From positions 91,683-155,682 of the forward strand of contig CAWJHU010000003.1 of assembly GCA_963842815.1 (NCBI GenBank): a stretch of DNA of 64,000 nt, read 5' to 3'. Positions 1 to 64,000 of this stretch are shown here, piece after piece. The translations under genes were made by a program, and so were the position numbers. The notes below the pieces were generated by a model. The model saw only the letters and a list, made by a program, of their open reading frames with translations. It was not told the origin of the DNA and did not search any database. The DNA is from Candidatus Nomurabacteria bacterium (GTDB taxonomy: Bacteria; Patescibacteriota; Minisyncoccia; Phycocordibacterales; UBA9973). Numbering within the stretch: the stretch's first letter is position 1; every line of letters starts with the position of its first letter.

Positions 1-413
1 ACCGAGGAAGTCGTAAATTTTATATTCGCATCACCGACAGCCTTCGCCTTAAAAGACAGAGTGGCAATTGTACCGTCATTACCCTGAAAACCACTTAATA
101 TAATTCCCTCCATACTGACAATACCGCTTATATTTGAATAAGACGGGTCCACGGACCAAAGGCCGATAATGGAATTATCTTTGGAAACGGAACCCAAAGT
201 TAATAAATCTTTTGGAAAAGAAATAGAGACGGAAATTGCGTTGGCGGATTGGTTGGGACTTGATAAGACAATGCGAACTTTTATGGTATCGCCTACGTTA
301 TAGGAACCGGAAGAAGGCGACAAAATAAGGTCGGAGGCAAAGGCGGAGCGCCCCAAAAATAAGACGAATAGAAAAAAGAAAAATAATAATAATTTTCTAT
401 TAAATTTTTTCAT
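1..413 (-). CDS. Cohesin-like domain secreted protein (N-terminal part; gene runs off the window start)
   Basis: ATG at 413 on the minus strand. Translation: MKKFNRKLLLFFFLFVLFLGRSAFA (signal peptide) then SDLILSPSSGSYNVGDTIKVRIVLSS...ISFPKDLLTLGSVSKDNSIIGLWSVDPSYSNISGIVSMEGIIL...GTIATLSFKAKAVGDANIKF. This matches the cohesin-domain pattern of CPR cohesin proteins. Not in the ORF track because it is truncated. Confidence 0.55.
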   Translation of the reverse strand, partial: MKKFNRKLLLFFFFLFVLFLGRSAFASDLILSPSSGSYNVGDTIKVRIVLSSPNQSANAISVSISFPKDLLTLGSVSKDNSIIGLWSVDPSYSNISGIVSMEGIILSGFQGNDGTIATLSFKAKAVGDANIKFTTSS

Positions 414-474
414 ACAATAATTATACATTGTGAAAGCGTAAATTACAAATAAAATATGTGATAAAAATAAACAA

Positions 475-2259
475 TTATCCGGTCCAATAATATGCCAAAA
501 TACTAAAATCGATTAAATTTACAACTCCATCGCCATTTAAATCAACAGTAGCCGGCGGATTTTTTTTCTTGTACCAAAACGCCTCAATGGAAAAGTCGAT
601 CAGGTTGGTTTTATTATCATTATTCAAATCGGCCTTTGAGGAAGTAATCACTGTTTTTTTCTGCACAACATTTTGGTCCGCCACGGTGAATGCCACCGTT
701 TTGCCGTAAGAACTGATTGTTCCATCTTTAGCCACCTTTGATTTTGCGGTGTGGTCCCCAAGATCCAATTCGGACGAATCTACAACTTGCAGATATACTC
801 CGTTTTTGTCCGAGTTTACCGTTTTAAATATTTCCTGTTCGGAATTGATTGTAATGGTAACCTGACTGGTCGGCGCCGACTGTCCAAAAAAAGTTATATT
901 GTCGCCTTTTTTAACTTGCGATTTATCAACAGCCAAAGTCGGGGCGAGAAAAATCCCACCGATGTTGGTACTTGCCCCGGCCGTAAGAGACACCGGAAAA
1001 GTAAGAAGAGAAGAACGATTGCCCTGATTGTCTTCCGCGTAAACACTGAAGATATAACTGCCGGCGGTAAGGCCATTCACATTAATTAAAAAATTTGCGT
1101 CTTCCCCTGCCTTTGTGGAAACAAGCACTTGGGCATCCTTTAACAGCACCACGGTGCTATTGGGATATGCCCGGCCGGAAAAAGTAGTTGCGTTTGAAAC
1201 AGGAATTATATTTACATATGCGTTTCCCCCACCACTCCCTCCGGTACTTCCGCTGTTGTTATTATTATTTGAAGTGGCAGCGCCTAAAATAGCAAAGTTG
1301 CTAAAATGGGTAGTGGTTGCGCTGATAGTTTTGTGTACCGTATCCAAACTTTGATTGCTCAATGCCGACCATTGACTGCCATCCCAGCGATAAAGCTGCA
1401 AACTTGATTCGCTTAAACCGGAAATATCGGCATCCGTATAGGAAATGGTAATTGTAATGGGTTGAGTAAAGGTGCTGACCTGTGTTAAATCGCTTTCCTT
1501 ATAAATGCTAAAATTATATATGGTGCCGGCTGCAACTTTGTCACTGGGTACGGGGAGTGTAGCGCTAACCTCAGTTTTAGGAAAAGAAGATAACGACATT
1601 TTAAAAGTATCATCATTGGCCAAAGTGTTGGCCGGAATATTTATTGTTGCCACAGTGTTATCCGAACTGGTTAAAGATTTGGAAACGGTTTGGGTTGGAA
1701 TAATTGAATTGACTGTTTCGCTGGAAGTTATATGCACAGTGGAAATCGGAGTGGCACCTACCGCCGCCGATTCGTTAAGTAAAATTCCAAGAGAATAGGA
1801 ACGTATTTTGAAAAAATATGGAGTGCCATTTGCTAGACCTGTTTTTATGTAGGTCAAAACATTGCCCACAGAGGTAAATGTGTAAGTTCCGCCGGAGGAT
1901 GTACTAACGCCAACTTCATAGTTTGTGATATTAGCAAAAATACCCGTGGCAGAAGTCCAATTAAGGATTACCTGGGAATCGCCGGCTGTGGCCGAAACTA
2001 TAGGAGAAGAAGCCATAGAAAAATATAAAGAACCGGCATCCTGTAAAAAATCGGAGCCGGAACTTTGTCCGTTGGTCAACTCTCCTGTACTGCCCAAATA
2101 TTGAAAATTAGGAGAGGATGCTTGTCCTCCACCTGTAATATCCGTTGAATTTTCCAGTTTAAAATTTGTACTGGTGGAATCTGCCTGGGCAAAATTGAAA
2201 AATATTACTCCAAGAATAATTACGAAAATAAAAGAGTATTTATTATTTAAAAAATTCAT
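475..2259 (-). CDS. Secreted surface protein with a C-terminal dockerin-type duplicated Ca-binding repeat
   Basis: N-terminal signal peptide MNFLNNKYSFIFVIILGVIFFNFAQA. Ser/Thr/Gly-rich beta-rich body. C-terminus DLNNDNKTNLIDFSI...DLNGDGVVNLIDFSILAYYW is two dockerin type I segments. Confidence 0.65.
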   Translation of the reverse strand: MNFLNNKYSFIFVIILGVIFFNFAQADSTSTNFKLENSTDITGGGQASSPNFQYLGSTGELTNGQSSGSDFLQDAGSLYFSMASSPIVSATAGDSQVILNWTSATGIFANITNYEVGVSTSSGGTYTFTSVGNVLTYIKTGLANGTPYFFKIRSYSLGILLNESAAVGATPISTVHITSSETVNSIIPTQTVSKSLTSSDNTVATINIPANTLANDDTFKMSLSSFPKTEVSATLPVPSDKVAAGTIYNFSIYKESDLTQVSTFTQPITITISYTDADISGLSESSLQLYRWDGSQWSALSNQSLDTVHKTISATTTHFSNFAILGAATSNNNNNSGSTGGSGGGNAYVNIIPVSNATTFSGRAYPNSTVVLLKDAQVLVSTKAGEDANFLINVNGLTAGSYIFSVYAEDNQGNRSSLLTFPVSLTAGASTNIGGIFLAPTLAVDKSQVKKGDNITFFGQSAPTSQVTITINSEQEIFKTVNSDKNGVYLQVVDSSELDLGDHTAKSKVAKDGTISSYGKTVAFTVADQNVVQKKTVITSSKADLNNDNKTNLIDFSIEAFWYKKKNPPATVDLNGDGVVNLIDFSILAYYWTG

Positions 2260-2278
2260 TTATGTATATTAAAAAGAT

Positions 2279-6420
<4,142 letters not shown>

Positions 6421-7239
6421 TTGCCAGGAAGGTAATCCAGACGAAACAACAAGTCCCTGTCCACTATTTCCAATACCAAGTCGCGCAAAGTTACCGTTAC
6501 TGTTTCTATAAAAAATATCACCAGTTGCATCAGAACCGAGATTGAGAGCAAGACCTCCTGACGATATGCTTCCTGTAATGTTAAGCGCTCCGGAATTTAA
6601 AACAGGAATTTGATTGCCGGTAGGAGTTTGAGAAGGGATAAAACCACTGACTGTTTTTGAATTAAGCGCATAGGCGGCAGAAACAATTCTTTGACGCGGA
6701 CTAAGGGTTTCAAAAGAAGTTGCCGAAGCACAAGAGCCAGAAATAGAATTGGCAACATCAATATTTAAATAAACTTCATCAGCACTATTGAAATCAAAAT
6801 TAAGAGCATCCCCGCCGATTGATGTATCGCCAATATCTGCGCTAAGGACTCCATTTTTTACATTGACCGTCATTTTGGATGGAAGATTGGACGGCCATAA
6901 CCTTGTTCCGGCTGTTGCGCTATTATAGAAAGAAAATTTAAAACAATAATTGGTTCCGGAAGAACCGCCTAAAAGATTCCCTGATGAATCAAGTAAAATT
7001 CCTTGATGATGCAAAAGTGAAGGTGCGCCGGCGGCAGAAACAGTATTAAAAACTAAAATGGACACCCAAAAAAGCACCGCAAACAAGCGAGCGATATTAT
7101 TTTTACAAAAAAATCGTTGTGGTGTTTTTTTTATTATCAAATCTATTTTTTACAGTGGATAAATAAATCATACACTGTCTGTATATTATAGGGCAAAAAT
7201 ATATTGGAAGCAATCAAAGAAGGAACGCCGTGTGGAAAA

Positions 7240-8670
7240 TCATTCGTCTATTATTTCAAAGTCATTTCCTGCTGTTTGGGAAGTAATTTTTCTCTTGCGG
7301 CTGCGAATAAAATAAGTGGCGCTTGTGCTAATCCCTAAAAAAGCAACCAAGCCTAATATTCCATATTTGAAGTTATCTTTTGTGGCAGTATTATTTGGAG
7401 GAATTTGAGCCAATAAATTATCAACGGGTATCTCGGCCGTTGCATTGCTATTATCTTTCGCCGTGGATATTTTTGCCGAAGCGGAACTATTTGTTAAAGT
7501 TTTTATTGGCTTCTGTAGAGCTGCATAATCAAAAATCGTTTCTCCCTGTGGATTTATCAATTTTAAAGTATCTTTATCTAAAATTGAAAAATTGGTAATT
7601 TTTGAAGAGACCATCATCTTGCTTTTTGATTTAAGAATCGTATTTTTGGGCAGAGTAAAACTTCTTTCGGCACTCGAGAGAACCCATTTTGAAAGGTCCG
7701 CATCATAATTGGTATTATTGGAAATTTCCACAAAAAAATCTTTTTCATCTCCAACCCTGCTTATGGAAATATCTGCCGGCACTATTTTGATAGTTATTTT
7801 GTCCGAAGCATTCGGGTTTTCGGAATAATAATTCTGATAATATTCCAGGGATACGGCATATTCACCCTCGTAGAAAAAAGTGTGTGTAAATTTTGTTGCA
7901 TCGGTAAGTTTTATTTCTTTGGAATCTCCATCGCCGAAATTCCAGAAATATTTTCCGGAAAAAAGAGATTCGCCGGAATACCCTGTAGCACTGGCATTGA
8001 ATAAAACAGGCATGCCGACAAAAGCGAGCGTTGGAGCTATAATTTTTGTTTTAATTTGGGGAATTTCAATTGCTTTTGTTTTTGTGTCAACCGTATCTTG
8101 CGCGGAAAAACTATTGGCCGGAAGCCCATAGCTGACGGAACTATTATTGGATTCCGCCGTGGAGCCGGCAGAAATATAATTGGGCGCACCCGGAGTGGGC
8201 GAAGCTGCCTGCCATAGGTTGTTAAAAAATTGCAAAGAATTCCCGGTACCCGAAGCATCCGCCAAAGTTGTATAAGTTACGGAATTAATAATTTTTTTAT
8301 CTGAATCGGAGATGGCTTTATAGGTATTATATTTGGAGCTATCGTTGGGTAAAGAAAATTGAGAGGAACTAAAAACTGTTCCGGAAAAGGAATTCCAATC
8401 GGCGGTGGAGGTTATTATGGCATAGCTTCCGCCGGACAAGAGAGCGGACCCTTTTTGCAGTCTAAGCGGAGCGGAATCGTCCGCGTTGTTAAAAAACCTC
8501 CAGTCAGTCAAATCAACAGAATTATTCCCTGAATTAAAAATTTCTATCCATTCAGCTTCGCCATTTATCGGCGCATACATTATTTCATTTATAATTACCT
8601 CCGCCCGAGCCAGTCGAAATGAAAACAAAAAAATAAACCCCAACAAAATTAAAATTGTTTTTTTAGACAT
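7240..8670 (-). CDS. Lamin-tail-domain (LTD) surface protein with a C-terminal TM anchor
   Basis: Signal peptide MSKKTILILLGFIFLFSFRLARA followed by EVIINEIMYAPINGEAEWIEIFNSGNNSVDLTDWRF (LTD consensus INEI...EWIEL.N...V.L.GW). C-terminal hydrophobic helix plus basic tail YGILGLVAFLGISTSATYFIRSRKRK. Confidence 0.6.
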   Translation of the reverse strand: MSKKTILILLGFIFLFSFRLARAEVIINEIMYAPINGEAEWIEIFNSGNNSVDLTDWRFFNNADDSAPLRLQKGSALLSGGSYAIITSTADWNSFSGTVFSSSQFSLPNDSSKYNTYKAISDSDKKIINSVTYTTLADASGTGNSLQFFNNLWQAASPTPGAPNYISAGSTAESNNSSVSYGLPANSFSAQDTVDTKTKAIEIPQIKTKIIAPTLAFVGMPVLFNASATGYSGESLFSGKYFWNFGDGDSKEIKLTDATKFTHTFFYEGEYAVSLEYYQNYYSENPNASDKITIKIVPADISISRVGDEKDFFVEISNNTNYDADLSKWVLSSAERSFTLPKNTILKSKSKMMVSSKITNFSILDKDTLKLINPQGETIFDYAALQKPIKTLTNSSASAKISTAKDNSNATAEIPVDNLLAQIPPNNTATKDNFKYGILGLVAFLGISTSATYFIRSRKRKITSQTAGNDFEIIDE

Positions 8671-8713
8671 AGTTATTATTAATATTTTTAATTAAATATG
8701 CTATGATTATAGC

Positions 8714-9706
8714 ATGAAAAAAATAGATTTTCTTGCTATTGGAGATATAGTGATAGACGCTTTTATAAAATTAAAAGATGCCCATGTGCATTGCAAGCTG
8801 GACACGGATGCCTGTGAACTTTGTTTGAGTTTTGGAGACAAAGTACCCTATGAATCGGTGCATATCATTCCCGCCGTTGGCAATAGTCCGAATTCTGCTG
8901 TCTGCGCCGCAAGGCTTGGATTAAATTCCGCTCTGGTGGCCAATATAGGAAACGACCAAAATGGCAAGGACTGCCTGGCTTCTCTCAAAAAAGATAAAGT
9001 TATAACCAAATACATCGCCACTGAAAAAAATAAAAAAACAAATTATCATTACGTTCTTTGGTATGACGTTGACCGAACAATTTTAATCAAGCATACGGAA
9101 TTTAATTATAAATTTCCAAAACTGAAAGAAGTTTCTTGGATATACCTGAGCTCCTTGGCCCCCGATTCTCTGCCCTATCATCAACAGATAGCCGAGTATC
9201 TAAAAAATAATCCAAAAACAAAACTGGCTTTTCAACCGGGCACTTTTCAAATACAATTTGGCACTGAAAATTTAAAAGAAATTTATGCGCGGACGGAAAT
9301 CTTTTTCTGCAACCTTGAAGAAGCTGAAAGAATTTTAAAAATTGAAAATAGAGATGTTTTGACTTTGTCAAAAGGTATTGCTATCTTGGGACCTAAAATG
9401 GTTGTCATAAGCGACGGTCCCAATGGCGCTTATCTTTATATGAACAGAGAATTATGGCACAATCCTATTTATCCGGATATAGCACCGCCCTACGAACGCA
9501 CGGGTGCGGGAGATGCTTTCTCTTCAACATTTACTGCCGCTCTGGCTCTAGGCAAATCCCCTCTTGAGGCATTTTCCTGGGGGCCGGTAAATGCCATGTC
9601 CGTGGTCCAAAAAATAGGCGCCCAGGCAGGATTGCTTAGCCGTGAAAAATTAGAAGAGTATTTAAAAGTTGCGCCGGAAAGTTATAAAGTTAAAAAAATA
9701 AATTAA
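8714..9706 (+). CDS. PfkB-family carbohydrate kinase (ribokinase-like)
   Basis: C-terminal PfkB signature ERTGAGDAFSSTFTAALALG. N-terminal DIVIDAF...GDKV sugar-binding region. Confidence 0.7.
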   Translation: MKKIDFLAIGDIVIDAFIKLKDAHVHCKLDTDACELCLSFGDKVPYESVHIIPAVGNSPNSAVCAARLGLNSALVANIGNDQNGKDCLASLKKDKVITKYIATEKNKKTNYHYVLWYDVDRTILIKHTEFNYKFPKLKEVSWIYLSSLAPDSLPYHQQIAEYLKNNPKTKLAFQPGTFQIQFGTENLKEIYARTEIFFCNLEEAERILKIENRDVLTLSKGIAILGPKMVVISDGPNGAYLYMNRELWHNPIYPDIAPPYERTGAGDAFSSTFTAALALGKSPLEAFSWGPVNAMSVVQKIGAQAGLLSREKLEEYLKVAPESYKVKKIN

Positions 9707-10705
9707 TTAGATTTTTCTCTTTAATACTTTTTCTACCGCCAGCATAATATCAGATACATCCATCTTGTAGTGTTTTATCAGTTCATCCGATGTGCCTGAT
9801 TGACCAAAGCTATTTTTAACCCCGATAAATTCCACGGGTACAGGATAATTTTGCGCAAGCACCTCGGCCACAGCCGAACCCATTCCTCCCGCTATTTGAT
9901 GGTCTTCCACGGTCACAATTGCCTTGGTTTCTTTAGCTAAAGCTATAATTGCTTTTTCGTCTATTGGTTTTATGGAACACAAATTCATTACTTTGCTTTT
10001 TATTCCTTTGGCTTCCAGTTCTTTCGCCGCCAGCATCGCGCGGTGAACAAATCCGCCGGTAGCGATAATTCCCACCTGTGCCAGCCCCGCATCCGGCAAC
10101 CAAAAAATTTGTGCCCTGCCTATTTCAAACGGAGTTTCTTCTGTTGTTAAAACCGGTGTTTTTTCACGAACCAAACGTAAATATTCCGGTTTTTTTGTTT
10201 TAGCTAATGCCAAAGTTGCTTTTTTTGCTTCTATTGAATCGCAAGGAGAAATAACATCCATATTGGGCAACACTCGCATTAGGGCAATATCTTCCAGCGC
10301 TTGATGGCTTCCTCCGTCCGCCCCGACGGAAACACCAACATGGGAGCCAATTATTTTTACCGGCCTGTTGTTGTAGGCTATGGTGGTCCTTATCTGTTCC
10401 CAATTTCTGCCCGGAGAAAAAATAGCAAAGGAAGCGCAAAAAGGAATTTTACCCATGGCCGCCAAACCGGAAGCCACCGTTGCCAAATTTTGTTCCGCCA
10501 CTCCCATTTCTATAAATCTTTCAGGAAATTTTTCTTTAAATAAATTCATCTGCACGGATTCGGTCAAATCCGCGCAAAGAGCCACAATATTTTTATCATT
10601 TTCTCCCGCTAATACCAACCCCTGTCCAAATCCTTTTCGGATGGGCGCCTGCTCGCAGTCTTGGCTGAATATTTTTGGATTTAATTTTAAATCTGGATTT
10701 AACAT
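9707..10705 (-). CDS. Transketolase, C-terminal subunit (pyrimidine-binding and C-terminal domains)
   Basis: FIEMGVAEQNLATVASGLAAMGKIPFCASFAIF, GSHVGVSVGADGGSHQALEDIALMR. Lies immediately downstream of the N-terminal subunit gene with a 4-nt gap. Confidence 0.85.
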   Translation of the reverse strand: MLNPDLKLNPKIFSQDCEQAPIRKGFGQGLVLAGENDKNIVALCADLTESVQMNLFKEKFPERFIEMGVAEQNLATVASGLAAMGKIPFCASFAIFSPGRNWEQIRTTIAYNNRPVKIIGSHVGVSVGADGGSHQALEDIALMRVLPNMDVISPCDSIEAKKATLALAKTKKPEYLRLVREKTPVLTTEETPFEIGRAQIFWLPDAGLAQVGIIATGGFVHRAMLAAKELEAKGIKSKVMNLCSIKPIDEKAIIALAKETKAIVTVEDHQIAGGMGSAVAEVLAQNYPVPVEFIGVKNSFGQSGTSDELIKHYKMDVSDIMLAVEKVLKRKI

Positions 10706-10709
10706 AAAT

Positions 10710-11552
10710 TTACACGGGCCTATAATTTTCTAATTCTTTCAAAGCCATCTCCCCTTCTTCTTTATTGGGCGCTTTGCCATGCCATTTATAATCCCTTTCA
10801 AATTCTTTCACGCCTTTGCCGGGAATAGTATGGGCAATAATAACCACCGGTTTTTCTTTTATTTCTTTCGCTTCTTTCACTGTTTTCTCCAGAGCTTTAA
10901 AATCATGCCCGGAAACTTCCAGCACCTGCCAATTAAAGGCTTGCCATTTATCTGCCAGCGGTTCAAGGGGCATAATGTGTTCGGTATTTCCATCTATTTG
11001 AATATTATTTCTATCCACAATGGCAATTAAATTTTGCAATTTATTTTTTCCCGCAAACATTATCGCCTCCCAAGTATTTCCTTCGTCCAATTCTCCGTCG
11101 GACATAAAACAATAAATAAATCGTTCTCTGTCTTTTTTGTCCATTTTATCTGCCAAAGCCATACCTATCGCTTGGGAAAGTCCGGAACCCAGGGGTCCGG
11201 AAGAAGTCTCCAAAAAGGGTAAATATTCCCTATGCGGATGTCCTTGTAATCTTGACCCAAATTTCCGCAAAGTTTTTAATTCCTCAATGGGAAAATATCC
11301 GCTGTGCGCCATGGCCGCGTATAAGACCGGACAAATATGACCATTGGAAAGAATTACTCTGTCTCGTTCCGGCCAAAACGGGTCTTTGGGATTGTGCTTC
11401 AAAGTATGAAAATAAAAAAGGGTAAAAATATCAGCCATGCCGAGGGGACCTGCCGTATGCCCACTTTTTGCTTCCACCAGCATTTTAATAATACTTTGGC
11501 GAAGGTCATTCGCTTTTATTTCCAGTTCTTTGATTTTGTCTTCGGTCAACAT
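10710..11552 (-). CDS. Transketolase, N-terminal subunit (thiamine-diphosphate-binding domain)
   Basis: GHTAGPLGMADIFTLFY, LSNGHICPVLYAAMAHSGY, GPLGSGLSQAIGMALA, FMSDGELDEGNTWEA (TPP-binding GDG...N motif). Confidence 0.85.
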   Translation of the reverse strand: MLTEDKIKELEIKANDLRQSIIKMLVEAKSGHTAGPLGMADIFTLFYFHTLKHNPKDPFWPERDRVILSNGHICPVLYAAMAHSGYFPIEELKTLRKFGSRLQGHPHREYLPFLETSSGPLGSGLSQAIGMALADKMDKKDRERFIYCFMSDGELDEGNTWEAIMFAGKNKLQNLIAIVDRNNIQIDGNTEHIMPLEPLADKWQAFNWQVLEVSGHDFKALEKTVKEAKEIKEKPVVIIAHTIPGKGVKEFERDYKWHGKAPNKEEGEMALKELENYRPV

Positions 11553-11553
11553 A

Positions 11554-12249
11554 TTATAAATTTCTAAATTCCTCTATGGTTTCAATTATATCATCCGTTT
11601 TAAAAATCGCTGAGCCGATAATAAGGCGAGTGGCGCCCGCGCTTACTAGCGCGGGCGCATTTTCAAAATCTATTCCCCCATCCACGGATATTTCAAGGTC
11701 GGGAAATTTTTCTTTCAGTATTTTTATATCCTCAAAGACTTTTTCATTAAATTCTTGCCCCTGAAAACCAACTTTGTCTATACCCATACATTGCACAAAA
11801 TCAACATCATTAATTAAAGGAAAAATTTGTTCCAGAGAAGTTTCTATATTAAGAGCTATGCCTATTTGTATCATTTCTCTCACATATATATCCATGCCCT
11901 CCAAAAAATTTTTAAATTCTTTCAAATCACCTACCGCTTCAATGTGAAAAACTATTCTTTTTGCCCCGAGCTTAGAATAAATATCAAAATTTTCTACCGC
12001 ATCGGACACCATCAGGTCAAGCTCAAAATCAATATCTTCCCAAAAAGGCATTCCCTCTTCCTCGTTTAAAATTCTATGAAAATTATAATCATTAATTCCT
12101 TCCGTAGAAAAAGGCCAAGTCTTGGACGGCACAAAAATCCCGTCGCAAATATCTATTTGCACAATGGGAACTACTCCGCGCACCAGCGCTATTTTATTTT
12201 TTAAATCTTCGTAATTTTTCGGCAATATTGCTGGAATTATTTCAGCCAT
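11554..12249 (-). CDS. rpe: Ribulose-phosphate 3-epimerase-like (TIM-barrel sugar-phosphate epimerase)
   Basis: IIPAILPKNYEDL...IVQIDICDGIFVPSKTWP resembles the Rpe hhDvMDG.FVPN motif. C-terminal DGGI...LVSAGATRLIIGSAIFK. Sits in the operon with rpiB, tkt and gap. Confidence 0.55.
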   Translation of the reverse strand: MAEIIPAILPKNYEDLKNKIALVRGVVPIVQIDICDGIFVPSKTWPFSTEGINDYNFHRILNEEEGMPFWEDIDFELDLMVSDAVENFDIYSKLGAKRIVFHIEAVGDLKEFKNFLEGMDIYVREMIQIGIALNIETSLEQIFPLINDVDFVQCMGIDKVGFQGQEFNEKVFEDIKILKEKFPDLEISVDGGIDFENAPALVSAGATRLIIGSAIFKTDDIIETIEEFRNL

Positions 12250-12253
12250 AGGC

Positions 12254-12727
12254 TTATATTTTGATTTCGTCTATTTTCCCCAAGCGACGAATATGTCTTT
12301 CGTCAAAACTGAAAGGGGTATTGAGCCAAAGATTGACCGCCTCCATCATGGTTTCTTCCGTAAAATATCTGGCGCCCAGAGAAAGAATATTTGAATTATT
12401 ATGTTGTCTGGACCTGACTATAATATTTGATTCATCATCCACCACAGGTTTTGCATTGCCGTAAAAAACAACTGCCCGAACATGGGGAAATTTATTTGCG
12501 GCAATAGCTTCTCCCTCCCCTGTGCCACCGAGAATTATGCCTTTTGAACCATCTGGATTTTTTGAAATTTCTCGGGCGACCGGCACAACAAAATCCGGAT
12601 AGTCATCATTTTCATCATATTTAAAAGCGCCTTTATCTATGACTTCATATCCTTGAAGTTTTAGGGAAGAAACCAACCTTTCTTTTAAGACATATCCGGC
12701 ATGGTCTGTCCCAACAAAAATTTTCAT
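12254..12727 (-). CDS. rpiB: Ribose-5-phosphate isomerase B (RpiB/LacAB family)
   Basis: MKIFVGTDHAGYVLKERLVSSLKLQGYEVIDKG...GIILGGTGEGEAIAANK matches the RpiB N-terminus and core. Confidence 0.85.
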   Translation of the reverse strand: MKIFVGTDHAGYVLKERLVSSLKLQGYEVIDKGAFKYDENDDYPDFVVPVAREISKNPDGSKGIILGGTGEGEAIAANKFPHVRAVVFYGNAKPVVDDESNIIVRSRQHNNSNILSLGARYFTEETMMEAVNLWLNTPFSFDERHIRRLGKIDEIKI

Positions 12728-12728
12728 A

Positions 12729-13754
12729 TTATTTAATAGTTTCTCCTGTTTTTATAACATGTTCGACCAATGTGTAGGTATACCCCATTTCATTATCGTA
12801 CCAGCCCAAAACTTTTACCAGATTGCCGTCAACAACACGAGTCATTTCCAGGTCAGCGATAGATGCATGTGATTCCCCTAATATATCCGAGGAAACTAAT
12901 GGTTCATGGGTGACGGCAAATATTTTCTCCCACTTTTTGTCTTTTGCCGCTTTTTCTAAAATTGCGTTCACTTCTTCCTTGGTGGTATTTTTCTTAGAAA
13001 TAAAAGTAATGTCTACGATAGACCCAGCCACTACCGGCACGCGGATGGAAATTCCGTCAAATAATCCTTTTAATTCCGGGAATGCTTCGGTCACGGCAAT
13101 GGCTGCGCCGGTGGAACTTGGCACTATATTTTGGGCGGCTGCGCGTCCTTCGCGCAAATCTTTTTTACTTGGTCCGTCAACAAGCGCTTGGGAAGCGGTA
13201 TATCCGTGCACGGTATTTAAAATTGCTTTTTCAATGCCAAGCGTCTCATGCAAAATCGCAATCAATGGACTGGCTGCATTGGTGGTGCAGGATGCATTGG
13301 AAGTAATATCGCAAGTGCCGAATTTGTTTTCATTTATGCCAAGTAAAATAGTTTCGCCCTGCACATTTCCTTCGCTTCCTTTGGACGGTGCAGAAATGAC
13401 AACTTTCTTCGCGCCCTGGTCAATATGAAATTTTGCTTTGTCATAGGAAGTAAACAATCCGGTGGATTCAACCACCACATCAATGCTTAATTCCTTCCAA
13501 GGAAGTTTCGTAGTATCTTTTTCGGAAATAAATTTAATTATTTTTCCATCAATTATTAAATTGGAACCGGAAATTTCCACTTTGTGATTCCAATTTCGGT
13601 AAACAGTATCGTGGCGCAATAAATAAGCCAAACTTTCTATGGAACCCAAATCATTTATCGCTACTATCTCAATCTCCGGCCGTTCCCAAGCTATCTTTAA
13701 AAACGCCCTACCTATCCTGCCAAAACCATTTATAGCTATTTTGATGTTCTTCAT
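12729..13754 (-). CDS. gap: Glyceraldehyde-3-phosphate dehydrogenase, type I
   Basis: N-terminal INGFGRIGR NAD-binding motif. Active-site region SNASCTTNAASPL. C-terminal WYDNEMGYT. Confidence 0.9.
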   Translation of the reverse strand: MKNIKIAINGFGRIGRAFLKIAWERPEIEIVAINDLGSIESLAYLLRHDTVYRNWNHKVEISGSNLIIDGKIIKFISEKDTTKLPWKELSIDVVVESTGLFTSYDKAKFHIDQGAKKVVISAPSKGSEGNVQGETILLGINENKFGTCDITSNASCTTNAASPLIAILHETLGIEKAILNTVHGYTASQALVDGPSKKDLREGRAAAQNIVPSSTGAAIAVTEAFPELKGLFDGISIRVPVVAGSIVDITFISKKNTTKEEVNAILEKAAKDKKWEKIFAVTHEPLVSSDILGESHASIADLEMTRVVDGNLVKVLGWYDNEMGYTYTLVEHVIKTGETIK

Positions 13755-13782
13755 ATGTGCTATTATATTAAAAATGAAAGAA

Positions 13783-16700
13783 GAAGTAAACTTTATACAC
13801 CTTCATACACATAGCCATTATTCCCTTTTGGACGGACTTTCCAAGCTTAAGGATTTGGCTGAACTTGCTAAAAAAAACAAGATGCCTGCCCTGGCTATTA
13901 CGGACCACGGCAACATGTATGGCGCCATTGAATTCTATAAATTGGCAAAAAAAGAAGGTATCAAACCCATTATCGGGGTGGAGGCTTATATGACCGCAGG
14001 TTCCCGCAAAGACAGGACAGTTGAATCGGAGGGTGGCAAACGTTATTATCACCTCACTCTTCTGGCAAAAAATTTACAGGGGTATAAAAATTTAATAAGA
14101 TTGGTTACCATTTCAAATCTGGAAGGATACTATTACAAACCCAGAATGGACAAAGAGATTCTCAAAAAATATTCGGACGGAATAATATGTCTTTCCGGAT
14201 GTTTGGGCGGAGAACTTTCCCAAAGTGTTGTCCGCAATGACACAGTAAAATCGGAAAAAATTATTCAGGATTATCAAGAAATTTTTGGCAAGGAAAATTA
14301 TTTTATAGAAATTCAGTGCCATCCTTCCGTGGAAAACGACAAGCAAGTGCGTGAGACTTTAATCAAGCTTGCCCAAAAAAATAATATTCCAGTGGTAGCC
14401 ACCCAGGATTCCCATTATCCATGCAGCGATGACCATGAGGCGCATCACACGCTGTTGCAAATAAATACCCAGGGCGACAGCAAAGAAGCGTCCAAATTTG
14501 AATTTTCGGATGATGATTTTTCTTTAATTGATACCAAAAAAGCATTGGAAATTTTCAAAGATATTCCGGAAGCTGTAATAAATACTCAAAAAATAGCTGA
14601 TATGTGCAATTTGGAATTGGAACTGGGAAATTGGGTTTTCCCGAATTTCAAAATTGAAGTGGGTATGACCTATGATGAAAAATTACGCGAACTTACCTAT
14701 GCCGGTTTTAAAAATATCGGTATAGAAAAAACACCAGAAATTATAGAGAGAGTGGAATATGAGTTGCAAATTATTTTTAAAAAGGGCTATTCGCCGTATT
14801 TTCTGGTGGTGGATGATTTATTGGACTATGCCAAAGATAATGGCATTTTAACTACCATTAGAGGTTCCGTAGCAGGTTCTATGGTCACCTATCTTCTTGG
14901 TATTACCAACGTGAATCCGATTGAATATAAACTCCCCTTTGAAAGATTTTTGAACCCATTTCGTCCTTCTCCGCCCGATATTGATATGGATTACGCCGAC
15001 AACAGGCGGGATGAAATGATAGAATACGCCAAAAGAAAATACGGGGAAGACAAGGTGGCACAAATCGGAACTTTCGGAACAATGATGGCGCGTGGCGCCG
15101 TACGGGATGTCGCTCGCGCTCTGGGTTATCCCTATAACGTCGGCGACAGAATTTCTAAAATGATTCCCATAGGCTCCCAAGGAATGCCTATGACCATAGA
15201 ACATGCCATAGAAATCGTGCCGGAATTAAAAGGAGCCTACAAAGACGAAAAAGACACAAAAAAAATAATAGATTTGGCCCACAAGCTGGAGGGATGCGTC
15301 AGACATATTTCCGTGCATGCGGCCGGGGTAGTTATCGCTCCCGAACCTCTTTACGAATACGTGCCTACACAGTTTGACCCAAAGGGCGGAAAAATAATCA
15401 CTCAATACGATATGTATAGCGTTGAAGATGCGGGGCTTTTAAAATTTGATTTTCTAGGCATTAGAAACTTATCCATTTTAGCCGACAGTATAAGTTTGGT
15501 AAAAAGATTTTATAATATTGACATAGACATAGAGCGCATTCCCCTTGATGATAAGAAAACTTTTGCTCTTCTGGCTTCCGGCCAGACGGAAGGGCTTTTC
15601 CAATTAAACGGCGACGGGATGACTAGATATTTGAAAGAATTGAAGCCCACTTCCATTCACGATATCAATGCCATGGTCGCTCTCTACCGCCCCGGGCCCG
15701 ATGGAATCAATTCCGGAATATATCAAACGTAAGCACGACAGAAAACTGGTAAAATATTTGGACCCGCGAATGAAAAAATTCCTGGGTGAATCTTACGGGC
15801 TTATCGTTTATCAGGATGACCTTCTTTTCTGCGCCATAGAATTGGCCGGCTACAACTGGGAAGAAGCGGACAAATTTCGAAAAGCCGTGGGTAAGAAAAT
15901 TCCCAAGGAAATGGCGGCTCAGAGAGAAAAATTTACCAAAGGCATTATTTCAAACGGGCAGACTCCGGAATTCGCCGAAAAACTTTGGAAAATTTTTGAA
16001 CCATTTCAGGCTTACGGTTTCAATAAAGCCCACGCCGCATCCTACGGACGGGTCGCCTATCAGACGGCTTACATGAAAGCAAATTATCCCGTGGAATATA
16101 TGACCGCCATTCTCACCGCCGAGTCCGGCGATATAGAAAAAATATCCGAAATAATCAATGAGTGCAAAAATATGAATATTCCCGTTCTGCCTCCCAATAT
16201 CAATGAAAGTTTTGGTGGGTTTACTTGCCTGCCGCACGACAAAGACACCATAATAAGTGATAAAAATAAAAGTGAAAAAATAAGATTTGGGCTTTATACC
16301 ATTAAAAACTTGGGCACCGACATCGCTGACGCCATTATCGCCGAAAGAAAAGCAAATGGAAAATTCAAATCCATTACCGATTTTTTGAACAGAATCAAGC
16401 ATAAAAACCTGAATAAAAAATCCATGGAAGCTTTAATAAAATCCGGCAGTATGGACGAATGGGGCGACCGGGGACTTTTCCTGGGGAATCTTGAAGATAT
16501 GCTTTTGTATCACAAAGAATCTTTTAATAAAAATGAAAACCAGACTTCTCTTTTCGGCGGGTCTGCGCAATCCGGAATTCTCGCCCTGAAATTAAAAGAT
16601 GCGCCAAAGGCCACCCAAGCCGAGAAGTTGCTTTGGGAAAAAGAGTTGCTTGGACTTTATATTTCCGGACATCCACTGGACCGTCTGCGTGATAAATTGG

Positions 16701-16993
16701 AAAGCCGGGATATAAATATTAAAAAAATAAAAGGAGAAATCGGAAACGGCATTCCGGTTACCATTGCCGGCATCATTGAAACGGCCAGAATTGTCATTAC
16801 CAAAAACAATGACCGCATGGCCTTTTTGAAAATTTCGGATTTGACCGATTCCATAGAGGCGGTTGTGTTTCCTTCCATCTTCAAAGAAGCGGTGGATATT
16901 TTCGTTCCGGAAAAATGTATTGCTTTTTCCGGCAAAGTTTCCCTTCGCAACGGCGAAAAGAGCATCATCATAGAAGCGGTGAAGGAGGTATAA
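13783..16993 (+). CDS. dnaE: DNA polymerase III alpha subunit DnaE, interrupted by a +1 frameshift at ~15688-15700
   Basis: PHP domain FIHLHTHSHYSLLDGLSKLKDLAELAK..ALAITDHGNMYGAIEFY. Frame A ends ...ALYRPGPDGINSGIYQT* while frame B continues (STAPGP)MESIPEYIKRKHDRKLVKYLDP..LGESYGLIVYQDDLL. The conserved YRPGPMESIPEYI run spans the two frames at the run cgccccgggcccg. Start set at the ATG at 13783 (MKEEVNFIHLH) because the longer ORF overlaps gap. Confidence 0.85.
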
Positions 16994-17007
16994 AAAGAGA
17001 AAAATTT

Positions 17008-17220
17008 CTAGTGGTAATCCTGTTTTGAGTCGCGTATTTTTATTGCTTGTTCCAAGGCTTTTTCAGGTAAAATTTCTTTGTTTTTTAGACTATTTATTAA
17101 AGCTTCAAGAGCAGGAATTTCATAATCATTTGCTCCCATTACGGCAACTTCTCCTTTAATCGCTTCTATTTCATTAATAGTTTTTTCTATAAGATTATTG
17201 TTATTTTTCCCTTCAAACAT
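17008..17220 (-). CDS. Hypothetical small protein (70 aa)
   Basis: ORF only; no recognisable motif. Confidence 0.3.
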   Translation of the reverse strand: MFEGKNNNNLIEKTINEIEAIKGEVAVMGANDYEIPALEALINSLKNKEILPEKALEQAIKIRDSKQDYH

Positions 17221-17233
17221 ACATTTTAAAAAA

Positions 17234-17761
17234 TTAATTATAAAGACTCATCGCTTTTTCTTTGCCTTCGGTAAAAATAATTTCCAAAGCCTCGACGACT
17301 TTTTTGGAAATTTTTTTTAATTCATTTAATTCCTTTTCTTTGTATTTGCCAAGCAAGAATTTCAACACCTCCTTCTCCCCTTTCGGTTTTCGTATCTTGC
17401 CGGATGGTGTGGCTGGCGAAGTGCCAATTCTGATGCGCAAAAATTCTTCAGATTTCAATGCTTTGATGATGGAGCCCAAACCATTGTGTCCTCCGGAAGA
17501 CCGATTGAAAGAAATTTTTATTTTCCCTAAAGGCAAATCAATGTCGTCGTAAATCACCACAAGGTCTTTTAAATCTTTTTTTGATTTGATTAGGGGCGCA
17601 ACCACTTTGCCGGAGTTATTCATAAATTTATCGGGATAAACAAACTTAATTTTGTCTTTTAGGTTTAATTTTTTTTCAACCATTTCCAGCACAATAAAAC
17701 CGGTATTATGCCTGGTATTTTCATATTCTTTGCCCGGATTTCCTAAACCAACGATTAATTT
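17234..17761 (-). CDS. pth: Peptidyl-tRNA hydrolase
   Basis: MKLIVGLGNPGKEYENTRHNTGF is the classic Pth N-terminus. Start taken at the internal Met; the longer ORF adds 15 aa. Confidence 0.85.
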   Translation of the reverse strand, partial: KLIVGLGNPGKEYENTRHNTGFIVLEMVEKKLNLKDKIKFVYPDKFMNNSGKVVAPLIKSKKDLKDLVVIYDDIDLPLGKIKISFNRSSGGHNGLGSIIKALKSEEFLRIRIGTSPATPSGKIRKPKGEKEVLKFLLGKYKEKELNELKKISKKVVEALEIIFTEGKEKAMSLYN

Positions 17762-17793
17762 CATATTTTGGATTATAGCATACAAATTTAATT

Positions 17794-17846
17794 CACCTCT
17801 CCCCAACCCCTCTCCTTATTAAGGAGAGGGGTGAAGGGGTGAGGTC
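17794..17846. repeat. GC-rich imperfect palindrome (~52 bp) in the divergent pth/lepB intergenic region
   Basis: tcacctctccccaacccctctcctta|ttaaggagaggggtgaaggggtgaggtc. The central 12+12 bp pair perfectly and the outer arms imperfectly. GC-rich island in AT-rich DNA. Confidence 0.5.
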
Positions 17847-17907
17847 TAATCTATTACAAAACAAGTATCTCCTTTGTGTCAAGACTTTTTTGTGTTAAAA
17901 TACTGTA

Positions 17908-18501
17908 ATGAATGAAGAAAATAAGCTTGCCGAAACAGGCAAGGAGAAGTTCACTAAGCAGTCATTTTGGGAGTTGGTACGTTTTGCCTTGATAGCCATT
18001 ATAATAGTTATCCCCATCCGCATATTCATTGCTCAGCCTTTTATTGTCTCGGGTTCCTCCATGGTTCCCACTTTTGAAAATGGACAATATCTGATAGTGG
18101 ATGAAATATCCTATAGATTGAATAATCCACAGAGAGATGACGTGGTAGTTTTCCGATACCCAAACGACACCACAAAATTTTTTATTAAAAGAATAATCGG
18201 ACTTCCGAATGAAACGGTGGACATAAAAGGCACCACGGTTACCATAACCAATTCAGAACATCCGGGAGGATTTACGCTTTCGGAGCCTTATATACAAAAT
18301 ACCGCCGACAGCAATACGCATCTTGAGCTGAAGAGCGATGAATATTTTGTAATGGGCGACAACAGACCAGCCAGTTCCGATTCCAGATATTGGGGTCCTG
18401 TCTCTAGAAAACTTTTGATAGGAAAAGTATTTCTGCGTTTATTGCCGGTAAATAAAATAGGCGTCTTGCCGGGTGATTATAAACAAACTCAATCCCAGTA
18501 G
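17908..18501 (+). CDS. lepB: Signal peptidase I (S26 family)
   Basis: SGSSMVPTFENGQYLIVDEISY (catalytic Ser box), VVVFRYP, FIKRIIGLPNE, YFVMGDNRPASSDSRYWGPV. Confidence 0.85.
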   Translation: MNEENKLAETGKEKFTKQSFWELVRFALIAIIIVIPIRIFIAQPFIVSGSSMVPTFENGQYLIVDEISYRLNNPQRDDVVVFRYPNDTTKFFIKRIIGLPNETVDIKGTTVTITNSEHPGGFTLSEPYIQNTADSNTHLELKSDEYFVMGDNRPASSDSRYWGPVSRKLLIGKVFLRLLPVNKIGVLPGDYKQTQSQ

Positions 18502-18502
18502 T

Positions 18503-19804
18503 ATGAAAACAAAAACTATAAAAACCAAGACGAAGAACCTATCATCCCCCAAAGGAATGAGAGATATTATTAATGAAGAATATTATAGTTTTCAGGGATT
18601 TTTTGAAAAAGCTCAGGAGGTAGCCGTTTATTACGGTTTCAAACCCATTGAAACTCCCATGCTGGAACATGCGGAAGTTTTTACTTCAGGCATTGGCGAA
18701 GGAACGGATATCATAGACAAAGAAATGTATACTCTCAAAACCAAAGGCGGAGACCATTTGGCTCTAAGACCGGAACATACTGCGTCGCTTATGCGCTCTT
18801 ACATTGAACATGGAATGCAGAATATGCCTCAGCCTGTAATGTTTTATCAATATGGTCCGGCTTTTAGGCATGACAATCCTCAACGCGGACGTTACAGACA
18901 ATTTTGGCAATTTGACTTGGATTCTTTGGGAAGCGACAAAAGCATTGTGGACGCGTTGGTAATAAAAGTCGGCATGAGCATTTTGGAAGATGCCGGAGCT
19001 GTCAATTTGTCCGTAGATATCAATTCCATAGGCGACAAAGAATGCCGGCACTCATATATAAAAGAACTTACCAGTTATTACAGAAAACACATAAATGACT
19101 TAGCTCATGTTGACCGTGAACGCTTGAAAACAAATCCCCTTCGCATTCTGGATTCCAAAGAGGAAAAAACAATGGCAGTGAATGAAAATGCCCCGGATTC
19201 CATAAGTTTCCTCTGCCCTGCTTGCAAAAAGCATTTTAAGGAAGTTCTGGAATATTTGGAAGAAATGAATATTCCCTACAATATTAATAAAAATCTGGTG
19301 CGAGGACTTTCCTATTACACCCGCACTGTTTTTGAAGTGGTTGAAGAGAGCGGAGCAGAAGACGGAACCCCTCTCACCATCGCCGGAGGCGGACGTTATG
19401 ATTATCTTGCCCGCCAACTGGGCAGCAAAAAAGATGTTCCGGCAGTCGGCTTTTCAATCGGCGTAGACAGAATTATTGCATCTCCTTGGTATAAAAAGCT
19501 TTCGCCTCGCATAATGAAAAAACCGAAAATGTATTTTATCCAGCTCGGTTCCGAAGCAAAATTGAAAAGCTTGAATATAATAGAAATATTGCGCAAAGCG
19601 CATGTGCCCATTGCCCAGTCAATTTCCAAAGACAGCTTGGGTTCCCAGCTGGCCATTGCTGAAAAGCTGGGTGTTCCATACGCGCTTATTTTCGGAGTAA
19701 AAGAAGCAATAGAAGATTCGGTAATTGTCCGGGATATGTCCAATAGGTCCCAGGAAACCGTGAAATTAAGCAAGCTATTGGAATATCTAAAGGAGATAAA
19801 ATGA
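18503..19804 (+). CDS. hisS: Histidyl-tRNA synthetase
   Basis: KGMRDII..., class II motif 2 FRHDNPQRGRYRQFWQFD, motif 3 region GGGRYDYL. Start set at the Met after the lepB stop. Confidence 0.85.
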   Translation: MKTKTIKTKTKNLSSPKGMRDIINEEYYSFQGFFEKAQEVAVYYGFKPIETPMLEHAEVFTSGIGEGTDIIDKEMYTLKTKGGDHLALRPEHTASLMRSYIEHGMQNMPQPVMFYQYGPAFRHDNPQRGRYRQFWQFDLDSLGSDKSIVDALVIKVGMSILEDAGAVNLSVDINSIGDKECRHSYIKELTSYYRKHINDLAHVDRERLKTNPLRILDSKEEKTMAVNENAPDSISFLCPACKKHFKEVLEYLEEMNIPYNINKNLVRGLSYYTRTVFEVVEESGAEDGTPLTIAGGGRYDYLARQLGSKKDVPAVGFSIGVDRIIASPWYKKLSPRIMKKPKMYFIQLGSEAKLKSLNIIEILRKAHVPIAQSISKDSLGSQLAIAEKLGVPYALIFGVKEAIEDSVIVRDMSNRSQETVKLSKLLEYLKEIK

Positions 19805-20340
19805 AAAAAATAGTTCAAAAAGAAGACAGAGTTCTGCGCCAGAACACAAAAGACATCCCCGTGAGTGAAATTGCCAAGCCCAAAATACAAAAAATACTGA
19901 AAGAAATGTCTTCGGCATTAAAAAAACAAAGCGACGGAGTAGCTTTGGCGGCACCTCAAATAGGATATAAATTATCTATTTTTGTGGTTTCCGGAAAAAT
20001 TTTTCATAAAGATTTTATCAGCGGAGAAAAGGAATTTGAAAAAATACCAAATAAGGAAGTTCCCAAAGATTTGGTTTTTATCAACCCGAAAATTTCTAAA
20101 TTATCTCGAGAAAAAGAATGGCTCATGGAAGGATGCCTTTCCGTCAGATGGCTTTATGGAAAAACCTATAGGTCAAAAAAGGCTATGATTACAGCCTATG
20201 ATGAAAACGGAAAAAAATTCCAAAGAGGAGCTTCCGGTCTTTTGGCTCAAATTTTTCAGCATGAAACAGACCACCTGAAAGGGGTACTTTTCATAGACCA
20301 CGCCAAAGAAATTAGGGAGGAGCTACCTAAGCAAATTTAA
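19801..20340 (+). CDS. def: Peptide deformylase
   Basis: The three PDF motifs: GVALAAPQIG, EGCLSV, QHETDHLKG. The start overlaps the hisS stop (ATGA). Confidence 0.85.
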   Translation: MKKIVQKEDRVLRQNTKDIPVSEIAKPKIQKILKEMSSALKKQSDGVALAAPQIGYKLSIFVVSGKIFHKDFISGEKEFEKIPNKEVPKDLVFINPKISKLSREKEWLMEGCLSVRWLYGKTYRSKKAMITAYDENGKKFQRGASGLLAQIFQHETDHLKGVLFIDHAKEIREELPKQI

Positions 20341-21027
20341 TTTGAAATAATTAATCAGAGAAATCCCTTTCTCGTCTATTTTTAGATTTATCTGCCAATT
20401 TTCAAGGCCCCTGGAAATGGATTTTTTTACTATATTGGTTATTCTTTTATCCGGGTTTTCCGGAACTTTAAATTTTTCCGCATTATATAAATAGCATAAA
20501 AGCATTATCGCCCTTTGGCCTTTTTTAATTTGACTGGATGTATCATAAAAATGTCTGCCCAATCTTTCAAAGGAATTAAATTTGGCATTATTTTTTTTAC
20601 TGCCAAAGGGAAGAAGCATTAGCGGAGTTTTTACTTCCAAAAAGCAATTATCGTTTATCAGAAAATCTATTCTGGAATTATTAAGTTTTACTTCCCTCTT
20701 CAGTTTTTTTACTTTAATCATTTCGGGCAGAAGATTATTTTTTAGAAAAAATTCAAGGTAGCCGTTGGCTTTTGTTTGGTTTATACCAACCCACAGTTTG
20801 GGCAACGGTGAAATTGCCTCCACGGTATAGTTGGTTTTCCTCTTTGGGTTTTCTGATTTTGAAAGCAAACAGGGAATATTTTTGAATTCCATGTTTCCGA
20901 TTCTTCCGGTGGAAGGACAATGGCATTTTTCCAATTTGCCGTTAATTTTTACGAACATTATGAACCTATTGGGCCTGGATTTTATCAGCCCGGGAATTAA
21001 TTTTCCTTCAAAAAGATATTTTTTCAT
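20323..21027 (-). CDS. sfsA: SfsA-family protein (sugar fermentation stimulation protein A-like nuclease/DNA-binding)
   Basis: N-terminus GKLIPGLIKSRPNRFIMFVKINGKLEKCHCPSTGRIG...KRKTNYTVEAI parallels the SfsA R.NRF..V...G....HCPNTG....KRK..Y motif pattern. Length of 234 aa fits. Confidence 0.5.
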   Translation of the reverse strand: MKKYLFEGKLIPGLIKSRPNRFIMFVKINGKLEKCHCPSTGRIGNMEFKNIPCLLSKSENPKRKTNYTVEAISPLPKLWVGINQTKANGYLEFFLKNNLLPEMIKVKKLKREVKLNNSRIDFLINDNCFLEVKTPLMLLPFGSKKNNAKFNSFERLGRHFYDTSSQIKKGQRAIMLLCYLYNAEKFKVPENPDKRITNIVKKSISRGLENWQINLKIDEKGISLINYFKLNLLR

Positions 21028-21096
21028 ATGACAATAAATTGTATGTTATGTGAACTTTATGATAACATTAAATGATTCCTAAATGCCAACATAAAC

Positions 21097-21963
21097 ATGA
21101 AAAACATCTCAAAAGAAAAATTGAATTTCGTATTTTGGGGAACGCCGGATGTGGCCTCTGAGACTTTAGAAATATTAAAGGAAAATGGCTATTTGCCGTC
21201 GCTTATTATTACTTCGCCTGATAAACCACAGGGACGCAAAATGCTCATTACTCCCCCGCCGGTAAAAGTTTGGGCGATGAAAAACAAGATTCCATATTTG
21301 CAACCGGAAGATTTGACGTTCCCCTGTCCCTGGGTCAGGGGAGAATCCCCTGACCCAGGGACAGGGGAACAAAATATTCCCGAGCTCTTCCTGGTTGTCG
21401 CCTACGGAAAAATAATTCCGGAAGATATTATAAATCTACCCAAATTTGGTTCTATTAATATTCATTATTCCCTTCTGCCCAAATATCGCGGAGCTTCGCC
21501 GGTGGAATCAGTTATTTTAAATGGAGATAAAGAAACAGGTATTAGCATCCAAAAAATGGAATATAAAATGGACACCGGTCCGATCATTGCCCAAGAAAAA
21601 GTAGAAATGGGGCCAGACGAAAAAGCTCCCGAATTGCGCAAGCGTTTGATAAAAATCGGCGGAGAGCTTTTGGTAAAAACTTTGCCTAATTTTATAGATG
21701 GAAAAATCAAACTGATTTCACAAAATGAGAACGAGGCAACCTATTGCAAAAAAATTAAAAAAGAAGATGGGCTAGTTAACTTGGAGACCGAGTCGCCAAG
21801 CGTTCTATATAATAAATTCCGCGCCTATGCCGCTTGGCCCAGAACTTTCTTTTTCAAGGATGGCAAAAGAATAATCATCACTGACGCTGTGCTGGAAAAT
21901 AATCAATTTGTAATAAAAAAAATCATCCCCGAAGGCGGAAAAGAAATAAATTATAGAAATTAG
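21097..21963 (+). CDS. fmt: Methionyl-tRNA formyltransferase, carrying an in-frame 47-bp palindromic insertion
   Basis: FVFWGTPDVASETLEIL, VVAYGKIIPEDIINLPKFGSINIHYSLLPKYRGASPVESVILNGDKETGISIQKM. The extra segment FPCPWVRGESPDPGTGE between YLQPE and VVAYG is encoded by the palindrome at 21321-21367. Confidence 0.85.
   Translation: MKNISKEKLNFVFWGTPDVASETLEILKENGYLPSLIITSPDKPQGRKMLITPPPVKVWAMKNKIPYLQPEDLTFPCPWVRGESPDPGTGEQNIPELFLVVAYGKIIPEDIINLPKFGSINIHYSLLPKYRGASPVESVILNGDKETGISIQKMEYKMDTGPIIAQEKVEMGPDEKAPELRKRLIKIGGELLVKTLPNFIDGKIKLISQNENEATYCKKIKKEDGLVNLETESPSVLYNKFRAYAAWPRTFFFKDGKRIIITDAVLENNQFVIKKIIPEGGKEINYRN
21321..21367. repeat. Perfect 22-bp inverted repeat with a 3-nt spacer (47 bp, GC-rich), embedded in frame in fmt
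   Basis: cccctgtccctgggtcagggga gaa tcccctgacccagggacagggg. The right arm is the exact reverse complement of the left arm. Confidence 0.9.
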
Positions 21964-22358
21964 TATTTGGCTGTAAAAGGATTTCTTCTGGAAAGGCCTT
22001 TCATCATTTTTTTGACACTGGAAGCTCCGCGTTTGAATAATGTCTGTCTGCGGTCTTTGTTTTTCCTGATTTCATTAAAAAGGCTTTCTTTTATTTCATC
22101 AATGGCCTGATACAGGTCTTCCTTATCGGAACTGGCATAAAATTCTTTCCCATCTATTTTAATCAGGCAATCCGAATGAAAAACAGCGCCGGTTTTGTGA
22201 TGCTTGGTGCTTTTCCCAACTTCAAAATTAACCAGCACTTCCCCTCCTCCGGCTTCCATGGTGGAAAGCAATTTTTCCAGATTAGTAACCCTTTTGGAAA
22301 CATAATCTTTAATGGCTTCAGTCAGCTCAAAATTTTTTCCCTGTAAATTTATTTTCAT
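21960..22358 (-). CDS. hpf: Ribosome hibernation-promoting factor / RaiA (S30AE family)
   Basis: MKINLQGKNFELTEAIKDYVSKRVTNLEKLL...VNFEVGKSTKHHKTGAVFHSDCLIKIDGKEFYASS...LYQAIDEIKESL. Confidence 0.8.
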   Translation of the reverse strand: MKINLQGKNFELTEAIKDYVSKRVTNLEKLLSTMEAGGGEVLVNFEVGKSTKHHKTGAVFHSDCLIKIDGKEFYASSDKEDLYQAIDEIKESLFNEIRKNKDRRQTLFKRGASSVKKMMKGLSRRNPFTAKY

Positions 22359-22403
22359 GTTTCTATTCTATCATGGAATAACTTTTATGAAATCTGGATT
22401 AAT

Positions 22404-24335
22404 TTAATATTTCATGCCGTGAATAAGAGCCTTTAAAAGAATATCCAGTTTCATGGTTGCCACACCCACGACCTTGTCTGCCCCGCCGTAATAAATATAA
22501 AGCAAGCTGTCTTTTAGAACCATACCGCAGGGAAATACAACATTATTCACAACTCCGCTTTTTTCATATTCTTCCACCGGTTCAAAAATCGGGTCGCTGC
22601 TACGAGCTAAAACAATGGCGGGGTCTTTCAAATCTAGCAAAACGCATCCGATGCGATAGGTATTATGGCTCTTGGATACGCCGTGGTAAAGCAAGAACCA
22701 GCCGTATTTGGTTTTAAGGGGCGGAGCGGAAATGCCGACTTTGGCGCTGTCCCAGGTGTTTATGCGGGGTCCGATAATTCTTATGCATTTTTTCACCATT
22801 TCATGCTTGAAATCCAAAGTGGACAAATAATCGCCGCAAATTTCATTGCCCACTCGATGCAAGATAAAATAACCCAGTGGGAATTTTTGAGGGAAAAGAC
22901 AGGTGTCTTTATCATCCAAACCCTGCGGAGTGATGAGAAATGGTTTTTCCCATTTCCAATTTTGAGAAATAAAATCTTTTTCCGAGATGGATGAAATGGC
23001 CACCCGGGGAGGTCCGATGCTGTCAAAGGCCGTGTAGCATACATATATGTTTTTGCCGATTTTTGTCAAACGCGGGTCTTCGCATCCGGAATTCTGATTA
23101 TTTATTTTTTTATTTTCAAATTCTTCCCGAGGCACATAGACGGGTAAAGATAGCCGTTCAATTATATCCACTCCGTTTTTGGTCATGGCATAGCCGAAAG
23201 TAGACGTATTGTCCTGGGACATGGCCCGATAGACGATATGCGTTTTCCCATTCAGAAAAATGGCTGCCGGATTAAAGGTCGCTTTTTCTTCCCATTTATT
23301 TTCTTTTTTAGGAAGAATAATCGGATTCTTGGGAGAACGCTTGAAGCTGAAATTATCTTTATATTTATAGTGCATGCTGAAAATAAGGTCATTTAAATTG
23401 ACTTTGGCAAAACATACGGTAGTGTCCGCCGCGCCATAGTATATGGCAAGAATATCTTTTTCAACCAGAGCGCCGGTGGGAAAAACTATATTCCCCACAT
23501 AGCCGGACAGCTCGTAAAATTCTTCCGGCACAATAATAGGTCCACCGGTTCGGCCGATTATTTTTTGCAAATCTTTTGAATCAAATAAAACCGCCTCAAT
23601 GCCGAAAATCCTGTCGGGGTTGCCGTCTGACGGAAAATAATTTTGAATGTGAGAATAAATAAACAGCCAGCCATATTTGGTTTTAATGGGCGGAGCTCCG
23701 ACTTCTATATGGTCGTAGGGGGAACGTTTTAAATCAATGGTGCAATTATCAACATTCTTCTCCCATTTTTCCCAAAACGACGGCGACCATAATTCTTCAA
23801 TCCTATCCAATTCGGCAATAACAATTTTGGCCGGAGGAGAATCGGTGTGATAGGAAAAGATAACTACAATTTTCCCATTTATCCGCTCCGGAAAAAGAGT
23901 CATAGCTTTGGCATTGAAAGGAGTAACCAGGTGCCGTTCATCAATCTTTTTTAAATTTTTAGAGAGAGCCACGGCCACCCTTATGCCGTCCGAACTGAAC
24001 GGATATTTTGAAAGCGCTGTATAAAAAGTGTAAAAAGTCCCTTCAAAATATGTTATTCTCGGGTCTTCACAGCCGAATTTTTCCCATTCTTCCTTGGGAA
24101 CTATAAAAGGGGTACGGTCTTCAAAAAGCGCGCCGTCTTTGCTTTTACCTATGCCGATGGTGGAAATTTGACGGGGATTTTGCAATTTATCTTCCGCTGA
24201 GATAGCGCGATAAACTCCAAAAAATGTTTTGCCATATTTGACCGGGCAAAGATTAAAACTGGCAAATTTTTCCCAATAATGGTCTCCGTCGGGAATCAAT
24301 ATTGGATTGTGTTCCGATTTTTTAACAACAAACAT
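22404..24335 (-). CDS. Tandem GH130-like (DUF377 / beta-mannoside phosphorylase-like) glycosidase, two domains
   Basis: Two copies of the GH130 pattern: NPAAI..G..HIVYRA, GCEDPR(I/L)T, YGW(L/F)L(I/L)YHGV, YYG(A/G)AD. 643 aa. Confidence 0.65.
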   Translation of the reverse strand: MFVVKKSEHNPILIPDGDHYWEKFASFNLCPVKYGKTFFGVYRAISAEDKLQNPRQISTIGIGKSKDGALFEDRTPFIVPKEEWEKFGCEDPRITYFEGTFYTFYTALSKYPFSSDGIRVAVALSKNLKKIDERHLVTPFNAKAMTLFPERINGKIVVIFSYHTDSPPAKIVIAELDRIEELWSPSFWEKWEKNVDNCTIDLKRSPYDHIEVGAPPIKTKYGWLFIYSHIQNYFPSDGNPDRIFGIEAVLFDSKDLQKIIGRTGGPIIVPEEFYELSGYVGNIVFPTGALVEKDILAIYYGAADTTVCFAKVNLNDLIFSMHYKYKDNFSFKRSPKNPIILPKKENKWEEKATFNPAAIFLNGKTHIVYRAMSQDNTSTFGYAMTKNGVDIIERLSLPVYVPREEFENKKINNQNSGCEDPRLTKIGKNIYVCYTAFDSIGPPRVAISSISEKDFISQNWKWEKPFLITPQGLDDKDTCLFPQKFPLGYFILHRVGNEICGDYLSTLDFKHEMVKKCIRIIGPRINTWDSAKVGISAPPLKTKYGWFLLYHGVSKSHNTYRIGCVLLDLKDPAIVLARSSDPIFEPVEEYEKSGVVNNVVFPCGMVLKDSLLYIYYGGADKVVGVATMKLDILLKALIHGMKY

Positions 24336-24340
24336 AAAAT

Positions 24341-25558
24341 TTATTCAAAGTCCAGCGATTTATTTTTTTCCAGCTTCACTGCGCCGTTTTTCTTCATACT
24401 GTCTATCAAATCCGAAAGTTTTATGGAAGCGATGCCTATATGCTTATCTCCCCCGCCATAATAAACCAAAAGCCTGCCATTTCTGACAACTGCCCCGCTG
24501 GCATAGATAATACCGGGCTTCCAGTCATTTTCATACCATTTGTCCGGTTCAAGAATAGGATGCTGCGCGCGATAAAGAACTTTTTGCGGGTCTTTCAAAT
24601 CAAGCAGAAGCGCTCCCAATTTGTAACGGCCCCCATCGTCTTTATCCATGGCATGATACAAAAGAAGCCAGCCATCTTCGGTTTTAATGGGCGGCGCTGC
24701 GGCGCTGCGGGTGCGTTTATGCCAAGCTACAATATGGTCCGGCAAGGACTGAGGGTCTGGAGCATCTTTCCCTTTGGGTGTTTCCGAAGTATCAAGTTTG
24801 TTTACAAAAACAATCCCGACTCGCGACGGGTCGCCTTTGTCTAGATTGTGGAAAATAGCGAACTTGCCGTTTATTTTTTCCGGAAATAAAACCCAGTTTT
24901 TTTGCCTGTCCCCTGAATGAGAAAGATAAGAAAAATTTTCCCAATTCCATTTTTTATCCAACAAATCTTTTTCTTTGATGGAAGTCACTGCCACCCGCAT
25001 GGAATCCCATCCGTTGAACATATTGAAGGTCATATACACATAGCCATCCATCAATACCGTGCGCGGGTCTTCACAACCTCCCCATCCCCCGCCGGAAGCA
25101 TAAATAGCCGTGTCATAGCGCGCCGGAGAAGTGAAAGGCCAATGTTTTTTCATCTCCTCCGCATTTTCCACAAAATATACCGGATAAAAAAGTCTCTGGT
25201 CAAAATTAATGCCATCTTTGCTGGAAGCATAGCCGATGCGGGATACCCCGTCTCCTCCAAGAGCTCGATAAAAAAGATGTACTCGTCCGCCAAAAGAAAT
25301 AGCCGCTGGATTGAAAACAGCCTGAGATTCCCATGAATAAGGTCTGGGCTCAATAATCGGGTTGCGAGAAGATCTTGTCAACTTCGTGATCTTAATTATT
25401 TTATTTGCTTTTAACTTTTTAGACGATTTAACAACTTTCCTAATTTTTTTAGTTTGCTTTTTGATTATTTTTTTTGGTTTTTTTAACGCTTTTACCATGG
25501 GATTAAGTCCAACCAATACACATAGAACATTATACCCCCAAAATGAGCTCCCAGCCAA
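24341..25558 (-). CDS. GH130-like (DUF377) glycosidase/phosphorylase with a Lys-rich N-terminal tail
   Basis: NPAAISFGGRVHLFYRA, GGCEDPRTV, DGWLLLYHAMD, YYGGGDKHIG. N-terminal KKPKKIIKKQTKKIRKVVKSSKKLK. Confidence 0.65.
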   Translation of the reverse strand: MAGSSFWGYNVLCVLVGLNPMVKALKKPKKIIKKQTKKIRKVVKSSKKLKANKIIKITKLTRSSRNPIIEPRPYSWESQAVFNPAAISFGGRVHLFYRALGGDGVSRIGYASSKDGINFDQRLFYPVYFVENAEEMKKHWPFTSPARYDTAIYASGGGWGGCEDPRTVLMDGYVYMTFNMFNGWDSMRVAVTSIKEKDLLDKKWNWENFSYLSHSGDRQKNWVLFPEKINGKFAIFHNLDKGDPSRVGIVFVNKLDTSETPKGKDAPDPQSLPDHIVAWHKRTRSAAAPPIKTEDGWLLLYHAMDKDDGGRYKLGALLLDLKDPQKVLYRAQHPILEPDKWYENDWKPGIIYASGAVVRNGRLLVYYGGGDKHIGIASIKLSDLIDSMKKNGAVKLEKNKSLDFE

Positions 25559-26023
25559 TTATTTTTTGAGATTCTTAGAAAATTTCTTCACCAGTTCCGA
25601 CGAGCTTTGAACTTTACCACCAAAACCTATGTCATTTATTATTTTACACCCTATTTCTTCACAAACCAACACCTCGGGAGTTGGAATGTTTCCGCTATGG
25701 CGGTCTCCCCCTTTGGCAAAAATATGGGGACGAATAATGCGTAAGTCTTTGCTGATACTTATGTCTTTCGTACCCTTTTTATGACTGCTTATAACCACCC
25801 TATCCACCGCCTCAAATGCTTCAATAATTTCTTTTCGTTCATGTTCGGGCATAAAAACATATCCTTTTTTTAATTTCAGCCAATTATCGTTATTCAATAA
25901 AACCACCAGTTCATCACCCAGTTTTTTCGCTTCATTAAACATCCGCACATGGCCGATATGCACCGGATCAAATCCCCCGCTGACCACCACTATTTTCTTT
26001 TTCTTTTTGGGCTTAGAATTCAT
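25559..26023 (-). CDS. Cytidylyltransferase-like nucleotidyltransferase (RfaE domain II / HldE C-terminal-like adenylyltransferase)
   Basis: VVVSGGFDPVHIGHVRMFNEAKKLGDELVVLLNND..KGGD...SSSELVKK. Carries the HxGH nucleotidyltransferase motif. Confidence 0.6.
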   Translation of the reverse strand: MNSKPKKKKKIVVVSGGFDPVHIGHVRMFNEAKKLGDELVVLLNNDNWLKLKKGYVFMPEHERKEIIEAFEAVDRVVISSHKKGTKDISISKDLRIIRPHIFAKGGDRHSGNIPTPEVLVCEEIGCKIINDIGFGGKVQSSSELVKKFSKNLKK

Positions 26024-26067
26024 CCAATAATTATACCAAAAAATAATAAATCTGGTATAATTTATTT

Positions 26068-26490
26068 ATGTATATAATTTATGCATTATTGGGGGCAATT
26101 ATGGCCAGTGCCGGGACGATTTTTGCCAAGCTCGGACTTAAAGGAGTAGACGCCGATTTGCTGACAGCTATCCGCGGAATTGTGATGGCTATTATTGTTT
26201 CTATCGCCGCATTGTCTTTCGGAAAACTTACAATGGCGTCAATGTCGGCGCTTTCCGGCAAACAATGGCTTTTTGTAATTCTCTCCGGTTTGGGTGGAGC
26301 TTTGTCCTGGATTTTCTTTTATCAAGCTTTGTCTGTGGGCCCGACAATTGCCGTGACGGTTATTGATAGGTTATCCATTGTCTTTACCGCCATTCTTGCA
26401 TTTTTGGTTTTGACGGAAAGTATTACTCTCCAAACCGGGTTGGGGCTTCTACTGGTGGTGGCGGGAGTGTTGCTTGTCGCTATTCACTAA
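26068..26490 (+). CDS. Small EamA/DMT-superfamily membrane transporter (4 TM)
   Basis: 140 aa with four hydrophobic helices. Repeat motif ...GLGGALSWIFFYQALSVGP... is typical of the EamA domain. Confidence 0.5.
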   Translation: MYIIYALLGAIMASAGTIFAKLGLKGVDADLLTAIRGIVMAIIVSIAALSFGKLTMASMSALSGKQWLFVILSGLGGALSWIFFYQALSVGPTIAVTVIDRLSIVFTAILAFLVLTESITLQTGLGLLLVVAGVLLVAIH

Positions 26491-26519
26491 GGAAAAAATA
26501 AAAATGAACTTTTTAAGGG

Positions 26520-26600
26520 GTTTGGCGAGCGACGGCGAGCCAATTTCAGGATTTTTTAAGCTTCAAAAAATCCGTACCGGCAAAAAGTTCATTTTTATTT
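26520..26600. terminator. Bidirectional hairpin terminator between convergent genes
   Basis: ggatttttt-aagcttc-aaaaaatcc (9-bp stem), nested in an outer aaaatgaacttttt / aaaaagttcatttt stem, flanked by T/A runs. Lies between the 3' ends of 26068..26490 (+) and 26609..27283 (-). Confidence 0.55.
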
Positions 26601-26608
26601 TTTATAAT

Positions 26609-27283
26609 TTATTTTAATAAAAACTGCACGGTAGAAACCAGGCGAACTTTTTTATATTCTGGCGAACCTGGGTCTTTGTCGGTAATATCAAACACTCCTT
26701 GACTTCCGCGATGCAAACTACCCAGACTGGAACCTGATTCCTGGGCGATTTTTTCAGCCGTATCTTTCGCATTGCTCAGAGCTTCCGCCAGCATTTCCGG
26801 CTTAACGCTATTAATGTCGGAAATCTCAAAATTAATATCATTCTGGCTCATGGTTATGCCCTGCTTCACTAAAAATAAGGTGTCCTTGGAAACGGATTTA
26901 ACCAAATCAACTTTCTTGGTATAAACAGAAAGTTGCGTGCTAGAGTTGTATCTGAAGAGCGAATCTTTGTAGGTATCTTGATATATATTTACCGGCGCAA
27001 CATTTATTTCGGAAGCGTCAAAACCTTTATCCGTCAGAAACTTCTGAATTATTGAAACATTTTTTTGAATATTGGCATACAAAGAATCAACATCATTTGA
27101 TTTGACATCAAAGGTCATGGACCAAATAGCCGTGTCCGCTTTCACTATTTTTTCCGACAATCCTTTCACTTCCACATAGGAAAGCTGTTTGGAAAAATTC
27201 TGGGCAGAGACAAAAACAACGGCTGAAAAAATTAATACTGATAAAACAATAACTCCAAGACTATATTTTTTTATGTTTTCCAT
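26609..27283 (-). CDS. Secreted/membrane-anchored protein, possibly SIMPL/DUF541-like
   Basis: N-terminal TM MENIKKYSLGVIVLSVLIFSAVVFVSA. About 200-aa beta-rich domain. Weak resemblance to SIMPL family proteins. Confidence 0.35.
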   Translation of the reverse strand: MENIKKYSLGVIVLSVLIFSAVVFVSAQNFSKQLSYVEVKGLSEKIVKADTAIWSMTFDVKSNDVDSLYANIQKNVSIIQKFLTDKGFDASEINVAPVNIYQDTYKDSLFRYNSSTQLSVYTKKVDLVKSVSKDTLFLVKQGITMSQNDINFEISDINSVKPEMLAEALSNAKDTAEKIAQESGSSLGSLHRGSQGVFDITDKDPGSPEYKKVRLVSTVQFLLK

Positions 27284-27319
27284 AGTATTTATATTATAGC
27301 ACGCTGATAAAATTTCTTG

Positions 27320-27769
27320 CTACTGCTTTTTTTGCTCCAAATCCTTTTCAAGATTATCCAAATGCTGGGATATTTCTTTCACTTCTTTGCCTATTTCTTC
27401 AATGGTTTCTTTTTCCGTTTTGACTTCTTTTTCCGTCTTTTCTTCTATTTTTTTCTCTCCCTTCAGGCCGGAAATTATGGCTTCGCTCCCGAGAAAATCC
27501 AGAACAAATAGGCCGGTGGACAGAAGCAGAACACTACCGACAACAATGGACAAGGGCCCGTCCCACCAGGGGAGATTGCCCAGATTAATGGAACCGCTCT
27601 GCTGAAAAGAAAAAATAATCTGAGTAATAAAATCCGCCGTATGCCAGATACCCCGCCAAAAGATAACTACCCCTACTCCACCCACGCAGGCGTAGGCAAC
27701 AGGATAATGGCTCAATTTTGCTCTGACTTTATTTTCGGTTCTGTCAAAAAAATCGTATATGGATTTCAT
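27320..27769 (-). CDS. Hypothetical membrane protein with a Lys/Glu-rich coiled-coil tail
   Basis: Two TM helices then KGEKKIEEKTEKEVKTEKETIEEIGKEVKEI. Confidence 0.4.
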   Translation of the reverse strand: MKSIYDFFDRTENKVRAKLSHYPVAYACVGGVGVVIFWRGIWHTADFITQIIFSFQQSGSINLGNLPWWDGPLSIVVGSVLLLSTGLFVLDFLGSEAIISGLKGEKKIEEKTEKEVKTEKETIEEIGKEVKEISQHLDNLEKDLEQKKQ

Positions 27770-27796
27770 ATTTTGATTGTATCAGAAATATAATTT

Positions 27797-28534
27797 TTAT
27801 TCTATCTGCTTGGCAATTTTATCGACTAGCTCGTAATATTCTCCGGACCTTTCATCCCGAGGCCTTGCCATTTTTACTTCAAAAACATCTTTGACAAAAG
27901 TGGGCCTGGGGGCAAAAACAAAAATTCTGTCGGAAAGTTCCACCGCTTCTTCCACCAAATGGGTAACCATAACCACGGTCATTTTGTATTTTTGCCAGAT
28001 ATGCAAAAGTTCGGCGCGCAATTTTTCGGCCGTCAAAATATCCAGGCTGGAAAACGGCTCATCCATCAATAAAATATCCGGATTGACGGCCAGAGCTCTG
28101 GCAATGCCAACCCTCTGCTTCATCCCGCCGGAAAGTTCAATGGGGTATTTATTTTCAAAACTCAGGAGTCCGACTTCTTCAATTTTTTTCAAGGCGATTT
28201 TGCTTCTTTCCTTTTTGGAAACTCCTTCCATTTTCAAGCCGAACTCAATATTTTCCTTAACCGTGAGCCATGGAAAGAGGGCGAAATTTTGAAAAACCAT
28301 AGCAATTTTTTTTGTTTTGGAAGCAACTTTCCCCTTTTTTGCTTTGATTAGGCCCGAAAGAATTCTTAAAATAGTTGATTTTCCACATCCGGACGGCCCC
28401 ACCAAAGAAACAAACTCTCCCACATACACATCCATTGAAATATTTTTTAAAACATTCAGATACTCGCCGGATTCTTCATTGAAGAATGTGTAGGAAAGAT
28501 TTGAAGTTGAAATAATTGTTTCTTTATTCTCCAT
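27797..28534 (-). CDS. ABC transporter ATP-binding protein (NitT/TauT / SsuB-like)
   Basis: Walker A GPSGCGKST, ABC signature LSGGMKQRVGIARAL, Walker B LLMDEPFSSLD. Confidence 0.85.
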   Translation of the reverse strand: MENKETIISTSNLSYTFFNEESGEYLNVLKNISMDVYVGEFVSLVGPSGCGKSTILRILSGLIKAKKGKVASKTKKIAMVFQNFALFPWLTVKENIEFGLKMEGVSKKERSKIALKKIEEVGLLSFENKYPIELSGGMKQRVGIARALAVNPDILLMDEPFSSLDILTAEKLRAELLHIWQKYKMTVVMVTHLVEEAVELSDRIFVFAPRPTFVKDVFEVKMARPRDERSGEYYELVDKIAKQIE

Positions 28535-29282
28535 ATAATTGTGATTTTTTTAGCAGAGGCATCCAGACTAATCTATTAATCAAAAACACCACCAAAAGCA
28601 GGGCTGAAATGCCTAAAATTAAAGTTTTATCGTAACCGCCGGCGCTGGAATTATTCAAAAAAGGGCCGATGCCGGTGGAAAGACCGATTATTTCCACTCC
28701 GATGATGGCTTCCCAGCCGATGCTGAAACCAACGATGGAACCGGTAACGATTGAAGGAAAAGCCACAAGCAAGGAAAAAAACAGCACTTTCTTCAGACCC
28801 CGGGCCCCGAATATTTTGGAGGCATCTTCTTCATCTTTTTGGACCGTTTTCAGGGCATGCAACATATAAAAAAGAATCGGCCACAAAATGGAAGTGGCGG
28901 CAAAAATTATGGTCATCAAATTGGTATAGCCCAGCCAGAGAACGAAAATAGGAATCAGGGCAAAGGACGGAAGATTCTGCATCAAATCAAAAACGGGAAT
29001 TAAAGAGTCGCCGATTTTGTTATTGCTGATTGAAACAGCGATAATTACGGCAAGAACCAGAGAAATGAAATAAGCGACAACCAAGCGAAATAAAGAAAGA
29101 GCCAGGGCTTCCACCAAAAGTGGAAAAGAATTGCCCGCCGAAATGCTGATGGTTAGAATCATCACTAAAATAATAAACAGAATCAGTCCGGTAGTTATTT
29201 TTTTATGTTTTCTTTTTTTGGTTAAATGAAAACCGTGAATTATCCTGACCATAGGCTTATTATAGCAGGAATATAAAGGCAA
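28524..29282 (-). CDS. ABC transporter permease (SsuC/TauC-like, BPD_transp_1)
   Basis: Six TM helices. Overlaps the ATPase gene. Conserved EAA-like loop ...DEEDASKIFGARGLKKVL. Confidence 0.7.
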   Translation of the reverse strand: MPLYSCYNKPMVRIIHGFHLTKKRKHKKITTGLILFIILVMILTISISAGNSFPLLVEALALSLFRLVVAYFISLVLAVIIAVSISNNKIGDSLIPVFDLMQNLPSFALIPIFVLWLGYTNLMTIIFAATSILWPILFYMLHALKTVQKDEEDASKIFGARGLKKVLFFSLLVAFPSIVTGSIVGFSIGWEAIIGVEIIGLSTGIGPFLNNSSAGGYDKTLILGISALLLVVFLINRLVWMPLLKKSQLYGE

Positions 29283-29296
29283 AACAAAAAGAGATT

Positions 29297-30280
29297 TTAT
29301 TTATTTTCCTTTGAATAGTCCAAACTCTGGGTAGTGAACATCCCCCGATAACTCAAATAATAATTGGCGATAAATATTGCTCCGACAATGGCCAGTACGA
29401 TTAGTCCGTTGGTTATCAGGCGGAGATGATAATTTTTCATTTTGATAAAAAGATAAAGAAGTAGGGCCACGGCGATTATACCGAAAACAACGAAAAGAAT
29501 TATATTGGTGGTATTGCGGGGAGAAGCCAGAAGTTTCTGCCAGAAAGTGGGATTTTGAATCGGATTGACCAAAACATTGGAAGCATTTTGTTCCGTTAGG
29601 GCGATGGTCTGCGCTCCGAGAACATTGGTTGATTCTTTGCCGGTAGCCACGCTAGGCGTTTTTGATTTTGTGTTTGTATTGGTTTTTGCCGGCACGATTT
29701 GTTTAACAGGAGCGACAAAAGGATTGGCATAAATTTGCGCCACAAAAACCGTTTCCCTTCCCTGATATAAGCCACTAGCGATGCCTGTGCCGATTTCCGT
29801 GTAATTTTCTTTGACAATATTTGCTTTGTGCGTCGGGCTGTTCATCCAGGCATTGGTAACGTCTATGGAATCGGTAAAATTGATGGCCAAATTTTCTCCG
29901 GCATATTGATAGTTATAGCCCACTTGGTCTAACCAATACCAGGGAGTTTTTCCTGTCGGACTGGTATGGGCAAAATAACCATTGGTGGCCATATCTTCCG
30001 CTTTCATTTCGGCCGCTTTATTTAAAATCGGACTGACGGTAAGAACCTGAAGGTTGTCCGCCTTGCGTTCCTGGTTGGTAAGGTCAGCTAAAACAGCCGG
30101 CAAAACTGCCGCCATCCCGCCCGAAATGTTCAGACGAGTAAAAGTCGGGATTAAAAAAGTAAATATTTCCAAAAGAATGACAGCGATGACGATGTTCTGT
30201 ATGCTGGAATCGCGCAAAATGTGCGGACGGTGCTCGTTGCCTTCGTGCGGAATAAAATGTTTTTTAAGCCAATGAAACAT
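29297..30280 (-). CDS. CAP/SCP/PR-1-like domain protein with N- and C-terminal TM segments
   Basis: YFAHTSPTGKTPWYWLDQVGYNYQYAGENLA..NAWMNSPTHKANI has the CAP-domain motifs (HT, G.N, W..S..H..N). Confidence 0.55.
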   Translation of the reverse strand: MFHWLKKHFIPHEGNEHRPHILRDSSIQNIVIAVILLEIFTFLIPTFTRLNISGGMAAVLPAVLADLTNQERKADNLQVLTVSPILNKAAEMKAEDMATNGYFAHTSPTGKTPWYWLDQVGYNYQYAGENLAINFTDSIDVTNAWMNSPTHKANIVKENYTEIGTGIASGLYQGRETVFVAQIYANPFVAPVKQIVPAKTNTNTKSKTPSVATGKESTNVLGAQTIALTEQNASNVLVNPIQNPTFWQKLLASPRNTTNIILFVVFGIIAVALLLYLFIKMKNYHLRLITNGLIVLAIVGAIFIANYYLSYRGMFTTQSLDYSKENK

Positions 30281-30324
30281 TGGTATATTATATACAATAA
30301 AACCCTATTTGTAAAGATAGGGTT

Positions 30325-31293
30325 TTATTTTAGTAATTGCGTAACCAACGCAACTATTTGGTCTTTCTTTTTAGGATCACTTTCGGCAACAAGAAGTGCA
30401 AGCGCAGTCAGGGTTGCGGGATTAATATTTCTAAATCCTTTTGTCTTTGTTTTTCTCAAAAACCATACAAAAGCAAAAGCGCCAGAGCGTTTATTCCCAT
30501 CTAAAAATGGATGCCCTTTGGCTATAAAATACAAAAGGTGCGCCGCTTTTTCTTCTATGGTTTTATAAAGCGGTTTGCCTCCGAATGTTTGCATTATATT
30601 TCCTACGATTCCTTCTATGCTTCCTTTTTCCCTCTCGGTTGCAAATAATTCCGTAGTCTCTTTTTTCTGTATTAGCTCTTTTTTTAAATTTAAAATTGCG
30701 GAAAATAACTCATCGCTTTTTAATTTTATATTTTTTTTATTAACGCCTTTTATTTTGAGCGTTTCTTTATCATAGGCATCAAGAGAAATCCAAGTACTGG
30801 CAAATTCCTTAACAAGGTCTAAAACCGCTCCGGGGTCAAAAGCAATATGTTCCGGCAGTAAATTTTGAACACTGGCGACAGTTTGCATAAAAGAATCGTA
30901 ATTTTGGGCTATTTGCCTGCGATTTATTGTATAACCCTTGGTTATATGTTCTCGCAAAGTTTTTGTCGCCCACTGTCTGAAAACTATAGCTATTTTTGAA
31001 TTTGTTCTATAACCAACCGATAAAATAACATCCAGATTATAATATTGAACCTGGTATGTTTTACCATCATTCGCAGTATGTGCAAATTTTGCACATACTG
31101 AATTTTCTTCAAGCTCTTTATCTTTTAATATATTTCTTATGTGTTTTGTTATTACCGAGCGCTCAACATCAAAAAGCTCTGAGACTTGGTTTTGTGTAGC
31201 CCATATTGTTTCATTCTTCATATCCCCGCGAAATTCTATCGCGCCATTTTTTGCTTGGTATATAATTATTTTATTATTGTTTATTCTTTTCAC
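30325..31293 (-). CDS. RhuM-family N-terminal domain fused to a Fic/Doc C-terminal domain
   Basis: N-terminus IIYQAKNGAIEFRGDMKNETIWATQNQVSELFDVERSVITKHIRNILKDKELEENSVCAKFAHTANDGKTYQVQYYNLDVILSVGYRTNSKIAIVFRQWATKTL is RhuM-like. C-terminus AKGHPFLDGNKRSGAFAF is the Fic/Doc HPFx(D/E)GN(G/K)R motif. Confidence 0.7.
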   Translation of the reverse strand: MKRINNNKIIIYQAKNGAIEFRGDMKNETIWATQNQVSELFDVERSVITKHIRNILKDKELEENSVCAKFAHTANDGKTYQVQYYNLDVILSVGYRTNSKIAIVFRQWATKTLREHITKGYTINRRQIAQNYDSFMQTVASVQNLLPEHIAFDPGAVLDLVKEFASTWISLDAYDKETLKIKGVNKKNIKLKSDELFSAILNLKKELIQKKETTELFATEREKGSIEGIVGNIMQTFGGKPLYKTIEEKAAHLLYFIAKGHPFLDGNKRSGAFAFVWFLRKTKTKGFRNINPATLTALALLVAESDPKKKDQIVALVTQLLK

Positions 31294-31363
31294 TCTTTAA
31301 TTATAACATAAAAAAACACCCCGATTTAAATCGAGGTGTTTTTTATTTATTAGTTTATAAAAT

Positions 31364-33721
31364 TTATTTATTCAAGACCGCCCTGGTTACGGGACCGACT
31401 CTGCCATCTATCTTGAGTGGAGGATTTGCTTTTTGATAAGCCTTCACCGCCGTTCTTGTGGCAGAACCAAAGTATCCGGTAGTTTTTCCGTGGAAGAATC
31501 CTTCGGTGGTCAAACGATTCTGCAATTCCAGAACATCATTGATTTTCATCCCAAATTTCAAATCAATGTTGAATTTGAAATTCTCCGCGCCGAGAACTTC
31601 CCCGGTTGGAGCTGGTGGAGTCAGTGGAATAATTGCCAATCCATTTCCGCCATTTTCATTGCCATTGCCTGAATTTCCACCGCCGTTTGAACCTTCATTG
31701 CCACTTGAACCTCCTCCATTATTGGAACCTGTTCCTCCTGTTGTGCCTCCCGTTGGAGTTTCATTTATGTCTCCTCGGATACCACCGCCTCCACTAGACC
31801 CCATAACAACTACGCCTCTGGTTATGGATGCAGTATTTCCGGCTGAATCGGTAGCACTATAGGTAACCGTATAAACTCCAGCAGTGCTGGTATCTACATT
31901 GCTGACAGGATCACCTACTAATGTTCCATCGATATTAGTATCGCCTGAAACTGCGTCGATTTTTGCACCCTCCTCTATGTAAGTGCCCCCCACGTGAAGT
32001 ATCGTTGGATTATCGGGATTTATAATAATAACTGGGGCAGTATTATCAACTGTTACTGAAATTGAAGATGAATCCGCACAATTCCCAACATTATCGCAAG
32101 CAGTAACCCAAAGATTATGAGAACCATCTGCTACTGAAGTAGTATCCCAAGCAATCGAATATGGAGAGCCGATTGTACTTTCTCCTATTTTTTCACCAAC
32201 TGGACTTGATGAGTGCCAAAATTCAACTTTTGCTACACCAGAACCAGCATCAGAAACGTCAGCGGAAATAACAATTGTTCCTCTTAAATAACTATCTACT
32301 GATGGCGAAGTGACAGAAGAACTTGGAGCCGTGGTATCTATATTTGAAACGGTTGCTGTTGCACTTCCCGTATTACCAGCTGAATCTGTAAATTCAAATG
32401 TAAATGATCCATTAGCAGAAAAGATATAACTATTGGACCCATCGTTGTTTGTAACTGTTCCATCACTAAGAGTTATTGTTGCGGTGACATTTTGGTTTGT
32501 CGGAGCTGTTGTTGAATAATCTATGCTTGCAACTGGAGCCGTTCTATCAATCCCCGCAATAGCATTGGACATATTGTAAGTGGTGTTGGTTGCGACATCA
32601 ACTGCTTTATAACAAATCTTCGTACCATTATCAGATTCTGATATGAAAGTTTGATTTGAATAATCTGAAAAAACTAAAGAAGAACCACAAACTGAACCAG
32701 TAGTACCAGTAGTATTACTCATCGTTAAAGTTCCTTCAGTTGTGAAGGCTGTCACTGTTTTTGATTGAGCTGGATTTGTGTCTGGGTTAGTTATTGTGAT
32801 TGTTGGAGCAATTTTGTCGATATTTGAAACAGTTGCTGTTGCGCTTCCTGTATTCCCTGCTAAATCTCTCAAATTAAACGTGAATAACCCGTTGGCAGAA
32901 AAAACATAGGCATTAGATCCGCCATTGTTTGTGATGATTCCGGGTTCGCTGAGAGTTATTGTTGCAGTGACATTCTGATTCGTCGGAGCGGTTGTTGAAT
33001 ATGCTACAGTCGCCGTTGGTGGAGTAATATCAATGTTTATTGGATGCGCAGACACAACTACTGCTTTATTATGAGATGCATCTTCTCCGTAAGCGCAAAT
33101 GAATTTTCCATTTTTGCTTTCATCTGTTATGGAAAATCCTCCAGTATAATTTGAAAAACCAGATATATTAACAGAAGTTGTGCAAATTCCAGCAGAAGCA
33201 ACGTATCCATATTTTTCTACAGTTGCATCACCGAAACTTATTGCAATAAAATCTGACATAACCGGCCCAGACGCAACATCATTGGTAAATGATAAAGTTG
33301 GCGGAGTGGTATCATGAACAACTATAGTTTGGCAAGATGAGACAGATTTTTGATATGAATGATCCCCCACATGGTAAGCCCAAAATTTATAGGTGTCAGC
33401 AGATGAAGGTGCAGTAAACGTTCCACTAAAAGATCCTCCTGCGGTTGTTGTAACAGTCTGTATTAATGTTCCTGCATTTTCATTGTCTCCCGATGGGCAT
33501 GAGGTGTCATAGTGTAATTCAACAGTACGGCCTGATATACCTACGGACCCTGATTTAATAACCCCAGAAAATGAAACACCTGATTGTCCTGTTGTTAACG
33601 GAGTAGAAATAGAATATAAAGTTGTTGTTGTTCCAAAAGCCGCAAACGCTGTTGGGGCATTAAAAACAAGCATGCCCAAGGCAAGAACCAAAATTGAACC
33701 AATAGAAAAGTATTTCTTCAT
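31364..33721 (-). CDS. Large secreted surface protein with repeated Ig-like/Big-type beta domains, a Gly-rich linker and a C-terminal peptidoglycan-binding domain (PG_binding_1)
   Basis: Signal peptide MKKYFSIGSILVLALGMLVFNAPTAFA. Internal repeats ...YSTTAPTNQNVTATITLS..NNGGSN(A/S)Y(V/I)FSANG(L/S)FTF..D.AGNTGSATATVSNID.. occur twice. Linker GGGGIRGD...GGGSSGNEGSNGGGNSGNG. C-terminus LQNRLTTEGFFHGKTTGYFGSATRTAVKAYQKANPPLKIDGRVGPVTRAVL. Confidence 0.7.
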   Translation of the reverse strand: MKKYFSIGSILVLALGMLVFNAPTAFAAFGTTTTLYSISTPLTTGQSGVSFSGVIKSGSVGISGRTVELHYDTSCPSGDNENAGTLIQTVTTTAGGSFSGTFTAPSSADTYKFWAYHVGDHSYQKSVSSCQTIVVHDTTPPTLSFTNDVASGPVMSDFIAISFGDATVEKYGYVASAGICTTSVNISGFSNYTGGFSITDESKNGKFICAYGEDASHNKAVVVSAHPINIDITPPTATVAYSTTAPTNQNVTATITLSEPGIITNNGGSNAYVFSANGLFTFNLRDLAGNTGSATATVSNIDKIAPTITITNPDTNPAQSKTVTAFTTEGTLTMSNTTGTTGSVCGSSLVFSDYSNQTFISESDNGTKICYKAVDVATNTTYNMSNAIAGIDRTAPVASIDYSTTAPTNQNVTATITLSDGTVTNNDGSNSYIFSANGSFTFEFTDSAGNTGSATATVSNIDTTAPSSSVTSPSVDSYLRGTIVISADVSDAGSGVAKVEFWHSSSPVGEKIGESTIGSPYSIAWDTTSVADGSHNLWVTACDNVGNCADSSSISVTVDNTAPVIIINPDNPTILHVGGTYIEEGAKIDAVSGDTNIDGTLVGDPVSNVDTSTAGVYTVTYSATDSAGNTASITRGVVVMGSSGGGGIRGDINETPTGGTTGGTGSNNGGGSSGNEGSNGGGNSGNGNENGGNGLAIIPLTPPAPTGEVLGAENFKFNIDLKFGMKINDVLELQNRLTTEGFFHGKTTGYFGSATRTAVKAYQKANPPLKIDGRVGPVTRAVLNK

Positions 33722-33947
33722 AAAAATAATTTTTTAATTAATAATAATGTTAATTTATATACATATTTGATAAGCAATCGACTAAAATTTGCCTATCTTG
33801 ATTAATTTATAATTTGATTGTATATTACATCTGTTTAAAAATATGTCAATAGAAAAAGTGCATATTCTGTGAACAATGAAAAACCCTAAAACAGCCTTGT
33901 AATTTAAGGCCCAAATAACGCTTCATGAAGATTTGCTCTTTTTTTAT

Positions 33948-34709
33948 TTAGTTGAAGGAGAGCTGATTACGCATTTCCCGCTCAAGTGTTTGAGAGAAAT
34001 CACGAATAATAGATTGTTGTCCTGAAGGTAAAAATGTTCCAAGTTCGCCTTGAAAATCAATTTGTCGAGAACTGGCAATAATTTCCTCCGCAATTTTGCC
34101 AAGACGCGCCTTTTGGTCCGGCAATAGCATTCCTTTGCGCATTATAAAATACAAATCATAATAATCACGGGGCTTTTTTCGTTTAAGCAAAGCATCAAAT
34201 ATTTTTTCATTAACTATCTCTTCCTGTGGCAAATGGTAAAGCGTATAAGTCGGCACAAAATTATTCGCGATACTATCCACTTCTCCACGGACACTATTTT
34301 CGTTATGGGCTTGTACATTTATTTCTATGTTAATAGGAGAATAATTATTAAAACGAAGAGTCGCAAGACCAAAATATCCTCCTGAGGTCGGAGTTGATTT
34401 GCCACTTAGATCTACATGGATACCAGTACTTTCAAGTTTTGCTAGAACATTCATAAATAAATCATCAATAAATGAACCAACCTCATTGGATAATACTCCA
34501 AATAATGAAAAATCCAAATCTTCTGAAAATCGAGGAGAACCATAAACAATACGAAGGGCTGTGCCACCCTTAAAGAGCAACTTTTCCGACCCTTGGAGTT
34601 GATATAATTCGGTAAGAAATAAATGTTGTACATATTCGCGGACAACATTTGGGAATACGCTTGTTTGTTCTTTTCTAGCAATTGTTTCCAATAATTCTGG
34701 TTCTATCAT
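33948..34709 (-). CDS. AbiEii/AbiGii-family nucleotidyltransferase toxin (DUF1814)
   Basis: LLFKGGTALRIVYGSPRFSEDLDFS is the AbiEii GGTAL...RFSEDIDF core. 253 aa. Overlaps the upstream gene by 4 nt. Confidence 0.8.
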   Translation of the reverse strand: MIEPELLETIARKEQTSVFPNVVREYVQHLFLTELYQLQGSEKLLFKGGTALRIVYGSPRFSEDLDFSLFGVLSNEVGSFIDDLFMNVLAKLESTGIHVDLSGKSTPTSGGYFGLATLRFNNYSPINIEINVQAHNENSVRGEVDSIANNFVPTYTLYHLPQEEIVNEKIFDALLKRKKPRDYYDLYFIMRKGMLLPDQKARLGKIAEEIIASSRQIDFQGELGTFLPSGQQSIIRDFSQTLEREMRNQLSFN

Positions 34710-35305
34710 AATAATGTTCTTTTTAGTATAGCAATAAGTTTAGGATTCTCAAAAAGCTTAGCATATCTAAGTGCTTTGCTTTTATTAATTTTTTCTTTAT
34801 TAAAACGAGTTATGGGTTTTTTCCCAAAAAGAACGCGATAATAGAGGGTGTCCACAAATGCTTTTTCAGCATCCGCTATTCGAAAAGTAAAACCTTGTTG
34901 TTTTTCTATAATATATCCCGTAAATGCAGATTTTTTAATCTTGCGGTAAGAATATATCTTACCTAGTGTTTCAAATCGTTGTGTTGCTTTTATTGTTACT
35001 GATGTTATTTCATATACCGTTTCAGGAATAATTCCACGATATGATAAAGCAAATTCTCTGGAAATATAAGATGGGGCATAAAGTTTATTGGCAAGATATA
35101 ATTCAGGTGGTAGTGCATCAGGGAATAAATATAAACCACGTTTAATTCGAACGATAAAACCTTGTTTACTATAGCGATGCAATAAAAAAGTTGAAGCAAT
35201 CTTAGAAACTCCGAATAAAGTTTGTATATCACGTCCAGAAAAAAGGGCAATTTTTTTAGCCTTAATTTTAGCCATAAAATCTGTACGATTGACCAATTTA
35301 GCCAT
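34706..35305 (-). CDS. AbiEi-family antitoxin/transcriptional regulator (type IV TA partner of AbiEii)
   Basis: About 200 aa, positioned immediately upstream and translationally coupled to AbiEii. N-terminal wHTH-like GRDIQTLFGVSKIASTFLLHRYSKQGFIVRIKRGLYLF. Confidence 0.65.
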   Translation of the reverse strand: MAKLVNRTDFMAKIKAKKIALFSGRDIQTLFGVSKIASTFLLHRYSKQGFIVRIKRGLYLFPDALPPELYLANKLYAPSYISREFALSYRGIIPETVYEITSVTIKATQRFETLGKIYSYRKIKKSAFTGYIIEKQQGFTFRIADAEKAFVDTLYYRVLFGKKPITRFNKEKINKSKALRYAKLFENPKLIAILKRTLL

Positions 35306-35374
35306 ATTGCTAATATACCAAATTCACGGGAAATAACAAGCTTTTGACTGTGAATAACTTTTTATATCTCGTGA

Positions 35375-35500
35375 TTATTTAAACTTTTTGCGAGCGGATT
35401 TTTTCGCCAGCATAAGATTCTTGATTGCTATTCGTTTTTTGGTCTTGCGGGAATGCCTTGACCTTTCCTTTGGACTAAGTGTAGTGCCTCTTTTTGCCAT
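35375..35500 (-). CDS. Small basic ORF (41 aa; Lys/Arg-rich)
   Basis: ATG at 35500, TAA at 35375-35377. MAKRGTTLSPKERSRHSRKTKKRIAIKNLMLAKKSARKKFK. Not in the ORF track (<60 aa). Confidence 0.25.
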   Translation of the reverse strand: MAKRGTTLSPKERSRHSRKTKKRIAIKNLMLAKKSARKKFK

Positions 35501-35591
35501 ATAATTTTTCGTTATTGATAATATTAATTTGCATTATAGCATAAAAATAAAAATTCACCGAAACGAAAAATTCGCTCCGGTGAATTAAAAA

Positions 35592-35978
35592 CTAATCCTC
35601 CACAATATAAAAATGATAGCTCGGGTCAAGCCATACATTATTTATATATTTTATCGCTTGCTCAAAGGACAAATCTTTAAATAATATTTCCCAAGCGTTT
35701 TGAAGCTTGGCCATATCTTTTGAATTATGCTTGCCCTGGAGCATAACCTGTTCCCCGTTTATAAAAACACAGACCACTTTTATCCCTTCTGGCTTCCAGG
35801 ACAGTAAATTTGTGAGCTCGCATGCCTGCTCTGCATTCATGTCTCCATAAATAACGTGCCAGGCTCTATGCAATTTGGGAGGAACATAAGAAAGGTTCGA
35901 CGGGTCATTTGACCCGCCCAGTGACTGAGAACGTCTGTGGTGCTTCTCAGTTCTAGTAATTTCTTTTTCTTTTCTCAA
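35592..35978 (-). CDS. HNH (His-Me finger) nuclease-like N-terminal motif protein
   Basis: EKHHRRSQSLGGSNDPSNLSYVPPKLHRAWH follows the HH..GG..N..NL...H..H spacing of HNH endonucleases, without the Zn-binding Cys pairs. C-terminal half unknown. Confidence 0.4.
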   Translation of the reverse strand: MRKEKEITRTEKHHRRSQSLGGSNDPSNLSYVPPKLHRAWHVIYGDMNAEQACELTNLLSWKPEGIKVVCVFINGEQVMLQGKHNSKDMAKLQNAWEILFKDLSFEQAIKYINNVWLDPSYHFYIVED

Positions 35979-36089
35979 AATAACACCTCCTGTTTTCCTT
36001 TACTTAACCACTAATTATCGGCAAGCGCAACTGAATAAAGTTGATATCTTGACTTGCGCAAATTTTTCCCCTAGGGTATAATATAGGCT

Positions 36090-36497
36090 ATGGAAAACAA
36101 TAATATTGAGAAAAATTCTCAACCTATTAATAAAATAGAGGAAGCAAAAAATAATGAGCGGAAACAACTGGCCGATTTTGAGGTAAATCTTTTTTTGGAT
36201 ACCTTTATGGAAAAAAATGAAAAAGCTACCAAGTCTAAGGACAAAGAAGAATTGCGAGAACTTGGCGAGACTTTAAAGGAAGAAATAAAAAATTTCATAA
36301 TCGATGCGATGCGCAGACAGGGAAAAGATTATGCGGATTTAGTTAAAGGGAAGTTCTTTGCTTGCTTGACTATTTATCGACCGATTATAGCTGACGATGA
36401 GAAAGATTCGGAGGTTAAGTTTGAGGCCAAAAAATATATTTTGGATTTGTTTCCTCCTGTTGTTCAGACGGATGAAGGTGCTAAACTTGAATATTAA
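36090..36497 (+). CDS. Hypothetical Lys/Glu-rich protein
   Basis: ORF only. Confidence 0.35.
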   Translation: MENNNIEKNSQPINKIEEAKNNERKQLADFEVNLFLDTFMEKNEKATKSKDKEELRELGETLKEEIKNFIIDAMRRQGKDYADLVKGKFFACLTIYRPIIADDEKDSEVKFEAKKYILDLFPPVVQTDEGAKLEY

Positions 36498-36517
36498 ATA
36501 GGTTTAACTAACACCAT

Positions 36518-37012
36518 TTATTTGTTACTGGTTCTTTGAAGCAGTTCTTTTTCCAGCGCAATGGCCAGGGTTGAATCCAAAACGGGTAAAACTCCCTCGC
36601 TTTTGGCATTACTTTGGGACTCATCGGTGCCGGCGGTTTCTATGATAATGCGAGCTATGCCCAGCATCTTTTCATTGAAACTTTGTTCATGATTCACGTT
36701 TTGAATTTGCTTATAGGGAATGGCAATATCCGATTTGGAAAAAATTCCTTTTTGAACGTGGAAAGAAAATTCATCCAGCATGAATTTGACGCTTTTATAT
36801 TTCAGCCAGGCAATACTGAATACGGCGCAGCAAGCCAAAATTCCGATAATGATTACGGCTGGCAAAAGTGAATCAAAACCTTGGAAGAAAGAACCTCCTA
36901 GGCCGATAATCACAAAAAGAATAATAACGGATAATAATTTGGTAGAAACAAAATACAGAAGCACTTTCCTGCCCGGCGAATAATATTTTCCATTTTCAAA
37001 AGTTTGATCCAT
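36518..37012 (-). CDS. Membrane protein with a bacterial PH (bPH_2/DUF304, YdbS-like) domain
   Basis: Two N-terminal TM helices followed by WLKYKSVKFMLDEFSFHVQKGIFSKSDIAIPYKQIQNVNHEQSFNEKMLGIARIIIET. Confidence 0.5.
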   Translation of the reverse strand: MDQTFENGKYYSPGRKVLLYFVSTKLLSVIILFVIIGLGGSFFQGFDSLLPAVIIIGILACCAVFSIAWLKYKSVKFMLDEFSFHVQKGIFSKSDIAIPYKQIQNVNHEQSFNEKMLGIARIIIETAGTDESQSNAKSEGVLPVLDSTLAIALEKELLQRTSNK

Positions 37013-37028
37013 GGGTTTTTAATAAATT

Positions 37029-37217
37029 TTATAATTGCTTCCACCAGATGCAGGTTATATATATGCCAGAGGCGAGAGCAATGATTAGAAACGGAACTAT
37101 AAACGGGGTAAAAATTTGAGGCCAATAGGCTCCGACAACTATCCCGCCCAAAAACATAGACAGCTTGAATAAACTCCCCTGCCACCACTTAAAGGTAAAC
37201 GATTTGAATATATTCAT
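37029..37217 (-). CDS. Small two-helix membrane protein
   Basis: 62 aa, two hydrophobic helices. Confidence 0.35.
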   Translation of the reverse strand: MNIFKSFTFKWWQGSLFKLSMFLGGIVVGAYWPQIFTPFIVPFLIIALASGIYITCIWWKQL

Positions 37218-37307
37218 AATGCCATTATTATAGCACTTTCAATAAAAAAGCCAGTTTTAGGTAAACTGGCAAACCATGCTTTTATTCTGAATGCTCAACG
37301 GAGGTGA

Positions 37308-37937
37308 TTAGAAAGTAAAATTAACATTTTCATTTCCATATGCCCCGCTAACGTCGCCGCCCGAACCATCCGAATTGAAGTTTATGGTTATGTGCATATT
37401 GATTGTTTCACTGTAATTGGGACCGTCCATTTTAAAACCTCCCCCTATTACAATGTCGGATGCTGTTCCAAAACTATAATCAGGTTTGAATGTGAAAGTT
37501 CCCACGATTGAGATATACGGTGCTCCATTCATTTTATACTCTTTACCATCTATATTGAATGTAAAACCGTTTATCGTTTCATCATATCCAAGGGACAGGT
37601 AACCGCCTAGAAAATTTCCATGAGCGTCAAAATTAAAGTTGGCTGTGATATCCCCGGTCACATGAATATAGCCACCGTACTTGCTGTATATATAATCATC
37701 CGTCTGCCAATAGTATTGGTCTTTCGGCTGAGCTGCCGTTATTTGCTGGCTCACTCCCCGTGGTGACTTTTTAAATGACGTGTTTTTATAAGCCATCATC
37801 GTTGCGTTGAATATGTCTTCGATAACAGCTTGCGGAGCGACCGGATAGGTGGCAGCAGGGGTAACGGAGAGGTCCTTGCAGCCGACTATCATAATTAATA
37901 CAATCGCCTCAAAAAAAACAACAAGTAAATTTTTCAT
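37308..37937 (-). CDS. Lipoprotein (hypothetical)
   Basis: Signal peptide with a lipobox ...LIMIVGC|KDLS. Tyr/Gly-rich beta-rich body. Confidence 0.55.
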   Translation of the reverse strand: MKNLLVVFFEAIVLIMIVGCKDLSVTPAATYPVAPQAVIEDIFNATMMAYKNTSFKKSPRGVSQQITAAQPKDQYYWQTDDYIYSKYGGYIHVTGDITANFNFDAHGNFLGGYLSLGYDETINGFTFNIDGKEYKMNGAPYISIVGTFTFKPDYSFGTASDIVIGGGFKMDGPNYSETINMHITINFNSDGSGGDVSGAYGNENVNFTF

Positions 37938-38085
37938 GGGTATTCCTCCTTGTTTGTTGTGTTGTTGTATTGTTGTTTAAAAAAGATTCACAAAAAACTG
38001 CATTTATGTAAACAGTACTATTAAAAAATTAAAAGTCAAGACTCTCAGAGATTGAGAGGCATTAAAAAAAGGTATCATTTAAGAA

Positions 38086-38643
38086 CTAACCCTGTTTTTT
38101 CAGCCAACTTATCATTTGTTTGAAAGTGCTGGGACCGGCTTGTCCATCGGCGCCCAGTCCTTGAGCTTTCTGGAAAGCGGCCACTGCTTTTTGAGTGCTT
38201 ACTCCGTAATCATTGTCAATTTTGTTCGAGGTGTTGTTATAAACATTTAAAAAATTTTGCACAATCCCCACTCTCGTGCCGCTGGATTTCAGCTTCATGG
38301 AAACATTATTATCTACCAAACCTTGTAATTCGTTTATGAGATTTTGATTTTTATAAACGGCTGGCTGCGCGGGAGTCGGGGTTGTTGTTTCCGGCTTTGC
38401 TGTGGATGCGGAATTCTGCTCCCCTGCCGTGGAATCCGCCGATTGGGACTGAAAAACATTCAGCTGGTCCGTCAAATCCGCTACCTGTTTCGTTAAATCT
38501 TCATTTTCCTTTTGAAGTTGCTGTATTTTTTGGCTTGTGGCAAATTCAGTCCCCGACTGCATAGAAGTAACAGACCAATAACCGATAAATCCCAACAATA
38601 CCAAAACAATAATTGAAAACAATATAAATTTTAATTTATCCAT
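38086..38643 (-). CDS. Membrane-anchored coiled-coil protein with a C-terminal peptidoglycan-binding domain (PG_binding_1)
   Basis: N-terminal TM FILFSIIVLVLLGFIGYW. Coiled coil KIQQLQKENEDLTKQVADLTDQLNVFQ. C-terminus GTRVGIVQNFLNV...DNDYGVSTQKAVAAFQKAQGLGADGQAGPSTFKQM. Confidence 0.65.
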   Translation of the reverse strand: MDKLKFILFSIIVLVLLGFIGYWSVTSMQSGTEFATSQKIQQLQKENEDLTKQVADLTDQLNVFQSQSADSTAGEQNSASTAKPETTTPTPAQPAVYKNQNLINELQGLVDNNVSMKLKSSGTRVGIVQNFLNVYNNTSNKIDNDYGVSTQKAVAAFQKAQGLGADGQAGPSTFKQMISWLKKQG

Positions 38644-38897
38644 ATAAATTTATTATAACAAAATTATAGACAAAGTTAAATTAACCAAAAGGCATTATGG
38701 TCTATTGTTTTTTGCTCATTTTCTGTTAAGATGATAAAAGTTCTTTATTTAATTAAATACATTCCGGGGTAGTTGAAATGCGTCTAAAAAGCATTTCAAG
38801 GGCGGAGGCACGAAGGTGCCGAGCCGGGGTCGCGAGATTTTTCAGCAGAAAAATATTTGTGACCAGCGGTTACCGCTGAGCTATCCCGAATAAATAT

Positions 38898-38969
38898 TCC
38901 GGGGTAGCTCAGCGGTAGAGCGGTCGCCTGTTAAGCGATTGGTCGTAGGTTCGATCCCTACCCCCGGAG
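38898..38969 (+). tRNA. tRNA-Asn (anticodon GTT)
   Basis: Cloverleaf: acceptor TCCGGGG/CCCCGGA, D-arm GCTC-AGCGGTA-GAGC, anticodon arm GTCGC-CTGTTAA-GCGAT, T-arm GTAGG-TTCGATC-CCTAC, discriminator G. CCA not encoded. Confidence 0.85.
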
Positions 38970-39007
38970 CGAGAAAGTTTTTACTTTTCTATGATACAAT
39001 TTCTTTC

Positions 39008-39568
39008 ATGAGTATAAGTTACGAATTAACTGTATTTACCATCTTAAGCATAGTCATTATTTCTGTATCATGGCGATCATTATTTAATATCAAAGCTCAT
39101 GGTTTTTACAGGTTTTTTGCCTGGGAAGGTATAGCGTGGCTACTAGTAAATAATTATAGATACTGGTTTATTAATTTATTTTCCTTTTTACAAATTATTT
39201 CATTTATATTATTAGTGTGTGCATTAGTTCTTGCCATGACCGGTTTCGTTCTTATAAAAATAAAAGGTAAAATTGACAAGAATCGCAATGACAATACGGC
39301 ATACTCATTTGAAAAAACCACAGAATTAATTGAGGTAGGAATTTTTAAATATATCCGACATCCTATGTATAGCTCTTTGATATTTCTCACTTGGGGAATA
39401 TATTTTAAAAATGTTGTCTCAATAAATCTTTTAATAATTTCTATTTTGTCCACTGTTTTTCTGTTTATCACAGCAAAAGTAGAGGAAAAGGAAGACTTGA
39501 AATTCTTTGGTGAAAAATACAAGGATTATATAAAGAAGACTAAAATGTTTATCCCTTACATAATATAA
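39008..39568 (+). CDS. Isoprenylcysteine carboxyl methyltransferase (ICMT)/phospholipid methyltransferase-family membrane protein
   Basis: Multi-TM protein with C-terminal GIFKYIRHPMYSSLIF (ICMT/PEMT signature). Start set at MSISYE because the longer ORF runs into the tRNA. Confidence 0.65.
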   Translation: MSISYELTVFTILSIVIISVSWRSLFNIKAHGFYRFFAWEGIAWLLVNNYRYWFINLFSFLQIISFILLVCALVLAMTGFVLIKIKGKIDKNRNDNTAYSFEKTTELIEVGIFKYIRHPMYSSLIFLTWGIYFKNVVSINLLIISILSTVFLFITAKVEEKEDLKFFGEKYKDYIKKTKMFIPYII

Positions 39569-39590
39569 TGTATTTTAGTATAATTTTTAT

Positions 39591-40040
39591 ATGAAAGAAA
39601 AAATCACTCTCCATGCCAAGTGGCTTATCAAGGCTCCTCTAACGGAGGTGTTTAACATAATGACTGACTTTGAAAAATGGCCTGAGTATTTTCCGAAAGT
39701 TGCGGAATCTATACAAGTCATAAGGCGCGAAGGAAATTATTTGGAAATGGATGCGACCGTCAAATCGTTCGGCCAAAAGTTTCCAGTAAAAATGAAATAC
39801 CAGATTCTCCCCGGAAAGGGGTATCATTTCGGATAATGAAAGCCCTAAATTTGGAACTTCTGGCCACGAAGAATTGTTGCTCTCTGAACGTCCAGAAGGA
39901 ACCGTGATCGATTACACTTATCAAGTTGCCATCCATAAACGCTGGCTCCGTATAGTTGCACAACCATTGATTGGTTGGTTTTCCATGAAATACTGGCAGA
40001 AAGCTGTCATAGATGAACTAAGAAAAAGGCTCGAGAGATA
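39591..40040 (+). pseudogene. SRPBCC (polyketide cyclase/Bet v1-like) family gene interrupted by a frameshift near 39809-39835
   Basis: Frame 1: MKEKITLHAKWLIKAPLTEVFNIMTDFEKWPEYFPKV...KMKYQILPGKGYHFG*. A shifted frame continues ISDNESPKFGTSGHEELLLSERPEGTVIDYTYQVAIHKRWLRIVAQPLIGWFSMKYWQKAVIDELRKRLER*. The joined ~150 aa match SRPBCC size and architecture. The shift lies at the run ccccggaaagggg. Confidence 0.6.
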
Positions 40041-40062
40041 AAATATTGGTTATAATTAAGTT

Positions 40063-40737
40063 ATGAAAAAATATTTAAAAATAATTATATTGGGAATAAT
40101 TGTTGTAATTGTTGTTGGTGTTTTTGCTTATTATCAAAAACCAAAACAGGAATCTATTACGGGTACTTATATTGCTCGCCTGGCAAACGATGTTTATGTT
40201 CTTACAATTCTTTCCGAACAGGGCGAATCTTTTACCGGAACGCTTGATATTAAAAATTTTGAAAAAGATAGCTCAACCGGCACTCTGGCAGGCACATATA
40301 AAAATGGAATTTTGCTGGCAGATTATACATTTCAATCGGAAGGAACCGAATCCGTTGGCTGGGTAGCATTCAAAAAAGTTGCAGACGGTTTTATCCGGGG
40401 GTTCGGTAATGTTGACCCTGGAACAAAAACTCAATCCATTGATTTAAATAAAATAACTTTTGATTCTTCTGTTGTTTATAAGCTTTCGGATACAATTGTA
40501 AATTCTGTAATTTTTGATTGCGCCGAAAATAAAAGCATCAAAGCGGTTTTTTATAAAGACAGAGTTGAGATAGATTTGAATGACGGCAGAAATATGTCCT
40601 TGCCTCAGGTTTTGTCCGGTTCCGGGGCGCGCTATGCAAATTTTAATGAATCTTTTGTATTTTGGAATAAGGGAGATACTGCCTTCGTAAACGAAGGCGA
40701 TGCGATGACATACAAAGACTGCCTGATAAAAAATTAA
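40063..40737 (+). CDS. Membrane-anchored MliC-like (lysozyme inhibitor) domain protein
   Basis: N-terminal TM. C-terminal FDCAENKSIKAVFYKDRVEIDLNDGRNMSLPQVLSGSGARYANFNESFVFWNKGDTAFV...YKDC has the MliC SGSGA(R/K)Y motif and the conserved Cys pair. Confidence 0.5.
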   Translation: MKKYLKIIILGIIVVIVVGVFAYYQKPKQESITGTYIARLANDVYVLTILSEQGESFTGTLDIKNFEKDSSTGTLAGTYKNGILLADYTFQSEGTESVGWVAFKKVADGFIRGFGNVDPGTKTQSIDLNKITFDSSVVYKLSDTIVNSVIFDCAENKSIKAVFYKDRVEIDLNDGRNMSLPQVLSGSGARYANFNESFVFWNKGDTAFVNEGDAMTYKDCLIKN

Positions 40738-40812
40738 TTTTTAATACTCTTTTATTTATTTGAAGCAAAAATAAATTGCCTTAGTGGAAATCCTGTTATA
40801 TAATGCCAATCT

Positions 40813-41223
40813 ATGAAATCTATAAGATTTTTTGTATTTTTAATCATAATATGTGCCTCTTTATCAGTAATTCAAAAACCCGTTATGGCTGCTACTCTGC
40901 CTTTTCCCAGCGTAGAAATCCTGTTAAAAAGCATTGCCAGCGGAAAGGTTCTTTCTACAAATACGGATAACAATGGGAATTTCAACGTAGGGGTGCCGGA
41001 AGAAAGCGGGGCTTATAATCTTTATATCGGCAATGAAAGCCTTCCTCCGGTAAAAATTTCGGCAAAGAAAAATACAGTCAGCGGCCGGGTTGTGATTCTG
41101 ACCGAGGGCACTACGACAAAGGATCCGACGCCTCCGGCCCCGATAAAAAAGACTGTTCCGAAAAAGACTACTCCGGTTAAAAAATCGGTTTCTCCCGCTA
41201 TCACTAAGCCTAAACTTCCTTAA
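40813..41223 (+). CDS. Secreted protein with a Pro/Thr/Lys-rich C-terminal tail (hypothetical)
   Basis: Signal peptide MKSIRFFVFLIIICASLSVIQKPVMA. C-terminus TKDPTPPAPIKKTVPKKTTPVKK. Confidence 0.45.
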   Translation: MKSIRFFVFLIIICASLSVIQKPVMAATLPFPSVEILLKSIASGKVLSTNTDNNGNFNVGVPEESGAYNLYIGNESLPPVKISAKKNTVSGRVVILTEGTTTKDPTPPAPIKKTVPKKTTPVKKSVSPAITKPKLP

Positions 41224-41232
41224 ATAAAATTT

Positions 41233-41817
41233 ATGAAAAAAGTAAAAAAAATATCAGAAAAATTCATATTGTTCTTAAATAAAAAATATGGCATAACGCC
41301 GGATGTTCTGGTGTACATAAAAATATTTTCAGCTCCATTGCTCGCCCTGCTCATTTCAAAAGTTATTTCCAACAGAAGTCTGTTGCTAGCCATAATTGTT
41401 CTTATCATTTATATCAAAGTTGTGGCAATAGATTTCTATGCTGAAATCTTAGCCCATATGGCAAAAGAAAAAAATAATACCGATCATTTATATGGAAGCA
41501 TTCTTGATAAAATGAGCGGAAAAATTTTACTCATTCTTGTTCTTATTCCCTTCGGCCTTAATCTTTATACTTTTCTGATTATTTTGGCGGAATCAATATG
41601 GGTTTTTCAAAACATACATTCTCCCCTCTATGAAAAACAGAGGGCAAGCCGTGCTGAAAAAATAAAAATATGGCTGCAGATAGTTTTAATACCAATTTTA
41701 ATATTGCAAAGAACAACGAGCTTCATTCCGGGAATGCTTGTTTACCTGTACATTATTACTACTATTGTTTTTACTTACATTCCGATTTACACAAATTATT
41801 TCTATTTTGAAAAATAG
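41233..41817 (+). CDS. Hypothetical polytopic membrane protein
   Basis: About five hydrophobic helices. No recognisable motif. Confidence 0.4.
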   Translation: MKKVKKISEKFILFLNKKYGITPDVLVYIKIFSAPLLALLISKVISNRSLLLAIIVLIIYIKVVAIDFYAEILAHMAKEKNNTDHLYGSILDKMSGKILLILVLIPFGLNLYTFLIILAESIWVFQNIHSPLYEKQRASRAEKIKIWLQIVLIPILILQRTTSFIPGMLVYLYIITTIVFTYIPIYTNYFYFEK

Positions 41818-42030
41818 AATTTAAAATTGTGGACATAATACAGAGAAGTTGGAACCAATTGGAAAGCTGGGTATTTGAAGCATCTGAAGTTATTAAAAGT
41901 AATTTGATACCTAAAAATAGCCTTATTTATACTTGATATTAGCTTTTGTTGATAGCACATTAAGTTAATGGAATTTAATAGTAAAAATAATAGTGATTTT
42001 AGAAGAAAAATAGTATAATAGTCTTAAATT

Positions 42031-42561
42031 ATGGAAATAAAAGAATGTAGGGATTTAGCAGAGAAGATTGTTGCTGAGTTTAACCCAGAGGGTCTTTCAC
42101 CTTTCCCATATCAGAAAATTGAAGAAAAAAATAAGGATTTAAAAATTTTCTTGTCCAACATAGAAGATAATAATATTTCAGGTGCCATAACTTACGATAA
42201 AGAGACTCCTGAGTTTGTAATTCTTATCAATAAAAATAAACCACCATCAAGACAGTATTTTACTGTTGCACACGAGTTGGGACATTATTTTCTTCACAAG
42301 GATATTCTTAGAGAAGAAGAAATTTTGGTTGACAATGACAACATACTTGAAGGTAGAACTTTGTTTAGATTAGACACTACAAAATCAACTATTATCGAAA
42401 CAGAAGCAAACAATTTTGGAGCTTCCTTAATTATGCCTGAAAACCAAGTTTATAAAGCTTGGAACGAATTAAAAAACATTGAAGAATGTGCAAAAGTATT
42501 TAATGTTTCTGTTTTAGCGATGACAATTAGATTAACTAAATTAAATTTAGTTCAAGAATAG
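42031..42561 (+). CDS. ImmA/IrrE-family (DUF955) zinc metallopeptidase
   Basis: YFTVAHELGHYFLH carries the HEXXH motif in the ImmA/IrrE context. 176 aa. Confidence 0.7.
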   Translation: MEIKECRDLAEKIVAEFNPEGLSPFPYQKIEEKNKDLKIFLSNIEDNNISGAITYDKETPEFVILINKNKPPSRQYFTVAHELGHYFLHKDILREEEILVDNDNILEGRTLFRLDTTKSTIIETEANNFGASLIMPENQVYKAWNELKNIEECAKVFNVSVLAMTIRLTKLNLVQE

Positions 42562-42565
42562 CTAT

Positions 42566-43054
42566 ATGGCACCCTTAGAAGAAAACAAAAAAGAGAAAAC
42601 TTTACACAAACCAACCAAAAGGAAATCATTTTCTTTTGATTTTGAAAATCAGAGAAAAAGAATACAAGAAATAATAGCAAAACAAAATAGCAATAATGAA
42701 CATTCAAAAATTTATCGTTATACTCCTCACAATGATTCTAGGAGTCTTGATGAACGAATTAGAGAACAGGCTAAAATTAAAAAAGAAGAGTTATTGAACG
42801 AAGAATTTGCTCAAAACATGTTATTAAAAAAAACAACTTTAAACAGATTGTTTCTTTTTCTTTCTGTAGAAACACTAGTTATCTTTATTTTAGCAATTCT
42901 TCAGGGATTTAAGTTAACAAGCGGTTTCTATTTAGAAGACTGGAGTTTTAGATTACTTGTTGCTGTAACTATTTCTCAAATAACTTATATGTTGCAATTT
43001 GCTGTTAAACATCTGTTTCCCAACAATAAAGAAGAAAAAGAAGAAATTAAGTAA
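42566..43054 (+). CDS. Hypothetical protein with a charged N-terminal half and two C-terminal TM helices
   Basis: ORF directly downstream of ImmA (4-nt gap). TM helices LFLFLSVETLVIFILAIL and LLVAVTISQITYMLQFAV. Confidence 0.4.
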   Translation: MAPLEENKKEKTLHKPTKRKSFSFDFENQRKRIQEIIAKQNSNNEHSKIYRYTPHNDSRSLDERIREQAKIKKEELLNEEFAQNMLLKKTTLNRLFLFLSVETLVIFILAILQGFKLTSGFYLEDWSFRLLVAVTISQITYMLQFAVKHLFPNNKEEKEEIK

Positions 43055-43092
43055 ATTAATCAATGTCAACGATTAAACAGAAAGAAGCACTA

Positions 43093-43172
43093 GAAAAAAT
43101 AGTGGAGGATACCCCACTATATAGGTTAAACTTATACGTCTACAAACCTTATTCTAAAATTAGGTGATTTCC
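43093..43172. repeat. Direct repeat copy A (~80 bp) overlapping the 3' end of the RNase H-like gene
   Basis: gtggaggataccccactatataggttaaacttatacgtctacaaaccttattctaaaattaggtg aligns with copy B at 44004-44085 at roughly 75-80% identity. Confidence 0.6.
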
Positions 43173-43975
43173 TTTATAGAAACGTTGATTTCGATGTGAT
43201 GTTTAAATACCTTACTAATCTTTAGTATATATTTATGTCCACGTTGTAATTCTGATTTTTGTTGAGCATTTACGTATGCTTTTATTGTTTTACCTTCAAA
43301 ATCTCCTGAACATACTTCAAAACAAATTTCAAATTGATCTCCAACAGGTTCCCATGCATAAACACGAACTTTAATGTCATTAATATCAAGCTGGGAATAA
43401 TTTACCTCAGGACCATCATAAAGTCTCTTTATAACACGTCTTTGTTTCTTTTCTATCAATTTACGACCCCTAACATCTGTTTTTTTACCAAACTTTGATA
43501 ATTTATCAGCTACCTTGTTTCTTTTTTCTGGTACATAGTTAATTGACACACTTCCACCTACAGTTTGTTCAAGCTTTACTCTAGTTTTATCGATTTTATC
43601 TAACAGGTCCCTGTCCTTTATTGGTTTATTTTCATAATTCATCCAACCATTTCTGCGCCAATCTTTTATACGATATCGATTAGTAAATTTATTATCAGTA
43701 GCGTTAAACCTGTCGGTATACAATTCCACTCCTGAAGCTTTTTTTAGTATTAATGGATTCTTCTTTCCAAAAACAAGTAATTCTGTCATTGCCTCAATGA
43801 GACTTATTAACTCCAGTCGATTAATACCCTGTCCATCATTTCTTATAAAATGTGCTATGGGTTCTAGTTCAAAAGAATCTGGAAATTCAATAATAAAACC
43901 ATTTCCTCCGGTTTGCTTGGTATCATAGTCCATTGCCCCATCACAGTGAATTTGTATTGCGTGAGGATTATTCAT
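43160..43975 (-). CDS. RNase H-like domain protein (N-terminal RNase HI-type fold) with an unknown C-terminal domain
   Basis: IQIHCDGAMDYDTKQTGGNGFII (compare RNase HI ..TDGS..NPG.GGYG), NRLELISLIEAMTELL (catalytic Glu region), ELYTDRFNATD (TDS-like Asp). Flanked by ~80-bp direct repeats. Confidence 0.45.
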   Translation of the reverse strand: MNNPHAIQIHCDGAMDYDTKQTGGNGFIIEFPDSFELEPIAHFIRNDGQGINRLELISLIEAMTELLVFGKKNPLILKKASGVELYTDRFNATDNKFTNRYRIKDWRRNGWMNYENKPIKDRDLLDKIDKTRVKLEQTVGGSVSINYVPEKRNKVADKLSKFGKKTDVRGRKLIEKKQRRVIKRLYDGPEVNYSQLDINDIKVRVYAWEPVGDQFEICFEVCSGDFEGKTIKAYVNAQQKSELQRGHKYILKISKVFKHHIEINVSIKEIT

Positions 43976-44003
43976 GTTTTTATTATATCAAATACATGAA
44001 CGG

Positions 44004-44085
44004 AGGGGGTGGAGGGTACCCCACTGTGTTTAATAAACTAATAAGTCTATAAACCTCGTTATAAAATTAGACGTATTTTTTAATA
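44004..44085. repeat. Direct repeat copy B (~80 bp) upstream of the RNase H-like gene; contains the GGGTACCC palindrome
   Basis: gtggagggtaccccactgtgtttaataaactaataagtctataaacctcgttataaaattagacg. Same orientation as copy A. Confidence 0.6.
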
Positions 44086-44092
44086 GGAACTA

Positions 44093-44995
44093 TTACCAAA
44101 ACTTAAGCCAATTAAATACCTTTTGATACCATTTTGATTTTACTGGTTCTGGGTTTGTTTGAGAAATTGTGTCAGTTTTTATTGTAATTAGTGGTTGTTT
44201 CGCGGACAAAGAAGATATCGGGGTAATAACTTTCTTTATTTTTGGTTTAGGTTGTATAATTTCTTTTTTCTCAACATTAAGATCATTGGGTGGATTAATT
44301 ACAGAAGTACTTGAAGAGACTACTGGAGCTATGGGGATTAACACACATTGTTTTTTACCTGTTGTGTCAAATGTATATCCTTCATTACAAGAACAATAAA
44401 CATTCTTATCGTCGTGTTTATTTGGTGAAGTTGTTGAATTCTGACCAAACTCTTTTTTGCACTCAGTATCAGAAGCTTCTTTTTCTGTAATAATTTTACC
44501 ATGCCCATCATTTACATAACCTGTGTTTGGTATACAGCTTCCATGTGAATCCTCTACGGAATTTATCGGGCAAGAACACTTTCCATTTACATCAAAGCTA
44601 TATTGATAAGAACATGCACATTTCCCAGTATTTTTATTATAAAAACTATGAGGGTCAGGATTGTGGCAAGAATTATAATTATCAAGATCCTTTAGCATTG
44701 CAGATATATCAGGCGTATATGTTCTGTTGATAGGTTCAGTATAAAGTGGTGTTGAGATAGAATTATCATTAGTAAAACTATTAGAGACACATTGTCCACT
44801 ACTACTCATAACATAACCAGATTCACATTTGCAATATGCATCACCAAAGTTCTCACCTATAGTTTGATGATCTCCTTCACAATACAAAGTGCCAACACCG
44901 GGGACATCAACACTGGCTTGTGCTTGGATTTTTTTAATAGGTAAAACCATTATTACAGCAACTAATATTAAAACAAATAGTAGATTTTTTTTCAT
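44093..44995 (-). CDS. Secreted cysteine-rich repeat protein (hypothetical)
   Basis: Signal peptide MKKNLLFVLILVAVIMVLPIKKIQAQA. Repeated C-x-C-x(3-6)-Y-x(5-8)-G-x-C modules (CKCESGYVMSSSGQCV; CACSYQYSFDVNGKCSC; CSCNEGYTFDTTGKKQCV). Confidence 0.55.
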   Translation of the reverse strand: MKKNLLFVLILVAVIMVLPIKKIQAQASVDVPGVGTLYCEGDHQTIGENFGDAYCKCESGYVMSSSGQCVSNSFTNDNSISTPLYTEPINRTYTPDISAMLKDLDNYNSCHNPDPHSFYNKNTGKCACSYQYSFDVNGKCSCPINSVEDSHGSCIPNTGYVNDGHGKIITEKEASDTECKKEFGQNSTTSPNKHDDKNVYCSCNEGYTFDTTGKKQCVLIPIAPVVSSSTSVINPPNDLNVEKKEIIQPKPKIKKVITPISSLSAKQPLITIKTDTISQTNPEPVKSKWYQKVFNWLKFW

Positions 44996-45021
44996 ATAAT
45001 TTTATTAGTTAGAAAGCAAAA

Positions 45022-45094
45022 AGCCCATCACGGGTAGAGACCGAAGTCTCTCGTGTCAGTTTCCCGACACGGCGTATAAGGCGACCCCCTGATG
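45022..45094 (-). ncRNA. Candidate structured RNA element (73 nt): 7-bp closing helix enclosing hairpins, one with a UUCG tetraloop on the minus strand
   Basis: cccatca-cgggtaGAGACcgaaGTCTCtCGTGTCagtttcccGACACGgcgtataaggcgacccc-tgatggg. On the minus strand the first hairpin reads GAGAC-UUCG-GUCUC. Lies just 5' of the start of the minus-strand gene 44093..44995. Confidence 0.3.
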
Positions 45095-45418
45095 GGTTCT
45101 TTATTCCTTATACGACTTGTATTACCGTGCCTTAAAATATAGATATAAATCAATATAAATATATAAGTAAGGTTTAGGCTACTATATTTATTAAGTTATA
45201 TTTTAATGGTACAACTTCACAATGGAATTATCAATATAAAAATAAGATAAGAATAGTCGTAAATGTTTAAAATATTTGATAAATAAAAGCTCAATTTCGT
45301 AATTTGTGTATTTTTGATGGTATAAAAACCTATGTTTTATGGCTGTTTTTAAAATAAAGATAGTTATTCACATAATATATCGCCCTATTTTAGCGCTAGT
45401 GAATATAATCACTACACG

Positions 45419-45673
45419 ATGAGAAGTATAAGGGCAAGATTTAAAGAACAAGAATTAAAAAATCCATTTAATGGAGCATCTATTAATTTAGTTAGAGCAG
45501 TTCGAGGGAAAAAGTTTTCACGCAAATCGTTAGTGAAAGCCTTTAACGAATTAATACCAGAAAGAGAATATGAAAAAAATGAGCAAAAAGAGCTTATTGA
45601 TTATTTAGAGAATCAAACGAACCTACCTGAGGAGGGCGAAATTAAGGGCAAAAATGCCTTAGGAACAGTATAA
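45419..45673 (+). CDS. Hypothetical small protein (84 aa)
   Basis: ORF only; lies inside the AT-rich element. Confidence 0.35.
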   Translation: MRSIRARFKEQELKNPFNGASINLVRAVRGKKFSRKSLVKAFNELIPEREYEKNEQKELIDYLENQTNLPEEGEIKGKNALGTV

Positions 45674-45722
45674 AACATCTATGATAAGTATTGATAGGTG
45701 TAAAGAAATATTGGGTGGAAAT

Positions 45723-45827
45723 ATGGCAGATTCTGAAGTTGAGAAACTTCGAGAAACTCTTTATTCAATGATCGATTCAATATTAGATAATTACTTTGAA
45801 GAGTTTAGTGGTAAAATAGATATATGA
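45723..45827 (+). CDS. Small ORF (~34 aa) overlapping the recombinase start; possible accessory/RDF-like peptide
   Basis: ATG GCA GAT TCT GAA GTT GAG... MADSEVEKLRETLYSMIDSILDNYFEEFSGKIDI*. Its stop overlaps the ATG of the recombinase gene. Confidence 0.2.
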   Translation: MADSEVEKLRETLYSMIDSILDNYFEEFSGKIDI

Positions 45828-47386
45828 AAAAAGCAGTAATATATTGTCGAGTATCTTCCGTAAAACAAAGCACTGAGGGACATGGGCTTGATAGCCAAGA
45901 ATATCGTTGCAGAGAATATGCAAAACAAAAAGATTATGAAGTTGTAAAAGTCTTTGGGGATACTTTTTCAGGTGGTGGAGATTTTATGAACAGACCAGCA
46001 ATGTCTTCTCTTTTGGGTTTTCTAGACAAAAATCTTGCAACTAATTTTGTAGTTATTTTTGACGATTTGAAAAGACTTGCCCGTGATACTGCTTTTCATC
46101 TTAAATTAAGAAGAGAACTCACTGCTAGGGGAGCAAAAGTAGAATGTTTAAATTTTACTTTTGAAGAAACCCCTGAAGGGCAATTTATTGAAACTATAAT
46201 GGCTTCTCAGGGTGAGTTAGAAAGAAAACAAAATCAAAGACAAGTAATCCAAAAACATAAAGCTCGTCTTGAAAATGGTTATTGGTCTTTCTGTTCTCCG
46301 GCAGGATATAAAATGGGCAAGAACCCTATTCATGGATATATTCTAAATAGAGTTGAACCTGAAGCCAGTATAATTAAAGAAGCACTTGAAGGATTTGCCT
46401 TTGGAAGGTTTGCAAATCAAGTTGAGGTTCAAAGTTTTTTACAATCAAAAAAGTTTCGTGGTTTAAAAAAAGTTAGTTTAGATTCAGTGAAAAAGCTACT
46501 TACAAGGTCAGTATATGCGGGATATGTGGAATATAAAGAATGGGATGTGAGTAGAAGAATCGGACACCATGAACCAATTATTGATTTAGAAACTTTTGAG
46601 AAGATTCAGGATAAACTAAACGGAAAGATAAAAGTTTTTTCAAGAAAAGACAATAGTAAAGAATTTCCTTTAAGAGGTTTTATTTTGTGTGCTAAATGTA
46701 TAAAGCCAATGACAGCAAGTTGGACAACAAGCAGGAATGGAGAAAAACACCCTTATTATCATTGTAAAACGAAAGAATGTGATTTGAGAGGTAAATGCAT
46801 CAGAAGAAAAGACATGGAAGACAAGTTTGAGGTTATTTTACGTTCAATAAAACCAAAGGAAAAGACCTTAGCCCTTACAAAAGAGATTCTGCTTGATGTA
46901 TGGAATAAAAGACTTGCTGATGTAGATAATCTTAAAAAGAATCATGAGAATAGTTTAGATGAAGTCCGTTCAAAGATAAGAAACTTATTAGATAGATTAT
47001 CAAAAATTGATAATGAAAATTTAATAAAAACTTACGAAAAAGAAATAGGGAAACTTACTGAAGAAGAACAGATATTAGAAAATCAGGCTCAGGTCATGCG
47101 AAGTAGAAAGCCAGACTTTGGAACCGCCCTTGATATAACATTTAATTTTCTTAAAAACCCTTATCTTTATTGGAAAAAAGATGATTTAAAGTCAAAACAC
47201 CTAGTTCTAAAATTGGTCTTTGAAGACAAAATTATTTATAACAGAGAAACAGGATTTGGAACCGCTAAATTATCTTTACCATTAAGGGTATTTGAGCTAA
47301 ATGAGCTTAATGATTCTTATGATGTGGACCCAAGCGGACTCGGACCGCTTACCTCCTCATTGCAAATGAGGCGCTCTACCAGATGA
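45824..47386 (+). CDS. Large serine recombinase (resolvase/invertase catalytic domain + recombinase domain + zinc ribbon + coiled coil)
   Basis: N-terminus KKAVIYCRVSSVKQSTEGHGLDSQ (catalytic Ser in the YxRVSS context), recombinase domain, CAKCIKPMTASW...HPYYHCKTKEC zinc ribbon, C-terminal coiled coil. 520 aa. Confidence 0.85.
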   Translation: MKKAVIYCRVSSVKQSTEGHGLDSQEYRCREYAKQKDYEVVKVFGDTFSGGGDFMNRPAMSSLLGFLDKNLATNFVVIFDDLKRLARDTAFHLKLRRELTARGAKVECLNFTFEETPEGQFIETIMASQGELERKQNQRQVIQKHKARLENGYWSFCSPAGYKMGKNPIHGYILNRVEPEASIIKEALEGFAFGRFANQVEVQSFLQSKKFRGLKKVSLDSVKKLLTRSVYAGYVEYKEWDVSRRIGHHEPIIDLETFEKIQDKLNGKIKVFSRKDNSKEFPLRGFILCAKCIKPMTASWTTSRNGEKHPYYHCKTKECDLRGKCIRRKDMEDKFEVILRSIKPKEKTLALTKEILLDVWNKRLADVDNLKKNHENSLDEVRSKIRNLLDRLSKIDNENLIKTYEKEIGKLTEEEQILENQAQVMRSRKPDFGTALDITFNFLKNPYLYWKKDDLKSKHLVLKLVFEDKIIYNRETGFGTAKLSLPLRVFELNELNDSYDVDPSGLGPLTSSLQMRRSTR

Positions 47387-47481
47387 GCTATGGGCCCAAT
47401 ACAAGAGATAAAGCCATTCTATATTATTTTTTTAATAATGCAAATTTGCCTTTTTTTTTGTTTCAGTTATTATTTTTAGAC

Positions 47482-47552
47482 GGGCCTATAGTTCAGTGGT
47501 AGAACGCGTCCATGGCATGGACGAGGTCGGAGTCCGATTCTCCGTAGGTCCA
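47482..47552 (+). tRNA. tRNA-Ala (anticodon GGC)
   Basis: Acceptor GGGCCTA/TAGGTCC with a G3:U70 pair (alanine identity element). D-arm GTTC-AGTGGTA-GAAC. Anticodon arm CGTCC-ATGGCAT-GGACG. T-arm CGGAG-TCCGATT-CTCCG. Confidence 0.75.
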
Positions 47553-47555
47553 CAT

Positions 47556-47629
47556 GCACTCTTAGCTCAGTTGGTTAGAGCGTGCGATTCACATTCGCAA
47601 GGTCGTAGGTTCGATTCCTACAGGGTGCA
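47556..47629 (+). tRNA. tRNA-Val (anticodon CAC)
   Basis: Acceptor GCACTCT/AGGGTGC. D-arm GCTC-AGTTGGTTA-GAGC. Anticodon arm TGCGA-TTCACAT-TCGCA. T-arm GTAGG-TTCGATT-CCTAC. Starts 3 nt after the preceding tRNA. Confidence 0.8.
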
Positions 47630-47660
47630 CAAAAATGCTTTAGCATTTTTGTGCACCCTG
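47618..47660. repeat. Perfect 18-bp inverted repeat whose left arm is the 3' end of tRNA-Val
   Basis: cagggtgcacaaaaatgc-tttagc-gcatttttgtgcaccctg. The arms are exact reverse complements. Confidence 0.8.
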
Positions 47661-47724
47661 TCAGGGCCTATAGTAAAGTGGTATTACGCGGCATTCGCAT
47701 TGCCGAGGCGCGAGTCCGATTCTC
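47654..47724 (+). tRNA. tRNA-Ala (anticodon CGC)
   Basis: Acceptor GGGCCTA/TAGGTCC (G3:U70). D-arm GTAA-AGTGGTA-TTAC. Anticodon arm CGGCA-TTCGCAT-TGCCG. T-arm GCGAG-TCCGATT-CTCGC. Confidence 0.75.
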
Positions 47725-47825
47725 GCTAGGTCCACAGCTTGACTTTTATTGTATATATGATATACTTTCTTTGGATTTAAATAGAAAATAATGTTTGTTC
47801 ATTCCACTAATATAAGGAGACGCAA

Positions 47826-48284
47826 ATGTCGTTAATTCTCGTTCCAAAACATGACCTGCTATTTAAAGCAAATAGTATGGTTAAAGTTGGGGATGTTAAA
47901 AAGGAAAATCATCTTCGTGGACCCAAAGGAGAAAAAATTGCTGAACCCGAAGAAAAAAAACCATTTACAAATCTTAGACTGCATGTATGCGGTTCAGATA
48001 AAAAGATTCAGGAAAAATTCGAGTCAATGGCACAAGCCATTCTTGACGAAGACTGGATTAGCTTTGATACTCTTTTTTTTGAACTGAAGGAGTTCAAACC
48101 ATCCAAGACTTGCCTTAATACTTTTGGACGAGAACAAATTAGAATTACTATCGCTCGCAATCCTTCCAATTTTGAGTTGGAAACCATCCGTCGAAAGTTG
48201 AACTCTATTGGAATCAGCGAAGAAGTAATGGATCAGGGATACGAAGACGGTTTTGGGTTTCTTCAATCCCAATGTCATAAATAG
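47826..48284 (+). CDS. Hypothetical protein (152 aa)
   Basis: ORF with a plausible RBS (aaggagacgcaaATG). No recognisable motif. Confidence 0.4.
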   Translation: MSLILVPKHDLLFKANSMVKVGDVKKENHLRGPKGEKIAEPEEKKPFTNLRLHVCGSDKKIQEKFESMAQAILDEDWISFDTLFFELKEFKPSKTCLNTFGREQIRITIARNPSNFELETIRRKLNSIGISEEVMDQGYEDGFGFLQSQCHK

Positions 48285-48302
48285 CCCATTTTTGATTGAA
48301 CA

Positions 48303-48336
48303 AAAACCTTTGCTCTGGCAGAGGTTTTATTTTTTT
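48303..48336 (+). terminator. Rho-independent terminator after 47826..48284
   Basis: aaaacctttgc-tctg-gcagaggtttt followed by attttttt. Confidence 0.55.
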
Positions 48337-48499
48337 ATTTTATCTTTTAAATACAATTAATTCCCTAAAAAACAAAAACCCGCCTTGCGGCGGGTCTCTG
48401 CGGCACTTATGTTGTTTACGATAAATGTGAATCTAACCTCACACTCACAAAACGAGTATAGCATACTTGAAATAAAAAAGCAAGTCTGTTAGAATCAAA

Positions 48500-48815
48500 T
48501 CGGTCCTGTATTGGGCAGTTGCGCTCCGACTTTGGTCGGAGTGAGGAAAGTCCGAACACATAGCCTGATTTATCGGGCAAACGTAGCGGACAACCCCCGT
48601 CGGGAGTAATCCCAGGGTTGAGAACAGTGACGAACCGATTAAGTTCGGGTGAAACGGCAAAATACCTACGCGTGTGCAAGATCGTGTCCGCCCACAGCTA
48701 CACAGTTGCTGGCGGGAGAATCGCTTGAGCTTTGGAGTAATTCAGGGCCTAGATAAATAACTGTCGGTCCGGCTTCGGTCGGATTACAGAATTCGGCTTA
48801 TAGATACAGAACCGA
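48500..48815 (+). ncRNA. rnpB: RNase P RNA (bacterial type A)
   Basis: Universal P4 motifs: GAGGAAAGTCCG near the 5' side and ACAGAATTCGGCTTATAG near the 3' end. CTTGAGC...GGCCTAGATAAATAACTGTCGG matches the E. coli GCUUGAGCCAG...GGCCUAGAUGAAUGACUGUCC region. P3 hairpin GCTCCGAC-TTTG-GTCGGAG. The 5'/3' ends (CGGTCCTG / CAGAACCG) form P1. Confidence 0.75.
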
Positions 48816-48824
48816 AAATATGAA

Positions 48825-48862
48825 AAATCCTCTCACAAGAGAGGATTTTTCTATTGGGTTAA
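48825..48862. terminator. Bidirectional rho-independent terminator between rnpB (+) and the RNR gene (-)
   Basis: aaaaatcctctc-acaa-gagaggattttt with T/A runs on both sides. Confidence 0.65.
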
Positions 48863-51228
48863 TTTTCCGCAGGACCTTCGGTTTTTTCTTTTTTAGCTTC
48901 TTCAACCAAAACATCATCCAAGGAACAAACTCCGGAGACGCAAGCATATTCTTTAGCCCCCACGGTATTATCTTCCTGCTCGTAGTAAATCAGTTTGGAA
49001 AAATCAATATGTTTTATTTCGTTCATTCTTTTTTCGTATTCTTCTTTGGAAATTTCTTCGTAGGGCGCCAGCTGATAAACATGTTCGGAACGAGGCAAGA
49101 AAGAAAGTCCGCCAACAATATCCCAGTTTTCATAAATAAAATTCGCCACCTTTATCCATTCATCATTGCCCACATAAATAGTTACCGAAGGATTGTGCTC
49201 AATATAATTAATTTTTAATCTTTTCCATTCGTTCAACAGGTCAATGGCAGAAACCTGGTCGCGGGTGACAGCTCCCTCCGGCGCTTTGATGGGAAATTCA
49301 ACCACAGCGACAGTGGAATTGGCTGTGGAATATCCGACTTCCGCCTTAAAAGGAACACCCTGGTCTTTAATTAATTGATAGAGCGGGTCATTTGTGGAAA
49401 TACGAACTCTGCGGATGTAATACTTGGCATACCACGGATGCATTCCGGAGCCCACATAAAGAAGCTGTCCGGAATTTCCGTGGGGTTTGATAGTGGTAAT
49501 GCAGGTGGAACTATTGATGCCAAATTTTTTGGCATACTCTTTATTTATTTTAATAGCCTCTTCCCGAAGTTCTGATAAAACTTTATCATTTCTGATTGTT
49601 TTGTTGTCATAATATCCAGTAATGGAAACTCCCAGCAGGGCTTCATCCTCGCAATTTTCTTTCCATTCTTTTGATAGATAACCGAAATGAGTCAAGGTGG
49701 CTTGATAGGTCCCCAGAATGGTGGAAAGTCTGACTTTTCTCTTTAAATCCTCTAGGGTATCTTTGGGGCGCACCACAATGGAAGTGAGGTTGCAGAATTG
49801 CTTGGAACGAAGGGTAATTTCTCCGCATGGATTTGAGCCCGGCAATCCCACAATGACGTTTTGGTCGTCTATAATTCCGGCCTCCTTCCAGTTGTCAATT
49901 CGGCGTTTTGGGAGCTGGGTCATTAATCCCCCTCTATTGAATATACCCCTTTCCCCGGTGCCTGATTTTATCAATTCTATCCATTCGTTTAAAAATTCCG
50001 AGGCCGAAGGCTTCTGACTGTAGACGGCGGAGTTATTGGCCATGGAACGTTGTCCATTATCAATCCAGAATTGTCCCTGTTTTGATTTGCGCATGGATTC
50101 ATCGTCAATATCCGAAAGCGATATGAGAGCGCTGCGACGAACACCTCCGGCCACAACAATGAGGCCAATCTGACAAATGATGTCATGCAAATCCAAATTG
50201 GTGAGACGCTTTGCTTGTCTTCCCAATATTTTTTTCTTGGCAAAATTAATAAGGTCAATGAGAGGCTGGGGTCCGGAAGCGCGGCCGCCGGCAGTTTTCA
50301 AACGAGCGCCCGACGGACGAATTTTACTGTAATCAAAATCTATATCATATCCATCGGTCCAAGTCTTGCAAGCCAGAATAAATGCATCCGCCCAACCTTC
50401 TTTGCTGTCTTCAACCACATGGGTTGCTAATTTTTTTCCTGTTTGTCTTCTGATCTGCGGAAATTTTTGCACGGTCTCGGATTCAACAGAAAAACCTAAA
50501 CCTGCTCCGGACATTAGGATGAACATTATCTCTCCCAGGTCTTGCCAACTGGAAGGCGCCACATAGGAACAATTGTAAGCCCAGACGTTTGATTTTTCGC
50601 AAGCTTCTCCGGCGGACCAAAGCAATCTCATGGATGGACAAATTTCTTGTTTTAAAATTGCTTCTTTAACTTCGGAAAAATCTTTCGGGGACAACTTGTT
50701 GCCAAGATTTTTTTTCATATAGGCCATAAAGCGGTCAATGGTTTCTATCCATGTCTCGCGTCTGCCTAAATCATCCTGCCATTTTGAGTAGGTTCTATAA
50801 AAAATAAATTCTTCGTAGGAACTTACAAAGTAAGAACTGGATTCGTCAAAAATTTTTTTGTTTTCCGGAGGGATGGTGCCAACTTCGCGCCTCAATTCCG
50901 CTCTTTTGGACCTATATAAAATATAAGATTTTGCCGTAGAATGATATCCTAAATCCATAAGCTCGGATTCTACGATATCCTGAATCATTTCCACCGTCGG
51001 AATGAACTTTTTTTCTATGTTTTTTGCCTTTAGGTGGAGCAATTTATGAAAAACTTTCTCAGCAACGTCTTTCGCTTCCCTTTTTTCCCCTTCTTTGGTC
51101 GCGATAAATGCTTTATAAACGGCATCGGCGATTCTATTTATATTAAAAGGAATAACTTCCCCTTCTCGGTTTCTGACGTTCTTAACTTTATTCAATTCCT
51201 TTCGATCTAAAATAAAATCTTTTTCCAT
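48859..51228 (-). CDS. Ribonucleotide reductase with an N-terminal ATP-cone; class II (adenosylcobalamin-dependent RTPR/NrdJ-like) suggested
   Basis: N-terminal ATP-cone VRNREGEVIPFNINRIADAVYKAF...KDVAEKVF. About 790 aa catalytic barrel. C-terminal tail Cys pair YACVSGVCSLDD has the C-x4-C spacing seen in monomeric RTPR. No glycyl-radical or Zn-ribbon C-terminus was seen, which argues against class III. Confidence 0.55.
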   Translation of the reverse strand: MEKDFILDRKELNKVKNVRNREGEVIPFNINRIADAVYKAFIATKEGEKREAKDVAEKVFHKLLHLKAKNIEKKFIPTVEMIQDIVESELMDLGYHSTAKSYILYRSKRAELRREVGTIPPENKKIFDESSSYFVSSYEEFIFYRTYSKWQDDLGRRETWIETIDRFMAYMKKNLGNKLSPKDFSEVKEAILKQEICPSMRLLWSAGEACEKSNVWAYNCSYVAPSSWQDLGEIMFILMSGAGLGFSVESETVQKFPQIRRQTGKKLATHVVEDSKEGWADAFILACKTWTDGYDIDFDYSKIRPSGARLKTAGGRASGPQPLIDLINFAKKKILGRQAKRLTNLDLHDIICQIGLIVVAGGVRRSALISLSDIDDESMRKSKQGQFWIDNGQRSMANNSAVYSQKPSASEFLNEWIELIKSGTGERGIFNRGGLMTQLPKRRIDNWKEAGIIDDQNVIVGLPGSNPCGEITLRSKQFCNLTSIVVRPKDTLEDLKRKVRLSTILGTYQATLTHFGYLSKEWKENCEDEALLGVSITGYYDNKTIRNDKVLSELREEAIKINKEYAKKFGINSSTCITTIKPHGNSGQLLYVGSGMHPWYAKYYIRRVRISTNDPLYQLIKDQGVPFKAEVGYSTANSTVAVVEFPIKAPEGAVTRDQVSAIDLLNEWKRLKINYIEHNPSVTIYVGNDEWIKVANFIYENWDIVGGLSFLPRSEHVYQLAPYEEISKEEYEKRMNEIKHIDFSKLIYYEQEDNTVGAKEYACVSGVCSLDDVLVEEAKKEKTEGPAEN

Positions 51229-51347
51229 GGAGCAATTATACTTCTATAAAATAATTTTTGCGAGTGGAAAACAAGAAAAAACAATAAAGAAAAACAGTTT
51301 GAAATGGCTGTAAATAGCAATCTCTTTAAAAGCTGAAACGGTAAGCC

Positions 51348-51809
51348 TTAGGAGGACAAAAATTCCACCTTGTCGCCTTCTTTTAAATTATTCTTTTCCG
51401 AAAAAGAGGAGCTGACTTCCAAAACATACCGACTGATACCCTCGGGACCATAGGTCTCCGGATATGACCCCGGAAGTGCATTTTTTTTGATATAAACCAC
51501 CCGCAAATCTTCTCCGATCCAAATAATATCTATTGGAAAATTCATATCCTTCATCCAAAAAGAATATTGGCCTGCTTGGTTAAAAACAAAAAGCATTCCT
51601 TCGTCTTCTTTCAATCCTGCCCGTCCTGAAAGCCCTTGTTCTTGAGCTTCTGGAGTCAAAGCCAAATCAACTTTGAGAGTTTTTCCGGCAATTTTTACAT
51701 ATTGAATTTTACTTATATCAAAATTTTTGGGGGAATAATTTATCAAAAAAAATCCTGCCACAAAAAAAATAATAATTATGAGAATAAAAAAAATATTTTT
51801 ATTTTTCAT
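51348..51809 (-). CDS. DUF192-domain protein (COG1430-like) with an N-terminal TM
   Basis: LALTPEAQEQGLSGRAGLKEDEGMLFVFNQAGQYSFWMKDMNFPIDIIWIGEDLRVVYI matches the DUF192 core. Start set at MKNKNIFF to avoid overlap with the upstream gene. Confidence 0.55.
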   Translation of the reverse strand: MKNKNIFFILIIIIFFVAGFFLINYSPKNFDISKIQYVKIAGKTLKVDLALTPEAQEQGLSGRAGLKEDEGMLFVFNQAGQYSFWMKDMNFPIDIIWIGEDLRVVYIKKNALPGSYPETYGPEGISRYVLEVSSSFSEKNNLKEGDKVEFLSS

Positions 51810-51813
51810 TTCT

Positions 51814-53208
51814 TTATTTATGGTCTCCATTAGTCCAGCCAAAAAGTTTCCCGATATATTCCGCAGTTTCATGTTTTCGGACAATTTTAATCGTGCCGTC
51901 TTGGGCAATAATTTTTGCGGGAAGAGAAAGCAGACAGTGATGCGAAGCAAGTCCATCCTGATAGGCGCCGGTATCCAGAATGGCAATGAATTGATCTTCG
52001 CCATTTAATTTTGGTAAAAGAATATAATCTCCCCCGGCGGTATATTTGTCATCCGAGTCGCAACTACTTCCCGCGAGCCAAACTCTTTTCAAAGAACTGG
52101 TCATATTGTTTGTCGGCACAACATGCCATTTTTGATGTATCGCCCAAGTATCTTTCAGATCATTCATAAAACTTCCGTCAATAACATACCAGGCTTTGGC
52201 ATTAGCCTTATCAATATATTTTTTAGAAATAATTTTATAAAGTGTTACCTGCGCCGGAGCCACGATGTATTGGCCCCATTCTATGGCCAAGTTCGGATGC
52301 TTGATTCCTGTTTTATCCGATAAATTTTTTAATGTTTTTATAATCTTGCTGGAAACGCCTTTGGCTGTGTAAAATTTCTTTTTTTCATAGGGAACGCCAA
52401 ATCCTCCGCCGATATCCAGAGTATCCAAATTGGGATGTATTTTTTGCAATTCAACATAAATACTAAACGCTCGTTTTATTCCTTCCAGAATGCTTTTCTG
52501 TGTTTTTATTTGGGACCCTAAATGATAATGCAATATCTTGAGATTTTTCATTTTGGCCAGAGAAAATACATCTTTTTCCGAAAGACCAAAACGGTCAAAT
52601 TTCTTATCCCAGTGGGTATCCGCCTTGATAGCCAAATCTACCCGTACTCCTACGTCTCCTTTGTATTTCAAGAGTCTTTCTACCTCTTCCTGCCCTTCTA
52701 TGATGGGTATTATGTTCATGCCCTTGGTGCGTAATTCCTCTATTAAATCCAGATATTGGCTGGTTTTTGGACCATTGCAAAATATACGGATTTTAGCATT
52801 AAATTTTTCTCCTTCCCAAAATTTTTTAACAAGCCAAAGCTCGTTCGGAGAGGTTACTTCCAGATTTGCTCCTTCCGAAAGAAGCGGAAGAATAAATTCT
52901 TTGTTTTGATTTACCTTCATCGGGTAGTGATAAAAAAACTTTCCTTTGTAGCCGTAGATCTTCATGTAGGCTTGAAAATAACCAATGAGGTCTTTCAAGC
53001 GGTCTTCTATGATAAACGGAAATACCACCTGCAGAGGCGTGCCATATTTATGTATAAGTTTATTAAAATTATAAATGTGATAACCTTCCGTCGCCGTCAG
53101 ATTGCCGTCTTTGCTTACACTAAAAAATTGCGTATTAAATTCATCCGCTCCGAGTTTCCAAAACTTTTTCCAATTTTTCCCCTGTTTTTTTATTTTTTTT
53201 CTGGCCAT
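51814..53208 (-). CDS. PLP-dependent fold-III decarboxylase (Orn/DAP/Arg decarboxylase family; arginine decarboxylase-like)
   Basis: HYHLGSQ (compare SpeA/LysA HFH(L/I)GSQ), GGGFGVPY (Gly-rich PLP loop), SSCDSDD (EPGR/CxxxD substrate region). Confidence 0.55.
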   Translation of the reverse strand: MARKKIKKQGKNWKKFWKLGADEFNTQFFSVSKDGNLTATEGYHIYNFNKLIHKYGTPLQVVFPFIIEDRLKDLIGYFQAYMKIYGYKGKFFYHYPMKVNQNKEFILPLLSEGANLEVTSPNELWLVKKFWEGEKFNAKIRIFCNGPKTSQYLDLIEELRTKGMNIIPIIEGQEEVERLLKYKGDVGVRVDLAIKADTHWDKKFDRFGLSEKDVFSLAKMKNLKILHYHLGSQIKTQKSILEGIKRAFSIYVELQKIHPNLDTLDIGGGFGVPYEKKKFYTAKGVSSKIIKTLKNLSDKTGIKHPNLAIEWGQYIVAPAQVTLYKIISKKYIDKANAKAWYVIDGSFMNDLKDTWAIHQKWHVVPTNNMTSSLKRVWLAGSSCDSDDKYTAGGDYILLPKLNGEDQFIAILDTGAYQDGLASHHCLLSLPAKIIAQDGTIKIVRKHETAEYIGKLFGWTNGDHK

Positions 53209-53256
53209 TAAAGTGGAGTTTAGTATAACAATTTTTCAATAATTGTAAAGCGGTTT

Positions 53257-54453
53257 TTATTTTAAATATTCCTTTAAAAATTTCTCTTTAAATTCAAAAA
53301 AATTATCATCCAGAATAGACTGGCGGATATCGTCTACTAAATGGGTAATAAAATGTAAATTATGAATTGAAGCCAGAGTGCCGGCCAACATTTCCTTGCC
53401 GTGAAAAAGGTGGGCGACATAGGCTTTCGTATAATTCTGGCAAGTATAACATTCGCAATCTTTTTCAATTGCTGAAAAATCATTTCTGAATTTTGTGTTG
53501 GTAATAATTATTTTTCCATTTTTCGTATAAATTGTGCCATTTCTACCAAGTCGGGTTGGTAAGACACAATCAAAAAGATCCACTCCGTTTTCTATGCCCA
53601 AAAAAAGATCTTCCGGTTCCCCTATGCCAAGCAAGTGTCTAGGTTTTTCTTCCGGTAAAATTTTATTCACCCATTTCACAGCACTGGACATATCTTCTTT
53701 TGCGAATGAACCGCCGATACCGAAACCGTCAAAATCTAAACTACTTATCACTCTCGCGCTTTCTTTGCGAAGTCTTTCATCCCTTCCCCCTTGTACTATC
53801 CCGAATAAAGAAATTTTATTTTCTTTATTTAATTTTTTGTGCTCAATTAAACTTCTCTCCGCCCAGCGATGAGTGCGTTCCAGCGCTTCTTCTTGATATC
53901 TCAAATCTTCCGTCGGGCTGGTACATTCGTCAAAAGCAAAAATAATATCAGCACCCAAGTTGTGCTGAATCTGAATTGATTTCTCCGGAGTAATGTAGTG
54001 AATGCTTCCGTCCAAGTGAGATTTAAAAGAAACTCCATCTTGTCCTATTTTCGCCAGCCTTGGGGCGTCAGAATCGTCAAAACGTTCCGGTATCAACAAT
54101 GATGGATCAATTATTTTTGTGATTTTGGAAATATCTTTTCCGTAGGCGGCGCCTAAAGAAAAAACTTGGAAACCGCCGGAGTCCGTCATGGTCGGCCCCG
54201 ACCAATTCATAAATTTTCCGATACCTCCGGCATCGCGCACAATTTCATCTCCCGGCTGTAAATATAAATGATAGGTATTCCCGAGTACCATCTGCACGCC
54301 AATATTTTTGACCTGCTCTGGATTCAGAGATTTTACTGTGGCTTTTGTTCCCACCGCCACAAAAGCCGGAGTTTTTATTCCTCCGTGTGGAGTTTTAATC
54401 ACCCCTACTCTTCCTAAACTATTTTTTAACCTTTTTTCAATTTTGAATTCCAT
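53257..54453 (-). CDS. tgt: Queuine tRNA-ribosyltransferase (tRNA-guanine transglycosylase)
   Basis: TPHGGIKTPAFVAVGT, MVLGNTYHL, AFDECT, LFGIVQGG, GFGIGG, zinc site CECYTC...H. Confidence 0.85.
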   Translation of the reverse strand: MEFKIEKRLKNSLGRVGVIKTPHGGIKTPAFVAVGTKATVKSLNPEQVKNIGVQMVLGNTYHLYLQPGDEIVRDAGGIGKFMNWSGPTMTDSGGFQVFSLGAAYGKDISKITKIIDPSLLIPERFDDSDAPRLAKIGQDGVSFKSHLDGSIHYITPEKSIQIQHNLGADIIFAFDECTSPTEDLRYQEEALERTHRWAERSLIEHKKLNKENKISLFGIVQGGRDERLRKESARVISSLDFDGFGIGGSFAKEDMSSAVKWVNKILPEEKPRHLLGIGEPEDLFLGIENGVDLFDCVLPTRLGRNGTIYTKNGKIIITNTKFRNDFSAIEKDCECYTCQNYTKAYVAHLFHGKEMLAGTLASIHNLHFITHLVDDIRQSILDDNFFEFKEKFLKEYLK

Positions 54454-55244
54454 TATTTCTCCACTTCCACAAATTTCAATTCCTGAATATTCACCGGACT
54501 GGTTAGCAAAGCTTTTTGGAAAGCGTCCCGCGGGTCGGAAATAATTGTCTGCACTGTGCCGACAATATACGGCGTGATGTCGGGCAAATCGACTTCTGTC
54601 CCATTTTGCAAAACAAAATCTCTGGGCAAAATCATTTCAAAATTTCCTCCGCCCCGCCCGACTATTTGCATAAAAGTACCACTGCCTGAAATTACCACTT
54701 CGGTTTGTTCTCCGGGATTTGAATATAAAATAACTTTCGCGGAATTCGTATAAACTTCCGCAATGCGTCCGATGGGCACATTTCCCAAGGCAAAAACTCT
54801 TTGGCCAACTGATATTCCGTCATTGGTGCCAACATCAATAATAAGCGTATCGTAGGGAGATTGATTTGGTTTGGATAAAATAACAGCCAAAATTAAATTA
54901 ACTTTTGGATTTTTTCGTCCTAAAATTTCTTTCATTTTCAAGTTTTCATCCAAAATAGAATTGTAGTTTGATATCTGTGCTTCTTCTTCGCCTAGCTTTG
55001 ATTTTAAATCTTCATTTTCCAAAAAAAGAGAACTTTTGGAATGGAAATAGGAACCCGTATTGGACAAGGTTCCGCCAATATTATTTCCTAAAATTAAAAC
55101 CGGACGAAAAACGGCGGATGAAACATAGGAAAGCCCATTAAAAATACCGGCTCTAAAATAGATTAAAATAGATAAAACTATAACAAAAAGTGTGTATTTA
55201 AATAACTTATTTCTTTTTATTTTTTTATCTAGGAGGTAACTCAT
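54453..55244 (-). CDS. mreC: Rod shape-determining protein MreC
   Basis: N-terminal TM, coiled coil, then the beta-barrel domain (...GQRVFALGNVPIGRIAEVYTNSAKVILYSNPGEQTEVV...). Immediately downstream of mreB. Confidence 0.7.
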   Translation of the reverse strand: MSYLLDKKIKRNKLFKYTLFVIVLSILIYFRAGIFNGLSYVSSAVFRPVLILGNNIGGTLSNTGSYFHSKSSLFLENEDLKSKLGEEEAQISNYNSILDENLKMKEILGRKNPKVNLILAVILSKPNQSPYDTLIIDVGTNDGISVGQRVFALGNVPIGRIAEVYTNSAKVILYSNPGEQTEVVISGSGTFMQIVGRGGGNFEMILPRDFVLQNGTEVDLPDITPYIVGTVQTIISDPRDAFQKALLTSPVNIQELKFVEVEK

Positions 55245-56271
55245 CTTGGTTCCCGATTAAAATTTCGTTATAGGCTGGCAAATCGTCTAAAATAATCCCG
55301 GTTCCTCGAGCCACAGCCGTAAGCGGATCGTCCACCACATAAACAGGCATTTTAAGAACATTTTGTAAAAGTCCCCCCAGTCCTTGTAGCAAAGCTCCGC
55401 CTCCGGAGAGAGTAATTCCTTTGTGCATTATGTCGGACAAAATTTCAGGAGGGGTTGTTTCCAGCACATCTTTTACTCCTTCTATGAGTTCTTTGATGGA
55501 CAATGAAAATGCTTCGCGAATATCGGAGTCCGTCACCACCACTTCCCGGGGTAATCCAGTCAATAAATCCCGTCCGCGTACTTCCGTTTCCATATATTCT
55601 CCCGGAAGAACGGAACCGATAACCATCTTAACCATTTCGGCTGTAGTTTCACCGACTAAAATTTTAAATTCATCTCTCATATAAGTAATGATGTCATTAT
55701 TAAATCTATCTCCCGCCACTTTCAAATTTTTTGATTTGACAATCCCGCCTAAAGAAATCACGGCAACATCCGTTGTTCCTCCGCCGATATCTATAATCAT
55801 GGAACCAACCGGGTCTTTGATAGGAAGCCGGATGCCGATAGCCGCCGCCATAGGTTCTTCCACTAAAAATACTTCACGGGCTCCAGCCGAACGGGCGGCG
55901 TCATAGACGGCGCGCGTCTCCACATTGGTCGTACCGGAAGGAACGCCAACTAAAACTCTCGGCCTGGCAAGTTTCTTGGATATTTTATTGGCTTTATTTA
56001 TTAAATAAGAAAGCATTTCTTCCGTAACTTCAAAATCCGAAATGACGCCATCCACCAGCGGACGAACCGCTTTAATATGTCCCGGGGTACGTCCCAACAT
56101 TTCTTTGGCCTTTTCCCCCACGGCAAGAATTTGATTGGTTTTAATATTTACCGCCACCACCGAAGGTTCATTGATAACAATGCCGTGCCCTTTTAAATAC
56201 ACCAGAGTGTTGGATGTGCCCAGGTCTATGCCGATGTCATTTGAAATTAATTTGTAAATTTTATTGAACAT
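55225..56271 (-). CDS. mreB: Rod shape-determining protein MreB (actin homologue)
   Basis: IGIDLGTSNTLVYLKGHGIVINEPSVVA, DIGGGTTDVAVISLGGIV, actin-fold phosphate loops. Confidence 0.9.
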   Translation of the reverse strand: MFNKIYKLISNDIGIDLGTSNTLVYLKGHGIVINEPSVVAVNIKTNQILAVGEKAKEMLGRTPGHIKAVRPLVDGVISDFEVTEEMLSYLINKANKISKKLARPRVLVGVPSGTTNVETRAVYDAARSAGAREVFLVEEPMAAAIGIRLPIKDPVGSMIIDIGGGTTDVAVISLGGIVKSKNLKVAGDRFNNDIITYMRDEFKILVGETTAEMVKMVIGSVLPGEYMETEVRGRDLLTGLPREVVVTDSDIREAFSLSIKELIEGVKDVLETTPPEILSDIMHKGITLSGGGALLQGLGGLLQNVLKMPVYVVDDPLTAVARGTGIILDDLPAYNEILIGNQDELPPR

Positions 56272-57517
56272 TTTTTAATAATTTTGATAATTCATCAAGT
56301 GAAATAACTTTCCCTTTTTCTTCCGTGCGTTTTTTTAATTCAATTCCCCCTTCTTTCAGGCTTCTGGCGGAAACAACCGCGCGATAAGGGATGCCCAGTA
56401 GGTCGGCATCGGCAAATTTTTCGCCGGGAGAGATTTCTTTTCGGTCATCGAATAAAATTTCAAAATTCTTCGACAAACTTTCGTAAATTTTATTTGCTTC
56501 GGAAAAAACCTCTTCTCCTTCCCCCAGGGCAAGCAAATGTATCTGAAAAGGAGCGATGGACTCCGGCCAAATTATACCTTTGTCATCGGACAAAACTTCA
56601 ACGACTGTTCCCATCAATCTACCCAACCCAATGCCATAACTGCCCATTATTACCAGCTTCTCTTGTCCGTTTTCATCCTTATATTTCAAGTCAAAAGGCT
56701 CTGAAAATCTGGTTCCCAGCGAAAAAATATTCCCTACTTCTACCGCTCTTTTTTCCACTAATTTTTCTTTATTCAAGCCAAGCTGGAGAAGAGTTTCATC
56801 ATTAAAAACTTCTTTGTTCACGGCAATACCTGAATTCTCATCCAGGTAAATAGTATCTTCCCCGACCGAAGTTATCGTTTGAAATTCATGGGAATATTTT
56901 GAAAAGCTTCCGCCGGAAGCAAAAGTTAAATAGGTCAGGTGGCCAATGCCGGTTCTTTTGAAAATATTTTGATAGGCAATTTTTGATTTCTCGTAAAATT
57001 CATTGTGCTCTTTTTCGTCTCTGGAAAAAGAATAAAGAGCTTTCCAATAGAATTCTCTTCCTCTCATGATTCCGGATTTGCTTCTGGCTTCATTTCTAAA
57101 AATATTTTTAAAATCGTACGGGTAAATCGGCAAATCTTTATAGGAGGAAATATATTGTTTTAAAATATTTGAATAGGCTTCCTCGTTGGTGAAAGATAAA
57201 CCGACTTCTCCACCATTTTTTAATTTTGTTTTAAACCAAGTATCTACCACTTTATCGTCCCATCTGTTTGATTTTTCCCATATTTCTTTATTTTGAAATA
57301 CGGAAGTTTTCATTTCTGTTCCGCCGATAGCATTCATTTCTTCACGAATAATATTTTCAATTTTATTTAAAACTCGCAAACCTAAAGGCAAATATGAATA
57401 TACTCCTGCCATTTCCTTATGAATAAAACCACCCCGAATAAGAAGTTCCGCATTTTTGGACACTTCGTCCGTCGGGGCCTCTTTCTTGGTTTTAGTAAAA
57501 AGTTTAGATTGTCTCAT
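56261..57517 (-). CDS. proS: Prolyl-tRNA synthetase (short bacterial form without the editing insertion)
   Basis: MRQSKLFTKTKKEAPTDEVSKNAELLIRGGFIHKEMAGVYSYLPLGLRVLNKIENIIREEM matches the ProRS N-terminus. Class II core and C-terminal anticodon-binding region are present. Start set at MRQ; the longer ORF adds 48 non-conserved residues. Confidence 0.75.
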   Translation of the reverse strand: MRQSKLFTKTKKEAPTDEVSKNAELLIRGGFIHKEMAGVYSYLPLGLRVLNKIENIIREEMNAIGGTEMKTSVFQNKEIWEKSNRWDDKVVDTWFKTKLKNGGEVGLSFTNEEAYSNILKQYISSYKDLPIYPYDFKNIFRNEARSKSGIMRGREFYWKALYSFSRDEKEHNEFYEKSKIAYQNIFKRTGIGHLTYLTFASGGSFSKYSHEFQTITSVGEDTIYLDENSGIAVNKEVFNDETLLQLGLNKEKLVEKRAVEVGNIFSLGTRFSEPFDLKYKDENGQEKLVIMGSYGIGLGRLMGTVVEVLSDDKGIIWPESIAPFQIHLLALGEGEEVFSEANKIYESLSKNFEILFDDRKEISPGEKFADADLLGIPYRAVVSARSLKEGGIELKKRTEEKGKVISLDELSKLLKNVQ

Positions 57518-57602
57518 AACCTCCATATTAGCTGAAAAAAGTCTTTTTGGCAAAGGACTATATGAGTTGCAAAAGGACAGGTCTTCTGCTAGAATAACCC
57601 TC

Positions 57603-58346
57603 ATGCAAACTACGAGCTTGAAGCCACAAAAGGCGGAAAACAGAAATACAGGCGCTTCCATAAGCGTAGAAAAAATGTTTGAAGCGGGGGTGCATTATGG
57701 TTATGGAAAAAGCAGAAGGCATCCTTCTGTTTCTTCATATATATACGCCACCAAGAATAATGGGGACATTATAGACCTTGAAAAAACAAGCGTTCAACTG
57801 GAACATGCGGAAGAATTTATTAAAAACCTAGGCGCTCAAAATAAAATTATTCTTTTTGTGGGCACAAAACCTGAAGCCCGGGAAGTGATAAAAAATGCTG
57901 CATTGAGTTTAAATATGCCTTACGTAGATGTGCGATGGATCGGCGGAACTTTAAGTAATTTTACAGAAATCAAAAAAAGAATCATTGAACTGGAAACTTA
58001 TAATAAAGAAAGTGCGGAAGGCGGACTGGAAAAATACACAAAAAAGGAGCGGGTGATGATGGCTAAAAAAATGGAAAAACTTACAAAATATTATGGAGGG
58101 TTGCTTGGTTTGAAAAAGACCCCCGATGCGTTGTTTATTATTGACGCAAAAGCGGAACACATAGCGACCACTGAAGCTTATAAATCCAGCGTACCTGTTG
58201 TGGCTTTGGTAAATTCCGATTCAAATATCAAAACCATCGACTACCCTATGGTTGGTAATGACTCCGGCATACCATCCATCAAATTTTTCACCGCTTCCAT
58301 TGTTGGCGCATATAAAGGAGGCCAGATGTCCGTACCGGTTAAATAA
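57603..58346 (+). CDS. rpsB: 30S ribosomal protein S2
   Basis: MFEAGVHYGYGKSRRHP, ILFVGTKPEAREVIKNAAL, PYVDVRWIGGTLSNF, PDALFIIDAKAEHIATTEAYKSSVPVVALVNSDSN. Confidence 0.85.
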   Translation: MQTTSLKPQKAENRNTGASISVEKMFEAGVHYGYGKSRRHPSVSSYIYATKNNGDIIDLEKTSVQLEHAEEFIKNLGAQNKIILFVGTKPEAREVIKNAALSLNMPYVDVRWIGGTLSNFTEIKKRIIELETYNKESAEGGLEKYTKKERVMMAKKMEKLTKYYGGLLGLKKTPDALFIIDAKAEHIATTEAYKSSVPVVALVNSDSNIKTIDYPMVGNDSGIPSIKFFTASIVGAYKGGQMSVPVK

Positions 58347-58368
58347 AAATTAAAATCAATATTAAATT

Positions 58369-59147
58369 ATGTCTATAAAAATTACGACTGAACTTATAAA
58401 AGAGTTAGGGAATCAACAGGTATTTCCGTAATGCAGTGCAAAAACGCGCTGGAAGAAGCCGGAGGAGATATGAAAAAAGCTCTTGCTATCCTTAAAAAAA
58501 CAAGTTCCGACATCGCACTCAAAAAAGCCGGCCGGGACGCCAAAGACGGAAGGGTTTGCATTAAAACAGAAGGAAAGAAATCTGTCCTGGTTTCCCTGCA
58601 CTGCGAGACAGATTTCGTTTCTAAAAACGAAGATTTTGTAAATTTGCTTTCCAAATTGGCAGATATCGCGTTCAAGGAGGGCATTGATAAAATGAAGTCA
58701 AAGGCCAAAGACCTGATAGACCCCATTATCCAAAAAACCGGAGAAAAAATAGAGCTAGGCGACGCCTATGAAGTGGACGGAAATATTTTAGGTAATTACG
58801 TGCACAACAACAAAATTGCTGTCATTGTTTCCTTGGAAGGCGGAAATGAAGAACTGGCCAAAGACATTGCCATGCATATAACCGCCATGAAGCCGGAATA
58901 TATTTCGCAGGAAGACATAACCGAAGAGGTAAAAAACACCATGCGAGAAATTTTTCAGAAAGAGGTGGCCGGCGTAAATAAGCCGGAAGAGATAAAGAAA
59001 AAAATGCTGGAAGGCAAAATGGCAACCTATTTCAAAGAAAAAACTCTGCTTGACCAAATATTCATAAAAGACCCGAACGAAACAGTCGGCGGACTTCTAA
59101 ATAAAAACAAAGCAAAAATAAAAGAAGTAAAACGTTATTCAATATAA
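58369..59147 (+). CDS. tsf: Elongation factor Ts, with an apparent 1-nt deletion (frameshift) at ~58405-58410
   Basis: Frame A gives MSIKITTELIKELGNQQVFP*. Frame B gives (R)ESTGISVMQCKNALEEAGGDMKKALAILKK... The conserved EF-Ts N-terminus ITxxLVKELRExTGxxMMxCKKAL spans both frames at ttaggg. Confidence 0.8.
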
Positions 59148-59155
59148 AAAATATT

Positions 59156-59563
59156 ATGCTTTTACCTTTAATTTTATTTCTTCTATCGTTTCTGGGCATC
59201 ATTATAATGATAAGCCTTAAGCTTACCCTTGTCCGAAACGGTCAAATTGCAAAAGTACAAAATATTCATCCTTTTGAGAATGACCTGGAAAAAATAAAAC
59301 ATTCAACTTTCAAAAACACAAAAAAGTTCGGCTACATGGCGCTTTTTGTAACTCTTAAATTTTTTATTAAATCCTCAAATTTTATAAAGATTAAAAGCAA
59401 AATATTTGCGGAAGAATTAAAAAATAAATTTAACAAGAATAAGAACGGAGACGAAACAACGGGGAAAAAAGAAGTATCAAAGTATTTAAAAACAATTTCA
59501 GAATATCGGGAAAAGATAAGAAAAATGAAGCATAAAATAAAAGAAGAGGAAGGAATAGAATAG
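59156..59563 (+). CDS. Hypothetical protein with an N-terminal TM and a Lys-rich tail
   Basis: ORF only. Confidence 0.35.
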   Translation: MLLPLILFLLSFLGIIIMISLKLTLVRNGQIAKVQNIHPFENDLEKIKHSTFKNTKKFGYMALFVTLKFFIKSSNFIKIKSKIFAEELKNKFNKNKNGDETTGKKEVSKYLKTISEYREKIRKMKHKIKEEEGIE

Positions 59564-59582
59564 TGTGCTAAAGTAGAAATAT

Positions 59583-59655
59583 GCCGCCTTAGCTCAGTTG
59601 GTAGAGCAACGCTTTTGTAAAGCGAAGGTCCTCAGTTCAAATCTGAGAGGCGGCT
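59583..59655 (+). tRNA. tRNA-Thr (anticodon TGT)
   Basis: Acceptor GCCGCCT/AGGCGGC. D-arm GCTC-AGTTGGTA-GAGC. Anticodon arm ACGCT-TTTGTAA-AGCGA. T-arm CTCAG-TTCAAAT-CTGAG. Confidence 0.8.
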
Positions 59656-59660
59656 CAAAA

Positions 59661-60380
59661 TTAAGGAGTCTTTTTGCTTGTCGTTTTAACAGGGTTTGCC
59701 GTCTTTGTAGTAGGGGTCGTCGCCTCCAGAAGCTTGAAGGATTCCTGCACTCGGGAATCCAGTTCATCCACCCCGTGAAAACCAGTCAATAAATTATCGT
59801 CAATAACCAAAGCTGGAAGTTCTGTGTCTTTTATTTTGTAGATTTGAAGCATTGCTTTCACCGCGGAAAGGTCAATGCTGTAGTCAAAGGAATATACCCG
59901 GAGTTCCGGATATTTATCTCGGAGAGTTGAAAGCGCCAGACTCTCCTTTTCGCATTCGCTGCAATTTTCCGCCGTAGTATAGAAATAAAGAATAAATGCG
60001 GCCTTTGTTTTACAGCGAGAAGAAATGTTTTTATTCAGAAGATAGTCTTTGATTTCAAGCAGAGAATAATATTTTTTCAAATAAGAAACCGTGTCCGTGG
60101 CGCCCAAATTCTGCTGGCTCCATTCCAATTTATTTCCCAGGTCGCTCAGCTCCTGAGAAAGTACGGAATCGGAAATATTTTTACAGGAAAGCTCCGAGAG
60201 CAAAGAAAATTGGGTTTCCGAAGAAAGAACATCTATGGAAATCGAATCCTGAATCGCTTTAAGCTGGTCAACTTTTTTATTGCTGAAATAATTGCTGATA
60301 AAACTGGCGGAAAGAAAAAGTCCAACGGTAAATAAAAACACGATTAAATATTTTTTCCAATCAATGTGGTTCTCATTCAT
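59661..60380 (-). CDS. Membrane-anchored protein with a CxxC motif (possible thioredoxin/DsbA-like fold)
   Basis: N-terminal TM YLIVFLFTVGLFLSASFI. Motif ILYFYTTAENCSECEKE (C-x-x-C after a beta-strand). Confidence 0.35.
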   Translation of the reverse strand: MNENHIDWKKYLIVFLFTVGLFLSASFISNYFSNKKVDQLKAIQDSISIDVLSSETQFSLLSELSCKNISDSVLSQELSDLGNKLEWSQQNLGATDTVSYLKKYYSLLEIKDYLLNKNISSRCKTKAAFILYFYTTAENCSECEKESLALSTLRDKYPELRVYSFDYSIDLSAVKAMLQIYKIKDTELPALVIDDNLLTGFHGVDELDSRVQESFKLLEATTPTTKTANPVKTTSKKTP

Positions 60381-60384
60381 ATAT

Positions 60385-61629
60385 TTATCTCCAGGCCGGT
60401 TTTCTGGACAAAATGGTGTTATACATCGCTTTGAAGAGCCAGACCGGACCGATAATAGTAAAAATAATAAAATAATAAACGATGCTCAAATAAAGATGAC
60501 TTTTTTCCTTGGTCATTTTTTTACCAAAAATTATTGAGAATAATATTAAAAGGTAAAGGACAATGGAAATAAAGAAAATGGATTGGGTGTTTATAAAAAA
60601 CGGGTCAACAAAACTTTTTTGGGTAACGAGATGAAAACCTACGGCTTCATACTGCATGATTTTTGAAAACAAAAAGCTGCCGAATCCATAGAATACTTTT
60701 CCGATAAGATAGCCGACCGCCACCATGGAAACAATAATCATGGGCAAGGTAAAAAGAGAAAAATTGCCGTATTTTTTTCTGAAAATCATTTTACGATAAT
60801 CAATAATATTGTTTATGGAACCATAAATCCAGCGTAGCCTTTGTTTATAAAGCTTTAGCACGGTTCCCGGAGTATTGGTGTAAACATAGGCATCATTGCA
60901 CTGTTCTATTTTATAATGATTTTCTTGCATTCTATAGGCGATTTCCATGTCTTCCGTATTGTGAGCATGTCGGTAAGGACCTAAATCATCAAAAACCTTT
61001 TTACGAAAAATAGTGAGCGGGCCGGGCGTAACATGAATAGCCCCGAGGAATCCGAGCATTTTTTTCATATAAACGGCTAAAAAATATTCCGCTTCTTGGG
61101 CTTTTTGGACAAAATTTTTGGAGTTAATTGCAACGATAGAAGGAGCCACCGCCATAACTCCGGGGTCTTTTTCAAAATAACTCATAATGCGGACGAGGGA
61201 TTCCGGGTCCGCAATGGAATCGGCATCCAGACAGCCCACGAAGTCGGTCTCAATATTTTGCAGGCCTAAATTAAGGGCGGTATATTTTCCGCCGTTTTCC
61301 TTATGAAAAATTTTTATATTTGGATATTTGGAAAATCTAGAAATGGCGTCCAGAGTACCATCCGTGGACCCGTCATCAATCAAAAAAATTTCAACTTTAT
61401 CTTTTGGATAGTTTAAATTAAGCAAAGAACGAACTGTTTTATAAATTGTTTTTTCTTCATTCCAGGAAGGAACCATAATCGTTACTTTGGGATATTTGGC
61501 AAGTCTAATGGTTCCGTTTCTGATAAGAATTTTTTTCCTGTTTTCAAGAAAGGTAATCAAAAAAAATAGCTGCACGTAAACAGACAAAAAAGTCAACATA
61601 TAAAACACCGCATTTGAAATTGAAGCCAT
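60385..61629 (-). CDS. Processive family-2 glycosyltransferase (membrane-integrated, cellulose/chitin synthase-like)
   Basis: VTIMVPSWNEEKTIYKTVRSLLNLNYPKDKVEIFLIDDGSTDGT, CLDADS (D,D,D motifs), QRLRWIYG (the Q(R/Q)xRW processive-GT2 motif), multiple TM helices. Confidence 0.75.
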   Translation of the reverse strand: MASISNAVFYMLTFLSVYVQLFFLITFLENRKKILIRNGTIRLAKYPKVTIMVPSWNEEKTIYKTVRSLLNLNYPKDKVEIFLIDDGSTDGTLDAISRFSKYPNIKIFHKENGGKYTALNLGLQNIETDFVGCLDADSIADPESLVRIMSYFEKDPGVMAVAPSIVAINSKNFVQKAQEAEYFLAVYMKKMLGFLGAIHVTPGPLTIFRKKVFDDLGPYRHAHNTEDMEIAYRMQENHYKIEQCNDAYVYTNTPGTVLKLYKQRLRWIYGSINNIIDYRKMIFRKKYGNFSLFTLPMIIVSMVAVGYLIGKVFYGFGSFLFSKIMQYEAVGFHLVTQKSFVDPFFINTQSIFFISIVLYLLILFSIIFGKKMTKEKSHLYLSIVYYFIIFTIIGPVWLFKAMYNTILSRKPAWR

Positions 61630-61722
61630 ACTATGTATTGCAATATAGCATTTTGGAAATAAAAAGCAAATCCTGCTAAAAGAGCCCTCCGATTTTAATC
61701 GGAGGGCTCTTTTTAAGGAAAA

Positions 61723-62007
61723 TTACATTCCTCCCATTTTGTTCGCATCCATTGCTGGAGCGTCTACTTTACACTTGTGGCATTTACAGCCGAATATTTT
61801 CATAACAGCCGCAATGCCTACCAGCACATAAACTATTCCCTCCACCGTTGGAGAGAAACCCAAAATCATATTGACTACGTTCCAATTGCTTGAACTGCCC
61901 AAAAGCATACCCAAGCCGATTAGGCCCCAGTTTATGCCTCCAATGATTACCAGGATTTTGACAATCCAATGCACAGTGCAACCCCCTTTACCACAATTTT
62001 TACACAT
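61723..62007 (-). CDS. DUF378-family small membrane protein with N- and C-terminal Cys clusters
   Basis: IIGGINWGLIGLGMLLG ... VYVLVGIAAV is the DUF378 (YuzA-like) core. N-terminal CKNCGKGGC and C-terminal CKCHKC. Confidence 0.55.
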   Translation of the reverse strand: MCKNCGKGGCTVHWIVKILVIIGGINWGLIGLGMLLGSSSNWNVVNMILGFSPTVEGIVYVLVGIAAVMKIFGCKCHKCKVDAPAMDANKMGGM

Positions 62008-62156
62008 AATAATAAAGTTAGTTTATAATTCCACCCAAACGACTATTTAGGCGGGGTTAAATAATACCCTACAATTATACCATTTTCTAAATAGCACTTC
62101 AATGAAATGTCAACTTTATATAATTGACTATTAACTAAACAAATCAGCCAGATTGC

Positions 62157-62176
62157 ATCTACGCCATGGCGTAGAT
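62157..62176. repeat. Perfect 20-bp palindrome just 3' of the Cas2-like gene
   Basis: atctacgccatggcgtagat (self-complementary; CCATGG core). Confidence 0.85.
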
Positions 62177-62188
62177 TGGTCTATATAA

Positions 62189-62557
62189 TTAGGATTTTTC
62201 TAGATAAGATTTAGCTAACTTAAATGTTTTAAATTCTTTTTGTAGACCAATTCTCTTTAAGTAATCTAAAAAATCTTTCGGCAATGGTGAAGGACCAACC
62301 CAGACACTTTTTTGAATCATAATAAAATCAAAATTTTTGAGTTGACGACGAAACCAGTCTCTTTCCTTCTTCTTCACATGGGGAATATCATACATAAGAA
62401 GTAAATTTTTTGGTGCATCTTTTTGAAAATTAGAGATAAAAGAACGGAGATATTGACATTTAATAATTTTTTCTTTTTTCTCAGAATAATTAAAGTTTGG
62501 TAAACCTAAAAGATTTACGGATACACCTTTGTATTTTAATTTTTTTCTGGTAACCAT
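62189..62557 (-). CDS. Cas2-like fold protein (orphan; no cas1 or array in the window)
   Basis: NLLLMYDIPHVKKKERDWFRRQLKNFDFIMIQKSVWVGP follows the Cas2 pattern hhhhYD(I/V)......+R..hR+.L...G.+hQ.SV(F/W).. with the conserved Asp in beta1. A 45-aa N-terminal extension is atypical. Confidence 0.35.
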   Translation of the reverse strand: MVTRKKLKYKGVSVNLLGLPNFNYSEKKEKIIKCQYLRSFISNFQKDAPKNLLLMYDIPHVKKKERDWFRRQLKNFDFIMIQKSVWVGPSPLPKDFLDYLKRIGLQKEFKTFKLAKSYLEKS

Positions 62558-62570
62558 AATTTATATTATA

Positions 62571-62594
62571 CACTAAAAACATATCTACGCCATG
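62571..62594. repeat. Related imperfect palindrome just 5' of the Cas2-like gene
   Basis: atatctacgccatggctgagatat. Shares the 14-nt core atctacgccatggc with the downstream copy. Confidence 0.8.
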
Positions 62595-63188
62595 GCTGAG
62601 ATATGTTTTTGATTTTAAATAAAAAACTGCTGGCACTAATAAATATAGTACGCAGCAGTTAGATAATACAGGGTGGAAAAACTAGAAAGAGAAGAAACGG
62701 TCGGCAGAGCTACCTTATTCCTTCTTTATGTTTCTACTAGGAACCACAAGGGATCGAACCTCATCTTTTCCACTGTATATATAATATTACATACAGAGAC
62801 GAGCTAGGAAACACCACAGAGGTCTTAACCACATGGGGAAACCCCCTCTGAGATACACCCAAAATTAAAAGGTGTGGGTAATTTTAAGGTCAGCCGTTGA
62901 AACCCTTATTAGCCTCAACGATGCCTAAGTTTGTGTTGGCTCTCTATCCACCCAAATATATTCTTAACTTTACAAATTCTAAGATAGAGATTAATACTAA
63001 TCACCTAATTAGTCAATATTAGTCAAAGTAGTTCTTCAGCCGGGCAATTTTTTCGTGCTGGCGAAGTTTTTCGTGCACTTTGGCTTCAATCTGGCGAATG
63101 CGTTCGCGGGTCACTCCGAATTCTTCCCCCACCCTTTCCAGAGTATGTTGAATACCGTCCACCAACCCATAACGCATTTCCAGATATT

Positions 63189-64000
63189 TTACGTTTCTTT
63201 GGGGTTAAGTTCGTTCAAAACTTCGCGGATTTGGTCGGATAAAATTCTGCGGGAGGATTCCTGGTCCGGGCGCAAAATTTTATCATCCGGAATAAAGTTT
63301 TCCAGAGTTGATTTATCGTCATCGTCCCCCACCGGCTGTTCCAGAGAAATAGTTTCCTGGCTGATATTTTCAATGACGTGAATTTTTTCAACTGGAATGC
63401 CCATTTCGGTGGCAATCTCTTCGGCCAATGGTTCCCGGCCTAAATCTTGACTGAGTTTTCGGTACGTTTGTTTGTATTTGGAAATAGTTTCCACCATATG
63501 CACCGGAATGCGGATAGTTCTGGATTGGTCAGCCAGAGCGCGGGTAATGGATTGGCGAATCCACCAGGTGGCATAAGTGGAAAATTTATATCCCTTGGTC
63601 CAATCAAATTTTTCCACTGCCTTGAATAGTCCCAAATTCCCTTCCTGAATCAAATCCAAAAGGCTCAGATTGGCGCTTCTGCCCACATATTTTTTGGCGA
63701 TGGAAACCACCAAACGCAAATTGGCTCTGGCCAATAAATTTTTTGCTTCAACATCGCCCAATTCTATGCGCTTAGCAAGATCTTTTTCATCCACCGCATG
63801 AATGAGCGCATACTGCCCTATTTCTTTCAAATACATTTGAATGGAATCGTGAATGGTGGATTTATTCAAATCTTTATCGGTAATATCATTATCAAGATTA
63901 AGTAAATTTCCGCCTTCCAGCACATCAATACCAGCCACGGCAAATTTTTCATAAAGCTCGTCCAAAAAGAAAATATTGTTCTCAATGTCGGGAAAAGTTT
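63189..64000 (-). CDS. rpoD: RNA polymerase sigma-70 factor RpoD (C-terminal ~270 aa; gene continues past the window end)
   Basis: Region 2: [55 protein letters not shown]. Region 3 and region 4 (...[16 protein letters not shown]...[12 protein letters not shown]). The reading frame stays open to position 64000. Confidence 0.85.

Follow-up and report, generated by a model that had tools for sequence, protein, structure and literature searches.

A perfect 53-bp palindrome read in frame within fmt of a Candidatus Nomurabacteria genome is probably an inverted doublet of a REP-like hairpin

To our knowledge, work on REP/REPIN-RAYT systems has been confined almost wholly to Proteobacteria, and the systems have been defined as extragenic. 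The Rickettsia palindromic elements (RPEs), whose primary description is reportedly that of Ogata et al. in 2000, include the RPE-1 palindromic insertions of ~100-150 bp, which are longer than the REP-type RPE-4 and RPE-6. In REP/REPIN-RAYT systems, REP doublets that form hairpins go together with REP-associated tyrosine transposases (RAYTs) (Bertels and Rainey 2011, PMC3116915; PMC3337134). Intragenic REPs are documented as a minority: their dimers in genes for known proteins encode about 20-30 aa, their tolerance in flexible loops has been proposed, certain genes have two or more insertion sites, and tight dimers with spacers of 1-2 bp occur in Opitutus terrae (Di Nocera et al. 2013, PMC3733652). 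The hosts given for intragenic REPs are Proteobacteria, Cyanobacteria, Chloroflexi, PVC, Chlorobi, Bacteroidetes, Spirochaetes and Thermotogae, and CPR is not listed; the short RPE-4 and RPE-6 carry a CGTC tag, and no transposase dedicated to them is known (PMC3733652). Patescibacteria (CPR) did not appear as a REP host in the REP literature that we searched, and no paper was found linking REP/REPIN-RAYT to CPR.

We analysed a stretch of 64,000 nucleotides from a Candidatus Nomurabacteria genome (the window), in which a palindrome of 53 bp in total lies wholly within the fmt ORF, in frame. It is a perfect inverted repeat with arms of 25 nt each, 100% complementary; the 22-nt perfect arms with a 3-nt spacer that an earlier note on this DNA had placed at 21321-21367 are its core. 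The GC content of the palindrome was 0.66 compared with 0.365 in the surrounding 2 kb, in agreement with the earlier description of ~66% GC in an AT-rich genome. Each arm is a 23-nt near-palindrome of the form TCCCC-N13-GGGGA, in which 10 of 12 positions self-pair, and unit 1 fits this family pattern (see below). The symmetry of the doublet is perfect because two identical units face opposite ways, and its context reads GAC-GT/TCCCC...GGGGA/GAA/TCCCC...GGGGA/AC-AAAA. As in REP/REPIN systems, the unit is short and imperfectly palindromic (here 23 nt, the REP criterion being 20-40 bp) and, as in REPINs, two inverted units make one long hairpin. Unlike in those systems, the spacer is only 3 nt, the arms are perfect and there is no GTAG tag; inspection of the flanking letters revealed neither GTAG nor CGTC adjoining the fmt unit.

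Table 1 Features of the fmt locus in the window
Feature	Position	Strand	Remarks
fmt, methionyl-tRNA formyltransferase CDS	21097..21963	+	288 aa; ORF list, Pfam, PDB matches
Arm 1	21318..21342	+	Inverted-repeat coordinates; holds REP-like unit 1 TCCCCTGTCCCTGGGTCAGGGGA at 21320-21342
Spacer	21343..21345	+	GAA, separates the two inverted units
Arm 2	21346..21370	+	Exact reverse complement of arm 1; REP-like unit 2 TCCCCTGACCCAGGGACAGGGGA at 21346-21368
Remnant, 3' outer-stem arm of an older ~123-nt hairpin	21371..21390	+	AAAATATTCCCGAGCTCTTC, encodes QNIPELF; 5' partner missing
Peptides expected from read-through of the hairpin			...LTFPCPWVR, GESPDPGTGEQNIPELF...

The best explanation that we can offer, with a probability of about 0.6, is that the fmt palindrome consists of two inverted copies of a 23-nt REP-like hairpin from a RAYT-linked family, and that it replaced an older element in a permissive linker of Fmt. 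The identity of the host gene is clear from the Pfam matches of its product (Formyl_trans_N, E = 1.8e-31; Formyl_trans_C, E = 5.2e-07), from PDB Fmt structures with E down to 1e-46, and from N121, H123 and D159 of the catalytic region, which are invariant alignment columns; the earlier view of a GC-rich palindrome read in frame in fmt was thus correct. The closest Fmt homologues carry the names Nomurabacteria, Paceibacterota or Parcubacteria, as expected for the CPR-type genome that had been proposed. The palindrome encodes FPCPWVRGESPDPGTGE, residues 75-91 (F75-E91), placed between YLQPEDLT and QNIPELFLVVAYG. In the AlphaFold2 model residues 75-98 had no secondary structure and pLDDT was below 50 at residues 75-96 except 79, with the remainder of the model confident; residues 75-91 are accordingly predicted to form a disordered loop, which answers the question raised in the earlier note of where the inserted peptide falls on an Fmt structure. 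That note had put an addition of roughly 16 residues between YLQPE and VVAYG. The position holds, but the site is hypervariable and the net excess is only ~8-9 residues, both against native linkers and against solved Fmt structures, because a native helix segment is gone. The alignment of orthologues showed that the insertion is lineage-specific, no orthologue having the same peptide.

Folding of positions 21300-21390 gave an MFE of -63.3 kcal/mol as RNA (z = -9.68) and of -36.7 as DNA (z = -9.53); in neither case was any of 200 shuffles as stable, and the palindrome was the extreme outlier in fold energy among the 62 GC-rich islands of the window. So stable a fold, at a position conserved across many lineages and with pairing kept despite sequence turnover, would suit a cis-acting structure, in the fmt mRNA or in the DNA, that is selected for its structure rather than for mobility, e.g., a ribosome pause aiding folding of the N-domain, a site of RNase processing or stabilisation, or a protein-binding palindrome. 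The long hairpins of class 5a found at the same linker in relatives point the same way, being 82% conserved compared with 74% for the flanking coding sequence and higher than it in 96% of 55 pairs. We nevertheless regard selection for such a structure as unlikely. Of 78 orthologous fmt loci, 25 (about a third) have a plain AT-rich linker free of hairpins; elements of these types are also found outside this linker, whether elsewhere in fmt, within unrelated genes or in intergenic DNA; and the hairpin family is associated with transposase genes. Rfam 15 was searched with 20 element-bearing fmt loci of relatives, and the five matches obtained were at chance level, none of them reaching its gathering score. 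The sequence is not terminator-like either: an intrinsic terminator was rejected since both strands lack a T tract, the stem being followed by AACAAAATATTCC, and since a terminator scan of 19700-22500 did not report the hairpin. Selfish or neutral DNA, rather than a regulator, is our best reading of the doublet.

The palindrome between pth and lepB (17794-17846), which had been taken as a possible divergent copy, is real, with 13-nt perfect arms at 17806-17832 that are extended imperfectly, but it has no detectable similarity to the fmt element and represents another family, CCCCTCTCC...GGAGAGGGG, to which relatives in the pth-lepB spacer of the related loci L017 and L019 also belong (we denote related loci by such numbers). 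A GC-rich palindrome in rpe (11633-11658), considered as another insertion, encodes a normal conserved segment and was rejected as such. Note also a 20-nt match between a long element of L035 and window positions 38837-38856, beside tRNA-Asn, which is only a small AGCA-loop hairpin motif.

The linker from YLQP to VVAYG behaved as an insertion hot spot. Across the 78 orthologous loci it was a native AT-rich segment of 15-22 aa, one of eight different perfect doublets, or another palindromic element reaching up to 141 nt; all the linker elements were in frame, and linker length ranged from 15 to 47 aa among orthologues. A 'hammerhead-like' string noticed in long elements (CTGATGAG or CTGACGAG) proved to be merely part of a small GGCT-GACG-AGCC hairpin. 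The right flank of the window palindrome retains the 3' arm of an older hairpin, and we therefore interpret the change as a replacement and not as a clean 16-aa insertion. This remnant aligns closely with GCAAAATATCCCAGAGCTCTTC of L008 (class 5a), a segment that pairs there with GAAGAGCTCTGGGATATTTTG; the native linkers of L015 and L016 lack it.

An artefact of assembly or amplification, such as a chimeric fold-back read, might be suspected for a perfect palindrome, the more so as the exact window Fmt protein is a single cluster member on one contig. We hold it to be very improbable, because the flanks continue the fmt frame exactly, three sources (ncbi, lgn and ena) have a record of the protein, and analogous palindromes occupy this codon-level position in many metagenome assemblies that are independent of one another. 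Moreover, some loci from separate assemblies share an identical palindrome: L003, L004 and L005 (three assemblies), L037 and L039 (two), and L059 and L067 (two).

We scanned 978 kb of related loci for TCCCC-N9-17-GGGGA hairpins and obtained 32 near-perfect matches, in which the fmt-doublet and RAYT-flanking types were all exactly 23 nt long. The 23-nt matches included the fmt doublets of L001, L029, L031 and L037/L039 plus intergenic singles. The window arm and that of L001 were identical at 20 of 23 positions, one of the differences being a compensatory change from A-T to C-G. In 18 units of the TCCCC-N13-GGGGA family, 94.4% of cells were paired and six of the 11 stem pairs had changed on both sides; the covariation score was 0.487 against 0.167 in shuffles, and none of 500 shuffles reached it. 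Stems that co-vary while the termini stay conserved are a further likeness to REPs. Relatives carried similar elements at second and third fmt sites and, in frame, within def, gap, dnaE and an rsmE-like gene. In L074, the doublet read in frame within gap matched the REP type flanking the transposase of L088.

RAYT-like genes flanked by inverted TCCCC-N13-GGGGA units were found in L089 and L090. In L089, the unit TTTCCCCTAAGTC-C/G-GACTTAGGGGAAA stands on both sides of the gene, inverted, with a third copy 2.6 kb off, giving three family units in 20 kb. Sister hairpin types flank RAYT-like genes in L087, L074, L088, L007 and L039, with the same layout and their own hairpins, and GTAG adjoins the REP flanking the L007 transposase. 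This is the layout of a REPtron, in which HUH/Y1 transposase genes of the IS200 superfamily are flanked by inverted copies of a hairpin family. The RAYT-like proteins bear HUH (NHFH) and YIHxNP motifs and scored 28-38 bits against Pfam Y1_Tnp (cut-off 23). They matched the NCBIfam REP-associated tyrosine transposase model NF047646 with E = 1e-9 to 1e-13, at 38-51 bits, below its curated cut-off of 80 bits; the proteins of Patescibacteria are therefore distant from the curated RAYT model. There were 329 RAYT-like relatives at E <= 1e-10; all the source-named ones were from Patescibacteria, and one had been called RayT by JGI. Neither a RAYT fragment nor a full-length homologue gave any match in PDB sequence searches, and hmmsearch detected no RAYT-like ORF in the 64-kb window.

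A search for further copies of the arm, which the earlier note had proposed, yielded none. With up to three mismatches allowed, the 22-nt arm matched only the two arms themselves in the window (none of 100 shuffles matched). There was no second copy of the exact fmt unit in the 978 kb of related loci, no match in viral contigs, and no true copy among 185,579 species, each represented by one genome, the source genome not included. The single match among these genomes was a chance self-complementary palindrome in a high-GC actinobacterium (a Solirubrobacterales MAG). REP types known from relatives were likewise absent from the window. The proposal of a mobile hairpin element thus stands in part: the hairpin family flanks RAYT-like genes in relatives, but the window arm has no further copy, so that mobility of the window sequence is inferred from its family.

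These results leave some room, in our estimate a clear minority share, for an old and immobile insertion in fmt that is vertically inherited and evolves in place, with no transposase active today. Mutations in one arm would be copied or erased by intrastrand template switching (quasi-palindrome correction) during replication, and each lineage would therefore come to have a different yet perfect palindrome. Indeed, every doublet lineage has a unique sequence with arms that are perfect in most, and the inserts are 61% identical between lineages compared with 76% for flanking fmt. A single reading frame serves all eight doublet variants, even though a second one is open in most; this fits a single old insertion better than repeated fresh ones. 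The resident unit lacks extra copies in 64, 20, 13 and 11 kb of flanks, no further copy of each locus' own doublet unit having been found in the flanks of L039, L025 and L001, and the closely related group L059/L067/L078 keeps one palindrome with a single new mismatch in L078.

Descent in place does not account as well for the dispersal of the family. A unit of L089 is identical at 21 of 23 positions to the fmt arm of L029, and units this close to fmt arms flank RAYT-like genes and also lie between genes in other genomes. The fmt arm of L003 is 20/20 identical to hairpins flanking a transposase remnant of L074, and elements may be identical at different fmt sites between genomes, as with the site-1 element of L023 and the element at the second fmt site of L010 (42/42 positions). 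The NJ tree of Fmt was star-like and cannot alone decide between repeated insertion and loss; therefore, we used nearest-neighbour identities instead. Fmt proteins 82-86% identical to that of the window (linker masked) show native, long-hairpin or different-doublet linkers. Doublet alleles are thus scattered among native and long-hairpin alleles, and vertical descent would require many independent losses.

Under the preferred reading, a RAYT-linked doublet that replaced an older element, the TCCCC-N13-GGGGA doublet would be a compact REPIN-like element. The RAYT-like HUH/Y1 (IS200-type) enzymes are its presumed mobilisers and would act on the hairpin in single-stranded DNA. The doublet would have been placed in the linker that joins strands beta3 (YLQP) and beta4 (LVVAYG) in the N-terminal domain of Fmt, where in the window lineage it would have replaced the 5' arm and core of the older long hairpin element. 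Conservation of the frame suggests translation through the hairpin, and the doublet is most likely both transcribed and translated through, yielding a Pro/Gly-rich disordered loop of 17 residues. It would survive because the frame is free of stop codons and the loop permissive, and intrastrand template switching between the arms may also keep the symmetry perfect.

The fmt doublet is set apart from known systems in several respects. Unlike the mostly extragenic REPs, it is inside an essential coding sequence and read in frame; as for the REP/REPIN traits of many copies per genome and a cognate RAYT, the 64 kb of the window show the unit at this one site and no RAYT-like gene. It resembles the intragenic GTAG/CGTC REP dimers in coding for extra residues in a flexible loop and differs from them in having neither tag. 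Unlike intragenic REPs in general, it belongs to one codon-level hot spot with serial replacement and nesting of several element families. The comparison with RPEs made in the earlier note is apt: RPEs, too, are selfish palindromes that lie in frame within housekeeping genes, their host genome is likewise small, reduced and AT-rich, and the extra peptide takes up a permissive position (PMC3733652). However, RPE-1 is longer than this 53-bp doublet of 23-nt units, and unlike RPE-4 and RPE-6 the fmt family is linked to RAYT-like genes and has no CGTC tag. REP/REPIN-RAYT and the intragenic REP dimers are the closer comparators (PMC3733652). Since REP dimers read in frame have been described before, as have the Rickettsia RPEs, the fmt doublet is not new in kind; it is the phylum that is new.

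More tentatively, Patescibacteria (CPR) might host a REP-RAYT system of their own, in which doublets and longer palindromes are routinely found in frame in essential housekeeping genes and are repeatedly nested or replaced at shared codon-level hot spots. This possibility, which we put well below the reading of the fmt element itself, covers fmt (three sites), def, gap, dnaE and the rsmE-like gene. If true, it would imply hairpin-targeted insertion, new elements landing in the hairpins of older ones, and such elements would be a significant source of lineage-specific peptide insertions in CPR proteins. Ultra-small, AT-rich CPR genomes bear RAYT-like transposases with their own hairpin family, perfectly symmetric hairpin doublets can reside inside an essential gene, and one Fmt loop appears to have been overwritten repeatedly by different palindromic elements among close relatives. 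The fmt series is suited to the study of how selfish hairpins enter and leave coding sequence and of how long perfect palindromes last where genomes have reduced repair, and it bears on the share of the insertion load of CPR proteins that is due to mobile DNA. For annotation, it serves as a warning that unusual segments rich in Pro and Gly may derive from repeats when they occur in housekeeping proteins of CPR.

The fmt ORF that holds the palindrome in frame, as an earlier note had proposed, encodes a protein that matches Pfam Formyl_trans_N and Formyl_trans_C and aligns with solved Fmt structures (E as low as 1e-46). The residues N121, H123 and D159 of the catalytic region were invariant in the alignment of orthologues, and the product is a bona fide methionyl-tRNA formyltransferase. 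The inverted repeat was indeed perfect, but its size had been understated: the two arms are 25 nt each, 100% complementary and separated by GAA. Its GC content was 66%, versus 36.5% in its 2-kb neighbourhood. Its fold energy, computed with short flanks, was -63.3 kcal/mol for RNA (z = -9.68) and -36.7 for DNA (z = -9.53), and by this measure it was a clear outlier among the 62 GC-rich islands of the window. Each arm is also near-palindromic (TCCCCTG-T-CCC-T-GGG-T-CAGGGGA, self-pairing at 10/12 positions), so either a single long hairpin or two mini-hairpins of 23 nt can form; its geometry is that of one small hairpin present in two opposed copies.

The palindrome encodes residues F75-E91, FPCPWVRGESPDPGTGE. 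In the AlphaFold2 model of the protein (mean pLDDT 80.7) residues 75-96, residue 79 excepted, had pLDDT below 50, and residues 75-98 had no secondary structure; the inserted peptide, whose structural mapping had been called for, is thus predicted to form a disordered loop. The gain of about 16 residues suggested earlier was too high: compared with native linkers and with Fmt proteins of solved structure, the window protein has a net 8-9 extra residues and lacks the native helix.

Features and their coordinates in the window and in loci of related genomes (L numbers).
Locus	Positions	Feature	Details
Window	21097-21963 (+)	fmt ORF	288 aa
Window	21318-21342, 21346-21370	fmt palindrome arms	
Window	20323-21027 (-)	234-aa gene	between def (19801-20340) and fmt; def and fmt directly adjacent in L001 and L003, unlike the window
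Window	17806-17832	pth-lepB palindrome	ACCCCTCTCCTTA.T.TAAGGAGAGGGGT; GC-rich, divergent spacer; imperfect extension 17794-17846
Window	62157-62176, 62583-62602	two copies of ATCTACGCCATGGCGTAGAT	second with 2 mismatches
Window	~62199-62558 (-)	small ORF between these copies	product contains ...MYDIPHVKKKERDWFRRQLKNFDFIMIQKSVWVGP...; by eye looks Cas2- or PaaX-C-like
Window	4242-5960	GC-rich region	4001-6000 bin 0.55 GC, islands 0.60-0.67
Window	47620-47661	perfect palindrome, 20-nt arms	ACAGGGTGCACAAAAATGCT.tt.AGCATTTTTGTGCACCCTGT; between tRNA-Val (47556-47630), whose 3' end it overlaps, and tRNA-Ala (47664-47735)
Window	11633-11658	GC palindrome, 10-nt arms	GCGCCCGCGC.ttacta.GCGCGGGCGC; unlikely to be an insertion
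L074	1382-1430	in-frame perfect doublet, GAPDH	23-nt arms
L043	4674-4715	in-frame perfect doublet, dnaE	
L041	2936-2969	in-frame perfect doublet, 240-aa ORF	
L008	2876-2998	~123-nt hairpin, fmt linker	
L011	10208-10333	~123-nt hairpin, fmt linker	
L007	10190-10315	~123-nt hairpin, fmt linker	
L018	2866-2991	~123-nt hairpin, fmt linker	
L083, L084	10130-10159, 407-438	perfect palindrome encoding Fmt loop-1 region (PDAKRGRGLQMQASPV)	GGGCGAGGCTTGCA.aa.TGCAAGCCTCGCCC; more distant orthologues
L074, L090	5675-6319, 9676-10372	RAYT-like genes interrupted by REP hairpin	same position, right after HUH motif

The closest Fmt proteins (70-81% identity) were from Nomurabacteria, Paceibacterota and Parcubacteria, and their alignment was near-invariant on both sides of the YLQP-VVAYG segment, the segment itself being wildly variable in length and sequence. 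We collected 80 further fmt loci from metagenomes, plus several by exact-protein look-ups, and extracted the linker from 78 loci. Class 1, the native linker (25 loci), has 15-22 aa, is AT-rich (GC mostly 0.2-0.4) and mostly hairpin-free, e.g., EKLDEEFxxKLxxxSYDLF. Class 2 comprises segments of 25-30 aa that hold perfect palindromes, with arms of 18-26 nt and spacers of 1-3 nt; eight distinct palindromes were seen (in the window, L001, L031, L029, L037/L039, L025, L003-5 and L059/67/78), with one more of this type in L083. Classes 3 and 4 are of the CCTCCCCCTTA.a.TAAGGGGGAGG and AAGGTCGGACCTT...AAGGTCCGACCTT types, and class 5 comprises several subfamilies of long imperfect hairpins of 123-141 nt (MFE about -32 to -64 kcal/mol). 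Since analogous or identical palindromes occupy the same site in independent assemblies, an assembly artefact is very unlikely. Every linker variant kept the reading frame; from this universal conservation, translation would be expected to run straight through the hairpin. The insertion may be neutral.

Aligning fmt orthologues, as the earlier note had advised, showed that linker states differ among relatives and that the window's doublet sequence is its own. With the linker masked, the nearest neighbours of the window Fmt showed four different linker states: L007 (86% protein identity) and L010 (84.4%) each have a long hairpin, not the same one, L003 (84.8%) has a perfect palindrome unlike the window's, and L015 (82.5%) is native. 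All states are thus present within one tight cluster, and the linker is a hot spot. One palindrome was inherited, with a single new mismatch, in the L059/L067/L078 group (88-92% identity).

In alignment, the right flank of the window doublet, CAAAATATTCCCGAGCTCTTC (QNIPELF), closely matches the outer-stem 3' arm of the L008 long hairpin, of the class-5a subfamily. Native linkers lack this segment, and in the window it has no 5' partner. A 3' arm without its partner implies descent from an ancestor with a long element, most of which the doublet replaced. In the ~123-nt elements, found in the loci tabulated and in others, the 20-bp outer stem varies with the subfamily, and inside it lie two small, conserved hairpins (GGCT-GACG-AGCC and AAATTTTC-AGCA-GAAAATT); class 5a was 82% conserved versus 74% for flanking fmt, and no Rfam match was found for these linker elements. 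Their inner part occurs in both orientations, L007 and L018 carrying the same one in opposite directions; def (L085, L076, L074, L049 and L078) and an rsmE-like gene (L052 and L050) contain it in frame as well.

L074 contains two mutually inverted copies of the L003 fmt arm, CCACATGTC[A/T]GACATGTGG, one on either side of a truncated gene. Full-length homologues of this gene in L007, L037/L039 and L016 exceeded the gathering score of Pfam Y1_Tnp; in NCBIfam they came closest to the REP-associated tyrosine transposase (E = 5e-11 to 6e-10, below the curated cut-off), and they bear the YHxYNRG, HUH (NHFH) and YIHxNP motifs. Inverted hairpins flank these RAYT-like genes too, i.e., the relatives have the REPtron layout. 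At E <= 1e-10 the family counts 329 relatives; all source-named ones belong to Patescibacteria, and JGI calls one of the relatives RayT. Four further RAYT-like loci were fetched. The gene of L089 is flanked on both sides by TTTCCCCTAAGTC-C/G-GACTTAGGGGAAA, which has a third copy 2.6 kb off and 21/23 identity with the L029 fmt arm. L090 carries TTCCCCGAAGA-AGG-TCTTCGGGGAA twice, one copy splitting the RAYT gene just past the HUH motif and the other downstream. The hairpin of L087, TTTTCCGGAAACC-T/A-GGTTTCCGGAAAA, shares the core AACCTGGTT with the L001 fmt arm, and that of L088, AAAGACGGAAGC-CTT-GCTTCCGTCTTT, is of the same type as the GAPDH doublet of L074. The interruption after the HUH motif was seen in at least two genomes with different REP sequences, and many RAYT homologues in the protein database have 122-157 aa and may be split in the same way.

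Scanned for TCCCC-N9-17-GGGGA hairpins, 978 kb of DNA yielded 32 near-perfect matches, of which the window contributed its two fmt arms and nothing else. All matches of the type found in fmt doublets and beside RAYT genes were exactly 23 nt (TCCCC-N13-GGGGA), and most others were the 19-nt class-3 unit. In 18 aligned units 94.4% of cells were paired, with both-sided changes in 6/11 stem pairs (34 cells); the covariation score was 0.487 versus 0.167 in shuffles (reached by 0/500), and pairing fell to 30-54% in slid registers. Sequence and structure thus place the fmt arms in one hairpin family, which the transposase would mobilise.

Identical or sister elements turned up elsewhere both when all fetched DNA (916 kb) was searched with the fmt inserts by BLASTn and in a separate perfect-palindrome scan. 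At a second site inside fmt, L010 has an element identical (42/42) to the class-3 element of L023, which also occupies that site in L070, L076, L057, L056 and L049; in L052 a third fmt site was occupied. Together with the copies in other genes, these make in-frame palindromic elements a general feature of the clade and not a peculiarity of one gene. The occurrence of the element types in unrelated contexts, about a third of orthologues without any hairpin, the absence of an Rfam match among 20 element-bearing fmt loci and the lack of a terminator signature make a selected regulatory structure unlikely.

Alternatively, the doublet could be an old resident evolving in place, its arm identity kept by intrastrand template switching. 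The exact window unit had no second copy in the 64-kb window, the related loci (978 kb), a collection of genomes representing 185,579 species, or viral contigs, and the 22-nt arm had no further match in the window at <=3 mismatches (0/100 shuffles matched). A profile search found no transposase gene in the window, which also had no other REP type; the 11-20 kb flanks of other doublet-bearing loci held no extra copies of their own unit; and the eight doublets use one common frame, the second usually being open too. All this calls for caution and lends some weight to evolution in place, which we nevertheless regard as less likely. The most economical reading is a compact REPIN: in fmt two REP-like units form an inverted doublet, their hairpin family is associated with RAYT-like transposases in related genomes, and the element resides in a permissive, hypervariable Fmt loop where it displaced part of an older palindromic element.

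The pth-lepB palindrome, once considered a possible second copy, is real, but no similarity to the fmt element was found. Related palindromes were present in the same spacer of L017 and L019, while L001 has a different one there; of 37 orthologous spacers, about 30 had no comparable GC-rich palindrome. The pth-lepB palindrome is a separate element with a patchy distribution. The 20-mer ATCTACGCCATGGCGTAGAT also occurs just downstream of fmt in L039, L037, L013, L023, L040 and L053. The GC islands in 4242-5960 recur every ~520 and ~620 bp, which suggests a long internal tandem repeat; the rest of the window is roughly 40% GC. The palindrome at 11633-11658 encodes APALVSAGA, a normal conserved segment of ribulose-phosphate 3-epimerase.

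REPINs are doublets of REPs in inverted orientation that RAYTs mobilise (PMC3116915, PMC3337134); by definition they are extragenic, whereas the fmt element lies in frame within a coding sequence. Di Nocera et al. reported intragenic REPs in several species, more than half of the inserts being dimers or groups that encode 20-30 residues; dimers of Opitutus terrae have 1-2-bp spacers, R. conorii RPE-4 and RPE-6 correspond to CGTC-tagged REPs, and the phyla listed do not include CPR (PMC3733652). The fmt doublet, likewise coding, with 17 residues, therefore adds to a known type. We found no paper joining REP, RAYT or REPIN with Patescibacteria or Parcubacteria. New here are the host phylum; the TCCCC-N13-GGGGA family, which is untagged and has distant RAYT-like partners; a doublet that is both perfect and tight; and the serial replacement of elements at a single codon-level hot spot.

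Follow-up and report, generated by a model that had tools for sequence, protein, structure and literature searches.

A probable compact integrative element at the 3' end of tRNA-Ala(UGC) in a Candidatus Nomurabacteria bacterium, with a predicted attP site inside its serine recombinase gene

Tyrosine integrases leave a displaced 3' fragment of the tRNA gene as a direct repeat. Serine integrases have been thought not to use tRNA genes, and a survey that contained a few tRNA-using serine integrases stated that the use of tRNA and tmRNA genes was unreported for such enzymes (S-Ints) and that proof was needed (Mageeney et al. 2020; PMC7192596). For serine integrases of the LI/A118 paradigm, a 5-bp shift of the half-site motif between attB and attP has been described (Rutherford et al. 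2013; PMC3783163). The self-splitting integrases of the SSV type are, according to a review, tyrosine recombinases found exclusively in archaea (PMC8371274), and in the literature found, an insertion that swaps the last residues of an integrase is described only for these archaeal tyrosine enzymes. Among the tycheposons, whose remnants pile up distal to the tRNA, 27 of 937 carried a large serine recombinase, and no mention of a split gene for this recombinase was found in that work (Hackl et al., bioRxiv 10.1101/2020.12.28.424599).

The DNA analysed here, called the window, was a 64,000-nucleotide stretch from a Candidatus Nomurabacteria bacterium (GCA_963842815.1 CAWJHU010000003.1:91683-155682). 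It was concluded that positions 41829-47329 very probably represent a complete, compact, non-phage integrative element, which a large serine recombinase (LSR) of its own inserted at the very 3' end of the tRNA-Ala(UGC) gene. Compared with the systems above, a whole clade of serine recombinases appears to use tRNA genes here with a defined geometry.

Table 1. Features of the element and of its host flanks (positions are those of the window).
Feature	Position	Strand	Remarks
CDP-alcohol phosphatidyltransferase gene	41233..41817	+	Host left flank; Pfam PF01066
Palindromic hairpin ttctattttgaaaaatagaa	41800..41819		Just outside the element, B' side; read directly from the sequence
Integrative element	41829-47329		5.5 kb; identical GTGGAC core at both ends
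attL core GTGGAC	41829..41834	+	T at 41828 also common to attR
P' arm, detached 3' "tail exon" of the LSR gene	41829..41936	+	Encodes VDIIQRSWNQLESWVFEASEVIKSNLIPKNSLIYT and a stop, in the LSR frame at attR
Invariant TTGGAACC	41849-41856	+	Inside the tail exon
ImmA/IrrE-type (CapP-like) metalloprotease	42031..42561	+	PF06114 (Peptidase_M78) 2.7e-20; PADLOC capP 4.9e-30
162-aa protein	42566..43054	+	Hydrophobic C-terminal part, judged by eye
24-nt repeats	43138-43161 and 44045-44068		83% identity; flank the RNase H-like gene; repeat family D2
RNase H-like protein	43160..43975	-	PF00075 1.1e-7, N-terminal domain
Cys-rich secreted protein	44093..44995	-	Signal-peptide-like N-terminus
LOOT RNA (RF03000), 45036-45180, with conserved 3' extension and U-run	45017..45180	-	
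Conserved 84-aa ORF	45419..45673	+	Integration module
Conserved 48-aa ORF	45681..45827	+	Overlaps the LSR start codon; MISIDRCKEILG..LR..LY.M..SILDNYF
LSR, integrated isoform, 520 aa	45824..47386	+	Pfam domains
P arm of attP/attR	47294..47323	+	In the LSR ORF; 10-residue linker ELNELNDSYD, poorly conserved
attR core GTGGAC	47324..47329	+	Complement of tRNA-Ala(UGC) nt 69-74
tRNA-Ala(UGC), target	47324-47397	-	Host gene, intact; ARAGORN; Rfam 63.6 bits; G3:U70
tRNA-Ala(GGC), tRNA-Val(CAC), tRNA-Ala(CGC)	47482-47735	+	Host right flank, outside the element
Predicted attP			AGCTTAATGATTCTTATGATGTGGACATAATACAGAGAAGTTGGAACC

Element boundaries, target gene and cargo

The left core was the exact start of homology with the sibling elements, the sequence further to the left being unrelated. 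The right core covered the terminal part of the acceptor stem, the discriminator base and a single nucleotide of the trailer of tRNA-Ala(UGC), the T-loop of which reads TCCGAGT (U55C). This core of 6-7 nt was the sole end-to-end repeat of the element, and a displaced tRNA-Ala 3' fragment in the form of a direct repeat was looked for within the 64-kb stretch and not found. The lowest-GC segment of 5.5 kb in the 64 kb started at 41750 and had a GC content of 0.31 vs a mean of 0.389 (sd 0.035), which is lower than chance would give; this GC minimum coincides with the element. In the preliminary description an AT-rich element had been placed at 41820-47760, next to a tRNA cluster that was said to begin about 95 bp past the recombinase. 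The low GC of the cargo region was borne out, the left boundary was within 10 nt of the true one, and the cluster is present. However, the element ends at 47329, the three plus-strand tRNA genes are host DNA, and the anchor is not this cluster but the minus-strand tRNA-Ala(UGC), which had been missed and over which the recombinase ORF extends in antisense with its final 63 nt.

An empty site was found in a close relative, a Ca. Nomurabacteria MAG (L096; RNR 90% identical), in the order tRNA-Asn, CDP-alcohol phosphatidyltransferase (58% identical to that of the window), 22 nt and an unoccupied tRNA-Ala(UGC), with the flanking genes on both sides matching this locus. The site was likewise unoccupied in two further genomes (L097 and L098), and the synteny of the genes past the right-flank tRNAs (RNR, DUF192 and a decarboxylase) was kept in L012, L006 and L096. 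The comparison indicates an ancestral empty site in which the 3' end of the phosphatidyltransferase gene faced the 3' end of tRNA-Ala(UGC), and the hairpin beside the left core was probably the shared terminator of this junction. Terminator-like hairpins followed by T-runs were observed ahead of the left end in most related loci. An exact-match search with the proteins of the flanking genes returned only fragments of the same genome, and population variation was not seen.

The ImmA/IrrE-type protease was not conserved in the sibling elements, the C-terminal half of the RNase H-like protein had no assigned domain, and homologues of the Cys-rich protein were present in the elements of L001 and L018 (three elements in one BLASTP cluster). 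No Pfam, PHROG or NCBIfam match was obtained for the 162-aa protein. PHROG matches were limited to three products of the element (integrase, ImmA-like protease and RNase H), and no replication or transfer function was identified in it. The protease, the RNase H-like protein between direct repeats and the Cys-rich protein with a signal peptide agreed with what had been described before. The previously claimed transmembrane protein stood as an ORF, its hydrophobic stretch being seen by eye only, and small ORFs were indeed present, while the supposed AT-rich spacers between them hold two conserved small ORFs and a LOOT RNA.

The LOOT RNA scored 61.8 bits, above the gathering score of 46.4 (model positions 1-121), and shared its strand with the Cys-rich gene, ending 40 nt upstream of it. 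Eight further elements carried this RNA with 51-85 bits, and the arrangement was the same in 9/9 LOOT-carrying elements among the 16 scanned. Nothing on the function of LOOT RNA was found in the literature searched. Judged by its placement, this orphan RNA recurs in these elements as a leader of cargo genes for secreted proteins, and it gains by that a genomic context that it lacked until now.

The 84-aa ORF was located directly upstream of the LSR in nine elements (54-69% identity) and had no match in Pfam, NCBIfam or PHROGs; the 48-aa ORF was found in 13 elements, the circular sibling L091 among them, and had no family match in PHROGs or PADLOC. Both are candidates for a regulator or a directionality factor. 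The conserved module consisted of a 75-107-aa ORF, a 45-87-aa ORF and the LSR, all else being variable cargo that differed completely between related elements. The earlier claim of an integrative element was supported by this difference together with the empty site in L096.

The recombinase and its att sites

Residues 1-502 of the LSR were encoded by the element; from 47330 onwards, the final 19 codons and the stop codon were supplied by the antisense strand of tRNA-Ala(UGC). The Resolvase domain (PF00239, 1.1e-25, residues 4-153) contained the YCRVSS motif at residues 7-12, and PF07508 (Recombinase) and PF13408 (Zn_ribbon_recom) were both above the cutoff. In the AlphaFold model of P0007, a homologue of 83% identity, the ribbon was followed by a long coiled coil (helices 345-393 and 397-425), so that the 520-aa recombinase with its catalytic motif, Zn ribbon and coiled coil was recovered as first described. 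The homologues number hundreds, one of them (P0001) being 100% identical to the window LSR. The best PDB sequence matches were the TP901-1 and SPbeta integrases. The best NCBIfam match was CcrB, and as its score of 107.4 bits was far below the cutoff of 900 (CcrC, 55.7 vs 900), the LSR was not considered a Ccr equivalog.

The family was spread over CPR bacteria and Proteobacteria. In at least 64 of 80 genome loci the 3' end of the LSR was overlapped by a gene on the opposite strand, which was a tRNA of 13 isoacceptors in 49 and a tmRNA in 14-15. The distance from the LPLRVF motif to the t(m)RNA 3' end was 30 nt in 5/5 measurable loci (those with the anchor and a called tRNA), and the tmRNA 3' ends in L013 and L018 were consistent with this spacing. 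As read from these loci, the family has specialised in tRNA and tmRNA genes, at their 3' ends. A tblastn search for LSR relatives in 50,697 phage records found none, and only three, all distant, were present among 2.9 million viral contigs.

The left end of the element contained the detached tail of the LSR gene, with the conserved motif VD..SWNQLESWVFE...NSLIY. When both strands of 1.48 Mb were scanned with a left-end regular expression, every match was on the strand of the LSR and preceded it by 1.8-7 kb. The left end was open and in the LSR frame in 20/20 unique copies; the codon-position entropy of these copies was 0.93, 0.67 and 1.23 for positions 1, 2 and 3 (order 3>1>2), and the Ser codons alternated between AGY and TCN. 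The tail was contiguous with the LSR in 14 of the best 120 homologues. One such LSR, 83% identical to that of the window, was encoded on a 4300-nt contig (L091), the 30-nt terminal overlap of which was therefore taken to indicate a 4270-bp circle; in principle, this contig could also stem from a tandem duplication instead of a free circle. From the contiguous tail in the homologues and the in-frame left end it was concluded that attP lies inside the LSR gene, and therefore that integration replaces the tail with tRNA-antisense codons. In the P0007 model the tail formed a helix of low confidence (pLDDT 36-56), and the catalytic, DNA-binding and coiled-coil domains were unaffected by the split. 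In L001, an IS110 transposase gene was located just downstream of the odd C-terminus of the LSR.

The four att sites could be aligned as attL (B'-P'), attR (P-B), attB (B'-B, from L096) and attP (P-P', from L091), with GTGGAC common to all. A tandem array in L010 had a P1-P2' junction at the same GTGG, and the crossover was placed within GTGGA by the L010 tandem junctions and by core differences in tmRNA-targeting elements. The empty site, the circle and the tandem junctions are indirect signs that the LSR may recombine attP with attB. The sequence VSLYHLLEL, present at the C-termini of P0008 and P0039, was considered as an attP form and rejected; it had no match in the 64-kb stretch, and in L010 it proved to belong to another element, which had inserted between an older LSR and the tRNA and whose left end it forms.

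The length of the P arm was fixed at 30 nt, its protein sequence was variable, and the linker was predicted to be disordered in the P0007 model (residues 491-506, pLDDT below 50). The host half-site, the B arm, was formed by the acceptor and T arms of tRNA-Ala(UGC). Across 11 elements GAACC occupied nt 18-22 in P' and nt 13-17 in B, which is a shift of 5 nt; the otherwise invariant GAACC of the B arm was GGACC in the window, the sole exception among the 11, and for this reason binding may be poor at the window copy, or this copy may be trapped at its site. No conserved motif was found in the P and B' arms across the same 11 elements, which makes the att sites unusually asymmetric. Dyad symmetry between P and P' was limited to weak TTATG/CATAA matches in the window, with no P-arm motif in the 11 elements. 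A union IUPAC pattern of the exact attB, attP, attL and attR of this strain gave 0 matches in metagenome contigs. The family P' motif gave more than 120 matches in metagenomes; 80/80 loci examined were integrated (attL-type), with no new circles.

Proposed mechanism and competing explanations

Sequence comparison indicates that the LSR inserts the element at the 3' end of tRNA-Ala(UGC) and that the tRNA is kept intact. In the excised circle the LSR gene reads across P, core and P' and encodes a protein of about 535 aa with the conserved tail; upon integration the last ~34-35 codons are cut off from it and remain at the opposite, left end, and the LSR ORF instead runs antisense into the tRNA for 19 codons. 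Such a tail exchange would yield two enzyme isoforms and could bias the reaction: the full-length LSR from the circle would integrate, and the truncated chromosomal form may be silent, or it may need the small ORFs as directionality factors before it can excise. The tRNA terminator would be displaced by 5.5 kb, and the resulting read-through, antisense to the LSR mRNA, could dampen expression in the integrated state. A wider proposal is put forward only tentatively and is considered possible rather than probable. A clade of LSRs from several phyla would use tRNA/tmRNA 3' ends with attP in the ORF, and the exchange of a helix for an antisense peptide, alone or with a directionality factor, would set the direction or activity of recombination. 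These enzymes would be the bacterial serine counterpart of the archaeal "suicidal" integrases, and the CPR mini-elements would be a main route for LOOT-led secreted-protein genes.

It is rather unlikely, though a reading of some weight, that the element was inserted as proposed and is now an immobile relic with an inactive truncated recombinase. The integrated ORF does not have the conserved tail, the attR B arm carries the GGACC exception, orphan left-end arrays (L011, L032 and L129) show that such elements decay in place, and attP and attB of the strain were not found in metagenome contigs. However, all parts are intact, namely the core at each end, the tail exon of 35 codons with its conserved motifs, an LSR that retains the catalytic serine, and the 84-aa and 48-aa ORFs. 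The split leaves the catalytic, DNA-binding and coiled-coil domains untouched, and attP forms are common among the homologues (14 of the best 120), so that excision or persistence as a circle does occur in the family. The left end could also be only a DNA site, the P' arm, or a separate gene starting at GTG, the contiguous database ORFs being incidental read-through. The invariance of TTGGAACC even at synonymous positions points to a constraint at the DNA level, GTG could serve as a start codon, and the tail is modelled with low confidence. This explanation was judged improbable, as the conservation spans 25-35 codons, far past a half-site of ~25 bp, a second motif, ENSL(I/V)(Y/C), occurs at the very C-terminus, third positions are the most variable and the Ser codons change class. 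Further, the frame always equals that of the LSR at attR, and ahead of the GTG lies unrelated host DNA that lacks a conserved ribosome-binding site.

The element was also weighed as a remnant of a larger temperate phage, as had been suggested in the preliminary description. ImmA/IrrE protease and RNase H-like genes do occur in phages (PHROG matches), and the GC content is low. The phage origin was considered highly improbable, since structural, packaging, lysis and replication genes were absent (Pfam, PHROGs), the search of phage records and viral contigs had given zero and three distant relatives, respectively, both ends are intact and homologous to the ends of siblings of 4-8 kb, and the sibling L091 is a 4.27-kb circle. 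Next to no credence was given to a domesticated chromosomal recombinase that was inherited vertically and neighbours tRNA-Ala(UGC) by chance. The LSR, the 84-aa ORF and tRNA-Ala(UGC) do occur together in L006, L008, L011 and L012, and the identity of the LSR (65-82%) is like that of host proteins. This is contradicted by the empty sites in L096, L097 and L098; moreover, these four loci carry unrelated cargo between left end and LSR, the family occurs at 13 tRNA isoacceptors and tmRNA across phyla, and attP forms exist. A conserved chromosomal resolvase, which had been named earlier as the finding that would speak against an integrative element, is thus not what the locus contains.

Comparison with known systems

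The question of why tyrosine and not serine integrases favour tRNA genes becomes directly testable with this clade. The element offers a bacterial example, from the other superfamily, of a self-splitting integrase, and its two natural isoforms could be compared in a simple plasmid assay. Genetic tools for the CPR/Patescibacteria hardly exist, and few of their mobile elements have been described. A self-contained module of 4-6 kb for which attP and the attB in tRNA-Ala or tmRNA are known could serve as an integration vector.

The LSR shares the Resolvase/Recombinase/Zn-ribbon/coiled-coil architecture with the phage serine integrases (LI/A118, Bxb1, phiC31, TP901-1 and SPbeta SprA), and like them the element has a short identical core instead of long repeats; as in LI/A118, the half-site motif is 5 bp nearer the centre in attB than in attP. 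Unlike these enzymes, the window LSR is not phage-borne, its target is the 3' end of tRNA/tmRNA genes, attP lies inside the integrase ORF, and only one arm per site carries a conserved motif. In the integration-dependent immunity of mycobacteriophages, reportedly described by Broussard et al. in 2013, attP is said to lie in the repressor gene, so that integration alters the C-terminus of the product and thereby the state of the element, and the integrase is said to be a tyrosine recombinase. The attP-bearing gene is the repressor in that case, whereas in the window element it is the serine integrase itself.

The SCC-type cassettes (Ccr) are similar in their small non-phage cargo, LSR-driven movement, tandem arrays and insertion at the 3' end of a housekeeping gene without its inactivation; they differ in their target, the protein gene rlmH and not a t(m)RNA, and their ccr genes are not split by attP. 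Tycheposons are likewise small cargo elements beside tRNA/tmRNA genes (Hackl et al., bioRxiv 10.1101/2020.12.28.424599), but they belong to Prochlorococcus, mostly employ tyrosine recombinases and often carry replication genes, the comparison with the window element being one by description only. Of their features, tRNA-proximal cargo was present in the element, no replication gene was found in it, and no tRNA-fragment repeat was found in the window.

The SSV-type "suicidal" integrases (SSV1, pTN3 and pT26-2) resemble the LSR in that the att site lies in the integrase gene and integration into a tRNA gene partitions the ORF, and they resemble the window element in being a compact "all in one" module (PMC8371274). 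They are tyrosine recombinases, whereas the window LSR is a serine recombinase with CPR bacteria and Proteobacteria as hosts; in the SSV type the split separates functional parts of the enzyme, whereas here only the last ~34-35 residues are swapped and the recognised domains stay intact.

Boundaries and target site of the element

The anatomy of the element was resolved to the single-nucleotide level, and it holds for a large family. No repeated tRNA fragment was found within the window, as expected for a serine recombinase. The sequence TGTGGAC at 41828-41834, which follows the CDP-alcohol phosphatidyltransferase gene (41233..41817), was identical to that at 47323-47329. Related loci (1.48 Mb, both strands) were searched with the left-end pattern GTGG-N13-19-TTGGAACC. 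Matches were obtained in 15 loci and the window (two each in the loci L011 and L032), exclusively on the strand of the large serine recombinase (LSR) and always 1.8-7 kb upstream of an LSR. Homology between the elements started exactly at GTGG; the DNA to the left was unrelated and in many cases formed a hairpin ahead of a T-run.

An empty site was identified via homologues of the left-flank gene in L096, a Ca. Nomurabacteria MAG with proteins similar to those of the window (RNR 90%, GH130 79%, SIMPL 78% and EamA 84% identity). The order in L096 was tRNA-Asn, CDP-OH_P_transf, 22 nt, tRNA-Ala(UGC) on the minus strand, YceG, RNR and DUF192, so that the flank synteny was kept on both sides and the element was absent. 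The tRNA-Ala(UGC) gene was also unoccupied in the related loci L097 and L098. Based on the empty-site comparison and the alignment of the four att sites, it was concluded that the element extends from 41829 to 47329. The predicted attB of the window strain is GAAAAATAGAATTTAAAATTGTGGACCCAAGCGGACTCGGACC, and the predicted attP of the window element is AATGATTCTTATGATGTGGACATAATACAGAGAAGTTGGAACC.

Alignment of the four att sites
Site	Left arm	Core	Right arm
attL (window)	..tttaaaatt	GTGGAC	ataatacagagaagttggaacc..
attR (window)	..tcttatgat	GTGGAC	ccaagcggactcggacc..
attB (L096, empty site)	..tctcttttg	GTGGAC	cctacaggactcgaacc..
attP (L091, circular form)	..tctaacgat	GTGGAC	atgataagtaaaagttggaacc..

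The preliminary description had correctly recognized an integrative element from a real observation, and its left boundary of 41820 was nearly exact. The three plus-strand tRNAs beside it were recovered by ARAGORN and Rfam, but they proved to be host DNA, and the actual target, a minus-strand tRNA-Ala(UGC), had been overlooked. This tRNA overlaps the last 63 nt of the LSR ORF in antisense, the final 19 LSR codons (DPSGLGPLTSSLQMRRSTR) and the stop codon being its reverse complement. The cargo genes listed earlier were all present by ORF and domain analysis, and the AT-rich spacers held a LOOT RNA and two small conserved ORFs. The GC minimum among 5.5-kb windows of the 64 kb started at 41750 (0.31 vs a mean of 0.389, sd 0.035).

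Features of the element, its target region and LOOT RNAs of related loci
Feature	Position	Strand	Remarks
tRNA-Ala(GGC), Val(CAC), Ala(CGC)	47482-47735	plus	ARAGORN and Rfam
tRNA-Ala(UGC), fourth tRNA	47324-47397	minus	ARAGORN and Rfam, 63.6 bits, G3:U70
LSR, 520 aa	45824..47386	plus	domains Resolvase, Recombinase, Zn_ribbon_recom
ImmA/IrrE (CapP-like) protease	42031..42561		cargo
162-aa protein	42566..43054		cargo, no family assignment
RNase H-like protein	43160..43975	minus	cargo, flanked by 24-nt repeats
Cys-rich secreted protein	44093..44995	minus	cargo
Small conserved ORF	45419..45673
Small conserved ORF	45681..45827
LOOT RNA (RF03000)	45036-45180	minus	61.8 bits vs gathering score 46.4
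LOOT RNA with 3' extension	45017-45180	minus
LOOT RNA, L001	6258-6382
LOOT RNA, L004	7603-7716
LOOT RNA, L009	7804-7928
LOOT RNA, L010	7466-7578
LOOT RNA, L013	9504-9620
LOOT RNA, L019	7886-8007
LOOT RNA, L032	9030-9166
LOOT RNA, L047	8444-8577

Recombinase family and att-site logic

Hundreds of close LSR homologues (about 519 aa, 50-83% identity) were found in CPR bacteria (Paceibacterota, Zambryskibacteria, Nomurabacteria), and the wider family numbers several thousand homologues. The family genome scan, with one genome per species, yielded 80 loci, which also covered Alphaproteobacteria (many Rhodobacteraceae), some Gammaproteobacteria and one Melainabacteria MAG at 45-49% identity. No LSR relatives were detected in 50,697 phage records, and three distant ones were the only relatives among 2.9 million viral contigs.

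In protein alignments, the conserved LSR body stopped at ...LPLRVFEL and was followed by ~10 variable residues and by tails resembling antisense translations of tRNA 3' halves. According to the annotation, an opposite-strand tRNA overlapped the LSR ORF end in 49 of the 80 loci; these comprised 13 isoacceptors (Ala GGC/CGC/UGC, Met, Arg CCG/ACG, Tyr, Val, Thr, Lys, two Ser and Leu), and tRNA-Gln occurred in L004. A tmRNA held the equivalent opposite-strand position in 14-15 of the 80 loci, and 7 of the remaining 17 loci ended at most 60 nt from the match. The LPLRVF motif and the tRNA 3' end were 30 nt apart in all five measurable loci, and the tmRNA 3' ends of L013 and L018 agreed with this spacing. 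On two alphaproteobacterial-type IMG/VR contigs (L086 and L088), the LSR tail tracked a tRNA antisense for ~5-15 codons and then diverged, and no tRNA was detected there. Elements of this branch may bring along some of the tRNA, the crossover then lying further inside the gene.

The crossover was located using L010, a tandem array in which a second element of 6 kb, carrying an LSR of its own (15903..17630), lies between an older LSR (10001..) and tRNA-Ala(UGC). Its junctions were gatGTGG/tgtcatt... and tttgGTGG/accgtac.... Elements targeting tmRNA had C as the sixth base of the core in attL vs G or A in attR. Based on these junctions and base differences, the crossover was placed inside GTGGA, that is, tRNA nt 70-74. 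Judging from the sequence, the tRNA is restored without change after insertion.

In 11 elements, the B arm (t(m)RNA side) carried TCGAACC, a motif antisense to the T-loop, whose GAACC lies at nt 13-17 past the core, and the P' arm of the element carried TTGGAACC, with GAACC at nt 18-22, which is 5 nt farther out in attP than in attB. Such an outward shift is a hallmark of zinc-ribbon-domain site recognition by serine integrases (Rutherford et al. 2013, PMC3783163). No conserved motif was found in the P and B' arms of the 11 elements, and the att sites are therefore asymmetric. Position 55 of tRNAs is nearly universally U/Psi55. The T-loop of the window tRNA-Ala(UGC) (47347-47353) is TCCGAGT, position 55 being C, vs TTCGAGT in relatives, and this base converts the B-arm GAACC to GGACC, the sole case among the 11 elements. 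Because of the GGACC arm, the window copy may be poorly excisable.

The sequence TTTGGAACCGC occurred twice in the LSR 3' region, at 47117-47127 (DFGTA) and 47255-47265 (GFGTA). Lying 60-200 nt ahead of attR, both copies include the P'-arm octamer in direct orientation; they could be either a codon coincidence or accessory binding sites.

Division of the recombinase gene by attP

The left-end GTG GAC shares its frame with ..GAT GTG GAC.. at the LSR end, and translation from 41829 gives VDIIQRSWNQLESWVFEASEVIKSNLIPKNSLIYT followed by a stop codon. The frame was open for at least 22 codons in all 20 unique left-end sequences, with entropies of 0.93/0.67/1.23 by codon position and Ser codons alternating between AGY and TCN. 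The left ends encode VD(I/T/M)..x(S)WNQ(L/I)ES(W/Y)(V/I)F.., often finishing with ENSL(I/V)(Y/C). Among the matches listed in a metagenome scan for the P' motif were more than 120 contigs, nearly all of which encode the tail, preceded by terminator-like host flanks.

The tail was contiguous with the LSR body in 14 of the best 120 database homologues (526-543 aa, e.g. P0007, P0025, P0027 and P0031), on contigs of 3.6-5.9 kb with element genes on either side of the LSR. P0007, 83% identical to the window LSR, is encoded by L091, a 4300-nt k=31 contig that was recognized as a 4270-bp circle due to its terminal overlap of 30 nt. From the left-end frame, the contiguous tails and this circle, it was concluded that the excised form encodes an LSR of ~535 aa. 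For the window element, this full-length LSR corresponds to 45824-47329 joined to 41835-41936. As read from the DNA, the last 34 LSR codons are left behind at the opposite end of the element upon integration, 19 tRNA-antisense codons being fused instead. The AlphaFold model of P0007 had a standard LSR body (mean pLDDT 84) and a disordered, P-arm-encoded linker (491-506); the tail appeared as a low-confidence helix (501-530), and the model thus gave nothing firm on its role.

Sequence comparison showed site-specific insertion at the tRNA 3' end, the site logic of serine integrases, a split ORF with two isoforms and a circular sibling. We proposed that attP x attB recombination would be performed by the full-length isoform made from the circle, and that the loss of the tail after insertion could silence the LSR or alter its directionality, the two small conserved proteins being obvious candidate directionality factors. 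The original tRNA-Ala(UGC) terminator, probably a hairpin found at 41800-41819, has been moved 5.5 kb from the tRNA. With the terminator displaced, tRNA transcription would have to continue through the LSR gene in antisense, and this may add to LSR repression. It is possible, if somewhat doubtful, that the tail swap is a real regulatory switch.

Cargo, neighbourhood and comparison with known systems

Comparison of 15 integrated elements with defined ends and three contigs in attP form revealed one conserved module, made up of the LSR, an ORF of 75-107 aa (9 loci) and an ORF of 45-87 aa that overlaps the LSR start (13 loci); neither small ORF matched a family. Everything outside the module was variable cargo, in which no replication, transfer or virion genes were recognized. 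The window thus holds a minimal integrative cargo element, and the prophage remnant offered as another reading was wrong. Orphan left ends in arrays (L011, L032 and L129) show how repeated integration and decay build small islands beside the target gene.

LOOT is an orphan metagenomic 'sRNA'. Of the 16 CPR elements scanned, 9 carried it, and no copy lay outside an element in those loci; it was always located 9-48 nt upstream of a same-strand cargo ORF with a signal-peptide-like N-terminus. Its conserved 3' extension (acccgtgatgggctttttg in the window) is complementary to the apical loop of the long hairpin and ends in a U-run; it may form a pseudoknot or a terminator. These features fit a cis-acting leader or attenuator better than a trans sRNA.

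Further features were observed near related elements. A 15-20-nt copy of the target tRNA 3' end lies 150-195 nt left of the element end in L008 (5789-5938), L061 (2663-2814) and L011 (4754-4948 and 5623-5783), and is absent in the window. The ~150 nt between copy and left end are mutually homologous in L008 and L061, and the L008 termini repeat the last ~8 nt of the tRNA in inverted orientation and could close a multi-hairpin RNA. The feature may be left over from other elements, or it may represent a tRNA-like gene. An IS110-family transposase gene (L001, 11820-12893) lies just downstream of a 'stranded' LSR and is absent from the matching L010 stretch. Group I introns (RF00028) occur beside or near elements in the CPR loci L006 (11877-12124, beginning about 300 nt past the target tRNA), L010 (2053-2312) and L001 (2534-2830).

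Within the window, 2.26 kb of lower-GC DNA (0.35; 38971-41232) parts tRNA-Asn from the CDP-OH_P_transf gene; in L096 these directly adjoin (7928-8000 and 8001-8573). Encoded there are a PEMT/ICMT-like membrane protein, an 81-aa truncated fragment of an SRPBCC/polyketide cyclase, a lipoprotein with an MliC domain and a secreted protein that is CarboxypepD_reg-like. This DNA is probably a second insertion, one that lacks an integrase, at the tRNA-Asn 3' end. An 18-nt inverted repeat (38871-38888/38900-38917, 94% complementary) and, 11 nt upstream of the tRNA-Asn gene, a reverse-complement copy of its 5' end were also noted. An ~11-kb stretch (27.8-38.9 kb) contains a RhuM/Fic-domain protein (30325-31293) and an AbiEii toxin gene preceded by a partner ORF (33948-35305), the latter two being type IV toxin-antitoxin-like. 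In L096, ~4 kb of mostly unannotated genes take the place of this stretch, which is a further variable region between conserved flanks. At 4000-6500, over the minus-strand ORFs 2279..5668 and 5665..7140, GC climbs sharply to 0.56 (window mean 0.39); rRNA was ruled out, as Rfam gave no match there.

Full-text literature searches, incomplete in coverage, turned up no description of the LSR clade or its arrangement, and this negative is not evidence of absence. The LSR belongs to the mechanistic class of large serine integrases, but its target, t(m)RNA 3' ends, is unusual: Mageeney et al. 2020 (PMC7192596) called tRNA-gene use by serine integrases unreported and needing proof, and Hackl et al. 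listed 27 LSR-bearing among 937 tRNA-associated elements. Also unusual is its behaviour as a non-phage, SCC-like cassette, CcrB being the best, far sub-threshold NCBIfam match. A third unusual point is the integrase gene split by its own att site, an arrangement described in a 2021 review as exclusive to archaea and their tyrosine 'suicidal' integrases (PMC8371274).

What the first reader, a model, noticed from the sequence alone, without database searches (positions are those of the whole stretch)
62150..62600. Orphan Cas2-like gene bracketed by a palindromic motif (ATCTACGCCATGGC...)
A 122-aa protein whose C-terminal 75 aa follow the Cas2 beta1-alpha1-beta2 pattern (LLLMYDIP....ERDWFRRQLKNFDFIMIQKSVWV). 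A perfect 20-bp palindrome sits 13 nt past its stop and a related imperfect one 14 nt before its start. No cas1 or CRISPR array is in the window. It could be a Cas2/VapD-like toxin with operator sites, or a miniature hairpin-flanked mobile unit.
Basis: partly seen in the sequence, partly recalled or inferred. Interest (0 to 1): 0.55.

Follow-up and report, generated by a model that had tools for sequence, protein, structure and literature searches.

The report
Palindrome-bounded Cas2-like (mini-PaaX) gene cassette
A small gene for a Cas2-fold protein, unrelated to CRISPR, sits between two copies of its own 20-bp palindrome, forming a compact and probably self-regulating cassette that has been inserted between housekeeping genes at dozens of sites in one group of ultra-small (CPR) bacteria.

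Summary
Window 62189-62557 (-) encodes a 122-aa protein with a confident Cas2 fold. Pfam PaaX_M fits it better than CRISPR_Cas2. A perfect 20-bp palindrome lies after the stop and an imperfect copy, inside a 36-bp palindrome, lies before the start. No cas1 or CRISPR array was found.

In 80 related loci from Paceibacteria (CPR) genomes the layout recurs:
- The upstream palindrome is centred 35.5 ±1 bp before the ATG.
- A TATAAT box ends 6-7 nt before the ATG, implying a leaderless promoter.
- A matching palindrome follows the stop.

Palindrome sequence tracks protein clade, and the two copies in a locus evolve in concert. Such palindromes occur nowhere else, except bracketing accessory genes next to the gene.

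The unit is discrete:
- Two copies in one genome share homology exactly from palindrome to palindrome.
- Close relatives have empty sites (rpoD-DUF378, rpsG-fusA) without any palindrome.
- More than 30 housekeeping contexts are occupied.
- The unit is nevertheless stable across 24 contigs of one species.

Longer relatives are wHTH plus Cas2-like, like the first two domains of PaaX.

Best reading: a self-repressing DNA-binding protein whose sites mark the borders of an anciently mobile cassette. Binding and mobility mechanism are inferred, not shown.

The parts
62189..62557 (-). Gene for a 122-aa Cas2-fold protein (short 'mini-PaaX'). It has an N-terminal YKGxSVNxxGLP beta-hairpin, a basic linker, and a Cas2-like domain at residues 50-115.
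   Evidence: ORF. Pfam and NCBIfam matches. AF2 model. Foldseek hits to Cas2 and VapD. At least 1867 homologues at 70-85% identity. dN/dS of 0.14-0.19.
62575..62610 (.). Upstream palindrome of 36 nt (core 20-mer 62583-62602, with one half-site as the TCAGC variant). It is centred 35.5 bp before the ATG and is the proposed operator covering the -35 position.
   Evidence: The same position (±1 bp) is found in 58 of 72 related loci.
62565..62570 (-). TATAAT -10 box, 7 nt before the ATG. This implies a leaderless or near-leaderless mRNA.
   Evidence: Read from the sequence. A hexamer matching at least 5 of 6 positions is present in 77 of 81 loci, and in 61 of them it ends 6-7 nt before the start codon.
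62157..62176 (.). Downstream perfect 20-bp palindrome, 12 nt after the stop codon. It is the proposed second binding site and the 3' border of the unit.
   Evidence: A matching downstream palindrome is present in most related loci. Upstream and downstream copies co-evolve: 21.5 of 24 positions match within a locus against 19.8 in permuted pairs, with 0 of 2000 permutations reaching the observed value.
62119..63018 (-). A 900-bp insertion relative to the empty rpoD-DUF378 junction of close relatives. It consists of variable cargo, the cassette, and a 38-nt tail.
   Evidence: Alignment of the window to the empty locus L162 and others.
62611..63018 (-). Variable 'cargo' slot. Here it is a 407-nt non-coding stretch with predicted RNA structure, ending in a hairpin plus T-run at 62621-62658.
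   Evidence: Fold z-score of -4.19. No Rfam, tRNA or tmRNA hit. In other genomes the slot holds a NUDIX gene (L164) or an unrelated 135-aa ORF (L001).
61723..62007 (-). Flanking DUF378 membrane-protein gene. Its promoter-like site at 62074-62102 lies outside the insertion.
63019..63965 (-). Flanking rpoD (3' part). Its stop codon is the left edge of the insertion.

Best explanation
The locus is a self-contained cassette of about 455 bp: palindrome, -10 box, leaderless ORF, palindrome.

The protein. It is a truncated member of a CPR-wide 'mini-PaaX' family, built from a wHTH-derived N-terminus plus a Cas2-like domain that serves as the dimerisation module, as in PaaX. I infer that a dimer binds the 20-bp palindrome, which consists of two ATCTACGC half-sites around a 4-bp centre.

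The upstream site. It lies where the -35 element of the gene's own promoter should be. Occupancy would therefore exclude RNA polymerase and give negative autoregulation, as PaaX does at its Px promoter.

The downstream site. It lies just after the stop codon and is a second site for the same protein. It marks the 3' border and probably acts as an auxiliary operator or roadblock that insulates the cassette from neighbouring housekeeping operons.

The unit as a whole. Here it was inserted, together with a variable cargo segment, between rpoD and a DUF378 gene. The family has been copied into dozens of intergenic sites in Paceibacteria, so the cassette is, or was, a rarely moving selfish unit whose ends are the protein's own binding sites. 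This resembles an insertion sequence whose left end overlaps its promoter. It has nothing to do with CRISPR adaptation.

Shown: the fold, the architecture and its conservation, co-evolution of protein and sites, the discreteness of the unit, and its patchy presence.
Inferred: DNA binding by this short protein, repression, the role of the downstream site, and any mechanism of movement.
For: Fold and family:
- Long relatives of about 160 aa model as wHTH, linker helix and Cas2 domain with pLDDT 91.6. Their best PDB match over the full length is E. coli PaaX 8a39.
- PaaX has a wHTH, a dimerisation motif, and represses its own promoter by steric hindrance of RNA polymerase (PMC9493321).

Architecture across 80 loci:
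- The upstream palindrome is centred at -34.5 to -36.5 in 58 of 72 loci.
- TATAAT ends 6-7 nt before the start codon in 61 loci.
- A downstream palindrome is present in most loci.
- The long form L171 has the same layout.

Cognate recognition:
- Half-site flavour (ATCT, ATAT/ATTT, AAGT) follows protein clade and residues about 30-45.
- Paralogues in one genome have different flavours.
- Upstream and downstream copies share rare variants.
- Mismatches show no G-T wobble excess, which points to a DNA-level rather than an RNA-level constraint.

Specific association: no such palindromes occur elsewhere in the 64-kb window or in 484 kb of related loci, apart from positions adjacent to the gene.

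Discrete and patchy:
- L061 and L066, from the same genome, share 91% identity over 479 bp exactly from palindrome edge to palindrome edge.
- Empty rpoD-DUF378 sites exist in L162, L163, L165 and L166.
- Empty rpsG-fusA sites with 10-15-nt gaps are nested among filled ones.
- One context can be occupied by several protein clades.
- Neighbours are diverse housekeeping genes and include no recombinase.

The gene is under purifying selection.
Against: - The window protein lacks the N-terminal helix, the recognition helix and the wing that the long relatives have. Its mode of DNA binding is therefore unexplained, and its N-terminus is poorly modelled.
- No binding or expression data exist.
- Many palindromes extend 4-12 bp beyond the conserved half-site with non-conserved sequence: 54% of upstream sites against 0.5% under the null. 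This fits hairpin or cruciform formation, or templated homogenisation, better than a simple operator.
- The downstream site has no fixed distance to anything, and the spacing between the two sites shows no convincing helical phasing.
- Movement is not observed directly. All 24 contigs that carry one rpoD allele have the same filled configuration. The most similar paralogue pair differs by dS 0.28. Only up to 2 copies per genome were seen.
Confidence: 0.5

Rival explanations
1. An autonomous miniature insertion-sequence-like element. In this reading the Cas2-like protein is itself the end-recognising nuclease or recombinase. It would act on the terminal palindromes, possibly extruded as hairpins as in IS200/IS605 or RAYT systems, and autoregulation would be a side effect of binding the left end.
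For: - The unit's boundaries coincide with the palindromes.
- Many unrelated insertion contexts are occupied.
- Independent protein clades occupy the same intergenic site.
- Empty sites lack any palindrome.
- The layout of end, promoter, single ORF and end resembles an IS.
- The Asp of the Cas2 beta1 strand (D57) is nearly invariant across the family.
- The palindrome arms are extended with non-conserved sequence, and the sites fold as stable ssDNA hairpins.
- Centre hexamers are hybrids in loci with three palindromes.
Against: - No DDE, HUH, Ser or Tyr recombinase motif is conserved, and no Tyr or His is invariant in the wide family.
- Copy number is at most 2 per genome in the scan.
- No polymorphism was seen among 24 contigs of one species.
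- No clear target-site duplication was found.
- The relative orientation of the two end copies is not consistent.
- No relatives were found in viral contigs.
- No recombinase activity is known for any Cas2-fold protein (my own knowledge).
Confidence: 0.2
2. An ordinary host transcription factor with two operators. It would be inherited vertically, with ancient duplications and repeated loss. The apparent mobility would then be only differential loss plus accumulation of accessory genes at permissive intergenic sites.
For: - The gene is under strong purifying selection.
- Synteny is conserved within each context.
- The configuration is stable across 24 contigs.
- The promoter and operator geometry is typical of an autorepressor.
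Against: - No conserved regulon or neighbour exists: more than 30 different housekeeping contexts are occupied.
- The tight rpsG-fusA and rpoD-DUF378 junctions in relatives look ancestral, with the filled state derived.
- The same site is filled by different clades.
- The duplicated segment ends exactly at both palindromes.
Confidence: 0.15
3. A gene-capture platform resembling an integron. The palindromes would be recombination sites for a host tyrosine recombinase (Xer-like), with the Cas2-like protein as the site-marking accessory factor. Accessory genes would be inserted at the palindromes.
For: - Six loci show arrays of palindrome, gene, palindrome, Cas2-like gene, palindrome. The accessory genes are unrelated to one another (c24, c46, a uridine-kinase-like gene) and lie on either side of the Cas2-like gene.
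- c24 homologues elsewhere carry no palindromes.
- The cargo upstream of the palindrome differs in WIN, L001 and L164.
- Hybrid centre hexamers occur in L003, L005 and L006.
- The site geometry, inverted arms around a 4-6-bp centre, is like recombinase core sites (my own knowledge).
Against: - No recombinase was found among the immediate neighbours.
- Several cargo genes lack an outer palindrome.
- A hybrid centre needs only one point mutation.
- Arrays never exceed three sites.
Confidence: 0.1
4. A VapD- or Cas2-type toxin (endoribonuclease) with promoter operators, that is, a toxin-antitoxin or defence gene.
For: The fold matches VapD 3ui3 as well as Cas2. PADLOC Cas2 profiles match the first half of the domain.
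Against: - No conserved partner gene is present.
- The gene is conserved at 70-85% identity across species and is single in its unit.
- The best profile is PaaX_M.
- Relatives carry a wHTH.
Confidence: 0.03
5. The palindromes are only transcription terminators or RNA hairpins of neighbouring genes and have no link to the protein.
For: The upstream palindrome is flanked by A- and T-runs (AAAAACAT...ATGTTTTT). Both palindromes fold as hairpins.
Against: - The core sequence is conserved and specific to protein clade.
- The distance to the -10 box and the ATG is fixed.
- The downstream copy has no loop and no T-run.
- There is no wobble-type variation.
- Ordinary terminators in the window look different.
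- The palindromes are absent from empty sites.
Confidence: 0.03

Closest known systems
PaaX (phenylacetate catabolon repressor; Pfam PaaX, PaaX_M, PaaX_C; PDB 8a39, 3l09)
   Same: - The central Cas2-like domain is the best profile match.
- Long relatives of the window protein reproduce the first two PaaX domains, wHTH plus dimerisation domain.
- PaaX represses its own promoter by blocking RNA polymerase at a palindromic operator.
   Different: - There is no C-terminal ligand-binding domain and no paa genes nearby.
- The window protein has also lost the recognition helix and the wing.
- The operator is a compact 20-bp palindrome, not TGATTC-N27-GAATCA.
- The gene is bracketed by sites on both sides and behaves as a cassette.
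CRISPR-associated Cas2
   Same: The fold is the same ferredoxin-like beta-alpha-beta-beta-alpha-beta arrangement. The beta1 'YDI' Asp and the 'QxSVW' beta2 motif are present, and the profiles score just above their cut-offs.
   Different: - No cas1 or CRISPR array is in the window, and no Cas family ranks among the 25 most frequent Pfam families of the immediate neighbours of 80 loci.
- Only the first half of the Cas2 profiles aligns.
- The protein has an extra N-terminal DNA-binding-type extension.
Insertion sequences with the promoter in the left end, and REP/RAYT or IS200/IS605 hairpin-end elements
   Same: - A single small ORF lies between two copies of a cognate palindrome.
- The left copy overlaps the promoter.
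- Each protein clade has its own palindrome flavour.
- The unit is discrete and patchily distributed.
   Different: - No HUH or DDE chemistry is present.
- The palindromes are not dispersed in the genome.
- Copy number is very low and the unit is stable within a species.
Integron cassette arrays (attC-bounded genes)
   Same: In six loci, imperfectly palindromic sites separate unrelated accessory genes.
   Different: There is no integrase. Arrays have at most three sites. The constant member is the Cas2-like gene itself.

Membership tests
CRISPR Cas2 (adaptation module) | Cas2 ferredoxin-like fold and a profile match | tested here: met
   PF09827 scores 30.7 against a cut-off of 23.8, and TIGR01573 scores 25.2 against 24.5. 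Supported by the AF2 fold and Foldseek hits to Cas2. Only about half of each profile aligns.
CRISPR Cas2 (adaptation module) | Genomic association with cas1 and a CRISPR array | tested here: not met
   There is no array in the window and no Cas1 among the ten ORFs of 271-348 aa that were scanned. No Cas family ranks among the 25 most frequent Pfam families of 106 neighbour proteins from 80 loci; the full list of 112 families was not shown.
PaaX repressor | Central Cas2-like dimerisation domain (PaaX_M) | tested here: met
   PF20803 scores 50.4 bits against a cut-off of 24.
PaaX repressor | [quoted passage not shown] | tested here: not met
   The window protein lacks the H1 helix, the recognition helix and the wing. 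Relatives of about 160 aa have them.
PaaX repressor | C-terminal ligand-binding domain, equivalog score, and paa operon context | tested here: not met
   TIGR02277 scores 15.3 against a cut-off of 264.55. The protein ends after the Cas2 domain. The neighbours are rpoD and a DUF378 gene.
VapD/VapX toxin-antitoxin | Adjacent conserved antitoxin partner | tested here: not met
   No conserved partner was found across 80 loci.
VapD/VapX toxin-antitoxin | Endoribonuclease activity and toxicity | not testable with these tools
   There is only a fold resemblance to 3ui3.
Insertion sequence / IS200-IS605-like | Discrete unit with defined ends, more than one copy, and presence/absence polymorphism | tested here: met
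   Homology between L061 and L066 runs exactly from end to end. Eleven genomes have two copies. Empty sites exist. However, there was no polymorphism among 24 contigs of one species.
Insertion sequence / IS200-IS605-like | Recognisable transposase chemistry (DDE, HUH-Tyr, Ser or Tyr) | tested here: not met
   Only PaaX_M and Cas2 profiles match. No His pair or Tyr is invariant in the family.
Insertion sequence / IS200-IS605-like | Target-site duplication or a defined target | tested here: inconclusive
   A possible 10-bp imperfect repeat (TAATATTGAC and TAAAGTTGAC) lies at the edges of the insertion. The compared genomes differ by 14-25%, so this cannot be judged.
REP/RAYT | Cognate palindromes dispersed genome-wide | tested here: not met
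   There are no further copies in the 64-kb window or in 484 kb of related loci away from the gene.
Integron | Tyrosine-recombinase integrase next to the array | tested here: not met
   No recombinase family ranks among the 25 most frequent Pfam families of the immediate neighbours. A distal host recombinase was not tested.

The most novel reading that the evidence does not exclude
The cassette would be a new class of minimal mobile element, about 0.45 kb. Its only protein is a Cas2-fold, PaaX-like factor that recognises, and perhaps processes, the palindromic and hairpin-capable ends, and captures neighbouring genes at those ends. That would give the Cas2 fold a pre-CRISPR role as a DNA-end-binding protein of mobile elements. 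It would also explain how a Cas2-like module could have been recruited next to a Cas1 casposase.
Probability: 0.2. Interest if true: 0.9.

Novelty: new variant of a known kind. Interest (0 to 1): 0.68.

Why it matters
The family is large: at least 1,867 clusters at 90% identity for the short form, and 1,149 clusters at 50% identity for the wider family. It is confined to CPR/Paceibacteria. Sources annotate it as hypothetical, 'Cas2' or 'PaaX', and none of my searches of the held literature returned a paper describing it.

Three things follow.
- Many 'orphan Cas2' calls in CPR genomes are not CRISPR remnants.
- The locus is an unusually clean natural case of a DNA-binding protein co-evolving with its sites. 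It offers several orthogonal palindrome flavours, sometimes within a single genome, and so could be used to study or engineer specificity.
- It may be a low-activity selfish cassette that marks hot spots of the flexible genome between core genes in organisms where very few mobile elements are known. If the protein acts on the palindromic ends, this bears on the origin of the Cas1-Cas2 partnership.

Tried and rejected
- Rfam at gathering thresholds over the window and at E<=10 over 61950-63100 gave no RNA family for the palindromes or for the 407-nt spacer. ARAGORN found no tmRNA there.
- The sigma-70 and terminator scan found no -35/-10 pair for the gene and no terminator at the downstream palindrome.
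- A viral-contig scan found no relatives. PHROGs gave nothing meaningful.
- Six literature searches on Cas2/PaaX/Patescibacteria/palindrome combinations found no description of the family.
- The relative orientation of the upstream and downstream copies (direct or inverted) is mixed: 54 direct against 58 inverted matches at informative positions.
- Helical phasing of the distance between the two sites is not convincing, with a best p of about 0.05 uncorrected.
- I tested whether the 407-nt spacer is a decayed NUDIX gene or a decayed copy of the 135-aa ORF. tblastn found no similarity.
- I tested whether the accessory gene c24 carries palindromes wherever it occurs. It does not.
- I looked for strain-level polymorphism using an rpoD allele found on 24 contigs. 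None was seen.
- A CRISPR-remnant reading is rejected, because there is no array or cas1 and no Cas family among the commonest neighbour families.
Full report
**1. What is in the window**

The minus-strand ORF at 62189..62557 encodes 122 aa. Several results identify the fold.
- Pfam PaaX_M ('PaaX central Cas2-like domain') scores 50.4 bits against a cut-off of 24. CRISPR_Cas2 scores 30.7 against 23.8.
- NCBIfam cas2 is just above its cut-off, while the PaaX equivalog is far below its own.
- An AlphaFold2 model built on a 77-sequence alignment gives beta1-alpha1-beta2-beta3-alpha2-beta4 for residues 52-113 with pLDDT above 93. The N-terminal 45 residues are poorly defined apart from a beta-hairpin at residues 7-14.
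- Foldseek against the PDB returns Cas2 proteins and VapD.

The two palindromes are real.
- ATCTACGCCATGGCGTAGAT lies at 62157-62176, 12 nt after the stop codon.
- ATCTACGCCATGGCTGAGAT lies at 62583-62602, inside a 36-nt palindrome at 62575-62610 that ends 17 nt before the ATG.
- The 14-mer core occurs nowhere else in 64 kb.
- The window holds 2 perfect 20-bp palindromes, against 0.11 expected from shuffles.

No CRISPR-like array was found. The ten ORFs of 271-348 aa that were scanned carry no Cas1 assignment. There is no second copy of the gene.

**2. The family**

The protein has at least 1,867 relatives among 90%-identity clusters. They are 70-85% identical to it and come from Nomurabacteria and other Paceibacterota (CPR). 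More than 50 columns are invariant in a 21-sequence alignment.

An exhaustive HMMER search over 50%-identity representatives finds 1,149 clusters. Most are about 160 aa, with the Cas2-like domain at the C-terminus. These longer proteins give weak wHTH/PaaX hits in the N-terminal half. One of them models with pLDDT 91.6 as helix, beta-hairpin, recognition helix, wing, linker helix and Cas2 domain. Its best full-length PDB match is E. coli PaaX 8a39.

In PaaX the corresponding parts are the wHTH and the dimerisation motif, and PaaX represses its own promoter by sterically hindering RNA polymerase (PMC9493321).

Compared with the long forms, the window protein lacks the first helix and about 35 residues comprising the recognition helix and wing. 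It keeps the invariant YKGxxVNxFGLP hairpin, a basic linker and part of the linker helix.

**3. The architecture is conserved**

I fetched 80 loci from GTDB species genomes. Nearly all have a palindrome upstream and a matching one downstream of the gene.
- The upstream centre lies 34.5-36.5 bp before the ATG in 58 of 72 loci.
- A TATAAT-like hexamer is present in 77 of 81 loci and ends 6 or 7 nt before the start codon in 61 of them. The ATG is therefore at the expected transcription start (a leaderless mRNA), and the palindrome occupies the -35 position.
- The downstream centre lies 9.5 to about 80 nt after the stop. In ten loci the stop codon TAA is part of the flank.
- A long-form locus (L171) has the same layout.

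**4. Protein and palindromes go together**

- Half-sites fall into flavours (ATCTACGC, AT[AT]TACGC, AAGTTCGC and rarer ones). These follow the protein tree and the sequence just before the Cas2 domain: KRxYLxSF, RKRNFYHTAF or KYHQYHYF.
- Of eleven genomes with two copies, most carry two different flavours.
- Within a locus the upstream and downstream 24-mers match at 21.5 of 24 positions. Permuted pairs of the same flavour match at 19.8, and 0 of 2000 permutations reach the observed value. Rare variants are shared between the two copies.
- The 4-bp centre (CATG or TATA) differs freely between the two copies of one locus, so it behaves as a spacer.
- Mismatches show no excess of G-T pairs, which argues for a DNA-level rather than an RNA-level constraint.
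- Palindromes of this kind are absent from the rest of the window and from 484 kb of related loci, except right next to the gene.

**5. The unit is a discrete, patchily distributed cassette**

- The 80 loci fall into many contexts. The immediate neighbours are housekeeping genes of every kind, including S7, EF-G, SMC, FtsZ, topoisomerase, Pol III alpha, MetRS, RRF and gatCAB. No recombinase family ranks among the 25 most frequent Pfam families of these neighbours.
- In one genome, L061 and L066 share 91% identity over 479 bp that begins and ends at the outer edges of the two palindromes, with no homology outside. The upstream palindrome is flipped between these two copies.
- At the window's own site, four relatives whose aligned rpoD protein is 93-99% identical have rpoD followed directly by the DUF378 gene, with a 76-113-nt gap in three and a reversed DsbA-like gene in the fourth. 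They have no Cas2-like gene and no palindrome.
- Alignment to the closest empty site defines a 900-bp insertion in the window (62119-63018) that starts right after the rpoD stop codon.
- Two other filled genomes carry the same cassette. However, the DNA between rpoD and the upstream palindrome is unrelated in each case: a NUDIX gene, a 135-aa ORF, and here a 407-nt structured non-coding stretch.
- At the rpsG-fusA junction, two metagenomic relatives with 87-90% identical S7 have gaps of 10-15 nt and no palindrome. They are nested among genomes with the insertion.
- The same junction is occupied by cassettes from at least three protein clades.
- In six loci an accessory gene next to the Cas2-like gene is itself bracketed by a further palindrome. 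Homologues of one such gene elsewhere carry none.

Against frequent movement:
- All 24 contigs carrying one rpoD allele have the same filled arrangement.
- The closest paralogue pair differs by dS 0.28.
- No relatives were found in viral contigs.

The gene is under purifying selection, with dN/dS of 0.09-0.19.

**6. Interpretation**

The fixed -35 geometry, the sequence-specific and clade-specific cores, the concerted evolution of the two sites, and the PaaX precedent together make cognate binding and autorepression the best-supported mechanism.

The coincidence of homology breaks with the palindromes, the empty sites, the multiplicity of contexts and the absence of any conserved regulon make the unit look like a selfish cassette whose borders are its protein's binding sites. 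This is formally like an insertion sequence whose left end overlaps its promoter.

Three points remain unexplained.
- How a protein without the recognition helix reads DNA.
- Why 54% of upstream and 34% of downstream palindromes are extended by 4-12 perfectly symmetric but non-conserved base pairs. This hints at hairpin or cruciform formation or at templated homogenisation.
- The recurrent TACGC to TCAGC half-site variant, which is present in the window and in several clades.

I therefore keep three rivals open: a catalytic IS-like reading, an integron-like capture reading, and a purely vertical regulator reading. The toxin, CRISPR-remnant and plain-terminator readings are disfavoured.

**7. 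Novelty**

The fold and the PaaX-type domain are known. The truncated CPR family, its palindrome-bracketed leaderless cassette and its cassette-like distribution are, as far as my literature searches show, undescribed. I file it as a new variant of a known kind, namely a PaaX-like autoregulator. There is a real but minority chance that it is a new kind of mobile element.

Noticed in passing
window 62611-63018 (-): A 407-nt non-coding stretch lies between rpoD and the cassette. Its predicted RNA structure is strong (z = -4.19), it contains a T-loop-like GGTTCGATCCC, and it ends in a terminal hairpin plus T-run at 62621-62658. It has no Rfam, tRNA or tmRNA match. Other genomes hold unrelated genes at the same position.
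   Followed up: partly
window about 63170-63190 (rpoD, minus strand): rpoD is interrupted by two single-base insertions 9 nt apart, which create an in-frame stop. In the 99.6%-identical contig L081 rpoD is an intact 404-aa gene. This is probably an assembly error rather than a pseudogene.
   Followed up: partly
window 45036-45180 (-): A LOOT RNA (Rfam RF03000) scores 61.8 bits, above its gathering score.
   Followed up: no
window 4352-6413 (-), inside ORFs 2279-5668 and 5665-7140: There are long tandem repeats with periods of 9, 18, 81, 90, 135 and 198 nt. The 9-nt base period suggests collagen-like G-X-Y repeats in a very large protein; this was not checked by translation.
   Followed up: no
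window 30328-31293 (-): An ORF combines a RhuM-family domain with a Fic/DOC domain.
   Followed up: no
L003, L005, L006 (palindromes at L003:3905-3918, L005:3378-3391, L006:2275-2288): In loci with three palindromes, one copy has a hybrid centre hexamer (CCATAG or CTATGG) between the CCATGG and CTATAG types found in the same locus. A crossover at the centre would produce this, but so would a single point mutation.
   Followed up: partly
L015, L028, L058, L079 (100-150 nt upstream of the usual upstream palindrome): These loci carry an extra palindrome copy with no gene between it and the regular upstream palindrome. It may be the remnant of lost cargo.
   Followed up: no
L033, L042, L058 (about nt 87-110 of the gene): A third copy of the cognate palindrome lies inside the coding region, encoding ...EVRHGEL... 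in the variable linker of the AAGTTCGC-flavour proteins.
   Followed up: no
L040:3395-3877 and other rpsG-fusA loci: Between the downstream palindrome and fusA there is often a small extra ORF of 77-153 aa with no Pfam match. It has its own promoter-like site and terminator.
   Followed up: partly
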